Below, piece after piece: positions 1 through 64,000 of a stretch of 64,000 nucleotides of DNA (position 1 is the stretch's first letter; the number at the start of each line of letters is the position of its first letter). The position numbers and the translations under genes are program-made. Source of the DNA: Actinomycetota bacterium (GTDB lineage: Bacteria > Actinomycetota > Acidimicrobiia > Spongiisociales > ZC4RG35); NCBI GenBank assembly GCA_052390035.1, contig JBQTHI010000044.1:6797-70796 (forward strand), written 5' to 3'. Below the pieces are notes generated by a model. The model ran no database searches. It worked only from the letters and a program-made list of their open reading frames with translations, and was not told the DNA's origin.

Positions 1-1492
1 GGCCGGCTTTTTTGCTCTCGGGGTGGCCAAAGCGACTGGCAAAGCTGCCGTCGCCATCACCACTTCCGGCACTGCAACCGCCAACCTGTTCCCGGCGGTG
101 GTCGAGGCGGATCAAGTTAACGTCCCTTTGGTCGTCATCACGGCCGATCGACCTCATGAACTGCGCAACACCGGGGCGAATCAGACGATCGACCAGGTCA
201 AGCTGTATGGCGACAAGGTGCGGCTATTCGCCGACCTGCCGGTTGGGTCCGACCGGGCGGGTGAGCCGGGTTTCTGGCGGTCAACCGTCTGCCAACTGCT
301 CGCTGCCGCCGCCGGAGTTCACGGTCGGGGGGGCCCGGTCCACCTGAACGTTTGTTTCGACGAGCCAGTGGTGCCGGTGAGCGATGACGGACGGGTAGCG
401 GTGACGCCCTACTCCACTGACATCGCCGGAAGGTCCGACGGCGCCCCCTGGACGATGATCGAATCGTCTCCCGATGACACCCCCAAATTCAAGGTGGAGG
501 GCCGAGTGCTGGTGGTGGCGGGTGCCGGCACCAGACCCCAGGTCGTAACCGAAGCACTGGCGGCGGGATGTGTGGTCATCGCCGAGGGGCACAGCGGAAC
601 GCGGGTTCCTGGGACGATCAGCACCGCCCACCACCTCCTGGCCTCGTCTGAAGTGGGCAAACGAATGGCCCCCGAGCGGGCGGTGCTGTTGGGCCGGGTC
701 GGGTTGTCACGTAACCTCTCCGCCTTTCTTGGACAGGTGCCAAGCAGGGTTTCGACGGGGGAAGATTGGACGGACCCCGATCGGTCGGCGACGGGGCTGG
801 CCGGCATTGGCGGTTTTGAAGCGATCCAGCCGGATCAGGAGTGGGCACAAGGTTGGGCGGGACTCGAATCGGCCGCCCGCTCAGTCATAGACCGCACACT
901 CGACAGTGACGAGCGTCCGAGTGAGCCCCGGACCGCCCGCGATGTCTACGCGGCGGTTCCCGGGGGGTGCCTACTGGTGGTCGGTTCCTCGATGCCCGTT
1001 CGTGACGTCGATTGGTTTGCTGCCCCCCGGGAACCGGTGACGGTGGTCTCCAACCGGGGAGCGGCGGGTATCGACGGGATCATCGCCTTGGGCATGGGCG
1101 CCGGGACGGGGGCGACGGGGACGGTGGTCTTGGCCGGAGACCTTTCGATCCTCCACGACCAGAACGCCTTCCTGATCGAACCCCGGCCCGACCTGGTTGT
1201 CGTCAACGTCAACAATCAGGGTGGAGGGATATTTGCGTTCCTGCCCCAGGCTGCCTTCCCGGAACATTTCCAGCGGGTCTTCGCTACGCCTCGACCGGTC
1301 AGCTTCCCCGCTCTGTGCTCTGTTTATGGGTTGACCCACCACGCCCTGGGGTCGGCCCCGGACCTGCCGGGTAAGATCGCCGCGGCCATCGCCGCCGGCG
1401 GGAGCCATATGATCGAGGTGCGAACCGACCAGGTGGCCAACGTTGCCCTTCACCGCGAGCTGACCGCGGCGGTGGTGAGCGCTGTCGAATGA
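1..1492 (+). CDS. menD: 2-succinyl-5-enolpyruvyl-6-hydroxy-3-cyclohexene-1-carboxylate synthase (MenD), 5'-truncated at window edge
   Basis: The ORF at 23..1492 is open to the window start. The sequence is TPP-enzyme-like (AVAITTSGTATANL...VVITADRPHELRNTGANQTIDQ). It sits next to menF. Confidence 0.75.
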   Translation, partial: AGFFALGVAKATGKAAVAITTSGTATANLFPAVVEADQVNVPLVVITADRPHELRNTGANQTIDQVKLYGDKVRLFADLPVGSDRAGEPGFWRSTVCQLLAAAAGVHGRGGPVHLNVCFDEPVVPVSDDGRVAVTPYSTDIAGRSDGAPWTMIESSPDDTPKFKVEGRVLVVAGAGTRPQVVTEALAAGCVVIAEGHSGTRVPGTISTAHHLLASSEVGKRMAPERAVLLGRVGLSRNLSAFLGQVPSRVSTGEDWTDPDRSATGLAGIGGFEAIQPDQEWAQGWAGLESAARSVIDRTLDSDERPSEPRTARDVYAAVPGGCLLVVGSSMPVRDVDWFAAPREPVTVVSNRGAAGIDGIIALGMGAGTGATGTVVLAGDLSILHDQNAFLIEPRPDLVVVNVNNQGGGIFAFLPQAAFPEHFQRVFATPRPVSFPALCSVYGLTHHALGSAPDLPGKIAAAIAAGGSHMIEVRTDQVANVALHRELTAAVVSAVE

Positions 1493-1499
1493 CTCCCCT

Positions 1500-2696
1500 T
1501 CAATCCAGGGCCGAGAGCATGGCCGTCAGCTTGAGGCGGGTCTCCTCCAACTCGTCCTCGGGGACCGAGCCCGCCACCAGCCCATTCCCCGCGAAGAGGC
1601 GCGCCCTCGCCCCCGACAACTCCGCACAGCGCAAGGCGATGGCGAACTCTCCATCCCCGGACGGTTCGACCCAACCCACCGGCCCTGCGTACCTGCCTCG
1701 CTCCATTCCTTCCAGTCGGGTGATCAACACGAGCGCCGCCCGAGTGGGAACTCCACCGACGGCCGGCGTCGGGTGGAGTGCATCCACCAGCTCCAGCAGG
1801 TGACGGGGATGACTCAACGTGCCGGAGAAGGGAGTGGCCAAATGCTGGAGGTTGGCCAGTTTGAGCAACTCGGGTTGGTGGGGATGACTCAAATCCGCAG
1901 CAAATGACGAAAGGATGGTCCCGACCTCCTCGGCCGCCAGTCGATGCTCGAGCAGGGTCTTCTCCGAGGTCAGCAGGTTCTTGGCGATAAGGTGATCTTC
2001 CTCGTCGGTAGCACCCCGGGGGGCCGTACCGGCAAGGGTCACCGCCCGCAGGCGCGAGCCCTGCCGGCTGACGAGCAGCTCCGGGGAGGCTCCGACCAGT
2101 CCTTCGATTAGGAAGGTGTAGCAATTGGGGAACCGGTGGTGGAGACGCTCCAACACGCGGTGCGGTTCGAATGGCTGCTTGGACCAGAGGGCGTAGTCAC
2201 GGGCCAGGACCACCTTTTCGACCTCGCCCGCGGCGATGAGCCTCCCAACCTCGGCGACCGCTTCGAGCCAGAGGTGGTCGGGGAGCGACGACCCGGCAAA
2301 TCGCGCCCGATCACCGCTCGCCGCCACACCGGGCGGGGGATGGTCGAGGAACTCAGTGTTAGCTCCGTCAACGGTAACCGTCCACGCCCGATCGCCCCGG
2401 ATGGCCACGACCACCTCCGGGACTAGAAGCACAGATTCGGGAGATTCGGGGTCGAAGGTGAAGCTTCCAAAGGCAATGGGGGCGAGGCCGGCGTCTCCCT
2501 CGAGCCGGTGGCGGTCCGCCCATTCGGCCAGCGAGGCCTGGGCTCGGCGTATTCGGTCAGGTCCGGTGCCGACACCGAGCCGAAGTTTCGTTCCAAACCC
2601 GGCGAAGGTCACGTCGGGTGAGATCCACACCGTGTGGGGCCGATGTGCCAGGAGGTTTAAAGGCAGGCTCTCGAGCGCCTGGACGCTGATGGTCAT
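1500..2696 (-). CDS. menF: isochorismate synthase (chorismate-binding enzyme)
   Basis: 398 aa. The C-terminal region carries the chorismate-binding fold motifs (GTAPRG...ELLKLANLQHL...PTPAVGG...GRYAGPVGW). It is convergent with menD. Confidence 0.75.
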   Translation of the reverse strand: MTISVQALESLPLNLLAHRPHTVWISPDVTFAGFGTKLRLGVGTGPDRIRRAQASLAEWADRHRLEGDAGLAPIAFGSFTFDPESPESVLLVPEVVVAIRGDRAWTVTVDGANTEFLDHPPPGVAASGDRARFAGSSLPDHLWLEAVAEVGRLIAAGEVEKVVLARDYALWSKQPFEPHRVLERLHHRFPNCYTFLIEGLVGASPELLVSRQGSRLRAVTLAGTAPRGATDEEDHLIAKNLLTSEKTLLEHRLAAEEVGTILSSFAADLSHPHQPELLKLANLQHLATPFSGTLSHPRHLLELVDALHPTPAVGGVPTRAALVLITRLEGMERGRYAGPVGWVEPSGDGEFAIALRCAELSGARARLFAGNGLVAGSVPEDELEETRLKLTAMLSALD

Positions 2697-3193
2697 TGCT
2701 GCAACCTTCTCCGGGCCTTCTCGAGCAACAGCGCCCGAAAGTGGTGGTCGACCAGCCGACCGGTGGCGGGCAACATCGTTGTAAAGGCCTCGACCAATCT
2801 CGCTCCGGCATCAGCGTCGGTGGTACCGCTGGCTCCGACCGAGTCTCGGACGAAGCGGGCGAAGACCTCAACGGCCTTGTCAGCCACCGGCTGCATCGCC
2901 GCATCCATTCTCCTCGCCAGGTCCAGCAACTCGCCGAGGGGAAGCCCGACCTCTACCAACGACAGCCCGGCTTTGACCGGCTCGATGTCGGCTGGGTCGA
3001 AAAGCGGCTGCGGTTCGGTCGTCCGCGGTGTCAGAAAGCCTTCACGGATGATGACCTCGAGAAGGGCGGGGGAGAGGCTGGTGGCAGCCGCCAGCTGCTC
3101 CATGGTCAAAAGATCGGTGCGAGCGGGTTGGTCGAGCGCGGTGAGGAGGGCTTGATCCCACGGGTCGAGCAGGTTTCCGTTGTTAGAGGTCAC
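2693..3193 (-). CDS. hypothetical protein with MerR-like HTH segment
   Basis: 166 aa. The LTMEQLAAATSLSPALLEVIIREGFL segment resembles a MerR-type HTH. Its stop overlaps the menF start (ATGA), which suggests translational coupling. Confidence 0.35.
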   Translation of the reverse strand: MTSNNGNLLDPWDQALLTALDQPARTDLLTMEQLAAATSLSPALLEVIIREGFLTPRTTEPQPLFDPADIEPVKAGLSLVEVGLPLGELLDLARRMDAAMQPVADKAVEVFARFVRDSVGASGTTDADAGARLVEAFTTMLPATGRLVDHHFRALLLEKARRRLQQ

Positions 3194-3211
3194 AACCGGC
3201 CGATCACATCG

Positions 3212-4021
3212 TCAGGTTACGGCGGCAACCGTGCCGTTCCACCCGGCGAGCGCTCTCCCACCGATCAGGGACTTCACGGCTTGGCCGGTCCGGTTGGCCG
3301 ATCCGGTCGCTCGAAGTTGGAGGCGGCCTCCTCTTTTCCTCGAGCCGTAGGCGACCTGGCCCGACATCCGCCGGACCCAAATCCGCTCAACCTGGCGCCC
3401 CACGGCCGGCGACGGGTCGACGACTACAACCTGAGCACCGGCTCGCTCGGCGATGAGCGGCTCGAGGAACGGGTAATGGGTGCAGCCGAGGACAAGCGTG
3501 TCGGCACCGGCAGCCAGCACGGGGTCGAGCCGGTCGGCAATCAGATCGGCGGCTTCGGGCCCGCTCACTCGACCCGTTTCAACCAAATCGGCCCAACCGG
3601 GACATGGCTGGGCGAAAACTTCTACTTCACCTCCGAACCGTCCGACCACCGAACCGAACAGCTCTCCCTGAAAGGTGGCGGTGGTGGCGAGCACCCCGAC
3701 CACCCCGCTTCTCGTCAGAGCCGCCGCCGGCTTCAGGGCCGGCTCCATGCCTACGAAAGGAATCCCAGGATGATCGGCGCGGAGCCGGTGCAGGGCCGCG
3801 GCCGACGCGGTGTTGCAGGCAACGACGATCACTTCGGCTCCGGCAGCGAGCAGCCGGTTCACACAACGTTCGGCGAGTTCGGCTACTTCGGCGAGCGAGC
3901 GAGACCCGTAGGGAGCGTTGGCCGTGTCAGCCAGATAGACCAGGTCGGCGGCAGGAAGCCGCCGCCGAACATGCAGGAGGACCGAGAGGCCTCCTACCCC
4001 GGAGTCAAACATGCCGATCAT
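3212..4021 (-). CDS. murI: glutamate racemase
   Basis: Motifs FDSGVGGLSV, VVACNTAS and GCTHYP are present. The start is trimmed to MIGMFDSG; the track ORF extends to 4060. Confidence 0.85.
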   Translation of the reverse strand: MIGMFDSGVGGLSVLLHVRRRLPAADLVYLADTANAPYGSRSLAEVAELAERCVNRLLAAGAEVIVVACNTASAAALHRLRADHPGIPFVGMEPALKPAAALTRSGVVGVLATTATFQGELFGSVVGRFGGEVEVFAQPCPGWADLVETGRVSGPEAADLIADRLDPVLAAGADTLVLGCTHYPFLEPLIAERAGAQVVVVDPSPAVGRQVERIWVRRMSGQVAYGSRKRGGRLQLRATGSANRTGQAVKSLIGGRALAGWNGTVAAVT

Positions 4022-4074
4022 GGCGAGACGCGCCAGGAGTATCGTCGCCCCCCGTCCCAAAGGAGGCTTTGTTC

Positions 4075-4836
4075 ATGGATCTAAACGGGGTGTCTGCCAT
4101 CGTGACCGGGGGAGCCTCCGGCCTAGGCGCAGCCACCGTCAGGCGCTTGGCCAAGGCAGGCGCGACGGTCGTGATCGCAGATTTGCAGGACGAAAAAGGT
4201 GAGGCTCTCGCCGCCGAAGTGGGCGGTGCCTACGTTCATGCCGATGTGACCAACAACGATGAGGTGCAGGCGGCGGTGGAGAGCGCGATGTCATCGGCGC
4301 CGCTGCGAGCGGTGGTCAACTGCGCCGGGATCGGCCCTCCGGCCCGCACCCTCAACCGGGATGGCAGCCCGCACGACATCGGGCACTTCCGCACGGTGAT
4401 CGAAATCAACCTCCTTGGAACCTTCAATGTGATCCGCCTGGCGGCCTCTGCCATGTCCACTGGCGCTGCGCTGGACAACGGGCAGCGAGGAGCGATCGTC
4501 AACACCGCCTCGGTGGCTGCCTTTGACGGCCAGATCGGACAGGCCGCTTATTCGGCGTCCAAAGGCGGCATCGTCGGGATGACCCTTCCGATCGCACGCG
4601 ACCTCTCGGCGGTGGGTATCCGGGTGAACACCATCGCCCCCGGAATCATCGACACCCCGCTTCTGGCGGGGCTGCCCGAACCGGCGCGAATCTCCCTCGG
4701 TGAGCAGGTGCTCTTCCCCAAGCGTCTAGGCCAACCGGAGGAATACGCCGAGCTCGCCTACTTCCTCCTCACCCACGATTACATGAACGCCGAGTCGGTC
4801 CGTATGGACGGGGGCATCCGGATGGGGCCCAAATGA
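4075..4836 (+). CDS. short-chain dehydrogenase/reductase, 3-hydroxyacyl-CoA dehydrogenase type-2-like
   Basis: ATG at 4075 is preceded by an AAAGGAGG RBS. The sequence has TGGASGLG and Y-x3-K (YSASK) motifs. The upstream Arg-rich extension in the track ORF (3604..) is rejected as non-coding. Confidence 0.75.
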   Translation: MDLNGVSAIVTGGASGLGAATVRRLAKAGATVVIADLQDEKGEALAAEVGGAYVHADVTNNDEVQAAVESAMSSAPLRAVVNCAGIGPPARTLNRDGSPHDIGHFRTVIEINLLGTFNVIRLAASAMSTGAALDNGQRGAIVNTASVAAFDGQIGQAAYSASKGGIVGMTLPIARDLSAVGIRVNTIAPGIIDTPLLAGLPEPARISLGEQVLFPKRLGQPEEYAELAYFLLTHDYMNAESVRMDGGIRMGPK

Positions 4837-4840
4837 ACCG

Positions 4841-5266
4841 TTAGGCGACGAGAGCGGCCACCTGGCCCTTGAGGTGAGCAAGGATCGCCCCCATGCCTCT
4901 CAAGCGCTGGGGGGTGACGATCTCTTCGAGTCCCATCTTCATATAGAAGTCGCTGTCGATTGCGAGGATCGCCTCCCTGGCCTCGCCGTCAAGACCGGCG
5001 GTGAGGATGGCGGCGTAGCCGCGAACCGTGGGCGACTCGGGGGGAGCCTCGAAGAAGAGCCTCACGACTCCATTCTCGAGCCGGGTCGCAAGAAAGAAAG
5101 GGGTCTGGCACTCGTGGACCTGTTCCATGTCGGCCCGACTATCGGCGTACTCGGGAGGTAGCTCCGGGAGACGCTTCGCAAAGTCGAGCATGGCCTCCAG
5201 CCTGAACTGTTTGGGTGAAGAGGCGAAGATCTCGACAATCTGGGCGAGTCGTGGGGGCAGCGGCAC
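4841..5266 (-). CDS. sufE: SufE-like sulfur acceptor protein
   Basis: 141 aa. The fold is SufE-like with a conserved Cys in the HECQTPFF context. Confidence 0.65.
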   Translation of the reverse strand: MPLPPRLAQIVEIFASSPKQFRLEAMLDFAKRLPELPPEYADSRADMEQVHECQTPFFLATRLENGVVRLFFEAPPESPTVRGYAAILTAGLDGEAREAILAIDSDFYMKMGLEEIVTPQRLRGMGAILAHLKGQVAALVA

Positions 5267-5337
5267 CAGGCAATTCTAAAGGGCCTCCTGATCATTAGCA
5301 CTACGGTGATAGTGTTAAGAAACCCGAGCGAGGAGCA

Positions 5338-6219
5338 TTGATGTCAGTTGCGATCGATCCCACCTCCAAGTTCGCCACCTACGCCCACCCGAAACGTCTG
5401 GTGTCAACCGGGTGGGTGGCAGAACATCTCGACGATCCGGAAGTGGTGATCGTCGAATCCGACGAAGACGTTTTGCTGTATCACACCGGTCACGTACCAA
5501 ACGCCATCAAAATCGACTGGGTAGCCGACCTCAACGACCCGCTAATCCGTGACTATCTCGACGCCGCGCAGTTTGCCCAGCTTATGGCGAAACATGGGAT
5601 CTCACCGCAGTCAACGGTGGTCTTTTACGGCGACAACTTCAACTGGTGGGCGGCCTACGCCCTGTGGGTGTTTCAACTCTTCGGCCACGCCGACACCCGC
5701 CTCATGGATGGAGGCCGGGCGAAGTGGGTGGCGGAAGGGCGGCCGCTCCCAATCGACACGCCCTCGAAGGGGGAGGTCGCCTATCCGGTCCCTACCCGTC
5801 ACGATCGGCCGATCCGGGCCTTCCTTGCAGACGTCCTGCCCCATTCGAAGGACCGCAAACCGTTGATAGATGTGCGCTCGCCCGAGGAGTTCCGGGGGGA
5901 GCGGCTCCATATGCCCGAGTATCCCAATGAAGGCGCCCTTCGGGGCGGGCACATTCCTTCGGCGAAGAGCGTTCCTTGGAAGAGGGCGGCCAACGATGAC
6001 GGAACCTTCAAGACCGTCGAGGACCTTCGCAGCCTTTACATGGATGAGCTTGGACTCTCGGTCGATGACGACGTGATTGCCTATTGCCGGATCGGGGAGC
6101 GGTCGTCGCATACGTGGTTCGTCCTGACCCACCTGCTCGGGTTCGAAAAGGTGCGCAACTACGACGGCTCGTGGACCGAATACGGCAACGCGGTCCGGGT
6201 TCCTATCGAGCGCCCTTAG
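5338..6219 (+). CDS. thiosulfate/3-mercaptopyruvate sulfurtransferase (tandem rhodanese domains)
   Basis: 293 aa with two rhodanese domains. The active-site loop is CRIGERSS. Confidence 0.8.
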
Positions 6220-7712
6220 GCGCGGCCCGAGGCGCGCGTAGCAAGGGCTAGCCGCTCGATGGCGTCGGTGGGAAGCAGCGACTTTAGGCGCCATGTCCAA
6301 TTGCCTTCTTCCCGACCAGGGGTGTTCATCCGTCCTTCCGATCCGATCCCGAGCAGGTCCTGGACCGGAATAACCGCCGTCGAAGCCGCCGAAGTCAAGA
6401 CCAGCTCGATCAGGTCCCAGTTGATCTCCGACCCACGACTACCCGCCGCCGCCAGCAGACGCCGGCGTCCGCGATCAAGGCGGCGACGATCGTGTCGATC
6501 GTTGATTCCCCAGAACCACCCGACGGCGGTGTCGTTGTCATGGGTTCCGGTATAGGCCACGACATCGGTCGGGTAGTTCTGCGGATGATGTATCGCCGTG
6601 TCGGGTTCCTCATCGAACCCGAACTGGGCGACCCGCATCCCCGGGAAGTGGAATTGACGGCGTAGACGGGTCACCTCGCGGGTGATGACACCGAGGTCTT
6701 CGGCGATGATCGGCATTCGGCCGTTGCCGGTCGAGATCGTTTCGAAGAGGTCGGCGCCAGGTCCTTCCACCCAGTGGCCGTTCACCGCCGTCACCTCATC
6801 GGAAGGAATCTCCCAGTAGGCGGCGAACCCGCGAAAGTGGTCGATCCGCACCAAGTCAAAACGGGCAAAGGCGGCCTGCAAACGCTCGTGCCACCAGCGG
6901 TACCCGTCAATCCGGTGGTTCTCCCAGCGATACAGGGGATTGCCCCAACGCTGACCGGTGGCCGAGAAATAGTCCGGGGGGACGCCGGCAACCACCGTCG
7001 GGCGGCCTCCGGCGTCGAGGTGGAACAGGTCGGGCATGGCCCACACGTCCGCCGAGTCATGGGCGACAAAGATCGGAAGGTCTCCAATCAGCCGGATGCC
7101 TATCGAAGAGCAGTAACGGTGCAGGCCCGCCCACTGCCGGTGGAAGAAATATTGGATCACCCTCTCGACCTCGATTCGGCCGGCCAACCTCTTGATGGCC
7201 CGGTCGAGGGCATCGGGGATGCGGAGCGCCAGGCCCGGGTGCCAGTCCACCCACGGTCTCCCCGAATACGACTGCTTGAGGGCAGCAAAGGTCGCGTAAT
7301 CCTCCAACCAGGTCGTCCGGAGGAACCGGGAATATTCGGGATCGGCCCCGGCCCGCAGAAATCGCCGCGCAGCCAAAATGAGAAGACGCGTCTTGTCAGG
7401 GATGAGGGCGCCATAGTCGACCCGGTCATCAGGAAGCCCGGTCAATGGTTCGATTTCAGACACCCTGAGCAGGCCCAGGTCGACTAGGTCGTCGAGATCG
7501 ATCATCAGCGGGTTGCCGGCGAAGGTCGAGGGCGACTGATAAGGCGAGTCCTGATAGGCGGTTGGTCCGACAGGGAGCATCTGCCAATAGGTTTGCCCCG
7601 ATGCTGCCAGCGACGTCGCGAACCGGCGTGCCGGTTCTCCGATCGTGCCTATACCGGAACCGGCCGGAAGTGAAGTGACATGGGCGAGAACTCCACTGGT
7701 GCGCCGACTCAT
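6216..7712 (-). CDS. malQ: 4-alpha-glucanotransferase (amylomaltase, GH77)
   Basis: The N-terminus [20 protein letters not shown]...[10 protein letters not shown] is typical of MalQ. Confidence 0.85.
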
Positions 7713-7780
7713 GGGTGATGGCTGGGTCGACCGCTCGTCATGGGGTGCGGGAGGCTAACGGAAGCTACGGTTCAAACCTG

Positions 7781-8929
7781 ATGGGTCCACTGTCCGGGGT
7801 GCGAGTGGTCGAACTAGCGGCGATCGGACCAGTCCCCTGGGCGGGAATGGTCCTTTCGGATCTCGGGGCTGAAGTGATCCGGGTCGACCGCACCCGGCCT
7901 GCACCGCTCGACGGCCTATTCCAACCCGACTACTCCCTGCGCGGACGCCGTTCGATCGGTGTCGACTTGCATTTGCCGGAAGGGGTGGAGGTGGTGCTCC
8001 GGCTGGCATCCACGGCCGACATCTTCCTCGAAGGTTTCCGGCCCGGGGTGGTCGAAAGGCTGGGTGTGGGACCCGAGCCCTGTTTGGCTCGACGCCCCTC
8101 GCTCGTGTATGGAAGGATGACCGGATGGGGGCAGACTGGTCCCCGCTCGGGGACCGCCGGCCACGACATCACTTACCTGGCGGTGTCCGGGATTCTCTCG
8201 GCCCTCGGTCCCCCCGATTATCCCCTGGCCCCGATGAACTTGTTGGCCGATTACGGCGGTGGGGGCATGCTGCTTTTGGTGGGAGTGCTCGCCGGCTACA
8301 TCCATGCCGGCGCCAGCGGTCAAGGTCAGGTAGTCGATGCTGCCATGGTGGATGGTGTCTCCCTCCTGTCGACCGTTGTGCGCAGTGCACTGGCCTCCGG
8401 TACCTGGCGGGAACGGCGCCAATCCAACCTCCTTGACGGGGGGTGCCCCTACTACCGTACATATCGCACCGCTGACGACCGGTTTGTCGCGGTCGGCGCT
8501 CTCGAACCCCGTTTCTACGCGGCTCTTCTCGACGGGCTCGGTCTCGATCCGGCGGTCCTTCCCGATCGGGGGGACGTTTCCCGGTGGCCCGAGCTGGCAG
8601 ACCATCTCGGGACCGCCTTCGGGCGGCGAACCCTGAGCCACTGGGCAGCTGTCTTCGCCGACAGCGACGCTTGCGTGGCCCCGGTGCTGTCATTGGGCGA
8701 GGCGGCGGGGGATCCCCACCTCCGCCATCGGCTGACACTCGTCGAAGCCGAAGGAGGATGGCAGCCTGGCCCGGCCCCTCGCTTTCAGAGAACCGCTCTC
8801 GCCCCGCCGGGTCCACCACGTGTTCCGGGAGCCGACAGCACCTCCATTCTCGAGAACCTGGGATATGACGAGTCTGATATCAGTAGGCTCCTGCAAGCGC
8901 AGGTTGTCATTGGAGCACCAAGGGAGTAG
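7781..8929 (+). CDS. mcr: alpha-methylacyl-CoA racemase (family III CoA-transferase)
   Basis: MGPLSGVRVVELAAIGP...RMTGWGQTGP...DAAMVDG...DACVAPVL is collinear with mycobacterial Mcr. The start is trimmed from 7715 to the ATG at 7781. Confidence 0.75.
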   Translation: MGPLSGVRVVELAAIGPVPWAGMVLSDLGAEVIRVDRTRPAPLDGLFQPDYSLRGRRSIGVDLHLPEGVEVVLRLASTADIFLEGFRPGVVERLGVGPEPCLARRPSLVYGRMTGWGQTGPRSGTAGHDITYLAVSGILSALGPPDYPLAPMNLLADYGGGGMLLLVGVLAGYIHAGASGQGQVVDAAMVDGVSLLSTVVRSALASGTWRERRQSNLLDGGCPYYRTYRTADDRFVAVGALEPRFYAALLDGLGLDPAVLPDRGDVSRWPELADHLGTAFGRRTLSHWAAVFADSDACVAPVLSLGEAAGDPHLRHRLTLVEAEGGWQPGPAPRFQRTALAPPGPPRVPGADSTSILENLGYDESDISRLLQAQVVIGAPRE

Positions 8930-8933
8930 TCAG

Positions 8934-10778
8934 ATGGTACCGAAGAACGTCGCCGCCGAGCAGGCCCTTATCGACGCCGAGGTCGCCGGCAAGACCCTGA
9001 TCCAACTGTTCGATCGCAACGCAGTAGAACACGCCGATAAGCCTGCCATTCACTGGCGGGAGGGCGATGTTTGGCGCCATCTGAGCTGGGCGGAATACCG
9101 AAAAGCCGTTCATGAGGCCGCCGCAGGCTTCTTGTCGCTCGGCATTGCGACGGGCGACTTCGTGGCGATCATGGCGGGCAACCGGCCCGAACACGTGGTA
9201 GCCGACCTCGCCGCCATCCACACGGGAGCGGCCGGGGTAACCATCTATTCCACCCTGGCCCAAGGCCAGATCCAGTACGTGGCAGCCAACTGCGCGGCCA
9301 AGGTGGCGGTACTTGAGGACTTGACGTTCATGAAGCGCTGGGAGGCGGTGAAAGCCAACCTTCCCGACCTTCGATACGTGATCCTGATGGAGGGGGCGGA
9401 GAACTACGACACGATGGATTGGGTGCTCTCGTGGGATGAGTTGCTGCGGAGAGGCCGCCAGGCCCTTGAGTCGGATCCGGGCCTCGTCGACCGAGCCGCT
9501 GCGGAGGCACGGTCCGAAGGTCTGGCGACCCTGATCTATACATCCGGCACGACGGGTGTGCCGAAAGGCGTGATGGTCACCCATCGCAACGTGGTGTGGA
9601 CCGCCGAATGTGTGAGCAGGGGGGCGGGGCTGTCTGCCAACCCGCGGATGGTCTCTTATCTACCCCTCGCTCACATCGCCGAGCGGATGTCAACCCACTA
9701 CCTGGGGGTCTATCTGGGTGGTGAGGTCTGGTACTGCGCCGACATCGGATCGGTGCTCGACTATGTCCAAAAGGCGCGTCCCACGATATTCGTGGCGGTT
9801 CCCCGGGTTTGGGAGAAGTTCCACAGCCGGCTCCAGGCGCGGTTTCGTGAAGATCCCAGGCGGGAGAAGCTGATCAAAACGGCGGTGGATCACGGTCAGG
9901 CGATGATCCGCCAGGCGCAATCGGGAAAAGCGACGGGGTTGGTCGATCGGATCAAGCACGGTCTCTTCGAGCGGCTGATCTATTCGAAAATCAGGCACGG
10001 TCTGGGTATGGACGGTCTGGAAATAGCCATCACCGCCGCCGCACCGATCAGCCCCGACTTGATCGTCTTCTTTCGGGGCCTTGGTGTGCCCCTATTCGAG
10101 CTGTACGGGATGAGCGAAACGACCGGTCCGGCTACGAGCAACATACCCGGGGAGGAGCGAATCGGCAGTGTGGGCAAGCCCTTGCCCGGCGTGGAAGTAA
10201 CGCTCGGAGAGGACGGCGAAATCCTGATGAGAGGTGGAGTCATCACCGCCGGCTACTACAAGATGCCAGAAGACACCGCACAAACCTTCGATGCGGCCGG
10301 CTGGGTTCATTCGGGCGATCTCGGCCGGTTCGACGATGACGGATTCCTTCACATCGTCGGTCGGAAAAAGGACATCATCATCAACGCCGCCGGGAAGAAC
10401 ATCGCCCCGGCCAAGCTGGAAACGACGATGAAGAATCATCCGCTCGTCGCCCAGGCGTGCATGGTCGGTGACGGCCGCCAGTTCATGACGATGATCTTCG
10501 CCCTCGACTCCGAGGAGGCGCCCACTTGGGCACGGGACAAGGGCCTTCGGTATGAAGACATGGCCAGCTTCAGCCAGATGCCCGAGGTGCGCGCCGAGTT
10601 GCAGGGGGTGCTCGACACCGCCAATCAGGAAGTGGCCCGGGTCGAGCAAATCAAGAAGTTCGTGATCGTTCCGGACGTATGGACACCTGATAGCGGTGAG
10701 ATCACTCCGTCGCTCAAGCTCAAGCGAAACGTGGTTCTTGACCGTTACTCGGCCGCCGTCGATTCGATGTATTCCTGA
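8934..10778 (+). CDS. fadD: long-chain fatty-acid--CoA ligase (AMP-dependent synthetase)
   Basis: The AMP-binding motif TSGTTGVPKGV is present. ATG at 8934 follows an AAGGGAG RBS and lies 4 nt after the mcr stop. Confidence 0.8.
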   Translation: MVPKNVAAEQALIDAEVAGKTLIQLFDRNAVEHADKPAIHWREGDVWRHLSWAEYRKAVHEAAAGFLSLGIATGDFVAIMAGNRPEHVVADLAAIHTGAAGVTIYSTLAQGQIQYVAANCAAKVAVLEDLTFMKRWEAVKANLPDLRYVILMEGAENYDTMDWVLSWDELLRRGRQALESDPGLVDRAAAEARSEGLATLIYTSGTTGVPKGVMVTHRNVVWTAECVSRGAGLSANPRMVSYLPLAHIAERMSTHYLGVYLGGEVWYCADIGSVLDYVQKARPTIFVAVPRVWEKFHSRLQARFREDPRREKLIKTAVDHGQAMIRQAQSGKATGLVDRIKHGLFERLIYSKIRHGLGMDGLEIAITAAAPISPDLIVFFRGLGVPLFELYGMSETTGPATSNIPGEERIGSVGKPLPGVEVTLGEDGEILMRGGVITAGYYKMPEDTAQTFDAAGWVHSGDLGRFDDDGFLHIVGRKKDIIINAAGKNIAPAKLETTMKNHPLVAQACMVGDGRQFMTMIFALDSEEAPTWARDKGLRYEDMASFSQMPEVRAELQGVLDTANQEVARVEQIKKFVIVPDVWTPDSGEITPSLKLKRNVVLDRYSAAVDSMYS

Positions 10779-10801
10779 GGCTGGCGCTCATCAGGTTGGA
10801 G

Positions 10802-12535
10802 ATGTCACGGTCCTTTGGAGGCCTTAGGGCCACCAGATGGACGGCGAGCACCACATTGCTCATGTCGATTGGTCTGCTCCTGGTGCTCGGGGTGGCCAAA
10901 CCGGCCGTGGCACAGGAGGTCGATCCCTATCAGACCGACCCGCTCGACCTGATCGCCCTCCGCGACGAAACCCGAACATACTCCACAGGGACCGACATAT
11001 GGGAGGTCTGGATTTGCGACGTTCCGGATGGCTCGGTGGCGGTGACTTCCGGCCAGGCTTCAGCCGTCTTCGCCGGGTCGATCACCCCGTATTTTGAAGC
11101 CATCTCCGGCGGCATCTATTCGCCCCGATTCGTGGCGGGCGGCACGGTGACGGCTACGTCACAATCCGGCTGGCCGGCCAATCCATTTCTCACTCAGCCC
11201 GAATGTGAACAGCTGGTGGCCGCCCGGGCGGGAGGAGCGGGGGTGGATGGGGTGATGATCGTCACCGATGCCGCTTACACCGGCGGCTACGCCACCGCCG
11301 GTTTCGCTTGCTTGATCGGCGAGCAATGTCCGGCGTTTTACCCGGGTAACTACCGCCTGGCCGTGTTGGGGGGTGGAGTGGCGGTCCCGCTCGGTGGCCG
11401 CCCGGCGGCCCTTCGGACCGTCGCCCATGAGATCGGACACGCCCTCTTCTGGCCCCACTCGTTCGGTGGTCTGGTCAACTTCGAGAACGGGATCGTGTAT
11501 GAGTACGACAACCCGATGGACGTGATGAGCGGCGGGGAAGGCGAGGTCCTCGACCTGGGTACGGTGGCTATCAACCGCTATGCCGCCGGCTGGATCGGCT
11601 CGGAGGGAGTCATCTTCCACCGTGGTGGTTCTCTCACCTACCACGTCACCGTGGGCTCCGGCATCCAACTGCTGATTCTGCCCACCGAGCAGGTAGGTGT
11701 GTATGAGACCATCGGTGCCAGGCTGCGCTTCGGCTACGACTCGGGGATCCCGGTGGAGGGAGTCGAGGTTTATCACATCGATCAAAGCCCCTCGGTCTGT
11801 GGCTTTCCCGCCGGCCAATGTTTTGGACCGGACCGAAGGACCATACAGGTACCGGCGCTGGCCGAACCCGCCGGGACCGGTCACGTCCACCAGGCCGGCT
11901 CCACCTTCAGCGTCCGTGGGGTGACCATCACCGTCGGCCCTTCAACCGGCACCGGGTTCACCTTGATCGTTACCGGAGATACAGTCGCGGAGCGTTTCGT
12001 CGACGACGACGGAAACATCCACGAAGCCAGCATCGAGGCGATCGCCGATCGAGGCATCACTCGCGGCTGCAACCCGCCGCTGGTCGACCACTTCTGCCCG
12101 GCACAAGATGTGAGCCGGGCCGAGATGGCCGCCTTTTTGATCACTGCGATCGGGGAAACGCCCGCCCCCACCTTTGAGGGCCTCTTTTCCGACGTGCCGG
12201 CGGGCGCTTGGTATACACCTTACGTCGAGCGGCTCCGCCAGCTAGGCATCACCTCCGGGAACGCCGACGGGACCTATGCCCCAAACCGGCAGGTGACACG
12301 GGCCGAGATGGCGGTTTTCCTTGCTCGCGCCTTCGCCCTCCCGATCTCGGCTCCGGGAACGACATTTAGCGACGTGACTTCATCCGATTGGTACGCCGCG
12401 GCGGTCGAGGCGATCCGGGCGGCAGGTATCACCGCCGGGTGTTCGACGAATCCTCCCCGTTACTGCCCGATTCAACCGGTTAAGCGCGACCAGATGGCGA
12501 CCTTTCTCACTCGGGCCTTGCACCTGATCCCGTAG
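10802..12535 (+). CDS. secreted zinc metalloprotease (HExxHxxxxxH) with three C-terminal SLH domains
   Basis: It has a signal peptide, the TVAHEIGHALFWPHSF motif, and three about 55-aa SLH-type repeats (FSDV...W...AEMA.FL.RA). The start is ambiguous: TTG 10796, ATG 10802 or ATG 10862. Confidence 0.7.
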   Translation: MSRSFGGLRATRWTASTTLLMSIGLLLVLGVAKPAVAQEVDPYQTDPLDLIALRDETRTYSTGTDIWEVWICDVPDGSVAVTSGQASAVFAGSITPYFEAISGGIYSPRFVAGGTVTATSQSGWPANPFLTQPECEQLVAARAGGAGVDGVMIVTDAAYTGGYATAGFACLIGEQCPAFYPGNYRLAVLGGGVAVPLGGRPAALRTVAHEIGHALFWPHSFGGLVNFENGIVYEYDNPMDVMSGGEGEVLDLGTVAINRYAAGWIGSEGVIFHRGGSLTYHVTVGSGIQLLILPTEQVGVYETIGARLRFGYDSGIPVEGVEVYHIDQSPSVCGFPAGQCFGPDRRTIQVPALAEPAGTGHVHQAGSTFSVRGVTITVGPSTGTGFTLIVTGDTVAERFVDDDGNIHEASIEAIADRGITRGCNPPLVDHFCPAQDVSRAEMAAFLITAIGETPAPTFEGLFSDVPAGAWYTPYVERLRQLGITSGNADGTYAPNRQVTRAEMAVFLARAFALPISAPGTTFSDVTSSDWYAAAVEAIRAAGITAGCSTNPPRYCPIQPVKRDQMATFLTRALHLIP

Positions 12536-12553
12536 TCGATTGGCCACCACGGG

Positions 12554-12584
12554 GGGCCGGAAGAGCCCGGTTAGCCTCCGGCCC
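12554..12584 (+). terminator. GC-rich hairpin after metalloprotease gene
   Basis: An 8-bp stem GGGCCGGA/TCCGGCCC lies 20 nt after the stop. There is no clear U-tract. Confidence 0.3.
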
Positions 12585-12604
12585 GGTCCGGACAAGGAGA
12601 ACCG

Positions 12605-13513
12605 ATGAGCGACATCACATTCGATGGACGGGTGGCGATCATCACCGGAGCGGGTGGAGGTCTCGGACGCATCTATGCGCTTTCCCTGGCTCGCCGCGGT
12701 GCCCGAGTGGTGATCAACGATCTAGGCGGGTCGGTCGACGGCAGCGGCGCCGACCGACGGGCAGCCGACCGGGTCGCAGAAGAGATCCGAGAGGCGGGCG
12801 GGGAGGCGGTCGCCAACTACGAGTCGGTGGCGTCTCCCGATGGAGGCGAAGCAATAGTCAGGGCCGCTCTCGAGGCTTTTGGCACGGTTGACATTGTGGT
12901 GAGCAACGCTGGGATCCTGCGTGATCGCAGCTTTGCCAACCTGACGGTGGACGATTTGGACGGGGTGGTGTCCACTCACCTCCTCGGAGGGTTCTACGTG
13001 GCTATGCCAGCCTTCAAGGTGATGAAAGAGAAGGGCTATGGCCGATTCGTCTTCGCCTCGTCCAACGCCGGCATATTCGGCAATTTTGGGCAGACCAACT
13101 ATGGGGCGGCCAAGGCCGGATTGGTCGGGCTATCCAACGTACTCGCCATCGAAGGAGCCAAATACGGCATCGCATCCAACGTGATCGCACCGGTGGCCCG
13201 CACCCGGATGACCGAAGAACTCCTGGGACCAATGGCTGACCTCGTCTCGCCGGAACAGGTGGCACCCATGGTTGTCTACCTGTGCTCGGAGGCCAACCCC
13301 TACACCCATGAAATATTCACGGCAGGCGGGGGACGATTTGCAAGGATCTTCATCGGAACCAACCCTGGTTGGTTCGCCGGTCTCCGGACTGTCCCCTCGG
13401 TGGAGGAGGTCGCCGCCCACATCGACGACATTCGCGACCTGGCCCGCTATGAGATTCCGATGAGTTCCAACGAAGAGATCTCCATCATCGGCCGATCGCT
13501 AAGCACCGCCTGA
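12605..13513 (+). CDS. SDR-family 3-hydroxyacyl-CoA dehydrogenase (MFE-2 N-terminal-type)
   Basis: The RBS AAGGAGA precedes the start. Motifs are GAGGGLG and YGAAK. The stop overlaps the next start (TGATG). Confidence 0.75.
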   Translation: MSDITFDGRVAIITGAGGGLGRIYALSLARRGARVVINDLGGSVDGSGADRRAADRVAEEIREAGGEAVANYESVASPDGGEAIVRAALEAFGTVDIVVSNAGILRDRSFANLTVDDLDGVVSTHLLGGFYVAMPAFKVMKEKGYGRFVFASSNAGIFGNFGQTNYGAAKAGLVGLSNVLAIEGAKYGIASNVIAPVARTRMTEELLGPMADLVSPEQVAPMVVYLCSEANPYTHEIFTAGGGRFARIFIGTNPGWFAGLRTVPSVEEVAAHIDDIRDLARYEIPMSSNEEISIIGRSLSTA

Positions 13514-14382
13514 TGCCGATCGATCTTGCCAAGGTGCTCGGGTCCGAACTGCCCGTAGTGACCACCTCCTGGGATCAAGATCGAATCATCCTGTATCACC
13601 TCGGGTTGGGGGCCGGAAACCCTCCTACGGACCCCGACGAGTTGAACTTTTGCTACGAAGGGGCAGGTCTCAAGGTCCTCCCCACCTTCGCCACCATCCC
13701 TGCCATGGCTTCGGTCCTCAACTTTGTCACGCTTCCCGGTGTGGATGTCAACCCGGCTTTGCTCCTCCACGGTGAGCACCAGGTCGAGCTACACCGCACC
13801 ATCCCATTGCAGGCGACCGTAATAAACCGATCCGTGGTCGAAGCCGTATATGACAAGGGCAGCGGGGCGTTGGCGGTCGTGGCGACCACCACCTCCGACA
13901 GCAGCGGGCCGATCTTCACCAACCGGGCAGGATTGTTCCTTCGAGGAGAAGGCGGATTTGGAGGGGAACCCGGCCCGTCTACGCCTCCCGGGCCGCCGGA
14001 TCGGACCCCGGACATCGTCGTCAATTCGACCACGCTTCCCCAACAAGCCCTTATCTATCGATTGAGCGGAGACAAGAACCCCCTTCACGCCGATCCGGCT
14101 TTTGCCGCCATGGGTGGTTTTGGGAGGCCAATCCTCCACGGGCTCTGCTCGTTTGGCGTGATCTGCAAGGCAGCTGTCGGCCGAGCGGCGGGTGGGTCGG
14201 TGGACTCGGTGGTTGGTTTCCGTGGTCGTTTCACCGGCCCAGTGCTGCCCGGGGAGACCATCACCACCTCGATGTGGATCGACGGCCTCACCGTCCACCT
14301 CACCGCTGCGGTCGAAGACCGAGAATCCGTCGTCCTTTCCAATGGGATCATGCAGCTCGGTGAGCGGCGACCGGGCCGATAG
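13513..14382 (+). CDS. MaoC-like double-hotdog enoyl-CoA hydratase 2
   Basis: The hotdog motif NPLHADPAFA...GFGRPILHG is present. It is coupled to the upstream SDR. Confidence 0.75.
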   Translation: MPIDLAKVLGSELPVVTTSWDQDRIILYHLGLGAGNPPTDPDELNFCYEGAGLKVLPTFATIPAMASVLNFVTLPGVDVNPALLLHGEHQVELHRTIPLQATVINRSVVEAVYDKGSGALAVVATTTSDSSGPIFTNRAGLFLRGEGGFGGEPGPSTPPGPPDRTPDIVVNSTTLPQQALIYRLSGDKNPLHADPAFAAMGGFGRPILHGLCSFGVICKAAVGRAAGGSVDSVVGFRGRFTGPVLPGETITTSMWIDGLTVHLTAAVEDRESVVLSNGIMQLGERRPGR

Positions 14383-14393
14383 GCTGATCCGTC

Positions 14394-15617
14394 ATGGAAG
14401 CAACGGAACGTCGCGGCCCCTCCCACGTCGGGCGGTCGACCCAGGAGAAGCTGGTCGATGATGCCATCGACCGACTCCTCGACCAGCATCCACCGGTGAG
14501 CACCACCGAACGCCATTTCTGGGGCGCTCAATTCGACGCCGGGCTCGCCTGGGTCCATTTTCCGGAAGGACACGGCGGGTTGGGCCTGGCCCCGGGCCAC
14601 CAAAGGCATGTCGATGAGCGACTGACGACCGCCGGGGCGAGCAGAACCAACGTGCTGCGCAATGTCATCGGATATGGGATGGGCGGTCCAACGGTGCTGG
14701 CCCACGGCACCGAAGATCAAAAACGGCGCTGGCTTCGCCCGCTCTTTACCGGCGAAGAGATCTGGTGTCAGGGATTCTCTGAGCCGGGAGCCGGTTCAGA
14801 TGTCGCCGGTCTGGCCACCAGAGCCGTACGCGACGGCGACGAGTGGATCATCAACGGCCAGAAGGTGTGGACCACGCTGGCGCATACGGCTCGCTGGGTG
14901 ATGTTGGTGGCGCGGACCGATCCCGACCTTCCTAAACACCAGGGGCTCACCTATTTCGTCGTCGACATGCATCAACCGGGCGTCGAGGTCCGTCCCCTTC
15001 GCCAGATCACCGGCGAAGCCGAGTTCAACGAGATCTACTTCACCGATGCCAGAGCGTCTGACTCGGTCCGGTTAGGGGCGGTCGGCGAAGGATGGCGAGT
15101 TGCCCTCACCACCCTGATGAATGAGCGGGTGGCGATCGGTCTGACTGCCGTTCCGAGGGGTGGCGGGGTGATCGCAGACTCCGTGGCCGTCTGGAAGGAG
15201 AAGGGCCTCATCGACGCCTACGCGCTGGACGAGTTGATGAAACTGTGGGTGGAGGCCGAAGCGGTGCGGTTGACGTCGATGCGGGCGAGCCAACTCCTCC
15301 AGTCAGGAACTCCCGGACCGGAGGGCTCAACCTCGAAGCTGCATTGGGCGGACCTCAACAAGCGGATCACATCCTTCACTGTCGACCTGATGGGGGCGGA
15401 GGGAATGTTGATTCCCGGCGGGTATCCCAATGTCCGCCCCGATGGCGCCGGATCCTCGCGAATGGCCATGCAACGCGGCTTTCTACGGGCGCGGGCCAAC
15501 TCGATCGAAGGGGGCACCTCGGAGATCATGAAGAACATCCTGGGGGAGAGGGTGTTGGGCCTCCCGGGCGAGCCCCGGGTAGACAAAGACCTTCCTTGGA
15601 ACGAGGTTCGTCGCTAG
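14394..15617 (+). CDS. fadE: acyl-CoA dehydrogenase
   Basis: 407 aa with ACAD N-terminal, middle and C-terminal signatures. Confidence 0.8.
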   Translation: MEATERRGPSHVGRSTQEKLVDDAIDRLLDQHPPVSTTERHFWGAQFDAGLAWVHFPEGHGGLGLAPGHQRHVDERLTTAGASRTNVLRNVIGYGMGGPTVLAHGTEDQKRRWLRPLFTGEEIWCQGFSEPGAGSDVAGLATRAVRDGDEWIINGQKVWTTLAHTARWVMLVARTDPDLPKHQGLTYFVVDMHQPGVEVRPLRQITGEAEFNEIYFTDARASDSVRLGAVGEGWRVALTTLMNERVAIGLTAVPRGGGVIADSVAVWKEKGLIDAYALDELMKLWVEAEAVRLTSMRASQLLQSGTPGPEGSTSKLHWADLNKRITSFTVDLMGAEGMLIPGGYPNVRPDGAGSSRMAMQRGFLRARANSIEGGTSEIMKNILGERVLGLPGEPRVDKDLPWNEVRR

Positions 15618-15634
15618 CTCATGCGGTTATGAGC
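15617..15634. terminator. bidirectional hairpin spanning both stop codons of convergent genes
   Basis: The hairpin is GCTCAT-gcggtt-ATGAGC. It overlaps the fadE TAG and the L,D-transpeptidase TGA. Confidence 0.3.
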
Positions 15635-16428
15635 ACTGGGACACCGAGATCGACCATGTCTGCCAAAAGGGCGATCATCTCGTTGTCGACCCTTACACAG
15701 CCGAGCGACACCGCCTGCCCGAGCTTGTGAGGACGGTTGGTGCCGTGGATGCCGATGATTCCATCCCCGCCATTGAATTCGGTGATGGTTTCAGAGCGGG
15801 CCGACAGTCCCAGGGCGAAGGGGCCCCAGGGGCCATCGGCGTCCTTCAACTCGATGACATCGGTGACGTAAAAGAGGCCGGTCGGGGTGGGGTTCGAAGT
15901 TGAACCGACGGCGACGGGAGTCGTAAGAACCTGGCGGCCATCGGCGGCGAATCGGAGGGTGCGGTCGCTCAGATCGACATGGATCTTTTGGTCGACCACC
16001 CGGAGTTCGAACTGCTCGACCCGCGCCCACCCCGTGGCCTGGTTGGGGCGACCGGGAAGAGCCAGCTTTACCCAGCCGTCGATCGGCCCGGCTGCTACCA
16101 AGAAGACGGTAGGGGTTCCAAGGATGGTGGTGGCCTCCACTGTTCGGCCGGGGAGAGGTGCGCCGGGGGCGGGATAGATGGCGACATCCGCCGCTGCCGA
16201 AGCCACCAGACTCTCGTGATCGGCCTGGGATGGCATGACACCGGTGGTAATCGGGTTGGTGGGGGTGGGTAGGGCCGGCTCCGCCGAGATCGGTTCGGCA
16301 AGCCGTGAGTGGGTGGGCACCGGATCGGATTCGGCCGCCTTCTGATCAGTGACCTGAGGCGGTCCGGCCACGCAGGCGGCTAGTAAGACGCCGGTGACCG
16401 CAATTCTCGCCCGGTACACCCCCTCCAA
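15619..16428 (-). CDS. L,D-transpeptidase lipoprotein (YkuD domain)
   Basis: The lipobox is VLLAAC. The catalytic motif IGIHGTN...SLGCVRV is present. Confidence 0.75.
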   Translation of the reverse strand: MEGVYRARIAVTGVLLAACVAGPPQVTDQKAAESDPVPTHSRLAEPISAEPALPTPTNPITTGVMPSQADHESLVASAAADVAIYPAPGAPLPGRTVEATTILGTPTVFLVAAGPIDGWVKLALPGRPNQATGWARVEQFELRVVDQKIHVDLSDRTLRFAADGRQVLTTPVAVGSTSNPTPTGLFYVTDVIELKDADGPWGPFALGLSARSETITEFNGGDGIIGIHGTNRPHKLGQAVSLGCVRVDNEMIALLADMVDLGVPVLITA

Positions 16429-16476
16429 GCTAGCCGCTCCCGTTCTAGCCTCCCGTCATGTCGCTCTCTCCCTGCC

Positions 16477-17457
16477 ATGGTCGATTACGTTGTAACCGGA
16501 CCCCTGCCTGAGGAGGCGATGGCGGCCCTACCCCCCGGAGGGCGTTGGCAAACGCCGGGGCCGATCCCGATGGAACGGGACGATCTGCTCACCCGGATGG
16601 GAACGGCCCGCGGATTGCTCTGCTTTCTCGTGGACCTGATCGATTTGGAACTTCTCGATGCGGCACCAGCACTTGAGGCGATATCCCAGGTTTCGGTGGG
16701 TGTCGACAACATCGATGTGGCGGCGTGTACGGCGCGGGGCATTCCGGTCGGACACACCCCCGACGTCTTGACCGAGACCACCGCCGACACTGCGCTGGCG
16801 CTCCTGCTGGCGGTGATCCGGCGGCTTCCCGAAGGCCAGGCTCTGGTACGCGAGGGAAGATGGGGACGTTGGAGCCTCGACCTGCTGACCGGAAGCGACC
16901 TTCATCACTCAACCGTGGGGATCGTCGGACTGGGGAGGATCGGTTTGGCGGTCGCCTCACGTCTTAGCGGGTTCAGCTGCCGGCTCCTCTACACCGGGCC
17001 TCGCCGTCGGCCGCACCTGGAAGCCGAGTGGCGCATCGGATTTCGTTCCTTGGAGGAGCTCCTAACCGAATCAGATCACGTCATCCTCGCCGCTCCCCTT
17101 AATGAGGAAACCCGCTCGTTGATCGACCGCAGAGCCCTGGCCCTGATGAAGCCCACAGCCACCCTGATCAACATCGCCCGCGGCGGGCTGGTCGACACCG
17201 CCGCTCTGGCTGAGGCCCTGCAGAGTGGCATCATCGCCCGGGCGGGCCTGGACGTGACCGACCCCGAGCCCCTTCCCGCCGACCATCCGCTGGTGGCTTT
17301 GCCGAACTGTCTCATCATCCCCCATCTGGGGTCTGCCAGCGAGAGCACCCGGGCCCAGATGGCAACGCGGGCGGCGTTCAATCTCGCCGCCGGGCTGGAG
17401 GGTCGAAGGATGAGCTGGTGCGTCAATCCGGAGGTCTATGACCAGGTCGGTGACTGA
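16477..17457 (+). CDS. D-isomer-specific 2-hydroxyacid dehydrogenase (glyoxylate/hydroxypyruvate reductase-like)
   Basis: The NAD-binding motif GIVGLGRIGLAVA and the catalytic R/E/H region are present. Confidence 0.75.
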   Translation: MVDYVVTGPLPEEAMAALPPGGRWQTPGPIPMERDDLLTRMGTARGLLCFLVDLIDLELLDAAPALEAISQVSVGVDNIDVAACTARGIPVGHTPDVLTETTADTALALLLAVIRRLPEGQALVREGRWGRWSLDLLTGSDLHHSTVGIVGLGRIGLAVASRLSGFSCRLLYTGPRRRPHLEAEWRIGFRSLEELLTESDHVILAAPLNEETRSLIDRRALALMKPTATLINIARGGLVDTAALAEALQSGIIARAGLDVTDPEPLPADHPLVALPNCLIIPHLGSASESTRAQMATRAAFNLAAGLEGRRMSWCVNPEVYDQVGD

Positions 17458-17483
17458 CAGCTGTAGTGCCGTTTAACCGGCGG

Positions 17484-17918
17484 TTATTCGGGTTGGTCGG
17501 CCCTGCCGCTTGAACTCTTGGCGCCAACTCGATCGGCGAGCGGGGCGAGGGTATGGAGAATCAGGAGGCCTACGCCGGTCGCGGTAATGGCAAGCGCCAG
17601 CAGGCCCAGACCGCTGGCGACCCCAATCGCCGCCACCGTCCACAAGCCGGCCGCGGTGGTAAGACCGCGTACGTGGTCACCCGACCGGAAGATAGCCCCC
17701 GCGCCCAGAAACCCGATGCCGGACACGACCTGGGCGGCGACGCGGGTGGGATCCGTGCCCAGTGCCTCACCGACCATCGCAAAGAGCGCCGAGCCAAGTC
17801 CGACCAGCATGTGCGTCCGCAAACCGGCGCTGCGGTGACGGGCCTCCCGTTCCAGACCGATCAAAGCCGATAGCCCGGCGGCCAGGACCAACAGTCCTAT
17901 CTGACGAATCAGGCTCAT
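17484..17918 (-). CDS. MgtC/SapB family membrane protein
   Basis: 144 aa with 4 TM segments. The N-terminal LIGLERE motif is MgtC-like. Confidence 0.65.
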   Translation of the reverse strand: MSLIRQIGLLVLAAGLSALIGLEREARHRSAGLRTHMLVGLGSALFAMVGEALGTDPTRVAAQVVSGIGFLGAGAIFRSGDHVRGLTTAAGLWTVAAIGVASGLGLLALAITATGVGLLILHTLAPLADRVGAKSSSGRADQPE

Positions 17919-17947
17919 CTGTCCACGCTAACGCGATTGGAGTCGGA

Positions 17948-18652
17948 TCAACGAGGTTGGGGATGATGAAGGCCGAGCAGAACGCCGGCGGCGACTTCGA
18001 TGACGGCGACGTCGGCCGTGAAGGTATTCGACAGGCCTCTGGAGCTACCGGCCGGCAGGGTTTCGCCATCGAGGGGCCAGCGCACCCCATAGGCATTGAC
18101 TCCGGTGGCTCGACCCCCGTAGGGGAGGAGGGTGAGCAGGTCGCCCGGTCGTCCGACAATTTCCCGCCTACCTCTGATCACGTGAGCTTCGGTGGCTCCG
18201 ACCAGCCAGGTGATGGCGTAACGGGCGAACCGGGGGCTGGCGAGAACGGCGGCATTGACGAGGAGGTGATCGAGACGCCCGCCCCCACCGCCGATGACCA
18301 GCACGATGTCCGGTTCCTTTAGGGAGGCGGCGAGGAGAGCAAGCTCGAGATCGGAGCTGTCCTTGTCAGGCGGATGCCGCTCGATGGCGAGCCCGGGGCG
18401 AGCAGATACCAATTCGGAGGGTATCGAGTCGAGATCTCCAACCAGCAGGTCGACGTTTACGCCCATCCGGTCGGCGTGGACGAGCCCGGAGTCGGCTGCG
18501 ATTACAAACGCCGGCTCTTTTGGGAGTGAAAGGGCCGGCGGAGCGTCGCCTCCGGCAAACACCAGCACCACACGGGAGCCCGCGTCGGGTGGGCCGGTTG
18601 CGGTTGCGCCGCTCTCGGTCATATGACGGGCTGGTCGGGTGCCGAATGACAA
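17948..18652 (-). CDS. thiamine pyrophosphokinase
   Basis: The motifs LVGDLDS and GGGGGRLDH are present. The start may be the internal Met at MTESGATA. Confidence 0.6.
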   Translation of the reverse strand: MSFGTRPARHMTESGATATGPPDAGSRVVLVFAGGDAPPALSLPKEPAFVIAADSGLVHADRMGVNVDLLVGDLDSIPSELVSARPGLAIERHPPDKDSSDLELALLAASLKEPDIVLVIGGGGGRLDHLLVNAAVLASPRFARYAITWLVGATEAHVIRGRREIVGRPGDLLTLLPYGGRATGVNAYGVRWPLDGETLPAGSSRGLSNTFTADVAVIEVAAGVLLGLHHPQPR

Positions 18653-18658
18653 AATCGT

Positions 18659-18682
18659 CTTACCCGCGTCAGCGCGGGTAAG
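18659..18682 (-). terminator. intrinsic terminator-like hairpin downstream of S9 peptidase gene
   Basis: A perfect 10-bp stem CTTACCCGCG-tcag-CGCGGGTAAG lies 5 nt after the stop. A U-rich tract (AUUUUGUCAUU) follows on the minus strand. Confidence 0.45.
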
Positions 18683-18686
18683 GCCT

Positions 18687-20654
18687 TTAGTTCAAGTAGA
18701 GGTTGAGCCATTGGAGGACCTGGTCGTACCAATGGAGCGAAGCCTGCGGACTCAGGATCCAGTGGTTCTCATCCGGGTAATAGACCAGCTTGGCGGGTAC
18801 CCCTTTCGCCTTGAGAACCCCGTAAATCTCCAATCCCTGAGTGGCCGGCACGCGATAGTCGCGCTCGCCATGGATCACCAGGGTGGGGGTGCTGTACCCC
18901 GCCGACTGTGACGAGGGGCTGTAGCGCTCGACGGTGGCCCGGTCCTCGAAGATCTCGGCTCCGTAGGCGAGCGGCCGGCCCGAGGTGAGGTCGGAGGCGT
19001 ACATACCCCCAAAATTGGTTACCCCGGCATGGACGATGGCGCATGTATACCGGCCGGTCTGACTCGTCACGAAAGCAGCCAGGTACCCGCCGTATGAGCC
19101 GCCTGCTACCGCCATTCGAGTCTCATCAACCAGCCCCCGGCCGATGAGAAGATCGGTGGCGGCCTCGATATCTCTATACGGCTTATCGCCCCACGCCCCC
19201 TGGATCGAAGCGGTGAAGGCTTGTCCGAAGGAGGTGGATCCGTGAAAGTTGACCATCGCCACCAAATACCCGGCCGCGGCAAATGTGTGGGCGTGCCAGC
19301 GCCATTGCCAACCGTCGGCAGTAATGCCATGCGGACCGCCGTGGATGAGGTGTACGAGGGGTGCTGGCCCCGACTCAGGATGGGGAGGATGCAGCAAGAA
19401 CATCTGGACTGGGGCCTGATCCGCTCCGGTGAAGACAACGTCCTCCACCTCTCCCCATTCGATTCCCTCAAGCAGGGGACGGGCGAAGGAGGTGTAGGGC
19501 TCGATCGACCCGTCATCACCGAGGGTGGCGATCTCGGGAGCCTCACCAAAGCTGTGGTGAGCAAAAGAGACAATCCCCTCCTCGTCCACCACCGGCGAGC
19601 CCAGGGTTCCACCAGTCGTCAGCAAGCTCGGTTGGATGTCGTCCTCGCCAAGCCGGAACAGGCCGGTGCGTCCTCCGTTCTCGGCCAGAAAGATCAATCT
19701 GCCCCGAGGGTCAAAGGTCCAGGAGTCGGCGGAGTGATCCCAGGTTTCCGTGAGAATTCGCTGCAGCCCGCTTTGCCGGTTGTGGATCACCAGACGGACC
19801 CGGTCGCCGTAGAAACCCGGCACAAGCTGCTGGCCGAAGGCGATCTCGGAGCCATCCGGCGAATAGCGGGGACGCCGCGAGTGGGAGGTGGCGTCGGGAG
19901 TCAGCTCCTTCTCGGCGCCCGTTGCCAGATCGAGTTCGAAGACGGAATGGCGGAGTTGGCGGTGGGGTGGGCTCGACGCGTCGGCCGAATACGCCAATCG
20001 GGTCCCGTCCGGGGAGATGTCGAAGTCATCCCAAGGATCGTCGGTATTCGGCCAGGACCACCATCGAACGGAGGTAGGGGTCAGATCTTCGAGCTGGCCA
20101 GAGGCCGGTTCCAAGCGGAATAGATGGGGCACCTCACCGGTGGTGAGCCACGTGTCCCAATACCGGAAGGTGGCGTCCTCGGAAACATGCACCGTGAACT
20201 TTTCCTCGGCACGACGGGAGAGCTCGGCCGCCGTCGCCTCCAAAGTGAGGTGTCCTTTCAGAACGTAGGCCAGGACGATTAGCGCCGATCCATGGGGGGT
20301 CCACCGCGACCCGAGCACACCAAGCGGCAGCGACGTGAGCAGGTTGGGGGTAGGGCTCTCTTCGGTGACGTCGATGAGATAGACCTGCTTTTTTTTCTCA
20401 TCACCTGCTGAGGCGATGAAGGCGAGCTGGCTTCCTCTCACCGTGGGCTTGGCTGCGTCGAGCTCGGGCGGGGTCAAGGGCCGAGACTTGTGATCGGGCT
20501 GGGCCAACCACAATTGTCCGCTACCCCGGTTGGCGGCCACGTCGAAGGTGGTGACGGTCACCACGACGCCACCTCCTCCGGGCAGGGGCACGGGCGATCC
20601 GACTCTCGGCAAGCGCCACAGGTCGGCCGGGGAGATGGGCCGGGTGGTTGACAC
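18687..20654 (-). CDS. S9 family serine peptidase (prolyl oligopeptidase/acylaminoacyl peptidase) with N-terminal beta-propeller
   Basis: The active-site motif GGSYGGYL (GxSxG) is present. The catalytic domain is C-terminal and the N-terminus has PD40/TolB-like repeats. Confidence 0.8.
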   Translation of the reverse strand: MSTTRPISPADLWRLPRVGSPVPLPGGGGVVVTVTTFDVAANRGSGQLWLAQPDHKSRPLTPPELDAAKPTVRGSQLAFIASAGDEKKKQVYLIDVTEESPTPNLLTSLPLGVLGSRWTPHGSALIVLAYVLKGHLTLEATAAELSRRAEEKFTVHVSEDATFRYWDTWLTTGEVPHLFRLEPASGQLEDLTPTSVRWWSWPNTDDPWDDFDISPDGTRLAYSADASSPPHRQLRHSVFELDLATGAEKELTPDATSHSRRPRYSPDGSEIAFGQQLVPGFYGDRVRLVIHNRQSGLQRILTETWDHSADSWTFDPRGRLIFLAENGGRTGLFRLGEDDIQPSLLTTGGTLGSPVVDEEGIVSFAHHSFGEAPEIATLGDDGSIEPYTSFARPLLEGIEWGEVEDVVFTGADQAPVQMFLLHPPHPESGPAPLVHLIHGGPHGITADGWQWRWHAHTFAAAGYLVAMVNFHGSTSFGQAFTASIQGAWGDKPYRDIEAATDLLIGRGLVDETRMAVAGGSYGGYLAAFVTSQTGRYTCAIVHAGVTNFGGMYASDLTSGRPLAYGAEIFEDRATVERYSPSSQSAGYSTPTLVIHGERDYRVPATQGLEIYGVLKAKGVPAKLVYYPDENHWILSPQASLHWYDQVLQWLNLYLN

Positions 20655-20666
20655 TGGGGTGCGACC

Positions 20667-21806
20667 CTAGCCACCCGTCCGGGGAGCCCAGCTGGCAAAC
20701 TCCCCGGCCACCACCGGCTGGCCCCGCGGGCTTCCGACTGTGTACATGATGATGACGCCCCCGCCATCGCGTTCGGCGGGAACGAGGAAGTTCTCGTCAT
20801 CCGGCGACCAGACGGTCAATACCCGGCTGAATTGATCCCAGAATGGGAGGTAGTTCCGCAGCAGGCTCTCGGTGGGTCGGAAAGGTTCATAGTCGGTTTG
20901 AGCACCTTCGTCCCAGACGTGAGGCACAAACATCTGCGCCTCCCGGTCGATGGTTATGAACAGAAGCCGGCGGCGCGTCGGCGACCACTGGAACCCGACC
21001 ACCGGCCCATCGCTGACGGTGACCGGGTCGCCGCCGTCGGCCGAGACGATGCTCAGCCGGGCCGGCGGCTCGGATACGACATCGGTGTAGGCGATCATGC
21101 TCCCGTCACGGGCGGGCGAGAAGAAGCACGGTCCCAGAACCGGTGCCAGGAATTTCGATGCGCCCGAATCGGAGACGATGGCAAGGCCCGGATCGGCCCC
21201 GCCCTGGAGGATCAGGATTCGGCCGTCGGGGAGGAAGGCTGGTGCCTGAAAGGGTCCCGGCACCACATCAATCGCGGTTCGCGCTCCTTCCAGCCCCATG
21301 TAATAAAGGTCAGTCAGGTTGGAATGGACCACGAGGCGCTCGCCATCCGGAGACCAGTCGAGGTAGTAGGGAGTGCCCGCATCGATCAACGCGGTGCTGC
21401 CCTGGGCGACGTCAATGATGCCGAGCGCCACTCCTTCCCCATCCGGCGCGTTGCCGAGATAGGCGATCCGACTGCCATCGGGGTTCCACGAATAGAAGAA
21501 GGGGGCCGTGCCCCCGTCGAGTCGTCGCTGGCTTTCGGCATTCCCCATGGCGATCCTCGAACCCTCGGCGCCGATCTCGGTCCAAACCGCCAGGTCCCCG
21601 TTAGGGGCCCAGATGGCCTGAGTGGTCAGAGTCGACGGATCGGCGATGGCGAGATCGACCCCGGCTCCGGCCGGGTCGACCGCCTTCACCCCGCGTCCTA
21701 CCACCAGAACCGGGGGAAGGGCGGGAGAGGCTGCACAGGAACCGAGCAAAGCTAGGACCGCGGTCAACCGTGACGCCCGATGGCGGCGATTGCTACTCGC
21801 GGACAC
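20667..21806 (-). CDS. TolB-like beta-propeller lipoprotein
   Basis: WD40-like beta-propeller (PD40) repeats are present. The lipobox is ALLGSC. The start is trimmed to a GTG at 21806; the track ORF reaches 21893 and would overlap pfkA. Confidence 0.55.
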   Translation of the reverse strand: MSASSNRRHRASRLTAVLALLGSCAASPALPPVLVVGRGVKAVDPAGAGVDLAIADPSTLTTQAIWAPNGDLAVWTEIGAEGSRIAMGNAESQRRLDGGTAPFFYSWNPDGSRIAYLGNAPDGEGVALGIIDVAQGSTALIDAGTPYYLDWSPDGERLVVHSNLTDLYYMGLEGARTAIDVVPGPFQAPAFLPDGRILILQGGADPGLAIVSDSGASKFLAPVLGPCFFSPARDGSMIAYTDVVSEPPARLSIVSADGGDPVTVSDGPVVGFQWSPTRRRLLFITIDREAQMFVPHVWDEGAQTDYEPFRPTESLLRNYLPFWDQFSRVLTVWSPDDENFLVPAERDGGGVIIMYTVGSPRGQPVVAGEFASWAPRTGG

Positions 21807-21880
21807 GGACTCATGGTACGTCCCGGCGGTTTGGTAACCCGGCCCGATCACATCCGACCTAGCGGCCATTAGCCTCGCAT

Positions 21881-22963
21881 TTGGTGGCTGCACTCGCTGT
21901 CCTCACCTCGGGAGGGGATGCCCCCGGCATGAACCCTGCCATTCGGGCGGTCGCCAAGGTGGCGGCCTCCCGTGGGATCCCGGTATGGGGGGTGGAGATG
22001 GGGTACGAGGGGTTGATCGACGGTCGGTTCCGACCGCTCACCCGCCAGACCTCACGAGGGGCGCTTACCCCCGTGGCCGAGGTGGAGGCGATGGGCAACC
22101 TGGGTGGGACGGTGCTCGGGTCATCGCGCGGATCGCGTTTTCTGACCCTCGAGGGCAGGGCCGAGGCGGTGTCGAAGCTCGAGAAATATTCGATAATGGG
22201 GCTGATCGTGATCGGCGGAAACGGGTCGATGGCCGGCGCTCACGACCTAGCAGGCGAGTGCTCGATAGCGATCGTGGGCATCCCTTCGTCTATCGACAAT
22301 GACATCGGCCTGTCCCGTGAGGCGCTAGGTGTCGATTCAGCGCTGAACACGATCATCGAGGCCTGCGACCGGATTTCCGACACGGCCCGCAGCCACCGGC
22401 GAGCCTTTGTGATCGAGGTGATGGGCCGTCACTCCGGCTATCTCGCCATGGCTTCGGCCGTGGCGGCAGCCGCCGACGGGGTGTTGCTGCCGGAGCAGCG
22501 ACGCAGCCCCGACGAAGTGGTTGAGGCGGTGACCGACTGCATCACCAAGAGCTTCGACCAGGCACGCGACAAGACCCGGGTGCTGATCATCAAGGCGGAG
22601 GGGGTGGGGATACCGACCCATGAGTTGATCGAGCAGGTATCTGCGCGTATCGGTCCAACTGTCGAGTTACGAGGGACAGTTCTCGGCCATTTGGTGCGGG
22701 GTGGCAGTCCCAGTTTCCGTGATCGTTTGCTGGCCGGGAGGTTTGGGCTGGTGGCCGTGGAGGCGGTGATTGCCGGAGTGACCGACCGGATGGTCGGTTG
22801 GAACTTGACCGATCGGGGTGACCCAACCTCCGATAGCTGGATCCGCCTGTTCCCGCTGGCCGATGTGCTGAATGAGACGAAGGCCCTGGTCGACGGTTCG
22901 AGCGAGGTGACCATGGACCGGGTTCGACGAATGGAGGCCATTCAGGGTGTTCTGGCTCTCTAA
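21881..22963 (+). CDS. pfkA: 6-phosphofructokinase (PfkA family)
   Basis: The N-terminus VAALAVLTSGGDAPGMN and the SSIDNDI and MGR motifs are present. The start is TTG 21881 or GTG 21884. The canonical GGDGS motif reads GGNGS here. Confidence 0.8.
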   Translation: MVAALAVLTSGGDAPGMNPAIRAVAKVAASRGIPVWGVEMGYEGLIDGRFRPLTRQTSRGALTPVAEVEAMGNLGGTVLGSSRGSRFLTLEGRAEAVSKLEKYSIMGLIVIGGNGSMAGAHDLAGECSIAIVGIPSSIDNDIGLSREALGVDSALNTIIEACDRISDTARSHRRAFVIEVMGRHSGYLAMASAVAAAADGVLLPEQRRSPDEVVEAVTDCITKSFDQARDKTRVLIIKAEGVGIPTHELIEQVSARIGPTVELRGTVLGHLVRGGSPSFRDRLLAGRFGLVAVEAVIAGVTDRMVGWNLTDRGDPTSDSWIRLFPLADVLNETKALVDGSSEVTMDRVRRMEAIQGVLAL

Positions 22964-24183
22964 TTGAGAACGACCTCAAGCATGGCCTCAGCGGTGCGCA
23001 GGGAGTCCACCACTGTCGGCGGGGCCTCACCCGAGCCAAAAATGAATCCGAGGTAACGATCGGCGTCGGGGACAGGTCGTAGCTCGCTTCCCGGTGATGC
23101 TGTGATCTCGACCGAGTCGACCCCCGGCACCGCCAGCGCCCGGTCGATCCCCACTACCTCCTTGAGCGTTCCTGCTCTTCGAATCGGGAGCATCATCACT
23201 CCACTGGCTTTGGGACTCCTTCGGATCGGGGCACCGATGGGATGGGAACGCCCGACCGCGTGCCGGAGGATCAGCGACTCCAATGAGGTGCCGAGGAGCC
23301 CGAAGCGAAGCGCCCTTCCGCAGAGACCGCCGATCGATCGGGCCGCCACCTCGACCACCCTCACGCGCCCGTCGGTGATCCGCAGCTCGATGTGGACAGG
23401 ACCTTCGGTGAGGCCCACGGCCGACGTGGCCAGGCCGGCGACCCGCTCGACTTCCTCCAGGATCTCGGGGTGAAGGGATGATGGGGTGACATAGATCGCC
23501 TCTTCGAAGTAGGGGCCGTCGAGTGGGTCGGGCTTATCGAAGACGGCCAGCGTCTCGAGATGCCCTCTTCGCAGCATGCCCTCCAGCGTCACCTCCGGGC
23601 CGGGCATGAACGCTTCGATCAATACCGGCTCGCCCGGGCTGCGACCAGCTACCGCATTGATCCGCCGAACCCGCTCGAGTACCGGTTCGAGCCCTTCGGC
23701 ATTGTCAACCTTGATCACTCCCCGGCTCCCGGAAAGGGAGAGGGGCTTGGCCACCAGCGGGTACCCCACCACCTCAGCCAGCGGTGCTGCATCGTCGGTC
23801 CCTCCGACCAACCGGAAGGTGGGCTGGGGAACCTCGACCGCCTCGAGGGCCCGTCGGAGAGCAACCTTGTTGCGGGTGGCAGCCGCCGCCGACGGGGGGT
23901 TGTGCGCCAACCCCAGGCGCTCGGCGGCGAGGGCGGCCAACACCACTCCGGCGTCATCAACAGGAACGATGGCGTCGATTGGTGTTCGGGCGGCGAAATT
24001 CACAATTGTCTCGGCCGCCGCCTCCGGTCGAGCGCAGTCGATGCGAATGAACTTGCCTGTCTCGGTGAGCGGCAGCTCCTCCTCGGCTGCGACCACCACT
24101 TCAATGCCGAGGCCTGAGGCGGCATCGAGGAAGTCGCTGACCCGATAACTGGAGGTGGGGAGGATTAGGAGCACCCGGGGCAT
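22960..24183 (-). CDS. ATP-grasp domain ligase (function unknown)
   Basis: 407 aa. The fold is ATP-grasp (GYPLVAKP...EAFMPG...IELR). It overlaps the pfkA stop by 4 nt. Confidence 0.55.
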   Translation of the reverse strand: MPRVLLILPTSSYRVSDFLDAASGLGIEVVVAAEEELPLTETGKFIRIDCARPEAAAETIVNFAARTPIDAIVPVDDAGVVLAALAAERLGLAHNPPSAAAATRNKVALRRALEAVEVPQPTFRLVGGTDDAAPLAEVVGYPLVAKPLSLSGSRGVIKVDNAEGLEPVLERVRRINAVAGRSPGEPVLIEAFMPGPEVTLEGMLRRGHLETLAVFDKPDPLDGPYFEEAIYVTPSSLHPEILEEVERVAGLATSAVGLTEGPVHIELRITDGRVRVVEVAARSIGGLCGRALRFGLLGTSLESLILRHAVGRSHPIGAPIRRSPKASGVMMLPIRRAGTLKEVVGIDRALAVPGVDSVEITASPGSELRPVPDADRYLGFIFGSGEAPPTVVDSLRTAEAMLEVVLN

Positions 24184-24242
24184 GAATCGAATCGCCAGAA
24201 GTCATCGGCCAGTAAAACAGGTTTAGTCACTAGGCTTGGAGG

Positions 24243-24854
24243 GTGACCGAAAGCGTGCTCACCGTCGGCACAGAGGCCCTGGAGATGATCATCGGCCTCC
24301 GCGATCAGGAACCCTCGGACGAGGGGGAGATCGGGCTGCTGGTTGAAATAACCGGCCTCCACCACGGCCAATTCAGCTATGACCTGGCTTTTGTACCTGT
24401 TCAGGACGCCGGCCGCGATCACCACATTGAGCGCCACGGAGAGTTGACGGTGATCATTCCGAATGAGAGCGTCGGAAACCTCACCGGTGCCAGCGTCAAA
24501 CTCAACGACGAAGGCCTGACGATCGACAACCCCAACTCGCCGAGCCCCGCCATGGCTGCCCACAAGGGCAGCCTGGAGGGTCCCCTGGCCGACCAGATCA
24601 CCCAGGTTCTCCATGAAGATGTGAACCCCAAGATCGCCATGCACGGCGGTCGGGCGGAGTTGGTTTCGGTGGATGGCACCGTCGCCTATCTGAAGATGGG
24701 CGGTGGCTGCCAGGGATGTGGCATGGCACAGGTAACGCTCAAACAAGGCATCGAGCGGATCCTGATGGAGTCGATTCCCGAAATCACCGAGGTCATCGAT
24801 GTCACCGACCACGCCTCGGGTACAGATCCTTATTACCAGCGATCGAAGAAGTAG
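24243..24854 (+). CDS. nfuA: Fe-S cluster carrier NfuA-like (degenerate A-type carrier domain fused to Nfu domain)
   Basis: The C-terminal Nfu domain has the GGGCQGCGMA CxxC motif. The start is GTG 24243 or, better spaced from the GGAGGG RBS, GTG 24255. Confidence 0.65.
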   Translation: MTESVLTVGTEALEMIIGLRDQEPSDEGEIGLLVEITGLHHGQFSYDLAFVPVQDAGRDHHIERHGELTVIIPNESVGNLTGASVKLNDEGLTIDNPNSPSPAMAAHKGSLEGPLADQITQVLHEDVNPKIAMHGGRAELVSVDGTVAYLKMGGGCQGCGMAQVTLKQGIERILMESIPEITEVIDVTDHASGTDPYYQRSKK

Positions 24855-24897
24855 CGCCGAACGGAGTCCCCGGGGACAGGCGGATAGCCTGATCAGG

Positions 24898-27030
24898 ATG
24901 GAACCTGTCCGCCGATGGCGGCGTCTGAGTCGTATGCGTCGCATGGTGTTGTTGGCCGCCGTCTCTCTCCTGACCCTGGCGGCTATTCCGTTGGCACAGG
25001 CCCAGGTAGCGCAGGCCCAACCTCCGGTTCGGATGGAGGCCAAGGTCGGGTTGGCCGGTTATGTGCAGATACAGCGGCCGGTGGAAGTGGCGGTAACCAT
25101 CGAAGCCGACGTTCTCTTTGCCGGATGGCTCGAGGCCAGGACCGGCGACACGGTGGTCAGGGTGGCGGTCGAAGTTCCCGCCGGGGGAGCGAAGACTTAC
25201 GACCTCCGCCTTCCGCCGCCGGTCGGTTCGGTATCGACCCGACTGCGCCTCTTTGATAGGAACGGCTCGGGTCGAGATGGTTCAGGCCCCCTGGCAACCA
25301 CCAACCTTCAGCTCAGAACCGTCGACGGTGAGACCCTGGTGGCAGTGGTGGGGCGGGACGAGCTCGTCAAGACCATCGACAGCGCCGAGGTGGCAGTCAC
25401 TGGTGACCCAGTCGTGGCCGCCGCCATCGACTTGGCTCGCCTCGAGACTGGAGTGGAGCCCGCCAACTATCTGGTGTTAGATCAGCCAGGTGAACTCCCC
25501 GAACCGGTGGTGTTGTGGCTCGACCGAGGAGGACGACTGGTCATCGATCGCCAAGACTCGGGTTCTTTGGGGCTGGCGTTCGGTCGGGTAATTCCTGATG
25601 GCGAGAGGTCCCTCTTGTCATACGGACAAGGCTGGGTGATTGCCGTCCCCGACATCGGCGCACTTGATGTGGTCGGGTGGTCCCAGGTGCTGGTGCCGAC
25701 TCCGATCCAGCTGGCACCCCGCGATGTCTGGCAAAGCCCTGAGCTCCAATTGATGCAGTCGGCAACGAGCGGCGGCGACCAGCGGGTCCCCTCGTTGCCG
25801 TGGTTGCTCGGTGCTCTGGTTGGCTACGCCATCCTGGTCGGCCCCGTCAACTTCCTGATCTTGCGGCGCCTCGGTCGTCGAGAGCTGGCCTGGGTCACGG
25901 TCCCGGCTCTGTCGCTCTTGGCTGTGGTCGGGTTTTGGCTGGCGGGACGTCAGCGGCTCGAGGAGACGATCATCAATCATGCGAGCCTCGTCATATCCGC
26001 CCCGGACCGGAGCGAAGGTCGGACCGCCCTGGTATTAGCGACCGGCTCCGGGGGCGAACGAACGGTGGCCGTACCCGCTGACTGGGAGGCCTACCCGGCG
26101 TCGGTGACGATCGATGGAGGCATGCCGGTGGCATCGGCGTTGGCTGAGTCCGTTGCTCCGGGCGAATTCCGATTCACGCTTGAACAACTCGGATCGGCCG
26201 GCGTGCAGAGTTGGTGGCAGAGCGCAGCGTTTGACCTTCCTCAAGTCCTGCCCTCCGCCTCGGACAATCGGCTAAAGATCGACGTCAACAACCAAACGCC
26301 CCATGAATTTTGGGCATGGGGACTGGTGGGCCGGGGACGGGTCACGGTCGCCCCCCAGGCCCTGGCGCCCGGTGAGGCGGGTGGCGTGTCGGTGTTACCC
26401 GGTCAAAGTGGCGCCAACGAGTTCGGGTCGGTCGGCGACGCCGTCATCAATAGCCGCAATTTGTGGAACGACCCGTTCATTTGGAACAAACTTGGTGCTC
26501 TCTCCTACGCGGCTTCCTCGCTCCTAGCCCAATACGACAGCTACTTCTTCGGTTACACCGACCAGATGTCGGTTTCCGTGATTGTCGATGGGCGCGAGGT
26601 AAAGGCGCCCGGGTCGACTCTCGTGCTGATACCGGTCGACGCCGGCGCCATCTTCGGCTCCCAGGCAGGCAGCGTCACCGCCCACTTAATCAGCACCGGT
26701 GACGCCAGTTGGGTCGACATCGGACCCGGTTATCTGTCGGTTTCAACCCAGCAGATGACTATCGGTTGGGAGGTGCCCCAGGACATTGCGACCGACCCCA
26801 CCCTGGCCGTGTCAAACATGTTCGGCGAGATCCCGCGAGTGCTCGAGGCTTACAATTGGGACGCCGACGCTTATGAGGAGGTCCTCGGGGGCCAGTCCCT
26901 CGACCTCGGCTTGTACCGAAGCCCAGTCGGCCAGGTGCTGGTACGGGCCAGCGCCGGCGACGGCGACGTTGAGGGCCAGTTCATCGAGCAGGCTATGTCA
27001 CCCTACGGCTTCAGTCTGGTCTGGCCGTGA
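24898..27030 (+). CDS. large exported/membrane protein of unknown function (first gene of ABC-2/MoxR operon)
   Basis: ATG 24898 gives a signal peptide (MEPVRRWRRLSRMRRMVLLAAVSLLTLAAIPLAQA). There are two predicted internal TM helices. The stop overlaps the next start (GTGA). Confidence 0.5.
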   Translation: MEPVRRWRRLSRMRRMVLLAAVSLLTLAAIPLAQAQVAQAQPPVRMEAKVGLAGYVQIQRPVEVAVTIEADVLFAGWLEARTGDTVVRVAVEVPAGGAKTYDLRLPPPVGSVSTRLRLFDRNGSGRDGSGPLATTNLQLRTVDGETLVAVVGRDELVKTIDSAEVAVTGDPVVAAAIDLARLETGVEPANYLVLDQPGELPEPVVLWLDRGGRLVIDRQDSGSLGLAFGRVIPDGERSLLSYGQGWVIAVPDIGALDVVGWSQVLVPTPIQLAPRDVWQSPELQLMQSATSGGDQRVPSLPWLLGALVGYAILVGPVNFLILRRLGRRELAWVTVPALSLLAVVGFWLAGRQRLEETIINHASLVISAPDRSEGRTALVLATGSGGERTVAVPADWEAYPASVTIDGGMPVASALAESVAPGEFRFTLEQLGSAGVQSWWQSAAFDLPQVLPSASDNRLKIDVNNQTPHEFWAWGLVGRGRVTVAPQALAPGEAGGVSVLPGQSGANEFGSVGDAVINSRNLWNDPFIWNKLGALSYAASSLLAQYDSYFFGYTDQMSVSVIVDGREVKAPGSTLVLIPVDAGAIFGSQAGSVTAHLISTGDASWVDIGPGYLSVSTQQMTIGWEVPQDIATDPTLAVSNMFGEIPRVLEAYNWDADAYEEVLGGQSLDLGLYRSPVGQVLVRASAGDGDVEGQFIEQAMSPYGFSLVWP

Positions 27031-27968
27031 GCATCGCCACTCTGCAGGGGGTCGAGAAACGTTATGGGCCGGTCCATGCACTGGCTGGGGTCGATCTGGA
27101 GGTGCCCGAAGGATCGGTCTTTGGGTTGATCGGACCCAATGGAGCAGGCAAGACCACCTCGATGTTGCTGATCAGCACCCTCCTATCTCGGGATGCAGGA
27201 GACATGCAGGTATTGGGGGTCGACCCGCAGATTGACCCCCGCGGAGTGCGCCGCCAACTCGGTTACATGCCCGACTTCTTCGGTTTCTACGACCATCTGA
27301 CGGTGGTCGAATATCTCGACTTCTTCGGCGCGGCCTCCGGGGTGCCGGCCGCCAAACGCCCGGCGGTCATAGCCGACTTGCTCAGTCTTGTCGATCTCGA
27401 CGACCGGGCCGGTGCCGACGTCAACAGTTTGTCCCGAGGAATGAAACAACGCCTGTCACTCGCCCGAGCACTGGTCCACGACCCAGCACTGTTGGTTCTC
27501 GATGAGCCCGCTTCGGGCCTCGATCCCCGCGCCAGGGTCCACCTGCGGGAGTTGATCGCCGAGCTCTCCCGGATAGGAAAAACGGTGGTCATCTCCTCAC
27601 ATATCCTCTCCGAGCTGGAAGGCATCTGCACTCACATGGCGGTGGTCGACCAGGGCAAAGTCAAAGCGCAGGGAAACATCGACGAAATCCGTCGCACGAT
27701 GACAGCCAGCCGTCGGATCTCGGCACGGGTTCCCGACGAGCAGGTCGACGGGACCGCCGAGCTGATCGGGGGTCAGCCGTCAGTGAGCGAGGTCGAGGTG
27801 GAGCGGGGTTTGGTGCGCTTCGTCTTGTCCGGCGACGAGTCCGACTCGGCTCGCCTGCTGGCCGTGGTGGTCGCCGGCGGATGGAGGGTCGCCGATTGGC
27901 GCATGGAGGTAGCCGGTCTCGAGGAGCTCTTTTTGCAAATCACCTCCGAAGAGAGTCCCTCCTCATGA
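27027..27968 (+). CDS. ABC transporter ATP-binding protein
   Basis: Walker A GPNGAGKTT, the signature LSRGMKQRLSLARAL and Walker B LLVLDEP are present. Confidence 0.85.
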   Translation: MSIATLQGVEKRYGPVHALAGVDLEVPEGSVFGLIGPNGAGKTTSMLLISTLLSRDAGDMQVLGVDPQIDPRGVRRQLGYMPDFFGFYDHLTVVEYLDFFGAASGVPAAKRPAVIADLLSLVDLDDRAGADVNSLSRGMKQRLSLARALVHDPALLVLDEPASGLDPRARVHLRELIAELSRIGKTVVISSHILSELEGICTHMAVVDQGKVKAQGNIDEIRRTMTASRRISARVPDEQVDGTAELIGGQPSVSEVEVERGLVRFVLSGDESDSARLLAVVVAGGWRVADWRMEVAGLEELFLQITSEESPSS

Positions 27969-28981
27969 TGAATCCGGTCTTGAGGCGGGAACTACTCGAA
28001 CGATTCCGGACCCGCCGGGCCGCCTGGTTCATGTTCGCTTGGACCCTTGGCATCGGTCTGGTGGGGTACGTCACCTACCTGGTCAGCCAACAGTTTGCCA
28101 ACGGCAACTTTGGGATGGGCCGTCTGATCGCCACCGGGTTCATGGGCCGTTTCTTGTTCCAGGGGATGATGATGCTGATGATGAGCGCCGTGATCATGGT
28201 GGTCCCTGGAGTCACGGCCCTGGCCATCGTTTCGGAAAGAGAAAGACAGACCCTTCCGCTGCTCCAGGTCACTCAGCTCTCCAATTACCAGCTGGTGCTG
28301 GGCAAGCTGAGCTCGTCGATGTCCTATTTCCTGCTGTTGCTTTTGGCGGTCGCCCCGGTGATGGCACTGCCGCTGTTGTTTGGGGGGATGAGCTTGCTTG
28401 ATGTGTTGGCGGCCCTGGCCATCATGGTGGCGACGGCGGTCATGCTCGGGAGCGTGGCCTTGGCGATCTCCTCGCGGGCAAAGTCAAGTCGTGGAGCCGT
28501 AGCCGGGAGTTATGGCTTCGCTTTCATCATCGCCTTCTTCACGATCGCCGTGCTGCTCGCCGAGTTTCTGATCGTGCGGCCGGCTGGCGGGGCGCTGGTG
28601 CCACCCCGAGGCCGCGAGGTGTACAGCTCGTGGCTGAACCCCTACGTCGCCATGGTTGATGCCGTCGAGGCGCCCCTGGCGGTGAGCACTGCGTTTCTTC
28701 CCACCCCTTTTGCCCCGATCGACGCCCTGCTCTATGCCCGCCAGGGAGTATCCGGGGGGTTCGGGTTCGGAGGGTTCTTCGGAGGTGAGATCGGCGGCAA
28801 TTTGATAGTCGATGACTCGGGCCGGCAATTGATCCGCATGCGGCGAGGGCCAGTTTGGCTGCGCACTCTGATCATCTACGCGGCCATCAGTGCGTTGGCA
28901 TTGATGCGCGCCGCTCGGGTGTTGCGGGCGCCGGCTACGGCCGCGTTCCGTCTGCGGAGGAGCCGAAGTGTGGCGGCCTGA
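27965..28981 (+). CDS. ABC-2 family permease (NosY/COG1277-like)
   Basis: The start overlaps the upstream stop (ATGATG). It has 6 TM segments and the SERERQTLPLL motif typical of ABC-2 'multi-copper enzyme maturation' permeases. Confidence 0.7.
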   Translation: MMNPVLRRELLERFRTRRAAWFMFAWTLGIGLVGYVTYLVSQQFANGNFGMGRLIATGFMGRFLFQGMMMLMMSAVIMVVPGVTALAIVSERERQTLPLLQVTQLSNYQLVLGKLSSSMSYFLLLLLAVAPVMALPLLFGGMSLLDVLAALAIMVATAVMLGSVALAISSRAKSSRGAVAGSYGFAFIIAFFTIAVLLAEFLIVRPAGGALVPPRGREVYSSWLNPYVAMVDAVEAPLAVSTAFLPTPFAPIDALLYARQGVSGGFGFGGFFGGEIGGNLIVDDSGRQLIRMRRGPVWLRTLIIYAAISALALMRAARVLRAPATAAFRLRRSRSVAA

Positions 28982-30566
28982 ACCGGGCCTTCCGCCGACC
29001 GTGGCGGATCTGATCCGCGCCGCTCGGGCGCGCATGACCTGGTCTGGCTTGGCTCTTCGAGCCGTCACGTTGGTTGGGGTGGCGGCGGCCCTGGCTGCCG
29101 TCCTGGTAGCGGTTGGCCGTTTGGTGGCCCTGCCGTGGACCGAACCGGTTGCAGCCGGGCTCATTGGGGCCGGGGCGATGGCGGCGGTGCTAACGGGTCT
29201 TTTCCGGCCGGTTTCCCCCCAGGCGGCGGCGCTGGCCGTAGATCGTCGCCTGGGCGGATTTGACCGGATTTCGACGGCGCTCGAGCTGTCGAGCGGCGGT
29301 CCGAGCGGAGATCCCGAGGCTCGCCAGGTGGAGGCCGCCCGGGTGTGGGCGCAGAACCGAAGCGTGGCCTCCCTCGGTCGCCTATTTCCCCGCGGGTGGT
29401 TGCCGCGTCTGTCGGTGGGTGCGGTGGCTGCAACCCTCTTGCTGGCCCTGGTGCCTGCGGCCACCGACGTCTTGCTGGCCCGACATCGCGCCGAGCAACA
29501 GCTGATCGAGGAGGAGATCGAGCGGCTTACCGAGCACGCAGAAGAGGCTCCTCCCGAGGTCGCCGAGATGCTCGAACGACTGATCGAGGAGCTGGCCCGG
29601 GCAGAGAGCCTCGACCAGGCCATCTCCTCGCTGGGCGAGGCACGACAACAACTGGCCGAGCTGGCCGACCCGGCCGAGCTGGCTGCCCGCACCGCCTTGG
29701 CCGGCCTGGAACAGCGCCTCGAACAGAACCCGATCGCCGAGGGCGGCTCGGCCTCCGAACAACTGCGAGAACTCGCCCGACAGCTGAACGCGACCTCCCC
29801 GGAGGCAATGGCGGCCGCCGCCGCCGAATTGGCGGCTCGCGCCGGTGACCTGGCTGGTGTGGACCAGGAGCTATCCGATGCCCTGGCTGTAGCCGCTGCC
29901 GCTCTCGAACAGGCCGCTCTCGATCCTGGCGCGCTTGGAACCGCCGCTGTGGCTTTGGGTGAGGCGGCGTCTCAGCTTGATCGAGCGAACGCCGAGGCGG
30001 CCGAGGCAGCGGCCAGGGCTGACGTGCAGGCTCAGGTGAGAGACGCTCAGGCTCGCCTGGCCCAAGCGCGCGACGCCGGGACGGGACAAGCAACCGGAGA
30101 AGGTCAGGGTCAAGGGCAAGGCCAGGGTCAAGGGCAAGGTCAGGGCCAGGGGCAGGGCCAGGGGCAAGGCCAGGGGCAAGGGACTGGTGCAGGGGGCGGT
30201 GGAGGTGGGCAGGGCGCCGGTGGATCGAGCGGAAGCGGCGGCACCCAGGGTGGGACCGGTTCGGGAAGCGTCGGTCACGGCACCGGTGATCACGATCCGG
30301 TGCTCGATCCAGCTCGCAGTCAGATCTTCGACCCAGTTGAACATGGCCTCGGCGACGAGGTCAGGGTTGACCTCGGCCCGGGCAACACTCCCGGCGAGCC
30401 GACCGGCAGCACCAGCGGGCAGGGGGTCGAAAACTTGCCTCTCACCGGCTACGCCGACCGATTCACCCAATACCGCCAGGCGGCGTTGGATTCGCTCGAT
30501 CGTCTGGTTATCCCCACCGACCTCCAGGATCTTGTCCGCCGATATTTCACCGAGTTGGAGCCCTAG
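28968..30566 (+). CDS. membrane-anchored coiled-coil protein with (GQ)13 / Gly-rich low-complexity region
   Basis: GTG 28968 follows a GGAGG RBS. The protein has N-terminal TM helices, a long Ala/Glu/Leu-rich coiled coil, (GQ)13, a Gly-rich segment and a conserved-looking C-terminal 60 aa. Confidence 0.55.
   Translation: MWRPEPGLPPTVADLIRAARARMTWSGLALRAVTLVGVAAALAAVLVAVGRLVALPWTEPVAAGLIGAGAMAAVLTGLFRPVSPQAAALAVDRRLGGFDRISTALELSSGGPSGDPEARQVEAARVWAQNRSVASLGRLFPRGWLPRLSVGAVAATLLLALVPAATDVLLARHRAEQQLIEEEIERLTEHAEEAPPEVAEMLERLIEELARAESLDQAISSLGEARQQLAELADPAELAARTALAGLEQRLEQNPIAEGGSASEQLRELARQLNATSPEAMAAAAAELAARAGDLAGVDQELSDALAVAAAALEQAALDPGALGTAAVALGEAASQLDRANAEAAEAAARADVQAQVRDAQARLAQARDAGTGQATGEGQGQGQGQGQGQGQGQGQGQGQGQGQGTGAGGGGGGQGAGGSSGSGGTQGGTGSGSVGHGTGDHDPVLDPARSQIFDPVEHGLGDEVRVDLGPGNTPGEPTGSTSGQGVENLPLTGYADRFTQYRQAALDSLDRLVIPTDLQDLVRRYFTELEP
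30102..30179 (+). repeat. in-frame hexanucleotide repeat (GGNCAR)x13 encoding (Gly-Gln)13
   Basis: Read directly: ggtcagggtcaagggcaaggccagggtcaagggcaagg... Confidence 0.85.
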
Positions 30567-30622
30567 ACCCAGATGAGTAGACCCAGATGAGTAGACCCGA
30601 ATGAGTACACCCAGATGAATTC
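30567..30622 (+). repeat. four tandem copies of a 14-bp repeat (ACCCAGATGAGTAG) bridging the upstream stop codon and the moxR start codon
   Basis: Copies sit at 30567, 30581, 30595 (ACCCGAATGAGTAC) and 30609 (ACCCAGATGAATTC). The moxR ATG (30615) lies inside copy 4. Each copy carries an ATG. Confidence 0.8.
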
Positions 30623-31583
30623 ACCAGAGGAGTTCGCCCGTTCTCTCAACGCCGCTCGGGCCGAGATCGGCAAAGTCATCGTCGGCCAGAAGGATCTCGT
30701 CGACACCGTTCTCACCGCCGCGTTGTGCGAAGGCCATGTCCTACTGGAAGGTGTGCCTGGCCTCGGGAAGACCAAACTCCTGGCGACGCTGGGCCGAGTT
30801 TTGGACGTCGAGTTCGGGCGGGTTCAATTCACCCCTGATCTCATGCCTGCCGACATCCTCGGCACCAAGGTTTTGACCGGAAACGACTTCAAGTTCCACG
30901 AAGGTCCGATCTTTGCCAACCTGGTGTTGGCCGACGAAATCAATCGGGCAACTCCCAAGACCCAGTCGGCCCTGCTCGAAGCAATGCAGGAGCGGAGAGT
31001 GACCCTGGGAGGGGAGACCCACGCTCTCCCCCGACCCTTCCTGGTGATGGCGACTCAGAATCCGATCGAGCAGGAAGGCACCTACCCACTCCCCGAGGCT
31101 CAACTCGACCGGTTCCTTTTCAAGGCGCTCGTGAGCTTCCCGCCAGCCGACGACGTGGTTGAGATTCTCCGCCGCACCACCGCCGGCCACGAAGCCCAAC
31201 CCGATCCGGTGATCGATGGGGCAGCGATCATCGCCATGTCGGAGTTCGTGAGGAGCCTCCCCGCCGGGACCCACCTACTTGCCTACGCCGCCACCCTGGT
31301 CGAGGCAACCCACCCGGAAAGTGCCAAGGCTCCGGAAATGGTGCGGCGTTATGTCAGGTTCGGCGCCAGCCCCCGCGGCGCCCAGGCATTGGTCATGGGC
31401 GGGAAGGCCTTCGCCTTGATCGACGGCCGGCCCAACCTCGCCGCCGAAGACATATGGCGGGTGGCCCCGATGGCGCTCCGGCATCGACTGGTGCTCGGCT
31501 ACGAGGCGCTCGCCGACGGGATCAAAGCCGACGAGATCGTCACCGAGGTCCTCGGCGCTTATCCCGCTCCGATTGCCCGTTAG
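30615..31583 (+). CDS. MoxR-family AAA+ ATPase
   Basis: Walker A GVPGLGKT, Walker B LADEINRA and the MoxR N-terminal EIGKVIVGQ motif are present. Confidence 0.85.
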   Translation: MNSPEEFARSLNAARAEIGKVIVGQKDLVDTVLTAALCEGHVLLEGVPGLGKTKLLATLGRVLDVEFGRVQFTPDLMPADILGTKVLTGNDFKFHEGPIFANLVLADEINRATPKTQSALLEAMQERRVTLGGETHALPRPFLVMATQNPIEQEGTYPLPEAQLDRFLFKALVSFPPADDVVEILRRTTAGHEAQPDPVIDGAAIIAMSEFVRSLPAGTHLLAYAATLVEATHPESAKAPEMVRRYVRFGASPRGAQALVMGGKAFALIDGRPNLAAEDIWRVAPMALRHRLVLGYEALADGIKADEIVTEVLGAYPAPIAR

Positions 31584-32453
31584 ATGCTGCTCTCGGCGGA
31601 GTTACGGGGCCGTCTGGAGCGCCTCTCGATCACCACCCGCCGACGGGTCATAGCCCAGTGGGCCGGTCGGCACTCCTCCCGGCACAAAGGCGAGAGCCTT
31701 GACTTCGCCGACTCTCGGGCATATGTGCCCGGTGATGACTTCCGGAGGATCGACCACAACCTCTGGGCCAGGCTCGGCGTTCTTCTGGTTCGTCAATACC
31801 AGGCCGAGGAGGAGCTACCGCTTCGTCTGGTGATCGACACCTCGACCTCAATGGCGTTCTATCGCAAGCTCGAAACAGCCCGCACCCTGTCCGCCATGAT
31901 CGTGTACCTGGGTCTGGCCGGGGGGGACAGGGTCCAGTTGTTCGCCGTGCCAGGGCCCGACGATCTCGCCATGGAGGCGGGCCCGAGTGGCCGCCACCTT
32001 TCCCGCTGGCCGCAACTGGAAGCATGGATCGAGGGCCGCTCACCAACCGGGTCCGGCCCGATGGCGCCGTCTTTGCGACGGCTTGCGGGTGAAGGTCCCA
32101 ACCGCGGCTCGATAGTGCTCGTCTCCGATCTCCTGACCGCCGATTGGCAGCCGGCGCTCGACGGTCTGGGCCTTGGCACCGGAGGAGTGGTGCTCCATGT
32201 CCTCGGCGAAGAGGAAATCGACCCTTCGATTGCAGGCGATGTCCGTCTGGCCGATTCGGAGACCGGATCCGAGTTGGCGGTGTCCACCTCCGAAGAGGCG
32301 ATGCGACGTTATAGAACAGCGTTGGAGCAGTTCGCCTCCGAGGCTGGCCAACGCGCCAAGCGAGCCGGGCTTGATTACGTGTTGGTGCCGGCCCGAGATG
32401 ACGCTCCCGAGCAGGTGCTGGCCGCGCTCGCCCGAAGCGAGGCGGTGGCATGA
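31584..32453 (+). CDS. DUF58 domain protein (MoxR partner)
   Basis: The ATG abuts the moxR TAG. The motif DFADSRAYVPGDDFRRIDHN is typical of DUF58. Confidence 0.75.
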   Translation: MLLSAELRGRLERLSITTRRRVIAQWAGRHSSRHKGESLDFADSRAYVPGDDFRRIDHNLWARLGVLLVRQYQAEEELPLRLVIDTSTSMAFYRKLETARTLSAMIVYLGLAGGDRVQLFAVPGPDDLAMEAGPSGRHLSRWPQLEAWIEGRSPTGSGPMAPSLRRLAGEGPNRGSIVLVSDLLTADWQPALDGLGLGTGGVVLHVLGEEEIDPSIAGDVRLADSETGSELAVSTSEEAMRRYRTALEQFASEAGQRAKRAGLDYVLVPARDDAPEQVLAALARSEAVA

Positions 32454-32469
32454 CTCGGCGGCTCGGGCT

Positions 32470-34278
32470 GTGAGCTTCCTCATACCCACCGCCTTGGGTC
32501 TGGCGGCTCTGGCCGGGCCCCTCATCGTCCTATACATGCTCCGATCCCGACGACCACGCATCGAAGTGGCAAGCACCATGTTGTGGGAGAAGGTCGAGGT
32601 CCCGGTGTCCTCGGCCGTCCCGTGGCAAAAGCTGAAAATGACACCGCTTCTCATTCTCCAGCTGTTGGTGCTCGCCGGTTTCGTGCTCACCCTGGCCCGG
32701 CCGTTCTACACCCAGGCGACATTGCTCGGCCCCCACACCGTGTTTGTGTTCGACACCTCGGGCTCGATGGCGATGGCCGATCGCCTGGAAAAAGCTGTAT
32801 CCAACTCCCGCCGGCTGCTCACCGACCTCTCTTCTGACAACCAGGTATCGATCATCAACGCCGGGCCGGTGCCGAGAGTGTTGGTCGCTTTCGCCCGTGA
32901 CCCCGAACTGGTCGAAACCGGCCTCGACTCCCTCGTGCCAACCGGCGGGCGTGCTGACCTGTCGGGTGCCATCCGCCTCGCCCGCGGTCTGGCCACCCCC
33001 GACCACCCCACCAACATCCTCATCTTCTCCGATGGGGGCGACGCCGTGCTTCCCGAAGAGCCCGTGGTGGGGGCCGAGCTGATCCTCTTTGACGACTTCG
33101 GCCCAAATCTGGCGATCACCTCCTGGTCGCTGGAACCGTCGACCGAAGGTACCACCAGGGCCTTTCTGCAAGTCGCCAATTTCTCGACCGAAGAGCGCAC
33201 CGTCAGGGCGGAGGTAGCCGTCAACGGCCTGGCCGCCGGTCTGCTTGATCTGGACGTACCCGCTCAGGGGAACGCTCGGCGGACCACCCCGATCGACGCC
33301 GGTGCCGGGGACGTGGTTTCGGTCTCGCTGGTCGGCAACGAGGATTCCCTTCCGCTTGATGATCGGGCCGATCTGTTGGTGGGTGGCGGACCGGATCGGG
33401 AGGTGACATTGAGCGGTGAGGGATCACCGTTCCTCGAAGCATTGATCGATGCAGTTCCCGGATTCTCGACGAATACCGCCAACGACGGTGGCGACCTTCA
33501 GGTCATCGATCGCGGGGATCAATATGACATCGACCGGCCAACCTGGCTCATTGCCCCGACCACCCCCCCTGAGGGGGTCACCTTGATTGAATTCGTTCGG
33601 AACACGGCGGTGACCTATCAGCGGCCCGGTGAGCCGATTCTCGATTCGGTCGACCTATCACAGATGGCTGTGGCAGAGGCTCAGGTGGTGGATGCCCCCC
33701 GCTGGCTGACTCTGGTCAGGGCGGGCGAAGTGCCCCTGATCCTGCTGGGGGAGGTGAGCGGACACCGCGTGGCGTATTTCACTTTTGATCTGACTCATTC
33801 CAACCTGCCCATCCAAATCGGGTTTCCGATTTTGGGCGCTCGTCTGCTCGATTGGCTGGCAGGCGGTAGTGCAGGAGCCGTCCTAACCGAACCTGCCGGC
33901 AGCCCGATCCAGTTGACCGCCGCCCCCGGCTCCACCATTTTCGTAACCACGCCCAACGGGGAGCGCAGACAACTCGCCGAGGGCGCTACGTCATTTGTGG
34001 ATACGGGAGCACCCGGCGTCTATCGAGTGGCATCAGTTGACGCCGACGGCGCCGTAAGTGAAGGTCCCTCCGCGGTGCGCACCTTCGTCGCTGAAGAATC
34101 GGCGGGAAGCTCCCGGCTGATCACCACCACCGGAGCCGCCACCGAGACCGAAGAGCCATCGGTGCTGATCAGGGAGTGGGCTCCTTGGGTCATTTCCGTG
34201 GTGGTGGTGTTGATGGCCATCGAGTGGTGGGTTGGCCACCAGCGGCCCTTCTTACCTCGCCGGCGGGTCACCGCATGA
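32470..34278 (+). CDS. BatA-like membrane protein with vWA domain
   Basis: GTG 32470 gives MSFLIPTALGLAALAGPLIVLYMLRSRRP (aerotolerance-regulator N-terminal TM). The vWA MIDAS-like motif is VFDTSGSM. A C-terminal TM is present. Confidence 0.65.
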   Translation: MSFLIPTALGLAALAGPLIVLYMLRSRRPRIEVASTMLWEKVEVPVSSAVPWQKLKMTPLLILQLLVLAGFVLTLARPFYTQATLLGPHTVFVFDTSGSMAMADRLEKAVSNSRRLLTDLSSDNQVSIINAGPVPRVLVAFARDPELVETGLDSLVPTGGRADLSGAIRLARGLATPDHPTNILIFSDGGDAVLPEEPVVGAELILFDDFGPNLAITSWSLEPSTEGTTRAFLQVANFSTEERTVRAEVAVNGLAAGLLDLDVPAQGNARRTTPIDAGAGDVVSVSLVGNEDSLPLDDRADLLVGGGPDREVTLSGEGSPFLEALIDAVPGFSTNTANDGGDLQVIDRGDQYDIDRPTWLIAPTTPPEGVTLIEFVRNTAVTYQRPGEPILDSVDLSQMAVAEAQVVDAPRWLTLVRAGEVPLILLGEVSGHRVAYFTFDLTHSNLPIQIGFPILGARLLDWLAGGSAGAVLTEPAGSPIQLTAAPGSTIFVTTPNGERRQLAEGATSFVDTGAPGVYRVASVDADGAVSEGPSAVRTFVAEESAGSSRLITTTGAATETEEPSVLIREWAPWVISVVVVLMAIEWWVGHQRPFLPRRRVTA

Positions 34279-36974
34279 GGTTCGCCCATCCCTGGTGGTT
34301 GGTGGCCATACCCCCCGTTCTGGGGCTGACCTGGCTAGTCGCCCGGCGCGGGGGACGAGCGGTTTCACGGCGTCAACATCGGTGGGCGCTCGGGATTCGC
34401 CTTGGCGGGTTGCTGCTCTTGGTCACTGCCGCCGCCCAACCGATCGTCACCAGATCGGTGGACGATCGTGCGGTCCTGTTTCTGCTTGATCGGTCTGCTT
34501 CGGTATCGGATTCGGCCCGCGCCGCGCAGGAGGCTTTCCTGAGTGCGGCGCTGGCCGAAGGCAGAGCCGATGGGCGGACCGCGGTGGCGGTGTTTGGCCG
34601 CGACAGTCGACTCGACTCGGCGTTCACCGTTGACAGGTCCGGAGGCCCGATCAGGACGATCCCTGACGACTCGGCGACCGACATCGCTTCGGCCCTGCAA
34701 GCCGCCGCTTCGTTGATGCCCTCGGAGGGTTCACGGCGCATCGTCCTCCTCACCGATCTGGTCCCCACTACGGGCGACGTCGGCCCGGCGATCCGTCAGC
34801 TGGCAGAACAAGGCGTGGCGGTGGATGTCGTCGAGCTGGCGTCCGCTCGAACCCCCGATGCCCTGGTCGAATCGGTGATCCTGCCTCCAGCAGTGCGCGA
34901 GGGTGACACCGTGCCGGTTACGGCGGTGATTCGCTCCAATCAGGCAGGGTCGGCCGTGGTGGCGGTGAGATCCGGCGATGGTGACGAGCAGCGGATTCCC
35001 GTCCAGGTGGTGGCTGGGCGCAACGAGGTATCGCTCGAAGTCAACGCGGTGGGAGTCGGGTTCCTCCCGGTTTCGATCCAGGTCGAAACGGAGTTCGATA
35101 CGAGACCGGAGAACAATCGGGCGGAGGGGATCACCCGAATTCTCGGCCCTGCCCGAGTGGCGGTGGTGGAGGGAGTCGCCGGAGAGGCCGAGGCGCTGGG
35201 TGAGGCGCTCGTCGCCGGAGGAATCGAGGCCGACCTTCGGCGTTCGATCCCCACGGAGGGGGAGCTGCTCAGCTATGACGCGGTCGTCCTGGTGAATGTC
35301 GATCAGCCGGGACTGGTGGAATCGGAGAACCTCTCGGCGTTTGTTGAAGATCTCGGGCGTGGACTGGTGGTTGTTGGTGGCGACCGGGCTTTTGGGCTTG
35401 GTGACTACCACGAGACGCCGCTTGAGGCGGTGCTTCCCGTGAGTTCGAATCCGGACGACCTGGTGAGGCGTCAGCCGGTGGCGGAGGTGCTGGTCATCGA
35501 CTCCTCCGGGTCGATGGGTGCCTGTCACTGCAACATGGGCCAGGCCGCCGAAGGTGGGGTGGTGAAAACCGATATCGCCAAGGCCGGAGCGGAGCTCGCC
35601 ATCAACGCCCTCACCGACGATGATCGGGTTGGTGTGCTGGCGTTCTCATCAGGCACGGACTGGGTGATTCCCCTGGCGCCCCGCTCAACCATCACCGACC
35701 CGGCGGGGGCTCTCGGGGTGATCACTCCCAATGGTGACACCGAGATCTCCAACGCCCTTGAGGTGGCGCTTGACGAGCTGGCCGGCGCTCCCGAGCAGCT
35801 CCGCCACATCGTCCTCTTTACCGACGGGTGGGATCCGAGCGATGCTGCCCTATTGCCAATGGCGCGGGAAATCGCCGATGCCGGAGTGACTCTTTCGGTG
35901 TTGGGCACCGGGGAGGGTCCGGGCACGACTCTGAGCCGGATGGCCGAGCTGGGCGGCGGACGTTTTTACGCCGGCACGGACCTGGAGGCGGTTCCGGAGG
36001 TCTTCGTCGAGGAGACTTTGATCGTTGCCCGCAATCTGGCCGTCGAGGGGACCTTCTTTCCGATCCTCGCTGCCCCATCTCCCGTCACCCAGGATCTGAC
36101 CGCCTCCCCACCCCTGCTCGGTTATGTGCTGACCAAGGCCAAAGGAAGTGCTTCGCTCCTGATGGAGATCGGGCAGGCCGACCCGCTTCTTGCCACCTGG
36201 CAGCGCGGGCTGGGGCGGGCCACCGTCTGGACGTCGGATGCCACCGTCCGGTGGTCGAGCCAGTGGGTGGACTGGGAGGAGTATGCGGACTTCTGGGGTC
36301 GTTTGGTAAGAGACGTGTTGCCAGCGGGGCGGGAGAATCCGCCAGCCGTTCACGTCGAAGACGGCCGGCTGGTCATTTCCTACCAACAGCAGGGCACCGA
36401 CCTCGACGCCTCCGCCTCGGCCCGGGTTCGCCGGCCCGACGGCGAGGTAATCGAAGTCCCCATGGACCGGGTGAGCGGCTCCGATTTCTCCGCCCGGGTA
36501 GCCCTGGGCCCGGCCGGCGCCTATTGGGTCGCCGTCACCGTTGACAATCCCGATGGCTCGCAGATTGTTTCCGGAGCAGGGGCAGTTTCCGCCTATGAAG
36601 AGGAGTTCGCCTTCCGCGAGCCGGATCCGGCGTTGGGGGCCGCCATCACGACGATCACCGGCGGGAGGCTCAACCCCGGACCAGCAACCGTGTTCGATCC
36701 GGCCCCCGTGCGGGGACGGGCCGAAGTTTCCTTCTGGCCGTGGTTGGCCGCCGCCGCTCTGGCTCTCTTCCTCCTCGACGTGGCCTTGAGCCGGCTGCTG
36801 CTCGGGGAGGGTGACGCCCAGGCCTGGCGGGAAGGGCTGACTTCAACCGGCCGTGGCAGGGAGAGGCGGCGGGTGGCGCGGGCAGTTGAAGAGGCCACGA
36901 CCAGTCGGGAGGCACCGCCGGTTCTCTCCGACTCGGAGACCCTCGAACGCCTGATGCGCCGTAAACGACGATGA
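34275..36974 (+). CDS. large membrane protein with two vWA domains and a class-I glutamine-amidotransferase-like domain
   Basis: The ATG overlaps the upstream stop (ATGA). There are two DxSxS-type vWA motifs (LLDRSASVSD; VIDSSGSMG), a GATase1-like segment, and a C-terminal TM plus Arg-rich tail. Confidence 0.6.
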   Translation: MRFAHPWWLVAIPPVLGLTWLVARRGGRAVSRRQHRWALGIRLGGLLLLVTAAAQPIVTRSVDDRAVLFLLDRSASVSDSARAAQEAFLSAALAEGRADGRTAVAVFGRDSRLDSAFTVDRSGGPIRTIPDDSATDIASALQAAASLMPSEGSRRIVLLTDLVPTTGDVGPAIRQLAEQGVAVDVVELASARTPDALVESVILPPAVREGDTVPVTAVIRSNQAGSAVVAVRSGDGDEQRIPVQVVAGRNEVSLEVNAVGVGFLPVSIQVETEFDTRPENNRAEGITRILGPARVAVVEGVAGEAEALGEALVAGGIEADLRRSIPTEGELLSYDAVVLVNVDQPGLVESENLSAFVEDLGRGLVVVGGDRAFGLGDYHETPLEAVLPVSSNPDDLVRRQPVAEVLVIDSSGSMGACHCNMGQAAEGGVVKTDIAKAGAELAINALTDDDRVGVLAFSSGTDWVIPLAPRSTITDPAGALGVITPNGDTEISNALEVALDELAGAPEQLRHIVLFTDGWDPSDAALLPMAREIADAGVTLSVLGTGEGPGTTLSRMAELGGGRFYAGTDLEAVPEVFVEETLIVARNLAVEGTFFPILAAPSPVTQDLTASPPLLGYVLTKAKGSASLLMEIGQADPLLATWQRGLGRATVWTSDATVRWSSQWVDWEEYADFWGRLVRDVLPAGRENPPAVHVEDGRLVISYQQQGTDLDASASARVRRPDGEVIEVPMDRVSGSDFSARVALGPAGAYWVAVTVDNPDGSQIVSGAGAVSAYEEEFAFREPDPALGAAITTITGGRLNPGPATVFDPAPVRGRAEVSFWPWLAAAALALFLLDVALSRLLLGEGDAQAWREGLTSTGRGRERRRVARAVEEATTSREAPPVLSDSETLERLMRRKRR

Positions 36975-37011
36975 CCGTGTCCGAGCGAGAGGGCGGTTAC
37001 CTACCATCCGC

Positions 37012-38112
37012 ATGGTGACCGCAAAGCGACGTCAGGCTGAGAAGCCCCCCGCGTGGCTCTCCCGGGCTGTGATAATCGTCGTCGGGATCCTGGCACTGGC
37101 GGCGGCGGCGGGCTTGGTCCTTTATCGCATCCGCGGGCTGTTCTATATGCTTTTCCTCGCCACCTTCGTGGCAATTGCTCTTGAACCGGCCGTGCAGCGA
37201 CTCGTCAGGCGTGGGTGGAAGCGTTCCCGGGCAACCCAGCTCGTCTTTTTTGTCGCCGCCCTGCTTTTCGCCGGGTTCCTGGTTGCCCTCATCCCGGTGT
37301 TCGTTGCCCAGGCGGCCCGTCTCATCGAGACCGTGCCGCTTTATCTCGAAGACCTACAGCAGCTTGCCTCCACCTACTTTCAAATCGAGCTGGTCGATCC
37401 GGACATCACCGGACAATTCGAGGACCTGGGAGGCCTTTTGCGCCAATATGCCTCGGAGGTGGCGGGAGGAATCTTCGCCATCGGCAACACCGTCTTCGGT
37501 GCCGTCTTCCAATTGGTCACCGTGACCCTGTTCGCCTACTACCTGGTCGCTGTAGGTCCGACCTGGAGACGGGCGCTCTTGTCAACCCTGCCGCCCGAGC
37601 GTCAGCGCGAGGCGCTCAACATCTGGGAGGTATCGGTCGCCAAGACCGGGGGATACGTCTATTCGCGCCTGGTGCTGGCCGTCGTTGCCGGGATATTCAC
37701 CTTCCTGGTGCTGATCATCCTGCGGGTCCCGTCGGCCGCCGCCCTGGCCGTATGGATGGGGGTGCTCTCCCAGTTCGTTCCGGTCATCGGTACCTACGTC
37801 GGGCTCGTATTGCCGGGTCTGGCTGCCCTGGCCTTAAGTCCTCTCACGGCGCTGTGGGTCATTGTTGCCTTGGTCGGCTACCAGCAGATAGAAAACTATC
37901 TGATCGCCCCCAGGGTTACCGCCCGTACGATGGCGATGCACCCGGCGGTCACCATCGGAGCTCTGATCGCTGGAGCGAGCCTCCTCGGGGCGATGGGAGC
38001 GGTGCTGGCCCTCCCCGTGGCGGCGACCATCCAGGCATTGATCTCGACAACACTCCAGCGCCATACCCTGGTGGACTCGCCCTACCTCGAGGATCTGGTT
38101 GAGCGGGTTTGA
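37012..38112 (+). CDS. AI-2E family transporter (PerM/UPF0118)
   Basis: 8 TM segments. The YQQIENYLIAPRV motif is present. Confidence 0.8.
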   Translation: MVTAKRRQAEKPPAWLSRAVIIVVGILALAAAAGLVLYRIRGLFYMLFLATFVAIALEPAVQRLVRRGWKRSRATQLVFFVAALLFAGFLVALIPVFVAQAARLIETVPLYLEDLQQLASTYFQIELVDPDITGQFEDLGGLLRQYASEVAGGIFAIGNTVFGAVFQLVTVTLFAYYLVAVGPTWRRALLSTLPPERQREALNIWEVSVAKTGGYVYSRLVLAVVAGIFTFLVLIILRVPSAAALAVWMGVLSQFVPVIGTYVGLVLPGLAALALSPLTALWVIVALVGYQQIENYLIAPRVTARTMAMHPAVTIGALIAGASLLGAMGAVLALPVAATIQALISTTLQRHTLVDSPYLEDLVERV

Positions 38113-38181
38113 AGTTCCACTAACTGTTGGACCTGCAAGAAGCGGTAGCTCGTCGGGGGCCCGGTTTAGCATGATCAGCCG

Positions 38182-39018
38182 ATGTCGACCCACGTCGAAG
38201 AAAGACGCCGTCTCAGCGCCTGGCCTTTGATCGTCAACTCGATCTTCGCCTCCACGTTTGGCATCTTCATGGCGATGTTGATCGACTCACTGGGCCGGGC
38301 CATCCTCGCTCTCGTGCTCGAGCAGGGTCCGGTCGTCTTTCACGACCGGGTGGAGCTCGCCGGTGACAACCCCGTGACCCTGGCGGGTGGCGCCATAGCT
38401 GCCCTCGTTGCCGGAGGCCTTTTCCTCGCCGTATATCCGGGCAGTACCCGCCACGACGCCTCTCGTCTGGCGGTGCTTTGGCTGATCCTGCATTGCCTGC
38501 GGCAGGGATTTGTCCCCCTGGCCCTCGCGGCGGTTGACGCCGATTCCGATGTTGCAGTTGCCCTCGCCACCTTCGAGCTCCCCTCGGGAATCAATACCGT
38601 GGTGGGGGCGGCCGGAGCGATCGGCCTGCTGCTGGTCTCGCTGGCTGCCGCCCCGGCATTTCTTGCTTTTTCCACCACCCGGCGGGAGATCAGCACCCCA
38701 ACCCGGCGGGTTGCCTACGTCGCCAGGATCGGCCTCCTCCCCGGCCTGGTCAGCGGATTGCTGGCCGCGGTTGGATTCTTCGTCTTGAATTCGGACAGCG
38801 GCCTGGTCACAACTTTGCCCTTCTTTGGCGCTTTCACCATCGCCACCCTCCTCGCCGCTCCGGGAACGCGTACCGTCCAAGCGGATCAGAGCGCCACCAC
38901 CCAGAAGTTCTCGTGGGGACTCTTGCTCGCGGTGGCAGTCATCTTCTCGCTCTTCTATTACGCCCTGGCGCGAGGCATCCCGATCCCCCCCGACCCGGAC
39001 GGCTTCTTCGCGACATGA
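38182..39018 (+). CDS. hypothetical polytopic membrane protein
   Basis: 278 aa with about 7 hydrophobic helices and no recognisable motif. It is the first gene of a tightly spaced six-gene plus-strand run. Confidence 0.45.
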   Translation: MSTHVEERRRLSAWPLIVNSIFASTFGIFMAMLIDSLGRAILALVLEQGPVVFHDRVELAGDNPVTLAGGAIAALVAGGLFLAVYPGSTRHDASRLAVLWLILHCLRQGFVPLALAAVDADSDVAVALATFELPSGINTVVGAAGAIGLLLVSLAAAPAFLAFSTTRREISTPTRRVAYVARIGLLPGLVSGLLAAVGFFVLNSDSGLVTTLPFFGAFTIATLLAAPGTRTVQADQSATTQKFSWGLLLAVAVIFSLFYYALARGIPIPPDPDGFFAT

Positions 39019-39043
39019 CCGCTTCCTGTTGATCCAGCCGCGG

Positions 39044-39553
39044 ATGATTGGGGCCGCCGTCCTCACCATCTCCGATGGCGTCGCCGCCGGTGAGCGACAG
39101 GACATCTCGGGAGACTTGCTGGCGGGTCTGCTCCAAGCCGATGGTTTTGAAGTCGTCCAACGGAGGATCGTTGCCGACGACCGCCGCCTGATAGCTGCCG
39201 GCTTGACGGAGCTTTGTGGTCAAGCTCGCCTCGTGGTGACCACCGGTGGCACCGGCCTCGGCCCCCGCGACGTCACGCCCGAAGCAACCCGTGACGTGAT
39301 TGATCGGGAGGCTCCCGGGATCGCCCAGCTAATGATGGCGGCGGGACTGGCCGCCACTCCCTTGGCTTCGCTCTCCCGGGCGGTGGTGGGCACCCTGGGC
39401 GAGGCTCTGGTCGTGAACCTCCCCGGTAACCCACGAGCCGTGGAAGAAGCGCTGGCGGCGATCGCCCCGGTCCTCCGTCACGCCCTCGACCTGATCGCCG
39501 GTGATACGGCGCACGGACCGCAAACCCAGGGTTCCAGCCAACGATATCGTTAG
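39044..39553 (+). CDS. mog: molybdopterin adenylyltransferase / molybdenum cofactor biosynthesis protein MogA/MoaB
   Basis: The motifs TGGTGLGPRDVTPEA and GNP are present. The start is trimmed to ATG 39044. Confidence 0.7.
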   Translation: MIGAAVLTISDGVAAGERQDISGDLLAGLLQADGFEVVQRRIVADDRRLIAAGLTELCGQARLVVTTGGTGLGPRDVTPEATRDVIDREAPGIAQLMMAAGLAATPLASLSRAVVGTLGEALVVNLPGNPRAVEEALAAIAPVLRHALDLIAGDTAHGPQTQGSSQRYR

Positions 39554-39597
39554 TTGCAGCCCCGAGAATGGGACGGCCATACAGCTAGCCTGCCGTC

Positions 39598-40650
39598 GTG
39601 GCCGCCGACGATCCGCAGATCTTTGCTGCCATCTCTGACTGGACCGATCGGGGGGTGGCCTTTGCCCTGGCTACGGTGATCGGGGTGCGCGGCTCCACGT
39701 ACCGAGGCCTGGCCGCTCGCCAGCTGATGGCAGCCGACGGCACCTCGGTAGGTACCGTTTCGGGTGGCTGCCTTGATCAGGATCTGACCCTCGTTGTTGG
39801 GAAGGTGTTGGCGACCGGCCAGCCGACCAAGATCGAGTTCGACCTCACCGCCGACGACGAAGCAGTGTGGGGGTGGGGCATCGGTTGCAACGGCGCCACC
39901 GAACTGCTGGTCGAACCGGCCGACGGTGCCCGTCGGCTCGTCGAGGCCGTGGAGTCTCATCCCGCCGCCGTCCTCCACGTCTTAAGCGGGGAACACCTTG
40001 GTGAACATTGGTCGCTACCGGCCGCCGATCCCGCCTGGGGTGAGCTGGTGGCGGCGGCCCACGCCGACGGACGGAACCGACGGGTCACCATCGACGAGGT
40101 CGACTACCTCCTAGAGATCGTCGCCCGCAAGCCCCGACTGGTCGTCTGCGGCGCTGGTCATGACGCCGTGCCGCTGGTGAGCCTCGGCTCCGAGCTTGGA
40201 TTCGAGGTGACGGTGGTCGACGACCGTCGCGCCTTCCTGACGCGGGAGCGATTTCCACACGCCGCCGCGCTGGTCCATTGCGCTCCCTCCGAGCTGGCCG
40301 CCCACGTCCCCATCGACCCGGCTACCTCGGTGGTGGTCATGTCCCACAACTATGTGCGGGATGTCGACTTCATCGGTTCGCTGCTTGGACGGCGGGCGGG
40401 ATACATAGGCTGCCTGGGCCCTGGAGAGAGACTCGAGCGGATATTGAAGGACCTCGAAGCATCGGCTCGGGTGATATCCCCCGAAGATCGCCAACACCTC
40501 CATGGTCCCGCCGGGCTCGACCTCGGCGCCGACGGCCCGGTGGAGATCGCCTGGTCGGTGCTCTCCGAGATCCTCGCGGTTCGCCGGCACAGGCAAGGCG
40601 GTTTTCTGGTCGACAAGAAAGGGCCTGCCGGCCTGAGGCGGATACCGTAA
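39598..40650 (+). CDS. xdhC: XdhC/CoxI family molybdoenzyme maturation factor
   Basis: The architecture is XdhC N-terminal domain plus Rossmann domain (LVVCGAGHDAVPL). Confidence 0.7.
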   Translation: MAADDPQIFAAISDWTDRGVAFALATVIGVRGSTYRGLAARQLMAADGTSVGTVSGGCLDQDLTLVVGKVLATGQPTKIEFDLTADDEAVWGWGIGCNGATELLVEPADGARRLVEAVESHPAAVLHVLSGEHLGEHWSLPAADPAWGELVAAAHADGRNRRVTIDEVDYLLEIVARKPRLVVCGAGHDAVPLVSLGSELGFEVTVVDDRRAFLTRERFPHAAALVHCAPSELAAHVPIDPATSVVVMSHNYVRDVDFIGSLLGRRAGYIGCLGPGERLERILKDLEASARVISPEDRQHLHGPAGLDLGADGPVEIAWSVLSEILAVRRHRQGGFLVDKKGPAGLRRIP

Positions 40651-40664
40651 CCAGAGGAGGCACG

Positions 40665-41216
40665 GTGGAAATTTCAGAGGAGTTCGAGGTGGCTCGGACC
40701 GTCGCGGCGGTATGGGACATCTTTCAGGACGTACCGGCGGTCGCTCAATGCCTCCCCGGTGCAACCCTCACCGAGGACAAAGGTGGCAATGTCTACGCCG
40801 GCAATGTTTCGGTCAAACTCGGGCCGATAGCCACCACCTTCGAAGGAGAGGCGGTCATCACGCCCGATGAGGCCAGCCGCCGGGCTTTGATAGATGGCAA
40901 GGGGGTTGATCGGCGCGGCGGTAGCCGAGGGCAGGTGAAGGTCACCTATGTGTTGACCCCCACCGACGGCGGAGGGACGAAGGTGGCGATCCGCGCGGAC
41001 GTCACCATCGCCGGGCCGGCGGCACAGTTCGGACGCACCGGTCTCATACAGGAGATGAGCCGGCGGCTAATCGCCGACTTTGTGAGCTGTCTGGAGGCCA
41101 AACTGGCGGCACCGACTGAGGACGCGGCCGCGGCCATCAAAGCCGAACTCAGGCCTCTGCGGCTCTTTTGGGCAAGTCTGCTGGCCTGGTTGAAGAGGCT
41201 CTTCGCCCGCAGATGA
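40665..41216 (+). CDS. coxG: CoxG-like SRPBCC protein (carbon monoxide dehydrogenase subunit G family)
   Basis: GTG 40665 follows a GGAGG RBS. The fold is SRPBCC/CoxG. The stop overlaps the next start (ATGA). Confidence 0.65.
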   Translation: MEISEEFEVARTVAAVWDIFQDVPAVAQCLPGATLTEDKGGNVYAGNVSVKLGPIATTFEGEAVITPDEASRRALIDGKGVDRRGGSRGQVKVTYVLTPTDGGGTKVAIRADVTIAGPAAQFGRTGLIQEMSRRLIADFVSCLEAKLAAPTEDAAAAIKAELRPLRLFWASLLAWLKRLFARR

Positions 41217-43186
41217 GGTCGCTCTTCGGCTGGCTGAGCGGCCATTGGCCGCCCCGCAGTTCGGTGTTGACTCTGCTCTTGTTGATGGCGGCCTGCGCCG
41301 GCGTGGGTGAACCGCCGCCCGAGTCGGCGGGCAATCGAACGGTCGTCGAGATGTTCGACAACACGTTCTCCTCATCAGAGATCCATATAAAGGTTGGGTC
41401 CGAACTGAGCTTCGTGGGTGCCGGGCGCAACCCACACAACGCGGTGGCGTCAGACGGCTCGTGGACGACCGAGTCGGTGTTTGGCTCCCTTGAGCAGCTG
41501 GCCGGGGAGGAGGCGGTCCTTTCCTTTGAGCGCCCTGGCGAATACGTGTTCTTTTGCACCTTTCATGGGACGGCCGAAGGGGTCGGGATGGCGGCCCGGC
41601 TGGTGGTCGGAGATGCCGGCGCTTCGCCCGCCGCCCAAGGGGTGTCTGATACCAAGGCTCCCGCCCAATGGTCGGGCAACACGCTTCGGGTGCCGGAAGA
41701 CCAGCCGACGATCCAGCAAGCCGTTGACATGGCACTACCAGGCGACCTGGTCCTCATCGGGGCCGGGCTATATCAAGAGGCGATCGAAGTGAACACGCCC
41801 GGTCTGGTCATCCGGGGAGTCGACCGCAATCGGGTAGTGATCGACGCCGGTAATCGAGCCGAGAACGTGATCGATGTCTACAGCGACGGAGTAGCCGTTG
41901 AGAACCTCACCGTCAAAAACGGCATCGCCAACGGCGTCTACTGGGGAGCGGTGAGAGGATACCGGGCTTCGTATGTCACCGCCATCGACAACGGCGACTA
42001 CGGAATTTACGCGTTCGACTCGTCGGATGGGCTCTTCGAATATTCCTACGCCTCGGGTTCACCCGACTCGGGTTTCTATATCGGCCAGTGCGATCCTTGC
42101 CAAGCGGTGATTGATCACGTCGTCTCCGAATGGAATGGGTTGGGCTACTCGGGCACCAATGCCTCCGGTGAGCTTTACATCATCAACAGCGTCTGGCGCT
42201 ACAACGCCGCCGGCATCGTCCCCAACACCCTCGACTCCGAGCTCCTCCCCCCGTTTCACGACGTCACCATCGCCGGGAATGTCATCCACGACAACAGCAA
42301 CCGGAAGGCTCCCGTCAAGTCTGCTCCGTGGTCGGGTTTGGGCAACGGGATCATTCTCGCCGGAGGAAACAGCTCGACCGTGATTCGCAATCTGGTCTTC
42401 AACCATGAGGTCAACGGGATCGCCGTCACTCCCAACCTCGATCGCAACTTCTGGCGGAGCGCCCACAACCGGATCGAAGGCAACGTCGTCGAGGGTTCGG
42501 GCCGCGCCGACCTGGCCCTCGCCGGGCCGGCCGGGCCAGGCAACTGCTTCACCGGGAATCGGGCGACATCTTCCTTCCCGGTAGGTCTTCAGGCTTTCGC
42601 CACCTGCGACGGGGTGCGGCTGCCCGTCCTCTATGAACTGGCCGGGTCGACCGAACAGCTTGGCCGCGTCATGGAGAACGGTCTCGGGCTTCGACCGGAT
42701 AATCCGGTTGGATCCGCCCCCAAGCCCGGACCTCAGGAGAACATGCCGGGCGGGGCCGATGCGCCGGTGAACCCGGCAGTAGACGTTTTCGAAAGCCATC
42801 CGGTAGATCTGGGGGGGATTGTGGTCCCGGAGATGCCCGAAAGACTCACCATCGACCAACCGAAAGGAATCACGGTGTTCGGGATGTTGCTTGGCTCGGT
42901 GACGTCGGTGTTCTTCGGCCTCTATGCCTACTTCTTGCCGTTTGTCCTCTGTGCGGCGTGGGTCACCATCGCCCTCTGGGACCTAGCAAGAAGTGGCCGC
43001 CGGCCAGCCGCCGCCATCGCATGGTCGGCGGCGATCCTTCTGATCCCCTTCGTCGGGGTGATCCTCTATTACATCCTGGGCCGCTCCGCCATCCCTCGAT
43101 GGCAGCGGACGGTGCTGCTCGCCGGCGGTATCGGGGCGTACTTGGTGATCCTCGCCGTTGGAGCTCTCATCGGTGGCGTCGTCTAG
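41213..43186 (+). CDS. lipoprotein with N-terminal cupredoxin domain, NosD-like right-handed parallel beta-helix (CASH) repeats and C-terminal double-TM anchor
   Basis: The lipobox is LLMAAC. Type-1 Cu ligand spacing is H...C-x2-H-x7-M (NPHNAV...FFCTFHGTAEGVGM). Repeated NGI/NxV beta-helix units resemble NosD. Two C-terminal TM helices are present. Confidence 0.65.
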   Translation: MRSLFGWLSGHWPPRSSVLTLLLLMAACAGVGEPPPESAGNRTVVEMFDNTFSSSEIHIKVGSELSFVGAGRNPHNAVASDGSWTTESVFGSLEQLAGEEAVLSFERPGEYVFFCTFHGTAEGVGMAARLVVGDAGASPAAQGVSDTKAPAQWSGNTLRVPEDQPTIQQAVDMALPGDLVLIGAGLYQEAIEVNTPGLVIRGVDRNRVVIDAGNRAENVIDVYSDGVAVENLTVKNGIANGVYWGAVRGYRASYVTAIDNGDYGIYAFDSSDGLFEYSYASGSPDSGFYIGQCDPCQAVIDHVVSEWNGLGYSGTNASGELYIINSVWRYNAAGIVPNTLDSELLPPFHDVTIAGNVIHDNSNRKAPVKSAPWSGLGNGIILAGGNSSTVIRNLVFNHEVNGIAVTPNLDRNFWRSAHNRIEGNVVEGSGRADLALAGPAGPGNCFTGNRATSSFPVGLQAFATCDGVRLPVLYELAGSTEQLGRVMENGLGLRPDNPVGSAPKPGPQENMPGGADAPVNPAVDVFESHPVDLGGIVVPEMPERLTIDQPKGITVFGMLLGSVTSVFFGLYAYFLPFVLCAAWVTIALWDLARSGRRPAAAIAWSAAILLIPFVGVILYYILGRSAIPRWQRTVLLAGGIGAYLVILAVGALIGGVV

Positions 43187-43210
43187 GGATAGGATTCGCC
43201 ACGGAGGTAG

Positions 43211-44425
43211 GTGTTGGCGAAGACCCAAATCAAGGCCCAGGCGAAGCTGGCAATAGAACCGGCGGAAGCCTTTCGCATGTTCACGAACTCGACCGCGGTG
43301 AGGGAGTGGCTGGCTGATGCCGCCATAATCGCCCCCAAACCGGGGGGGAGGGTGTTTCTCGGCTGGAACGACGGTTATCAGACGGCCGGGAACTTCAACC
43401 GATGGAATCCCCCGACGGCGCTCGGTTTCAGCTGGCGTGGGCCGGATGAGAAGCAGACCATCGTCAAAGTTGGCTTCGAAGCTGCCCCCGATGGCGGCAC
43501 TCTGGTTCGGGTCCGTCACACTGGCTTCGCCACCGGCAAGAGAGGAAGGTCGACCCGGCGGGCGCTGCAGTCGGCGTGGGAACGATCGCTCGAGAACCTG
43601 GCGTCCGTCGTGGGGAGCGGAGAAGATCTCCGGTTTACTCGCCGGCCGATGCTCGGGGTATTCGTCGATGACGTCGTGCGGGGAGACGGTGGCCGATCCA
43701 TTGGAGTCCGCCTGGGTGGGGTGGTCGAGGGAATGGGTGCAGCCGGTGCCGGTCTTCGCGGGGGCGATGTTGTCACCGCTCTGGGCGGAACGAAGATCGG
43801 TTCGTTCTCCGATCTGACGGCGGCCCTCACCCCTCATCGGGCCGGTGACACGGTCGAGGTGGCCTTGCTCCGCGACGGTCAGGACCAGCGGGTCGCCATG
43901 ACGCTTTCGGGTCGTCCAATTGGCGATCTCAAGACAACCGCTTCCGACTTGACTGCCCAGGTGGCGGATATGTCTCGACATTTCGGCGACTCCCTCGATG
44001 AAGTGCTGGCGGGGGTCACCAACGAAGAAGCCGAGTTTCGGCCCGGTGCGGGGGAGTGGTCGGTCAAAGAGGTGATGGCTCATCTGATCGACGGCGAGGG
44101 AGATCAGCACTCCTACCTGGCTGAGGCCTTCGAAGGTGGCGAGCGATATCACGACCTGGTTCTCGGCAACTCGCACTGGCGGACGGCGGTCACCGCGGCG
44201 TCTTACCCGGACCCGGCGACGATGCTGGCAAGCTACCGACGGTTGATGGCGCAGACCGTTGAGCTGCTGCGGGCAATGCCGGAGGATCTGGAGCACCGGC
44301 GAGGGACCTTTTGGCGCTTCGCCTTCGGCTTCGCCGACGGCGAATCGCATCACAACCAGCATGTCGATCAGATTCGAGCCGCGCTCGAGGCCGCCCGCAG
44401 GGGATCTAACCCTGAACAGGGGTAG
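43211..44425 (+). CDS. three-domain fusion: SRPBCC (AHSA1-like) - PDZ - DinB/YfiT-like
   Basis: The N-terminus is an Aha1-like SRPBCC fold. The mid-section is PDZ-like (GVRLGGVVEGMGAAGAGLRGGDVVTALGG). The C-terminal DinB_2-like His motifs are HLIDGE...HHNQH. Confidence 0.55.
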   Translation: MLAKTQIKAQAKLAIEPAEAFRMFTNSTAVREWLADAAIIAPKPGGRVFLGWNDGYQTAGNFNRWNPPTALGFSWRGPDEKQTIVKVGFEAAPDGGTLVRVRHTGFATGKRGRSTRRALQSAWERSLENLASVVGSGEDLRFTRRPMLGVFVDDVVRGDGGRSIGVRLGGVVEGMGAAGAGLRGGDVVTALGGTKIGSFSDLTAALTPHRAGDTVEVALLRDGQDQRVAMTLSGRPIGDLKTTASDLTAQVADMSRHFGDSLDEVLAGVTNEEAEFRPGAGEWSVKEVMAHLIDGEGDQHSYLAEAFEGGERYHDLVLGNSHWRTAVTAASYPDPATMLASYRRLMAQTVELLRAMPEDLEHRRGTFWRFAFGFADGESHHNQHVDQIRAALEAARRGSNPEQG

Positions 44426-45209
44426 TGGGGCGAGGATCCGGGAGGGGGGCCGGTTTGCGCCTCATCGCCGGATGAGGCAGCGGTCTGGGTCGCTCGAGCT
44501 GGGTGACGAGGAGCTTGTACACTTTTGGCCCGATCATCTCGGTCAGCTCCTCTCGCAGCGCCCGGTAAACCGGCTCACCCCCGACAAAGGCGAGCGGGCT
44601 GTCGGTGCACCACCAGGAGAACTCGTCGCCACCATCCCCCCAGTCGCGGCGTTTCCATTCGCGGACGGTGGCCGTCGTATGACCGGCGCCGTCGCTCTCC
44701 TCCTCGAGGCGTAGCGGCAGCTGCCAGCAAACGTTGGGTTTCCAATCCAGGGGTCGCTCACCAGCCTGGAGGGCACCGAGGTGGAGAGCGCAGCCGGCTC
44801 CGGCGGCAAAACCCGGCCGGTTGAGGAATATGCAAGCGTCGTCGACCAGGCGGCTCGTCGTTTCTTCTCCTCGCTTGCGCCACACCCGCTCACCGGCCTT
44901 TTTGCGGAACTGCCAGTTGGTGTCGTCCAGACGTTGTGCATGTGCTTCAACCCGGGCAACATCTTGCTCGTCGGTGAACCATGCCCCCATCGAACAGCAG
45001 CCCTGCTGGAGCTCGGGTGTCGGCGTTGTGTAGATCCCCAGACACCCCCGGCCGAATATGCACATCCAAGATGAACGGAGGAATGTGGCGTCGAACATCC
45101 ATGTTTTGTTCCGATCGGGATCACTGAATGAGATGAAGTCATGAACGTCGGCGGGGGACCGCATGCGAGGAAGATCGTAGGCCCGACGCGCCACGCAACT
45201 GGTGGCCAA
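44406..45209 (-). CDS. hypothetical Cys-rich protein
   Basis: 267 aa with 9 Cys in short-spaced groups (CIFGRGC, GCCSMG, DDACIF, GCALH), which suggests a metal or Fe-S site. It lies immediately downstream of the HD-GYP gene on the same strand. Confidence 0.4.
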   Translation of the reverse strand: MATSCVARRAYDLPRMRSPADVHDFISFSDPDRNKTWMFDATFLRSSWMCIFGRGCLGIYTTPTPELQQGCCSMGAWFTDEQDVARVEAHAQRLDDTNWQFRKKAGERVWRKRGEETTSRLVDDACIFLNRPGFAAGAGCALHLGALQAGERPLDWKPNVCWQLPLRLEEESDGAGHTTATVREWKRRDWGDGGDEFSWWCTDSPLAFVGGEPVYRALREELTEMIGPKVYKLLVTQLERPRPLPHPAMRRKPAPLPDPRPTTPVQG

Positions 45210-45220
45210 TGAGCATGGGC

Positions 45221-46870
45221 CTAGTTGACGGTGACCGACACCACCGCCGTGTCACATGCCCCGTCGACGTCACAAACCTGATATGTGAAATTGACCATTC
45301 CGGAGAAGTTGGGAGGGGCGGAATAACGGATTCGGCCGTTACCGAAGACGACCGCCGATCCGACCGAGGGGGCATCCACAATTGACAGCGAGCTAGCGAC
45401 GATTGGCCCCGAGTCGTTTGCCAATACGCCGATGTTGACCTTCTCGTTCGGTCGGGTGAAGGCTGAGTCGTCCAAGGCCGCCAGTGTGCCGGGGATGGTG
45501 GTGGTCGTGGTGGTGGTGGTGGTGGGCAGGGTCGTGGTGGTGGTGGTGGTGGTCGTTGAGGTGAGGGGTCCGCTGGTGGTCGTGGTGGGCCCCGCCGGGA
45601 GCGTCGTGCTTGCGCTGGTAGTGGTGGATGAGGTCGGCGTTGGCGTCGCCGGTCCCGAGCCGGTCGGTACTTCCGAGAGCCCCGTTCCTCCCGGCCTCCC
45701 GCCCGCACTCGCCGTGGGTTGTCCCTCGGCGAGTTGTTCGATTCGGGCGCGGACCGGTTGGTGGACGAGGTCAATTGCCGGGAGGAGGTTGGCGGAGCCG
45801 GCGGTGGCGGTGATGAGGCCGGCGGCGATCACCGTCGCCACATCGCGACCGAGGACCTCCAATGGACGGAGCAGAGGAAGATCGGCGAGGGCGGCCAGCG
45901 GTCCGGTCGACCACCGCAACCGCCCGAGGGCGATGTTCATGAGGGCGCGGACGACTCGTGGGTCGAATTGTGCGCCGGCGTGGCGGGCCACTTCGGCGCG
46001 AGCATCGGCGTGACTCATCTTGGTTTTGTACGAACGGCCGGTGACCATCACGTCATAGGCATCGGCCACCGCAACGATGCGGGCTCCAAGGGCAATGTCT
46101 TCGCCGGCAAGGCCGTGGGGGTAGCCGGAGCCGTCCCACCTTTCGTGGTGATGTTCGATGGTGGTCGCCCACGGTCCGAGCCAGCCCACGATCGGAGCGA
46201 TGAGGCGCATCCCCTCGAGGGGATGGCGATGAATCTGCTTCCACTCCTCGGCGTCGAGGGAGGATGGCTTGTTGAGGATCTCGGCCGGCACCTCCAGCTT
46301 GCCGATGTCGTGAAGTAAAGCTGCCCAGCGCAGTCGATCGCGAGCCTCGTCTCCGAGTCTCATCTCCTCCGCCAGCAGATCGGTGTAGGCGCGGGTTCTC
46401 TCCGAGTGTCCCCGGGTCCGACGGTCGTGCTGGGAGAGGGAGGCGGCGAGAGTGAGGATCAGCTCGGCGGCTTCGGCGATGTCCTGCTTACCAGCGGCGG
46501 TGGCCGCCTCCAGTCGAGCCCGAAGCTGGTTGACGCCGCCGGCGCGATGGGCGACACGGTAGCGGGGGGGAGCCTTGTCGGGAAACGCCAAGGTCAGCTT
46601 CAAAAGGGCGGACAGCGGTATGAGGCGCCTGGTGAACGTTTCGGTGATGTGGGCGGCGAGGCCGGCCGTGGCGATGACCACCGTCCACCACAGCACGATG
46701 GCCATCGGCTCCTGGGGCGATTCCATGAGGCTCGCCGCGACACCACCGGCGAAATACCCGGCGACGATCGGGATGGCAAACGCCGCCAGCCGCACCACCG
46801 TGGCGATTCCCCGACGAGAGCGCCATTGGTGGGCGGATCGCTCCTTTGACCGCGGCCTACGACCCTTCAC
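45221..46870 (-). CDS. membrane HD-GYP phosphodiesterase with C-terminal Thr/Pro-rich linker and Ig-like (VCBS/cadherin-like) domain
   Basis: The start is GTG. Two N-terminal TM helices precede the HD (HDIGK) and GYP (HHERWDGSGYPHGL) motifs. A third hydrophobic helix follows, then a poly-Thr linker and the C-terminal NFTYQVCDVDGACDTAVVSVTV motif. Confidence 0.7.
   Translation of the reverse strand: MKGRRPRSKERSAHQWRSRRGIATVVRLAAFAIPIVAGYFAGGVAASLMESPQEPMAIVLWWTVVIATAGLAAHITETFTRRLIPLSALLKLTLAFPDKAPPRYRVAHRAGGVNQLRARLEAATAAGKQDIAEAAELILTLAASLSQHDRRTRGHSERTRAYTDLLAEEMRLGDEARDRLRWAALLHDIGKLEVPAEILNKPSSLDAEEWKQIHRHPLEGMRLIAPIVGWLGPWATTIEHHHERWDGSGYPHGLAGEDIALGARIVAVADAYDVMVTGRSYKTKMSHADARAEVARHAGAQFDPRVVRALMNIALGRLRWSTGPLAALADLPLLRPLEVLGRDVATVIAAGLITATAGSANLLPAIDLVHQPVRARIEQLAEGQPTASAGGRPGGTGLSEVPTGSGPATPTPTSSTTTSASTTLPAGPTTTTSGPLTSTTTTTTTTTLPTTTTTTTTTIPGTLAALDDSAFTRPNEKVNIGVLANDSGPIVASSLSIVDAPSVGSAVVFGNGRIRYSAPPNFSGMVNFTYQVCDVDGACDTAVVSVTVN
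45495..45640. repeat. (GGT/ACC)n-rich trinucleotide repeat tract encoding the poly-Thr linker
   Basis: The plus strand reads ggtggtggtcgtggtggtggtggtgg... Confidence 0.7.
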
Positions 46871-46896
46871 CTCAGGGGAGTTATCGGGCGTTTGCT

Positions 46897-46916
46897 GGTA
46901 GCTGTTGAGCGCTACC
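46897..46916 (-). terminator. hairpin downstream of aceE
   Basis: GGTAGC-tgttgagc-GCTACC lies about 30 nt past the aceE stop. There is no U-tract. Confidence 0.25.
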
Positions 46917-46948
46917 CCGTCGGCCAGTCGAGTCGTCAGGCCGAGTCG

Positions 46949-49681
46949 TTAGGGCCCGGTAAGTGGGTTCATGGCCTCCGGGTCGACGTCGTAGCGGGCG
47001 ATGGCGTCGTCAACTGCTTCGTGCCCAATCCGCCCTTCGCGGACCAGCGCCGCCAATGTCGCCACGATCACATGGCCGGAGTCGGTTTCGAAGAACCGTC
47101 TTAGCCTGGTCCGGCTGTCCGAGCGGCCAAACCCGTCGGTGCCGAGGATGGTAAACGAGCGGGGAATGAATCTTCCGACCTGGTCGGGGACCGCCTTCAT
47201 GAAATCGCTCACTGCGACGATGGGCCCCTCCGTTCCGGCGAGGGCCGAAGTCACGAAAGGGGTGCGGGTCGGCTCGCCGGGATGAAGCCGGTTCCATCGC
47301 TCCACTTCAAGTGCCTCGTTCCTCAGTTTTTGGTAAGAGGTAACCGACCACAGCTCGGCGCCCACCCGGTAATGGTCGGCCAGGTCGACTTGCGCCTTGC
47401 GGGCCGCCAGATTGGCCGTGCCTGAGAAGAGGATGGTGGCCCGTGCAGCGACGCCCGCCGGAGCCGGGCTCCACCGGTAAAGGCCACCGATGATTCCCTC
47501 TGGGGAACCGTCGGGTCGCGCCGGTTGTGGATAGGTCTCGTTGTAGAGGGTGATGTAAAAGAAGCGGTCTTCCGGTTCTGACCCGTACATCCGATAGATG
47601 CCGTGTTCGATGATCGTCCCCACCTCATAAGCGAACGCCGGGTCATAGCTCTCGCAGGCCGGGTTGGTGCTTGCCAGCAGCAAGCTGTGCCCGTCCTGGT
47701 GCTGAAGACCCTCGCCGGCGAGGGTCGTGCGGCCGGCGGTAGCGCCCAACAAGAATCCGCGTGCTCGGGCGTCCCCAGCTCCCCACAGGAGGTCGCCGAT
47801 CCGTTGAAACCCGAACATGGAATAGAGAATGAAGAACGGCACCATCGGGACGCCGCGTGTGGCGTATGAGGTAGCCGCCGCGATCCAGCTTGCCATCGAG
47901 CCGGCCTCGGTTATTCCCTCCTCCAGGATCTGTCCGTCTTGCGCCTCGACATAAGAAAGAAGCAGCTTCGCATCGACCGGCTCGTAAAGTTGGCCCTCGG
48001 AGGCATAGATCTTCAGCTCGCGGAACAGTGCATCCATGCCGAAGGTGCGTGCCTCGTCGGGCACAATTGGGACTACCCGTGGTCCAAAACCCTCGGTGCG
48101 GGCCAGGTTCCGAAGCAGACGAGTGAAGGCGGTGGTGGTAGACGCCTCAGCTTTGCCGGATCCGGCATATATCTCGGCGAATGCTTCCGGCCCAGGCAGG
48201 GTCAACGTCGAACGCACCGTCGTTACTCGGGCGGGAAGGTACCCGTTGAGCACCTTGCGTCGTTCATGCAGATATTGGTGCTCCGGGGAACCTTCCATGG
48301 GACGGAGATATGGGGGGTCGGCGTCGCCTTCCAGCGCCTCGTCGGGGATGTCCTCTTGAAGACTCAGACGATCACGGAGCACCTTGAGTTGGGCATTGGT
48401 GAGTTCTTTGATTTGATGGGTGGCGTTACGTCCCTCGACATCAGGGCCCAGTGTCCATCCCTTTATCGTCTTGGCCAGGATGACGACGGGGGCGCCGGTC
48501 AGTTCTGTTGCGAGTTGGTAAGAGCTGAAGATCTTCTTGTAGTCCAGCCCTCCTCGGCGTAGGGCCCATATCTCGTCATCGGACATGCCCGTCACGAGAG
48601 CAAGGGCCCTCGGGTCCTTGCCAAAAAAACGTTCGCGGACAAAGGCACCGTTCTCGGCCTTGTATCTCTGATATTCACCGTCAAGCGTCTCGTTCATCAC
48701 CTGGACTAGGGCGCCTTCATGATCGGCGGCGAGCAGCGGATCCCAGCCGCTCCCCCAGATGGTCTTGATGACGTGCCATCCGGCTCCCCTGAACACCGAC
48801 TCCAACTCCTGGATGATCTTCCCGTTTCCTCGTACCGGCCCGTCGAGGCGTTGGAGGTTGCAGTTGATCACCCAGATGAGGTTGTCGAGCTTCTCCCTGC
48901 TGGCAAGATGGATCGAGCCAAGGGTCTCCGGCTCGTCCACCTCCCCATCGCCGACAAAACACCAAATCTTTGACTCGGAGGTGTCATCGAGCCCGCGATG
49001 GTGGAGGTAACGGTTGAAACGGGCGTGATAGATCGAGTTGATGGGCCCGAGCCCCATCGAAACGGTCGGGAATTCCCAGAACTCCGGCATGAGCCGCGGG
49101 TGGGGATATGACGAGAGGCCGTGTCCTCCGATCTCGAATCGAAAGTGATCGAGGTGTTCTTCATCCAGCCTGCCTTCGAGAAACGCCCTCGCATAAATCC
49201 CCGGAGCGGCGTGGCCCTGGAAATATATGTGGTCACCGGGACTCCCATTGGCCTTGCCCCGGAAGAAATGGTTGAAACCGACCTCGTACAGGGTTGCCGT
49301 CGAGGCGAAGGTGGACAGGTGTCCGCCGATTCCCTTCTCCCGGTGATTGGCCTTGATCACCATGACCGCCGCGTTCCATCGAATGAAGCGGCGGATTCTC
49401 CGCTCCAGATGCTCGTCTCCGGGGAAAGGGGGCTCGTCTTCCGGCGGGATGGTGTTGACGTACGGGGTGGTGGTGGTAGGCGGTACGCCGATGTTGGCGA
49501 GATGGGCGCGTTCTAGTAGGCGGGCGAGCAGAAAACGCGCCCGGACCGGTCCGTGCAAGGAAACGACCTGATCGAGGGAGTCGAGCCATTCCTGGGTCTC
49601 GGTCGGGTCGGCGTCGTAGAGCTGGTCGATGAAGTCGTCGCCGAGCGTTCTGGCGACCTGACCCGGATCAGCTTCTCTCAC
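46949..49681 (-). CDS. aceE: pyruvate dehydrogenase E1 component (homodimeric AceE type)
   Basis: 910 aa. The AceE N-terminus LDSLDQVV...ARFLLARLLERA, the TPP-binding region and the transketolase-like domains are present. Confidence 0.9.
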   Translation of the reverse strand: MREADPGQVARTLGDDFIDQLYDADPTETQEWLDSLDQVVSLHGPVRARFLLARLLERAHLANIGVPPTTTTPYVNTIPPEDEPPFPGDEHLERRIRRFIRWNAAVMVIKANHREKGIGGHLSTFASTATLYEVGFNHFFRGKANGSPGDHIYFQGHAAPGIYARAFLEGRLDEEHLDHFRFEIGGHGLSSYPHPRLMPEFWEFPTVSMGLGPINSIYHARFNRYLHHRGLDDTSESKIWCFVGDGEVDEPETLGSIHLASREKLDNLIWVINCNLQRLDGPVRGNGKIIQELESVFRGAGWHVIKTIWGSGWDPLLAADHEGALVQVMNETLDGEYQRYKAENGAFVRERFFGKDPRALALVTGMSDDEIWALRRGGLDYKKIFSSYQLATELTGAPVVILAKTIKGWTLGPDVEGRNATHQIKELTNAQLKVLRDRLSLQEDIPDEALEGDADPPYLRPMEGSPEHQYLHERRKVLNGYLPARVTTVRSTLTLPGPEAFAEIYAGSGKAEASTTTAFTRLLRNLARTEGFGPRVVPIVPDEARTFGMDALFRELKIYASEGQLYEPVDAKLLLSYVEAQDGQILEEGITEAGSMASWIAAATSYATRGVPMVPFFILYSMFGFQRIGDLLWGAGDARARGFLLGATAGRTTLAGEGLQHQDGHSLLLASTNPACESYDPAFAYEVGTIIEHGIYRMYGSEPEDRFFYITLYNETYPQPARPDGSPEGIIGGLYRWSPAPAGVAARATILFSGTANLAARKAQVDLADHYRVGAELWSVTSYQKLRNEALEVERWNRLHPGEPTRTPFVTSALAGTEGPIVAVSDFMKAVPDQVGRFIPRSFTILGTDGFGRSDSRTRLRRFFETDSGHVIVATLAALVREGRIGHEAVDDAIARYDVDPEAMNPLTGP

Positions 49682-49780
49682 ATTCCCAAACCTACTGCAC
49701 CAAAGGGGCTATCCGACCGGTGGACAGGATCGGTTCTCGGCACCTGCCGATTGTGCCGGTGCCGAGCTAGCTTCCTCCTG

Positions 49781-50269
49781 GTGACCTCGGCCTACGAGTT
49801 CTCCGCCATTGACATCGATGGGAAAGAGCGTCAACTCTCCGAATTCGAGGGACGTCCGCTCCTGATCGTCAACGTCGCCTCACACTGCGGCTTCACCCCC
49901 CAGTACCGGGGGCTCGAAGAGATGTGGCGCCACTTCGGACCCGACCGCCTGGTGGTCCTGGGATTTCCATCGGACCAGTTCAACCAGGAGCCCGGTGACG
50001 AGGAGGAGATTAAGAACTTCTGCTCGTTGAAATACGACGTCACCTTTCCGCTGTTCGCCAAGATCGATGTGAACGGGGATGCCGCTCACCCGCTCTGGGA
50101 ATGGCTCCGGTCGGAACGCCCCGGGATCTTCAGCGGCAACATCAGGTGGAACTTCACCAAGTTCCTCATCGACCAAGACGGTCAAGTGGTGCATCGTTAC
50201 CGGCCGACCGACACCCCTGAGAGGATCAGCCGAGATGTGGCGGTGATGATCGAGTCAAACGGCGGCTGA
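49781..50269 (+). CDS. glutathione peroxidase (Cys-type)
   Basis: The start is GTG 49781. The motifs NVASHCGFTPQY, FPSDQF and WNFTKFL are present. There is no in-frame TGA. Confidence 0.8.
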   Translation: MTSAYEFSAIDIDGKERQLSEFEGRPLLIVNVASHCGFTPQYRGLEEMWRHFGPDRLVVLGFPSDQFNQEPGDEEEIKNFCSLKYDVTFPLFAKIDVNGDAAHPLWEWLRSERPGIFSGNIRWNFTKFLIDQDGQVVHRYRPTDTPERISRDVAVMIESNGG

Positions 50270-51139
50270 GCCTGTTGGGGGGGCCGACAACCACCTGCTG
50301 TAGGCGGCCTCCACATCGGCCGGGGCCTCGAGCTGTGGACAGTGTCCGACTCCCGGCATTATCACCAACTCCCAGTCGGGACGAAGAGATGAGAGCCACT
50401 CCACTCCCGAGCCGGCGATAACCCGGTCCTCGCTCCCCTGAATTATCAGGGTCGGAGCCTTGATCTTGCCAACCATTGCTTCATAACGGGATCGATGGAC
50501 CAACCACGAACCGCTGGAGCGGCCCGACTTGACCATGGCGTCGATCGCCCAAGGTTGGTGGCGCCGAGTCGTGGTGAGGTCCAATGAAGGCCCGAAGACC
50601 TCCCGCGGCACCCGATCTGGTCGATGGCACACGACGGCGAGGGTGTCGAGAAGCTGCCGTTGGGGGGTGGTGCTCCGCCAGTATTTCCTGACGAACGCCG
50701 GCCCGAGGACCGGTAGGCCTTGGATCATCAAACGTCTTGCGGTCATCCGATCGATCCGGGGATCGTCAATTCGAGGTGGGCTGGCCGGGCCGAGCAGCAC
50801 CAGGCGCTCGACCAGATGGGGCTGATCGGCAGCAATCAACATCGCCACAAGCGCTCCGAGGGAGTTTCCGAATAGGACCGCCGGTGCTCCCAGAGCTTCG
50901 ATCAGCTCCGACATGACCCGGGCGTGGGAAGCGACGGTAAAAGAGCCGTGCGGGGGGGTGTATCCAAATCCGGGCAGGTCAGGGGCGTACAGATGTCCAT
51001 GGTGGGCAAGTCCCGAAACCGGCATCCAGTTGAGATGAGCCCCCCCCAAGCCGTGGAGGGCGATGATGGGCTCGCCGGTTCCCCCATAGTCGTGGACGTA
51101 AACGGGTCCGGTGGGCACCGAGACGAACCTGCCTGGCAT
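50255..51139 (-). CDS. alpha/beta hydrolase
   Basis: The nucleophile elbow is GNSLG and the oxyanion region is HGLGG. The start is trimmed to MPGRFVSV. Confidence 0.65.
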   Translation of the reverse strand: MPGRFVSVPTGPVYVHDYGGTGEPIIALHGLGGAHLNWMPVSGLAHHGHLYAPDLPGFGYTPPHGSFTVASHARVMSELIEALGAPAVLFGNSLGALVAMLIAADQPHLVERLVLLGPASPPRIDDPRIDRMTARRLMIQGLPVLGPAFVRKYWRSTTPQRQLLDTLAVVCHRPDRVPREVFGPSLDLTTTRRHQPWAIDAMVKSGRSSGSWLVHRSRYEAMVGKIKAPTLIIQGSEDRVIAGSGVEWLSSLRPDWELVIMPGVGHCPQLEAPADVEAAYSRWLSAPPTGSAAV

Positions 51140-51187
51140 ACTCACCAAGTTAGCCCCTACAGAGGTATTCGCCCTTAGGATCACCTT

Positions 51188-52546
51188 GTGCGAGTTCTCC
51201 TGGCTTCGACCTACGAGCTTGGCCATCAGCCGCTACATGTGGCTTCGCCGGCGGCTCGGCTGCTGGCCGAGGGACACGAGGTGCGCTGTGTCGATCTGGC
51301 AGTCGAACCCTGGCCGGATGACCAGCTCAATTGGGCCGAAGGGGTCGCTTTCTCGGTGCCGATGCACACCGCCATGCGCCTGGCCGTCCTTTCCGCCCGA
51401 CGGATCCGAGATGCCCACTCCGAGCTGCCGATTGCCTTCTACGGGCTGTACGCCGCGGTGGGGGCAGACCGTTCCGTCGCGGAGTTGGCCGACCAGCGGA
51501 TCGTCGGTGAATACGAAGACGAACTGGCGCGCTGGTGCCTCGATGGAAATGGCACCACCAGGATCAAGGTCGACCTCGGTCGCAAACAATTCGCCCCGCC
51601 CGCCCGCCACCTCCTGCCACCACTGAACAGATACGCCAAGCTCCGCTACCTCGGGGAGGAGCGCCTCGCCGGTTACGTCGAAGCCAGCCATGGCTGCCGC
51701 CACCGCTGCCGGCACTGTCCAATTCCGGCGGTCTACGACGGCCGGTTTCGAGTTACCGGGCTCGACACGGTACTCGCCGACATCGGTCAACTGGTGGGGA
51801 TGGGAGCCCGGCATATCAGCTTCGGGGATCCCGACTTTCTCAACGCACCCCGCTACGCCCTCGATGTGTTGACCGCGTCCAATCGGTCATACCCCGATCT
51901 GACCTTCGATCTAACGGTCAAGGTCGAACACCTCCTCGAACATGCCGATCTGCTCGACACGATTGCGGGCTGCAACGTGGTTTTCCTCGTCTCGGCGTTC
52001 GAGACGACCAACGACCACGTACTGGGCTTGCTCGACAAGGGCCACACGGCTTCGGACATGTCGAATGCGGCCAGGCTCGTCCGCGCCCATGGCTTGGGCC
52101 TACGTCCCTCGTGGCTGCCGTTCACCCCTTGGACCCGTTCCGGCGATCTGGCCGAGATCTTTGCCTTTCTCCGCGACCACGACCTGTTGAAGACCGTCGA
52201 CCCGGTTCAGCTGAGCATCAGGTTGCTGGTGCCCGACGGTTCGCTCCTGCTCGACCTTCCTGACATGGGGGCCTATCTGAAAGAGTACGACCCCGAAGGC
52301 CTGACCTACCGGTGGCGGGCCGCCGATCCGGCCGTCGACCTGCTCCAGAGGAAACTGGCGAAACTTGCCGAGGACGGTGCCAGTGGCGCCTCGGTGCTGC
52401 AGGCAATGTGGGATCTGGTGATGGGGGCGGAGTCGATGCCCGTGTGGGTGGATGGAGACGGTCCAGGCCTCACCGAATCCTGGTTTTGTTGCGCCGAACC
52501 AACCGGTCGCCAGCTCAGCGCCGTAGGAGACCGCCGGAGCGCCTGA
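51188..52546 (+). CDS. CCAEP-tail radical SAM protein with N-terminal B12-binding-like domain
   Basis: The start is GTG. The N-terminus is Rossmann/B12-binding-like. The radical SAM motif CRHRCRHC (CxxxCxxC) is present. The C-terminus ends ...ESWFCCAEPTGRQ. Confidence 0.75.
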   Translation: MRVLLASTYELGHQPLHVASPAARLLAEGHEVRCVDLAVEPWPDDQLNWAEGVAFSVPMHTAMRLAVLSARRIRDAHSELPIAFYGLYAAVGADRSVAELADQRIVGEYEDELARWCLDGNGTTRIKVDLGRKQFAPPARHLLPPLNRYAKLRYLGEERLAGYVEASHGCRHRCRHCPIPAVYDGRFRVTGLDTVLADIGQLVGMGARHISFGDPDFLNAPRYALDVLTASNRSYPDLTFDLTVKVEHLLEHADLLDTIAGCNVVFLVSAFETTNDHVLGLLDKGHTASDMSNAARLVRAHGLGLRPSWLPFTPWTRSGDLAEIFAFLRDHDLLKTVDPVQLSIRLLVPDGSLLLDLPDMGAYLKEYDPEGLTYRWRAADPAVDLLQRKLAKLAEDGASGASVLQAMWDLVMGAESMPVWVDGDGPGLTESWFCCAEPTGRQLSAVGDRRSA

Positions 52547-52611
52547 CAGAGCACGGAGTGCCCATCGGCGGGGTGGCCTATTAAGTCATCGAAAACGAAC
52601 AAGGAGAAATC

Positions 52612-53550
52612 GTGAACGTTCTCGAAGCCCGAGGTCTCGAGAAGCGCTTCGGGAAGATCAAGGCGGTCAACGGGGTCAGCTTCTCGATCGCCCCAGGCGA
52701 AACCTACGGCTTGTTGGGCCCGAACGGAGCCGGCAAGACCACGTCGATCTCGATCGTCGCCGGACTACTCGAAGCCGACGCCGGCGAGGTGCTGGTTCAG
52801 GGTGAGGTGATGACCCCCCGGGCCGTGGCGCCCAAGGCCAAGCTGGGCCTGGTACCCCAAGACCTGGCTATCTACCCCGATCTAACCGCCCGGGAGAACC
52901 TGTTGTTCTTTGGGCGGCTCTACGGAATGCCGAGTCAGCGCCTGAAGGCGCGGGTAGGGGAGGTCCTTCAAGTGGTCGGTCTTGGCGAAAGGGCCGACGA
53001 TCCCACCAAAGAGTTCTCCGGGGGGATGAAGCGGCGGCTGAACATCGGGATAGGGCTTCTTCACTCACCCGATCTGCTGATTCTCGACGAGCCCACCGTC
53101 GGAGTCGACCCACAATCCCGCAACACCATCCTCGAATCCGTCGAGCAGCTCTCCTCGGCAGGTCTGGCGGTTCTCTACACCACTCACTACATGGAAGAGG
53201 CCGAACGCCTCTGCGATCGGGTGGGAATCATCGATCAGGGGGAGATCAAGGCCGAAGGCACCCGCCGAGACCTCATCCAACTCGTCGGCGAGAAGGACCG
53301 GGTAAAGATCACAGGCAGCGGATCCCTGCATGAAATCGCCGGGAAACTGGCCGGCCTGACCGGCGTAGAGGAGGCAGTTGTAAATGACGCCGGAATCGAC
53401 CTGCTGGTCGAGGATGCCGGGGTGCTCCTGGCCAGCCTGCTCGAGGCAGCCTCCGCCGGTGGCATGAGGGTTGCCGGGGTCGAGGTAGTGCAGCCCAACC
53501 TGGAAGCGGTCTTCCTCCATCTCACCGGGAAGGCGTTGAGAGACGTATGA
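52612..53550 (+). CDS. ABC transporter ATP-binding protein (ABC-2/DrrA-like)
   Basis: The RBS AAGGAGA precedes the start. Motifs are GPNGAGKTT, FSGGMKRRLNIGIGL and LLILDEPTVG. Confidence 0.85.
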   Translation: MNVLEARGLEKRFGKIKAVNGVSFSIAPGETYGLLGPNGAGKTTSISIVAGLLEADAGEVLVQGEVMTPRAVAPKAKLGLVPQDLAIYPDLTARENLLFFGRLYGMPSQRLKARVGEVLQVVGLGERADDPTKEFSGGMKRRLNIGIGLLHSPDLLILDEPTVGVDPQSRNTILESVEQLSSAGLAVLYTTHYMEEAERLCDRVGIIDQGEIKAEGTRRDLIQLVGEKDRVKITGSGSLHEIAGKLAGLTGVEEAVVNDAGIDLLVEDAGVLLASLLEAASAGGMRVAGVEVVQPNLEAVFLHLTGKALRDV

Positions 53551-54710
53551 GGAACCTGTTCGCCATCGCCGGCAAAGATCTCAAGTTGAGGATCCGGGAT
53601 CGCTCCCTGTTGATTGTTGCAGTATTGGCTCCGCTGGTCCTGGCGTTCATATTCAACGCCGTCTTTGGGTCGGCGCTACAAGGTGGCGTCAGCTTTGAGC
53701 CCAAGTTCGGGATCGTCCAAAACGCCTCGCCTCGGACCTCCGCCATCCTCCAACAGATCTCCACAGGGATTGGCGGGGCATGGGAGGTGTTCGGTTCACG
53801 CCAAGAGGCCGAAGAGGCAATCGACGCAGGCCAAATCGACGCCGTCTTTGTCGTGGGCGAAGGCCTCGATGGAGCGATCGACCAGGGTCGGGGAGGAACG
53901 CTCGAAGTGATCGGCAACGTGGATTCGGAAACCGCCACCGAGGTGGCGACCTCGATCGCCAAAGGTTACGGGCAAAGCGTTGGGGAGATTCAACTGTCGA
54001 TTGCCGCCGCCCTGACCGCGGGCGGCCATCCGGCGCAGGTCATCCCCGCCGCCACCGATGAAGGAGTCACGTCGACCGCTTTGGTTGGAGAGGTGAAAGC
54101 CGAGGTCCGCCAGCTCGACGCCACCACATCGACGGTGGCGGCGATGGCTGTTTTCTTCCTCATGTTCACCTCCCAAGTCGGATTCCTGAGCCTGCTCGAG
54201 GAACGCCGCGACGGCACCCTCGCCCGAATCCTGTCTTCCCCAACGCGACCTTGGCAGGTTGTGGCGGCCAAGAGCCTGGTGTCGGTCCTGCTGGGCCTGG
54301 CTTCGCTCTTCGTAGTGATGGTGGTCGGGCGGTTCTTGATGGGTGCGCAGTGGGGCAACCCGGCGGGCGTCGCCCTGCTGGTGGTGGCTGCGGTGGCGGC
54401 AGCCTCGGGTATCTCTGCACTGACCACGGGATTGGCCTCGACTCCGGAAGCAGCCGGAAACATCCAGGGCATCGTTGGCACCGTCCTTGGACTTCTGGGC
54501 GGGGTCTTCTTTCCGATAGGTGAAGAGGGCGGGCTTCTGTCCAGAATCAGCGGCCTTACCCCTCATCACTGGTTCATGAGAGGGCTGGCCGACCTTGCCG
54601 ATGGTCAGGGAGCCTCGGCGGCGGCTCCGGCCGCTTTGCCCCTTTTGGTCATCGCGGCAATAACCGCATTGGCGGCGGCCCTGTTTATCAGAAGGCAGGT
54701 CGCTCGATGA
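53547..54710 (+). CDS. ABC-2 family permease
   Basis: It has an N-terminal TM, a large extracytoplasmic loop and a C-terminal 5-TM bundle. The 4-nt overlaps on both sides suggest coupling. Confidence 0.7.
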   Translation: MRNLFAIAGKDLKLRIRDRSLLIVAVLAPLVLAFIFNAVFGSALQGGVSFEPKFGIVQNASPRTSAILQQISTGIGGAWEVFGSRQEAEEAIDAGQIDAVFVVGEGLDGAIDQGRGGTLEVIGNVDSETATEVATSIAKGYGQSVGEIQLSIAAALTAGGHPAQVIPAATDEGVTSTALVGEVKAEVRQLDATTSTVAAMAVFFLMFTSQVGFLSLLEERRDGTLARILSSPTRPWQVVAAKSLVSVLLGLASLFVVMVVGRFLMGAQWGNPAGVALLVVAAVAAASGISALTTGLASTPEAAGNIQGIVGTVLGLLGGVFFPIGEEGGLLSRISGLTPHHWFMRGLADLADGQGASAAAPAALPLLVIAAITALAAALFIRRQVAR

Positions 54711-55870
54711 AGGTGCTCGTCATCGCCGGGACCAATCTCAAACGCCTGTTTCGGGACCGGTCGTCGATCTTCTTCATCTTCGTGTTTCCGCTCGCCCTGG
54801 TCTTGCTCATCGGGCTTCAGTTCGGAGGTGGCTTCCGGCCTCAGATAGGCGTGTTGGAGGCGGCTCCCGGTAGCGGGTCGGCCCGGGTGGTCGACTCGTT
54901 AAGAGCGGAGGACGGCCTCGAAGTCGTCACCTTCCCCGACGAGGAAGCCCAGATCTCGGCGGTCGAGACCGGTACGATCGAGGCGGCGGTCATCCTCCCG
55001 TCCGGCTTCGACCAGGCGATCGCCTCCGGTGAGAAGGTTCAGGTGGGTTTTGTCGCCCACCAGAGCGGTGTTGGGCCAAGCCTTCGACCGGTTGTTGCCG
55101 AGGCGGTCCGGACGGGCCTTCTACCCGTCACCGCCGCCCGTTTCGTTGCCGACCAGGGCCTCGCTGGGTTCGACGCCGCTCTGGCCACCGCCAGCCGGAT
55201 CGAGCCGAGCCTCGAGCGGATCGAAGTGACCACCCGCACAATCGGCGAATCGGTGTTTCCTCCCACCCTGGGACGCTATGACTTGGGCGCCTCCAGTCAA
55301 CTGATCCTGTTCATGTTCGTCACCGCCCTTTCAGGCGGGGCGGTCCTGATTCAGACTCGCCAACTTGGGTTGTCGAGGCGAATGTTGTCGACCCCGACGC
55401 CGGTCGGGACGGTGCTGGGTGGAGAAGCTTTGGGCCGTTTCGCCGTAGTGGTGGTGCAAGGTTTGTACATCATGATCGGAACCTGGCTGCTCTTCGGGGT
55501 TAACTGGGGAAGCCTCCCCGGGGCGCTTGGGTTGATCTCGGTCTTCGCAGTGGTCGGAGCGGGGGCGGCGATGCTGATCGGGACGCTATTTCGTAACGCC
55601 GAGCAGGCGGGAGGGGTAGCGGTGATGGTAGGTCTCGGTCTTGCCGCCCTCGGCGGATGCATGTTCCCCCTCCAGCTGTTCCCGCCGGCGATGAAGCGCA
55701 TCGCCCATTTCACTCCCCACGCGTGGGCCCTTGACGGGTTCACCGAGCTGGTTCAGCGAGGTGGCGGGCTGTTCGACATTCTCCCCCAATTGGGCGTGCT
55801 GGCAGGGTTTGCCATGACACTTCTCGCCCTCGCTTCGTGGCGGCTGCGGGTGGCGATCACGACATCGTGA
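54707..55870 (+). CDS. ABC-2 family permease (second subunit)
   Basis: It is paralogous in layout to the preceding permease. Confidence 0.7.
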   Translation: MKVLVIAGTNLKRLFRDRSSIFFIFVFPLALVLLIGLQFGGGFRPQIGVLEAAPGSGSARVVDSLRAEDGLEVVTFPDEEAQISAVETGTIEAAVILPSGFDQAIASGEKVQVGFVAHQSGVGPSLRPVVAEAVRTGLLPVTAARFVADQGLAGFDAALATASRIEPSLERIEVTTRTIGESVFPPTLGRYDLGASSQLILFMFVTALSGGAVLIQTRQLGLSRRMLSTPTPVGTVLGGEALGRFAVVVVQGLYIMIGTWLLFGVNWGSLPGALGLISVFAVVGAGAAMLIGTLFRNAEQAGGVAVMVGLGLAALGGCMFPLQLFPPAMKRIAHFTPHAWALDGFTELVQRGGGLFDILPQLGVLAGFAMTLLALASWRLRVAITTS

Positions 55871-55936
55871 CGTAACGCCCACTGTCATTGAGCGACCTTC
55901 CCTATAGGGAATCAGTCAAGGTAAGGGAGGTACGGG

Positions 55937-56362
55937 ATGCGGAGGATCGTGTTGTTCTTGTTGGCGGCCTCATTGGTGATGGCGGCAAACCCGGCGCTGG
56001 CCGGCGGGAGGCCGCTTTCGACCAGTCTGACCGGAGCGACCGAAGTGCCCGGGCCGGGGGACGCAGACGGATCGGGTGAAGCCGACCTTTGGCTGAACCA
56101 GGGTCTGGAGGAGATCTGCTTCAACGTTCAGGTCAGAAACATCGCCGCCGCTACCGCCGCCCACATTCACCGGGGCGGAGTCGGAGTGGCCGGTCCGGTT
56201 GTGGTGGGATTGACCATGATCGATGGCGACACCTTCGGCGGCTGTGTAACCGTCGACCCGGTGCTGATCAAGGAGATCCGCCAACATCCGGATCGTTTCT
56301 ACGTCAACGTCCACAATGCCGCCTTCCCGGGAGGAGCTGTTAGAGGCCAACTCTCCAAGTAG
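55937..56362 (+). CDS. secreted CHRD-domain protein
   Basis: The RBS AAGGGAGG and a signal peptide are present. CHRD motifs are TGATEVPGPGD, AAHIHRGG, FYVNVHN and FPGGAVRGQL. Confidence 0.65.
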   Translation: MRRIVLFLLAASLVMAANPALAGGRPLSTSLTGATEVPGPGDADGSGEADLWLNQGLEEICFNVQVRNIAAATAAHIHRGGVGVAGPVVVGLTMIDGDTFGGCVTVDPVLIKEIRQHPDRFYVNVHNAAFPGGAVRGQLSK

Positions 56363-56385
56363 GCGGCTGCCCACCAAGCAACTGC

Positions 56386-56736
56386 CTACTCGACGTAAAC
56401 GGTGCCCCGCTTGGTCGTTACCTTTCCCCGGCCAAGCGGGAACACCCGGGTTAGCGCCTTATACGAGAAGCCAAGACCAGGGATCTTGGCGAAGATCCCT
56501 TGCGGCCCGCGAACCATGCGACCGGTGCTGACGTCGTACTTCGATTGATGCCACGGACAGACGAGACAACCGTCTGCGTCGATCGTACCGGCCGCCAAGT
56601 CGGCGTATAGGTGGCGGCATCGTCTGGTCACGGCAAACAGCTCACCTCGGGAGTTGCCTACCGCGTACCGATCGGCACCGGTCACAGTCCCCGGCGGCAA
56701 TTCGGAAACCGGACACACCTTGATCGCCTCTGTCAT
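56386..56736 (-). CDS. Rieske [2Fe-2S] domain protein
   Basis: The motifs CRHLYADL...CPWH (CxH...CxxH) are present. Confidence 0.7.
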   Translation of the reverse strand: MTEAIKVCPVSELPPGTVTGADRYAVGNSRGELFAVTRRCRHLYADLAAGTIDADGCLVCPWHQSKYDVSTGRMVRGPQGIFAKIPGLGFSYKALTRVFPLGRGKVTTKRGTVYVE

Positions 56737-56868
56737 GGCCCGACACTACACCCCGCTCTTTCAGAACCGGAGCCACGGGCTACCGTGCAAACGAGAGCGT
56801 GATATCGGTTGGGCACCGGCCGTCGGGCGATGCCACAATTCGCCAGATGATGAACTCTCGGAGCCGTG

Positions 56869-57261
56869 ATGACCGTTGACGCCGCGAGCCTGCAGGTGGT
56901 GCCCGTGCTCGCCGGGTTGGACGATGACACGACCAGTTATCTGGTTGGGCACATGCAGGAGGTGACCGTTCCGGTCGGTGGTCACCTCGTCAAGGCCGGT
57001 GATTTTGCCTATCGGTTTTTTGCCATTCTCGAGGGAAGCGCGGTGGTCGAGCGCGATGGCTCGTCAGTGGCGACGCTCGAAACGGGCGACGTCTTTGGGG
57101 AGATGGCCCTGCTCGACGACATTCGTCGCAACGCCGACGTGGTCGCCAGCTCGTGGATGCGGGTAGCCGCTTTGATGTCGTGGGACTTTCGCGACGCTAT
57201 GGACCGGTTTGCAGAGTTCCGTCGGCGAATCGACGCCCTGGTGGCTGAGCGGACCCGTTAA
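56869..57261 (+). CDS. stand-alone cyclic-nucleotide-binding (cNMP) domain protein
   Basis: The motifs GDVFGEMALLD...RNADVVA are present. ATG 56869 follows GGAG. Confidence 0.6.
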   Translation: MTVDAASLQVVPVLAGLDDDTTSYLVGHMQEVTVPVGGHLVKAGDFAYRFFAILEGSAVVERDGSSVATLETGDVFGEMALLDDIRRNADVVASSWMRVAALMSWDFRDAMDRFAEFRRRIDALVAERTR

Positions 57262-59546
57262 ACGTAGCGGAGAGCCGATCGGTCGACCCGGCCCGACTCG
57301 AGAGCGCTCCGGATTTCGTCGGCGAAAGCTGTGCGGGCGTGCTGGGTTTCGGCTTGCGAGTCGAGCACGCCGCGGTTGGCGGCGAGCGCCAAACAATGCC
57401 GAAACACCACCGCCGAGACACTGTCGGCCGACACCAGACCTTTGAGCCGGTACTCCTCGCCCCTCTTCATGCACTCGGCCACCACTGCCTTCTCTTCGAC
57501 CGGGTCACCGGGTCGCAGAGCGGCAAGATGATCGGCGACAACCAGGTACGACTCGAGCAACGGAACCACAGCCCATTGGGCGACGCGGTAGCCCAGGTGG
57601 GAGAGCACCGCCGCCGCTGTCATCTGCTCCCAGCCGGGGACGGTCCGATCGAGGTCGGCTCGCACCACTTCCCTCCATGCTTCCTTTTCCGGGAAGAAGA
57701 ACTCGAATTTCATGAGGTCACGCACGGCGGCCACCCGTTCGAAGAGTTCCGCCTCGTAATCCCCCGCTAATCCGGGTCCCAGCCCGGTCAAGGCCAGCTC
57801 GGCCACGGCGCGGGGGACGAAATGGTGGACAACCACATTCCTGTAGTAGGAGGCTCTTAGCGCCTGCTCTGGGTTTAGGTAGAACACTTCTTCCGTCCCC
57901 TGGAAGACAGACACGTTGCCATGTTCCCCCAATAGGGTCAGGACCCGTCGCACTTCGCCAGGCTTGGACAGCGACAATGGCTCGGTGGTTGGAAGCCGGT
58001 GAGCCTCAATGAACGAGTCGAGTTCCGTACAGACTTCTACCAATTCGCCGAGAGTGCGCGCTCGGCCCCCCGCGTCCAGCAAGGCGATCGAGACAACCGA
58101 CGCCGGCGTTATCTGGGTAACGGCCGAAGTCCGGTACATGACCTCGAAGGCCAGTTTGGCCAGATCCATCGAACCTTCGCCGAAGTCGGTGCCCGCCATC
58201 GTCTTGGCCACCGACACCGGCTCTGCAAAGCGGATATGGATCTTGCCGTAACGACGCCGCAACGACCTGATGAAGGACAGCGCCCACCCGAGGGACTCGC
58301 TTTGCTTTCCGCCTCCGCGGGCTTCGGTGGCGTAGGAGGTGAGGTCCTGGATTTGGTCGTAGACGATCGAGGTGGGGATGAGCATCAGGTCGTCAGCCTT
58401 GCCCCGGCGCCAGGAGTCGACGGCATATGCGAGCAGTCCGAGTCGGGGGGGGAGAAGCTTTCCGGTACGAGATCGACCACCCTCCAGGTACCACTCCAGC
58501 GGGAAACGATTCTCGACCAGATAGTCGAGGTAGCCCCGGAGCACGAACCTATAGAGTTCGTTTCCTTTGAAGGTCCGTCGGATGAAAAAGACGCCGGTGC
58601 CACGCACCAGCGGGCCCACCGGGAAAAAGTTCATGTTGATACCGCCCGCGGTGTGGTTGGGAGGCAGGTCGTTTTCCCATTTCAGGAACTGGAGGGCGAG
58701 ACGGTCGAGGTTTGAGCGGTGGGAGGGAAGGAACACCAGCGGTACTTCGAGGCCCAGGGCGCTTAGCTCGGCCGCCTGCTGCCTGTCGTATTCGATTCCT
58801 CCATAACCTTGACGGATGATCCAGTGAATCAAGTTGGCTATCAGGTCGATCACAAACGGGCTGTGATTGGCCGCCATCTCCCGGAGGTAATGACGGGCGC
58901 GGGCCAAAGCGACCTTTTCATCCAATCCCCGCAGGGCGCCGAACCGGGTCGCTCCCTCGCCGAAGCTCGCCCGCGACCAGATCTCCTGATGGACAAAACG
59001 GGGAACCTTGTAACGGTTGCCGCGCAGCACCCGCTCGGCTTTCTCCAAAGCGAGCCACGCTCGACGGGTGGCGAACTCGGCAAGCGAGCTCACCTCGACG
59101 GCGGCGTGGTGATCGTCGACCAGGCGTGAGGCCTCCGCCCCCGGACCGGTGATGATGGTCACCCGATCGGGCCATCTCGCCAATATCACCCTTTGGCGCA
59201 GAGCGTCCGGATCGCGGGGGTCACCCAGCTTGAGGACGTCCCACCAGGAAACCGCCCGGCCGCCACCGCGGGCATGGGGGGACCACGCCACACGGATGGG
59301 AAATACAAACGGATTGTCGCCGGCCTTGAGGCGCCGCTCCAACCCGGGATCGGTCCAAACGGGTTTGCGTCGTCGGGAGGGGGCAAGGCGGAACGTAACA
59401 ACTTCGACTGCGGTCGGCAGGTGCCGCTCCACCCAAGCGCCCAACATCTCGGCCTCAATTCGGCTCGAGGCGTCAAGCAGAACCACGACCGGCCCGGATC
59501 GGGGGGCGTCGGCCGGCCAGCCCGCTTCCTCTACCTTGGTGGTCAC
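57258..59546 (-). CDS. plsB: glycerol-3-phosphate acyltransferase PlsB
   Basis: About 760 aa. The H(x4)D acyltransferase motif LPSHRSNLD is present. The start is trimmed to GTG 59546; the track ATG at 59624 would overlap dtd. Confidence 0.7.
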   Translation of the reverse strand: MTTKVEEAGWPADAPRSGPVVVLLDASSRIEAEMLGAWVERHLPTAVEVVTFRLAPSRRRKPVWTDPGLERRLKAGDNPFVFPIRVAWSPHARGGGRAVSWWDVLKLGDPRDPDALRQRVILARWPDRVTIITGPGAEASRLVDDHHAAVEVSSLAEFATRRAWLALEKAERVLRGNRYKVPRFVHQEIWSRASFGEGATRFGALRGLDEKVALARARHYLREMAANHSPFVIDLIANLIHWIIRQGYGGIEYDRQQAAELSALGLEVPLVFLPSHRSNLDRLALQFLKWENDLPPNHTAGGINMNFFPVGPLVRGTGVFFIRRTFKGNELYRFVLRGYLDYLVENRFPLEWYLEGGRSRTGKLLPPRLGLLAYAVDSWRRGKADDLMLIPTSIVYDQIQDLTSYATEARGGGKQSESLGWALSFIRSLRRRYGKIHIRFAEPVSVAKTMAGTDFGEGSMDLAKLAFEVMYRTSAVTQITPASVVSIALLDAGGRARTLGELVEVCTELDSFIEAHRLPTTEPLSLSKPGEVRRVLTLLGEHGNVSVFQGTEEVFYLNPEQALRASYYRNVVVHHFVPRAVAELALTGLGPGLAGDYEAELFERVAAVRDLMKFEFFFPEKEAWREVVRADLDRTVPGWEQMTAAAVLSHLGYRVAQWAVVPLLESYLVVADHLAALRPGDPVEEKAVVAECMKRGEEYRLKGLVSADSVSAVVFRHCLALAANRGVLDSQAETQHARTAFADEIRSALESGRVDRSALRYV

Positions 59547-59590
59547 TTGCCGATCATACGGACACAACCGCCCGATGCTTAGATCGCCCG

Positions 59591-60046
59591 GTGAGAGCAG
59601 TCGTGCAGCGGGTGAGCCGGGCATCGGTAACGGTCGACGGCGAGGTCGTCGGTACGATCGGAAACGGTCTCCTGGTCCTCGTCGGTGTGACCCACCAAGA
59701 CACCGACGCTGATGCTGTCACCCTCGCCGACAAGCTGGTCGCTTTGCGGATCTTTCGAGACGATGACGACCGCATGAATCGGTCGGTGACTGAGGAAAAA
59801 GGTGGAGTGCTGATCATCAGCCAGTTCACGTTGTATGGGACGGTTCGCGGCGGACGGCGCCCCTCTTTCGTCGAGGCTGCCCCACCCCCGCAGGCCGAGC
59901 CGCTGGTCGGGCTGGTGGCGGCCCGGATCGCCCAGGCCAACATCGAAGTCGCCACCGGGCGGTTTGGAGCGATGATGATGGTTGAGCTGATCAACGACGG
60001 CCCGGTGACGCTGGTCATCGAAACGAGCGGCGGCTCGGTGGTCTGA
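59591..60046 (+). CDS. dtd: D-aminoacyl-tRNA deacylase
   Basis: MRAVVQRVSRASVTV...GLLVLVGV...SQFTL is collinear with Dtd. The start is GTG. Confidence 0.8.
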   Translation: MRAVVQRVSRASVTVDGEVVGTIGNGLLVLVGVTHQDTDADAVTLADKLVALRIFRDDDDRMNRSVTEEKGGVLIISQFTLYGTVRGGRRPSFVEAAPPPQAEPLVGLVAARIAQANIEVATGRFGAMMMVELINDGPVTLVIETSGGSVV

Positions 60047-60644
60047 GGACGTGCTCGACGGTCATCGGATTTTGGGCATCTCGCCATGCCTTGGGGATCA
60101 GGAGCACCGCCACTCCTAACCCCAACCAGAGGAGACCCGGCCCGGCAGTAAGACCCCAACCGGTCGGCCATCCCTGGTCGGCCCACATCCACCCGGCCGC
60201 CAAATAGAAAGTAATCGTGACGATCGTGGCGATGCCGCTTCGGCGGGTGATGATCAGCGTCCCCGCCAGTACCAACAGGACGGGGACGATGACCGTTGGC
60301 CAAGCGGCGAGTGTGACCCCGGCGGTGATCCCCAGGCCTTTGCCACCACGACGCCGGAGGAACGGGTTGTAGATGTTGCCTGCAATCGCCCCGATGCCCG
60401 CCGCCACCATCGCCGGGTCCCCGCCAGCCAGGCCGCCCAGCCAAGCAGCGATCGCCCCTTTATTCATCTCCACCGCCAACACTGCCGCCGCCAGGCGCGG
60501 GCCCCCCAGGCGCAGAGCGTTATTCGCTCCGGGGTTTCGGCTTCCTTCTGCGCGAAGATCGACTCCCCGCCTTCGTGCCAAGAAATCGGCGGTCGGAATG
60601 CCGCCCCAAAGATACCCGACGAGGGCGGCGAGCAGCGAAGTCAT
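60015..60644 (-). CDS. plsY: glycerol-3-phosphate acyltransferase PlsY
   Basis: The motif GSRNPGANN and 5 TM helices are present. The start overlaps the helicase stop (ATGA). Confidence 0.8.
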   Translation of the reverse strand: MTSLLAALVGYLWGGIPTADFLARRRGVDLRAEGSRNPGANNALRLGGPRLAAAVLAVEMNKGAIAAWLGGLAGGDPAMVAAGIGAIAGNIYNPFLRRRGGKGLGITAGVTLAAWPTVIVPVLLVLAGTLIITRRSGIATIVTITFYLAAGWMWADQGWPTGWGLTAGPGLLWLGLGVAVLLIPKAWRDAQNPMTVEHVLRPPSRRSFR

Positions 60645-63600
60645 CGGAGAGAAGCCTGGCCTTCCGGGCAGAACGTTAGGAAGTCACAGCCTGCGCACAG
60701 GGGGGATGGTCGGGGGTGATAGTCCTCATCGGCGATCGCGTCGGCCAAAGCGGATAGCCGCGACCGGGCCCTTCGCAGCCACTCCCCGTCGACAACTTCG
60801 CTTACCTCTTCCAAACCTGATGAGAGGTACGCGAAGGTGGCCGTCATCGAGGTGGGGATGGAGGGTGCCAGGGCACCCGTGTCGGCTGCGACTGCATAGG
60901 CCTCGAGCTGAACCTTGCTCGACGGGTCGTCGGGACGCCGTCCCGACTTGAAGTCGACGATCTCCCAGTGGCCAGGCTTCGGCTCATAGACCGCATCGAC
61001 CCTCCCCTTGATCCGAAGCGAGCCGAGGCCCAACTCGAAGGGTTGCTCGACCAAGAGTGGATGGGCTCCGGCAAAACGGCTGCTCTTGAATGCTCCTAAC
61101 GGATCCGTCTTCGACCAACCGGCGCCGCCGTCGGCCAGCGATGCCTCGTCTACCGCCACAGGCGCGTCGTAGAGGCCATCGATGAGATCGGTAATGGGAA
61201 GCTGGCGGCGATTGTGCAGTTCGATCAGGCGGTGGATCTCGGTCCCTCGCCGGGCGGCAGGGTTGGGACGCCGGGGCAGCCGCTCGACCTCAGACCAGAA
61301 GAATCGTTTCGGGCATTGGGCATATGTGACCATTCCGGTAACCGAAGTTTGGATGCCGGTCGGAGAGACGGTGGCGGCCGGTTCAGGCAGGTCGAAGAGC
61401 ATCCCTTGGAAGCGTTGGAGGTGTTGTTGGTATGGTCGGTCGATGTCAAGTTCGGCGGCCTGCCCCGCCGCCCATCCGTGGTGGTCCATTTCGTGGCGGA
61501 CTGCACCCGTCCAGCCCTGGGGGAAGTGGGGATCGGGGGCTTGGGGATCGGGCTCAAAGCGGAGTAACAGGGGAGCGGGAGGAGGCTCTTTGGCTGGTCT
61601 CGATTCGACCCTGGTCTGCGGTTGCTGGCTCACTATCTCCCAGAGCCGGCTTGGGCCGACCGGTCTTTTCCTGGGGATCGGGTGTCCGTACCACGAAGCA
61701 CCGCTGACGAAAAGGCGCTGTTTGGCGCGCGTCACGGCGACGTAGGCGATCCTCCATTCTTGCCGCTCCTGAACCGCCGAAAGCAGCCGGTCGGCGGTAG
61801 CCGGATCGATCCCCTGGTGGAGTGGAGGCAGCCACTCACGGTCGACTCGGTATTCGTACGGGAGATACTTGGCCACTTTGTAGGGGTTCTCTTTGGGCAT
61901 GCCGCCGCTTGGAAAATTGTGGTGGTAGCAAGCGGGGAGAAAGACGACTTCCCACTCGAGGCCTTTGGCCCGGTGGACAGTCACCAGCGTCACCGCGTTC
62001 TCTCCCGAGAGTCTGGCGGTGTCCAGCTCCTCGGTTTGGTCGCGCTCCATTAGATCCAAATACGACACGAAGGCCCCGAGCGACGGCCGGCCTTCGAGCG
62101 GACTCCACTCTTCGGTAAGGTCGAGAAACCGATAAAGATTTAGCCGGGCGGTGAGCTGGCCACTATCGGGCAACGCGGCGAGGTCGTTCCAAGCTCCGGT
62201 CCGATCGAGAATTTGGCGGCATAGCTCGACCAAGGAGACCCCCTGTGCCGCGGCCAGCAAGTGGCGGTAGTGCTCGCCAAAACGCCTCATCGCTCCCTCG
62301 GCCTCCGCCCGAAGTCCGTTGAGCTCGTCGATGTGCTCAATGGCTTCAACCAGACTAAAAACCCGTACAGGGTCATGCTCGAGTGGCTCGGACGCGGAGT
62401 TGTCGGCAGCCCTGACCCAGTCGGCGAGTTTGACCACATCACCTATGCCGAGGCGGAATCGACTTCCCATGAGAAGGCGGTAAAGGGCAGGCCCGTCGCT
62501 CGGGTTATGGAGAATGCGGAGCCAGCAACGCAGGTCGGCGACCTCGGGCACCGCCAGCAGGCCACCGAGGTTGGCCACTTCGACGGGGATATCGGCCGCC
62601 CGGAGGGCGTCGTGGACGAGGATCATGTCCTTGTTCTTGCGAAACAGGATCGCCATCTCACGCCATTGATGTTGATCAGACAGGATGGAGATCTGGCGTG
62701 CTATCCACTCGGCCTCGACGACGGCGTCGGGGTGCCAGGCAGCCACCACCTCCCCGCCGATCCGGTGGTCGAGCGGCTTCAGCCTCCACTCCACTGACCC
62801 AGCTTCGCCTTTGATCCGGTTGGCCAGATCGATGATGTTCGGGAGTGAACGCCGATTTTGGCTGAGGGGAAGGGTGGGCGCCTCCCGGCCGTCGGCGGCG
62901 GGAAACTGATCGGGGAAACGTTCGAAGTTGGACGGTGAGGCCCCCCGCCATTCGTAGATGGTCTGGTCGGCATCCCCCACTGCGGTCACGGGAAATCCCG
63001 CCCCGAAGAGCGCTTGGATCAGTCGGCGCTGGGCGGGGTTGGTGTCCTGATATTCGTCGAGCATCACCGCCCGATAGCGGGACCTGATCTCCCGGGCGAC
63101 GTCTGGATGAGATGTCACCAATCTATGAGCGAAGACGATCAGGTCGCTGTAGTCGACCACTCCCAGCCTGCGCTTTTCGGCGTCGTAGTGCGCCAACGCC
63201 ACCAGGAGATCCGCTCTCGCCACCCACGGATCGTCCGGGGCGTGGACCGGTATGGTCACCTGTTCGGGACTGAGCAGATGGTCCCCCAGCGCCGACCCGA
63301 GCCGGCGTATGTCCTCGACGATAAAAGGGTTGGCGACATTGAGGTGGGGGAGCGGTACCGCTGCGACCACCTCGAACAGGAGCTGGCGGGAGTATGTCGG
63401 GGTGATGAGCAGGGCGTCCCTCTCTATCCCGACGAGGGCGCCGAACTCGCGCAATATTTGTGCGGCGAACCCGTGATAGGTATGGACTTCAACCTCCCGG
63501 CCCGGGTCGGTGGCCAGCTCTTTCCCCATTAGACGTGCCAGCTCCTGTCGGATCCGGTCGGCTAACTCAGCCGCCGCCTTGTTGGTGAAGGTGATTCCGA

Positions 63601-63811
63601 GAACCTGTTCGGGCGCGATGTCATGGTTGGCAATCAGGTGGGCGACACGTAAGGCCACGGTGGTCGTCTTCCCGGTTCCGGCGCCGGCCGACACTCGTAA
63701 CGGCATGAGACCGGCGGTGATGATCTCCTCTTGCTCGGCGGTAGGGACGATCACGAGACGAAAGCTTCCCTTCCCTCGGGCCATGCCGGACAGCAAAGAC
63801 GCACCGGACAA
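60641..63811 (-). CDS. UvrD-family ATP-dependent helicase fused to C-terminal RecB-like nuclease (AdnB/AddA-like)
   Basis: Walker A is AGAGTGKTT. UvrD helicase motifs run throughout. The C-terminal PD-(D/E)XK nuclease region ends with CAGCDFLTFC (CxxCx5C). The start is TTG 63811 or ATG 63784. Confidence 0.75.
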   Translation of the reverse strand: MSGASLLSGMARGKGSFRLVIVPTAEQEEIITAGLMPLRVSAGAGTGKTTTVALRVAHLIANHDIAPEQVLGITFTNKAAAELADRIRQELARLMGKELATDPGREVEVHTYHGFAAQILREFGALVGIERDALLITPTYSRQLLFEVVAAVPLPHLNVANPFIVEDIRRLGSALGDHLLSPEQVTIPVHAPDDPWVARADLLVALAHYDAEKRRLGVVDYSDLIVFAHRLVTSHPDVAREIRSRYRAVMLDEYQDTNPAQRRLIQALFGAGFPVTAVGDADQTIYEWRGASPSNFERFPDQFPAADGREAPTLPLSQNRRSLPNIIDLANRIKGEAGSVEWRLKPLDHRIGGEVVAAWHPDAVVEAEWIARQISILSDQHQWREMAILFRKNKDMILVHDALRAADIPVEVANLGGLLAVPEVADLRCWLRILHNPSDGPALYRLLMGSRFRLGIGDVVKLADWVRAADNSASEPLEHDPVRVFSLVEAIEHIDELNGLRAEAEGAMRRFGEHYRHLLAAAQGVSLVELCRQILDRTGAWNDLAALPDSGQLTARLNLYRFLDLTEEWSPLEGRPSLGAFVSYLDLMERDQTEELDTARLSGENAVTLVTVHRAKGLEWEVVFLPACYHHNFPSGGMPKENPYKVAKYLPYEYRVDREWLPPLHQGIDPATADRLLSAVQERQEWRIAYVAVTRAKQRLFVSGASWYGHPIPRKRPVGPSRLWEIVSQQPQTRVESRPAKEPPPAPLLLRFEPDPQAPDPHFPQGWTGAVRHEMDHHGWAAGQAAELDIDRPYQQHLQRFQGMLFDLPEPAATVSPTGIQTSVTGMVTYAQCPKRFFWSEVERLPRRPNPAARRGTEIHRLIELHNRRQLPITDLIDGLYDAPVAVDEASLADGGAGWSKTDPLGAFKSSRFAGAHPLLVEQPFELGLGSLRIKGRVDAVYEPKPGHWEIVDFKSGRRPDDPSSKVQLEAYAVAADTGALAPSIPTSMTATFAYLSSGLEEVSEVVDGEWLRRARSRLSALADAIADEDYHPRPSPLCAGCDFLTFCPEGQASLR

Positions 63812-64000
63812 CGGTCACAGTGGGGTCCGGGAGTAGCGTCCCACCTCTCGGCCGTGATTCGACGCCCCACTACGACCATTCGCCGCTCGACGTCGGCGAC
63901 CTGGTCCATGTCGAACTGCGAGACCGTCCTTCTGGCCAGCGGGTACCACAGCTCGGCGGCGCTTACCCAGCCCCACGAGCTGACCTCATGATCGTGGCGA
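63751..64000 (-). CDS. 3' end of upstream helicase-nuclease partner (AdnA-like), gene start outside window
   Basis: An open minus-strand frame runs from the window edge. A hand translation ends ...GPHCDRCPVRLCCPAW..., a CxxCx5C cluster like the one at the C-terminus of the neighbouring helicase-nuclease. The exact stop is uncertain by about 1 nt (see noticed_but_rejected). Confidence 0.3.
   Translation of the reverse strand, partial: RHDHEVSSWGWVSAAELWYPLARRTVSQFDMDQVADVERRMVVVGRRITAERWDATPGPHCDRCPVRLCCPAWPEGREAFVS

Follow-up and report, generated by a model that had tools for sequence, protein, structure and literature searches.

The locus at 51188–55870 raises two linked questions: what is made by a radical SAM (rSAM) enzyme that carries a Cys-Cys pair in its tail, and do the three ABC-2 transporter genes behind it belong to the same system? 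The window, i.e. the whole stretch of DNA that was analysed, is 64 000 nucleotides long. The first-pass annotation, made from the sequence alone, had described a B12-binding-type enzyme with a redox-shuttling tail and a dedicated exporter. Its observations were partly confirmed, with corrections to the tail position and the B12 similarity; of its interpretation, the family assignment held, the dedicated exporter was not supported in the form given, and the redox shuttle had less support than substrate binding. The rSAM gene has the following features.

51188–52546, plus strand: CCAEP-tail radical SAM protein, the Cys form of NF040546 (ORF of 452 residues, GTG start)
51695–51718, plus strand: [4Fe-4S]/SAM motif CxxxCxxC, C170-R-H-R-C174-R-H-C177 (residues 170–177), read from the sequence
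52481–52504, plus strand: conserved tail motif W-F-C434-C435-A-E-P-T (residues 432–439), in which the C435 position is Sec (TGA) in many orthologues

Both the ORF and the C-R-H-R-C-R-H-C cluster motif were found as first described. NCBIfam profiles were searched, and the CUAEP/CCAEP-tail model NF040546 was matched at 505.1 bits (cut-off 500) over model positions 1–466 of 468; with an E value of 1.7e-151 the match is not a chance one. The radical SAM domain PF04055 was matched at 41.3 bits. The family is already named and is uncharacterised, and the protein is an ordinary Cys-form member of it, scoring just above the cut-off and with nothing that sets it apart. In an alignment of 61 homologues five Cys residues are invariant and no others: the cluster ligands C170, C174 and C177, and the two of the tail. 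An AlphaFold model of the protein has a pLDDT of 90.9.

The second-best NCBIfam model was that of ArsL (NF040542), the RCCLKC-tail enzyme of arsinothricin biosynthesis and the nearest characterised relative. ArsL moves SAM's 3-amino-3-carboxypropyl (ACP) moiety onto arsenite bound by its RCCLKC tail; ArsL and Dph2 are the enzymes named as generating an ACP radical from SAM, and the canonical CxxxCxxC motif occurs only in ArsL (10.1101/2024.02.01.577332; 10.64898/2026.04.29.721666). The two proteins share architecture and length and are collinear throughout, with 30–33% identity to RCCLKC-tail proteins; the CxHxCxxC motif is common to both and the CC of WFCCAEP aligns with the CC of RCCLKC. The CUAEP/CCAEP family, with 345 clusters at 50% identity (E ≤ 1e-30), is the closest large relative of ArsL. 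As judged from sequence, the rSAM protein is a full-length paralogue of ArsL. It is not ArsL itself: the match to NF040542 (model positions 1–415 of 423) reaches 267.5 bits against a cut-off of 450, the third Cys of the terminal RCCLKC is missing, with AEPT following the CC instead, and the arsenic gene context (ArsM, ArsQ, ArsN, ArsR, ACR3) was found neither in the window nor in the fetched family loci. The ArsL tail is terminal and has three arsenite-binding Cys residues, whereas the WFC[C/U]AEPT tail has two thiols and comes after a variable linker of 30–50 residues. Five invariant His residues (H13, H17, H60, H176 and H286) are particular to the CUAEP/CCAEP family, so that its substrate site may differ from that of ArsL.

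The tail pair had been placed at the extreme C-terminus; 17 residues come after it. The C-terminal sequence is ...LTESWFCCAEPTGRQLSAVGDRRSA, with the tail Cys residues at 434–435 (nucleotides 52487–52492). That the tail is conserved was borne out by alignment, in which the CC/CU motif is kept among homologues. Cys/Sec interchange is observed: of 81 orthologous loci, 27 have an in-frame TGA in place of the second Cys codon, and after the TGA these 27 continue as [AS]EP[T/A/S] (mostly AEPT, two AEPS) with the AEPT..Q context kept. A SECIS-like hairpin lies downstream of the in-frame TGA in the Sec-form orthologues, and approximately 40% of the interpretable tails in the family are selenoproteins. 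The residues that flank the CC are conserved (LTExWF..AEPT..Q), and the tail has a pLDDT of 72–80 in the AlphaFold model, which suggests a defined docked position. A tail of the thioredoxin reductase type (GCUG-COOH in the flexible last four residues) does not fit the length of sequence after the CC or its conserved flanks. Substrate binding has better support than an electron-shuttle role of this kind: the pair lines up with the CC by which ArsL binds arsenite, and the motif does not sit at the C-terminus.

Two further genes of the window bear on the function of the family.

22960–24183, minus strand: L-amino-acid-ligase-type ATP-grasp enzyme, 407 residues (Pfam ATP-grasp_4, LAL_C2 and ATPgrasp_N)
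24243–24854, plus strand: NfuA-like Fe-S carrier with a NifU domain (PF01106), divergent from the ATP-grasp gene

This pair (22960–24854) had been missed by the first-pass annotation. The ATP-grasp product scores 93 bits with PF13535, 58 bits with PF18603 and 46 bits with PF18130, and its best PDB sequence match is the L-amino acid ligase BL00235 (PDB entry 3vot, E 5e-31). It has both the ATP-grasp fold and the LAL C-terminal domain of an L-amino acid ligase. The ATP-grasp_4 and LAL_C2 domains are shared with BL00235, BacD (match at ~2e-12) and DdaF; unlike the known ligases, the protein falls below every NCBIfam equivalog cut-off and belongs to a clade of its own, syntenic with the rSAM gene. 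In bacilysin and dapdiamide biosynthesis, one of the two amino acids that such ligases join is unusual and the other proteinogenic. The NfuA-like product scores 106 bits with TIGR03341 (NfuA), below the cut-off.

An ATP-grasp gene lies directly upstream of the rSAM gene, on the same strand, in 11 of 12 Chloroflexota and 14 of 15 Thermoleophilia loci (25 of 27 together), and the genes that flank the pair vary between phyla. An NfuA-like homologue is found within 3 kb of the rSAM gene in 12 of 12 Chloroflexota and 11 of 12 Thermoleophilia loci. A natural ATP-grasp–rSAM fusion (P0346) occurs in one NCBI genome, with a NifU gene divergent upstream (locus L092). The ligase of the window is 53% identical to the ATP-grasp enzyme encoded directly upstream of the rSAM gene in another locus (L010). 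The conserved cross-phylum partner of the rSAM family is an amino-acid ligase, accompanied by the NfuA-like gene, and not the neighbouring ABC exporter. Two observations on gene order count against the ligase-coupled reading proposed below: Thermomicrobium roseum has no ATP-grasp gene adjacent to its rSAM gene, and in the clade of the window the two genes do not adjoin; in the window itself the ligase gene is unlinked, 27 kb from the rSAM gene. The two genes share a contig in the window and in two other loci (L089 and L091), and the best explanation is that in the Acidimicrobiia clade of the window the rSAM gene has become separated from the ligase gene and now heads an ABC-2 operon. An ATP-grasp gene is also present in all three Firmicute ArsL loci inspected; since its product is 27% identical to the ligase of the window and is not the closest relative among the plasmid matches, the two pairings may be convergent.

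We give a probability of roughly 45% to the favoured reading, that the rSAM protein is an ArsL-like transferase, making a heteroatom-bearing amino acid that is then coupled by the ligase. By analogy with ArsL, a [4Fe-4S] cluster on C170, C174 and C177 would reductively cleave SAM at the Cγ–S bond to give an ACP radical. The radical would attack a soft heteroatom (X) held covalently by the docked C434-C435 dithiol, or by a thiol–selenol pair in other lineages, and Cys or Sec would depart as a radical. The product would be a 2-amino-4-(X)-butanoate amino acid, which the ATP-grasp ligase would couple to a second amino acid or an amine, and the NfuA-like protein would supply or repair the Fe-S cluster of the rSAM protein. 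Here we infer the regiochemistry of SAM cleavage, the identity of X, the ligase substrate and export. Given the gene context, X seems more likely to be sulfur or selenium than arsenic. The wider proposal is that the rSAM protein with its Cys-Cys or Cys-Sec tail and the L-amino-acid ligase, assisted by the NfuA-like carrier, form a widespread two-enzyme pathway, in which a heteroatom-bearing amino acid or dipeptide is made by radical ACP transfer; we advance this tentatively and consider it somewhat unlikely. If it were true, the new bond could be C–S, C–Se or C–metalloid, selenocysteine would be directly involved in forming a carbon–heteroatom bond, and the family, whose rSAM gene occurs in over 570 species-level genomes from Actinomycetota and Chloroflexota, would be a second and far commoner case of ArsL-type non-canonical radical SAM chemistry. 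Together, the alignment of CC/CU with the arsenite-binding Cys residues of ArsL, the ligase association and the occasional fusion yield a concrete idea of the reaction, candidates for the substrate and a minimal set of genes with which to reconstitute it.

The downstream genes gave rise to a rival reading.

52612–53550, plus strand: ABC transporter ATPase, DrrA-like (PF00005; TIGR01188 278 bits, cut-off 312)
53547–54710, plus strand: ABC-2 permease 1, 387 residues, no Cys (PF12698, PF01061)
54707–55870, plus strand: ABC-2 permease 2, 387 residues, one Cys (PF12698, PF01061)

The first-pass annotation took the rSAM protein to make a modified small product or peptide for this exporter, with the CC tail as a thioredoxin-reductase-like redox shuttle; we regard this reading as improbable. 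The 4-nt overlaps that join the three genes are indeed present, and so is the strong ribosome-binding site (AAGGAG, 7 nt ahead of the GTG); the gap between the rSAM and ABC ATPase genes is 65 nt rather than 66 nt and contains no terminator-like site. An ABC-2 gene is the first gene downstream in nine of 65 loci, in most of which the ATPase gene follows 9–126 nt behind the rSAM gene, and in L089 the end of the rSAM gene and the start of the ABC gene share 4 nt. Transporters also occur near relatives: an MFS gene adjoins the T. roseum homologue and another is found in the Alicyclobacillus ArsL cluster. The synteny does not extend to the family, however. ABC-2 genes lie further downstream in ten loci, where other genes intervene (one on the opposite strand in L020 and L034), and are absent downstream in the remaining 46 of the 65, including all 12 Chloroflexota and all 16 Thermoleophilia loci (28 of 28). 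The 19 loci that have them are all Acidimicrobiia-like or unclassified, and seven genomes keep the order AceE, rSAM, PlsB, Dtd but have no transporter (L005, L007, L008, L012, L022, L047 and L081). ABC-2 systems are common here, with a second one in the window at 27027–28981, and the low Cys content of the permeases and the position of the CC, aligned with the substrate-binding CC of ArsL, also argue against this reading. The 65-nt intergenic space is too short for a precursor ORF, and the rSAM protein has no SPASM or RRE domain; with the exporter missing from most loci, a RiPP maturase with a dedicated exporter is not what the locus resembles. The ABC-2 exporter is a clade-specific neighbour that stands outside the conserved system, and in annotation it should not be treated as a defining component. 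Because linkage can be tight in the clade of the window (L089), the genes could form a local operon, and there the transporter may export the rSAM product.

The B12-like N-terminus leads to another alternative: a canonical 5'-deoxyadenosyl-radical enzyme of the B12-binding-domain class (methyltransferase or dehydratase-like), in which the CC/CU pair is an H-atom or electron donor and not a substrate carrier. At the level of the fold the similarity stands. The best PDB matches of the AlphaFold model are AprD4, OxsB, TsrM, MgmA and TokK (TM 0.6–0.67), the match extends to CysS, and a Rossmann-like N-terminal domain with a radical SAM barrel is shared with AprD4, OxsB, TsrM and TokK. Sec/Cys interchange, as seen in the tail, is typical of redox-active sites. 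By sequence the similarity is weak: identity to AprD4, OxsB, TsrM and TokK is 12–17%, and PF02310 reaches 19 bits (E 1.3e-3) where the gathering score is 32.1, so that the domain expected of a cobalamin-dependent (class B) enzyme is below threshold. B12-rSAM NCBIfam models, like PF02310, match only weakly, and ArsL is far closer than any of these models (267 bits versus at most 34 bits). AprD4, the best structural match, is not known to use cobalamin. The in vitro activity of ArsL is described without mention of cobalamin (10.1101/2024.02.01.577332). We consider this alternative doubtful. A special case of the ArsL-like transferase is an organometal(loid) enzyme, in which the tail would bind As(III), Sb(III), Hg(II) or similar and a C–metal(loid) bond would be formed for detoxification or antibiotic synthesis. 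ArsL itself is a precedent for carbon–metalloid bond formation (10.1101/2024.02.01.577332; 10.64898/2026.04.29.721666), and Haft has argued that CU motifs mark heavy-metal ligands. One family member (P0270) carries a fused MerB alkylmercury-lyase domain, with a second MerB gene 3.7 kb away, and a SaoD/DsrE-family gene (NF040913, 199 bits, cut-off 152) lies directly downstream in eight of 19 Thermoleophilia loci. The CU dipeptide, this neighbour and the one MerB fusion recall the SAO (selenocysteine-assisted organometallic) system of Haft; the remaining SAO components are all absent, though, and the neighbour belongs to a DsrE branch outside SAO loci. The fusion is a single sequence on one 8-kb contig. 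At E ≤ 1e-5 the 64-kb window and the fetched CUAEP/CCAEP loci yielded no homologue of ArsM, ArsN1, ArsR, ACR3, ArsC, ArsD, ArsI or MIP, the fetched family loci yielded no MerB homologue, and the recurrent neighbours are housekeeping genes (AceE, LipA/LipB, PlsB and Dtd). A metal(loid) substrate is judged very unlikely.

The genes on the upstream side are as follows.

46949–49681, minus strand: pyruvate dehydrogenase E1 (AceE), a recurrent rSAM neighbour in Acidimicrobiia and Chloroflexota
49553–50269: Cys-type glutathione peroxidase (NVASHCGFT), an ORF 0.9 kb upstream of the rSAM gene
50255–51226, minus strand: alpha/beta hydrolase, divergent from the rSAM gene (PF12697, PF00561)

The glutathione peroxidase had been pointed out previously and is present at that distance, with the opposite-strand hydrolase gene standing between it and the rSAM gene; it adjoins the rSAM gene in none of 80 loci. 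Eighteen loci have an alpha/beta hydrolase gene near the rSAM gene, and every one of these is Acidimicrobiia-like or unclassified. The rSAM family has its place among genes of core metabolism, in lineages that are abundant in soil and sediment.

The radical SAM ORF at 51188–52546 clears the cut-off (500 bits) of the NCBIfam equivalog model NF040546, 'CUAEP/CCAEP-tail radical SAM (seleno)protein', with a score of 505.1 bits, in agreement with the family call of the first-pass annotation; it is an ordinary Cys-form member of this named family. The runner-up model was that of ArsL (NF040542, RCCLKC tail; 267.5 bits), and all B12-type radical SAM models scored 34 bits or less. In Pfam only PF04055 was assigned; PF02310 reached 19 bits, under its gathering score of 32.1. 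With 61 homologues as input, AlphaFold gave a high-confidence model (pLDDT 90.9, pTM 0.91) that matches AprD4, OxsB, TsrM, MgmA, CysS and TokK (B12-binding-like domain and radical SAM barrel). The earlier label 'B12-binding-type' thus holds for the fold only and not for the sequence. A PDB sequence search returned one weak match (9ccb, 1e-5), and neither the sequence nor the fold comparison turned up an ArsL-family structure in the PDB copies searched. Literature searches found no characterization of NF040546 apart from the note by Haft (2022), which lists the family as uncharacterized and in which CU motifs are taken to suggest heavy-metal ligands. The gene and its immediate surroundings are as follows.

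51188–52546, + strand: radical SAM ORF, 452 residues
Residues 170–177 of this ORF, + strand: C-R-H-R-C-R-H-C cluster motif, read from the sequence
52612–53550, + strand: ABC ATPase, 65 nt gap after the radical SAM gene, AAGGAG ribosome-binding site
3' of the ABC ATPase, + strand: two ABC-2 permeases with 4 nt overlaps
0.9 kb upstream of the radical SAM gene: Cys-type glutathione peroxidase, with an alpha/beta hydrolase in between
55937–56362: CHRD-domain protein
56386–56736, − strand: Rieske ferredoxin
56866–57261: unannotated ORF, 131 amino acids

The translated ORF has LTESWFCCAEPTGRQLSAVGDRRSA near its C-terminus. Its two vicinal cysteines, residues 434–435, are followed by a further 17 residues, so the CC motif is not the extreme C-terminus for which it had been taken. 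The stretch LTE-x-WFCCAEPT is conserved among 120 close homologues, 16 of which end at ...WFC. At the DNA level the second Cys codon is an in-frame TGA in 27 of 81 loci, as predicted in the first-pass annotation for selenocysteine (Sec) forms, and in these 27 the frame runs on through [AS]EP[T/A/S], mostly as AEPT..Q. A hairpin with compensatory stem changes lies 15–17 nt 3' of the UGA in four TGA genes from three lineages; the Cys-form gene of the window does not have it. Of the representatives of 50%-identity clusters whose tail can be read, 44 have CCAEP, eight have CCAAP or similar and 38 are truncated at Sec. Across 61 homologues no cysteine is invariant apart from the three cluster ligands and the two in the tail.

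Conservation of the neighbourhood was assessed by tblastn and ORF clustering in 80 species-level genome loci, fetched out of more than 570 matches. The gene order of the window, AceE (−), alpha/beta hydrolase (−), radical SAM (+), ABC ATPase and two permeases (+), PlsB (−) and Dtd (+), is clade-specific, being common only to a subset of the Acidimicrobiia-like genomes among the 80 loci. The downstream layout had been described correctly and read as a dedicated exporter. In one related locus (L089) the radical SAM stop indeed overlaps the ABC start, a tight link within the clade. Dedication is not borne out: in the 65 loci with enough flank for the count, the ABC genes are first downstream in nine, farther downstream in ten and absent in 46; they occur in 0/12 Chloroflexota and 0/16 Thermoleophilia loci. 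They are also missing from seven genomes that retain AceE, the radical SAM gene and either or both of PlsB and Dtd, including one Sec-form locus (L081), and the window holds a second ABC-2 system at 27027–28981. The exporter is at most a clade-local operon partner. The glutathione peroxidase is Cys-type and positioned as noted previously, but a link to the radical SAM enzyme was rejected, as no homologue lies near the radical SAM gene at any other of the 80 loci.

Several smaller features of this neighbourhood were recorded. The longest ORF of the alpha/beta hydrolase, which is divergent from the radical SAM gene, overlaps its start by 39 nt (51188–51226); the tblastn match in locus L002 likewise extends into the radical SAM start, which may point to conservation of the overlap or of a very tightly spaced divergent promoter region. 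Of the genes lying between the ABC operon and PlsB, that for the CHRD protein recurs only in locus L055, and 55937–57261 therefore looks like a local insertion. Some loci carry small unannotated genes between the radical SAM and ABC genes (clusters c62 and c95) encoding membrane or low-complexity proteins, and six (L011, L014, L045, L061, L067 and L071) carry a gene for a multi-pass membrane protein of ~190 amino acids before the ABC ATPase; none of these has a Pfam match and none is present in the window. Just past AceE, on its upstream side, three Acidimicrobiia loci (L007, L047 and L062) encode a sulfur-carrier activation pair of ThiF/MoeB-rhodanese and JAB-domain proteins. Neither an Rfam search of the window and four loci nor a tRNA scan of the window gave a match, and thus no riboswitch clue was obtained.

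A more informative partner of the radical SAM enzyme is an ATP-grasp ligase, which falls outside the interval 51188–55870 considered in the first-pass annotation. In 11 of 12 Chloroflexota and 14 of 15 Thermoleophilia loci, and also in some belonging to Microthrixaceae and Acidimicrobiaceae, its gene (~410 amino acids) is immediately upstream of the radical SAM gene and shares its strand. Divergent from the ATP-grasp gene is one for a NifU-domain protein, which lies within 3 kb of the radical SAM gene in 12/12 Chloroflexota and 11/12 Thermoleophilia loci. The outer flanks vary between phyla (LipB, LipA and pyruvate dehydrogenase E1, E2 and E3 downstream in Chloroflexota; a convergent SaoD/DsrE-family gene in Thermoleophilia), which leaves the NifU/ATP-grasp/radical SAM trio as the retained unit. 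The ATP-grasp protein contains ATP-grasp_4, LAL_C2 and ATPgrasp_N domains; among solved structures it is closest to L-amino acid ligase BL00235 (PDB entry 3vot, 5e-31), with BacD next. One NCBI genome, GCA_004366215.1, encodes an 850-residue ATP-grasp–radical SAM fusion (P0346) with NifU divergent upstream. In the window the trio is split, the other two genes being located as follows.

22960–24183, − strand: ATP-grasp gene, 53% identity to its Chloroflexota counterpart
24243–24854, + strand: NfuA-like (NifU-domain) gene

The same split occurs on one 76 kb contig of a related genome; co-occurrence of the radical SAM and ligase genes rests here on contig-level evidence from the window and loci L089/L091. 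The NfuA-like gene starts a same-strand run (24243–30566) that continues with a 743-residue protein, an ABC ATPase (27027–27968), an ABC-2 permease (27881–28981) and a 532-residue protein; neither the 743- nor the 532-residue protein matches a Pfam family. In the related locus L091, NifU is followed by the same run. Both halves of the split module therefore adjoin ABC-2 systems in the clade of the window. A Solirubrobacterales locus (L075) contains two inverted Sec-form radical SAM genes (3857–5227 and 9858–11228) ~4.6 kb apart; the second adjoins ATP-grasp and NifU genes, and the contig ends upstream of the first.

ArsL cleaves the Cγ–S bond of SAM to give a 3-amino-3-carboxypropyl (ACP) radical, which alkylates arsenite held by the three cysteines of its RCCLKC tail (10.1101/2024.02.01.577332; 10.64898/2026.04.29.721666). 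The radical SAM protein of the window is collinear over the whole alignment with three plasmid-encoded RCCLKC-tail proteins of Firmicutes (30–33% identity), and the CC of WFCCAEP aligns on the CC of RCCLKC. In contrast to ArsL, the NF040546 family has no third tail cysteine, has a variable linker of 30–50 residues ahead of the tail and has invariant His13, His17, His60, His176 and His286. An ATP-grasp gene was next to the ars genes in all three Firmicute ArsL loci inspected, although its product is just 27% identical to the ATP-grasp protein of the window; literature searches for an ArsL and ATP-grasp pairing found nothing. The best-supported reading is that the enzyme is a putative ArsL-like ACP transferase, in preference to two alternatives, a 5'-deoxyadenosyl enzyme of the canonical kind whose tail is redox-active and a maturase with its own dedicated exporter. 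The docked tail would carry a soft atom, covalently bound, for reaction with the ACP radical, the ATP-grasp enzyme would ligate the amino-acid product and the NfuA-like protein would serve the Fe–S cluster.

For this putative transferase, arsenic is unlikely as the soft atom: no ars homologues were found in the fetched CUAEP/CCAEP-family loci or the window, on which ground an arsenic gene context was rejected, and the neighbours are housekeeping genes. A metal or metalloid reading is kept alive by two hints, a single radical SAM–MerB fusion (P0270) and the SaoD/DsrE-family neighbour; the search of the fetched loci for MerB-like neighbours was negative. The fusion, a single sequence on an 8.3 kb contig of JGI sample 3300047160, ends in a MerB alkylmercury-lyase domain (PF03243, 54.7 bits), and there is another MerB gene 3.7 kb downstream. 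The SaoD/DsrE-family gene is convergent and immediately downstream of the radical SAM gene in many Thermoleophilia (L016, L017, L021, L025, L028, L048 and L057); that of L016 (2545–2910) encodes 121 residues with a CxxC motif (NF040913, 199 bits). In Chloroflexota, DUF169 occupies a similar neighbouring position.

In seven Chloroflexota loci (L010, L018, L039, L046, L049, L068 and L073; ~8700–18600) the ATP-grasp and radical SAM genes lead a same-strand LipB–LipA–E1–E2–E3 run, and in Acidimicrobiia the relocated radical SAM gene is once more beside E1 (AceE; 46949–49681 in the window). This recurrence could reflect a functional tie, to lipoate or to pyruvate dehydrogenase, or else an ancestral remnant.
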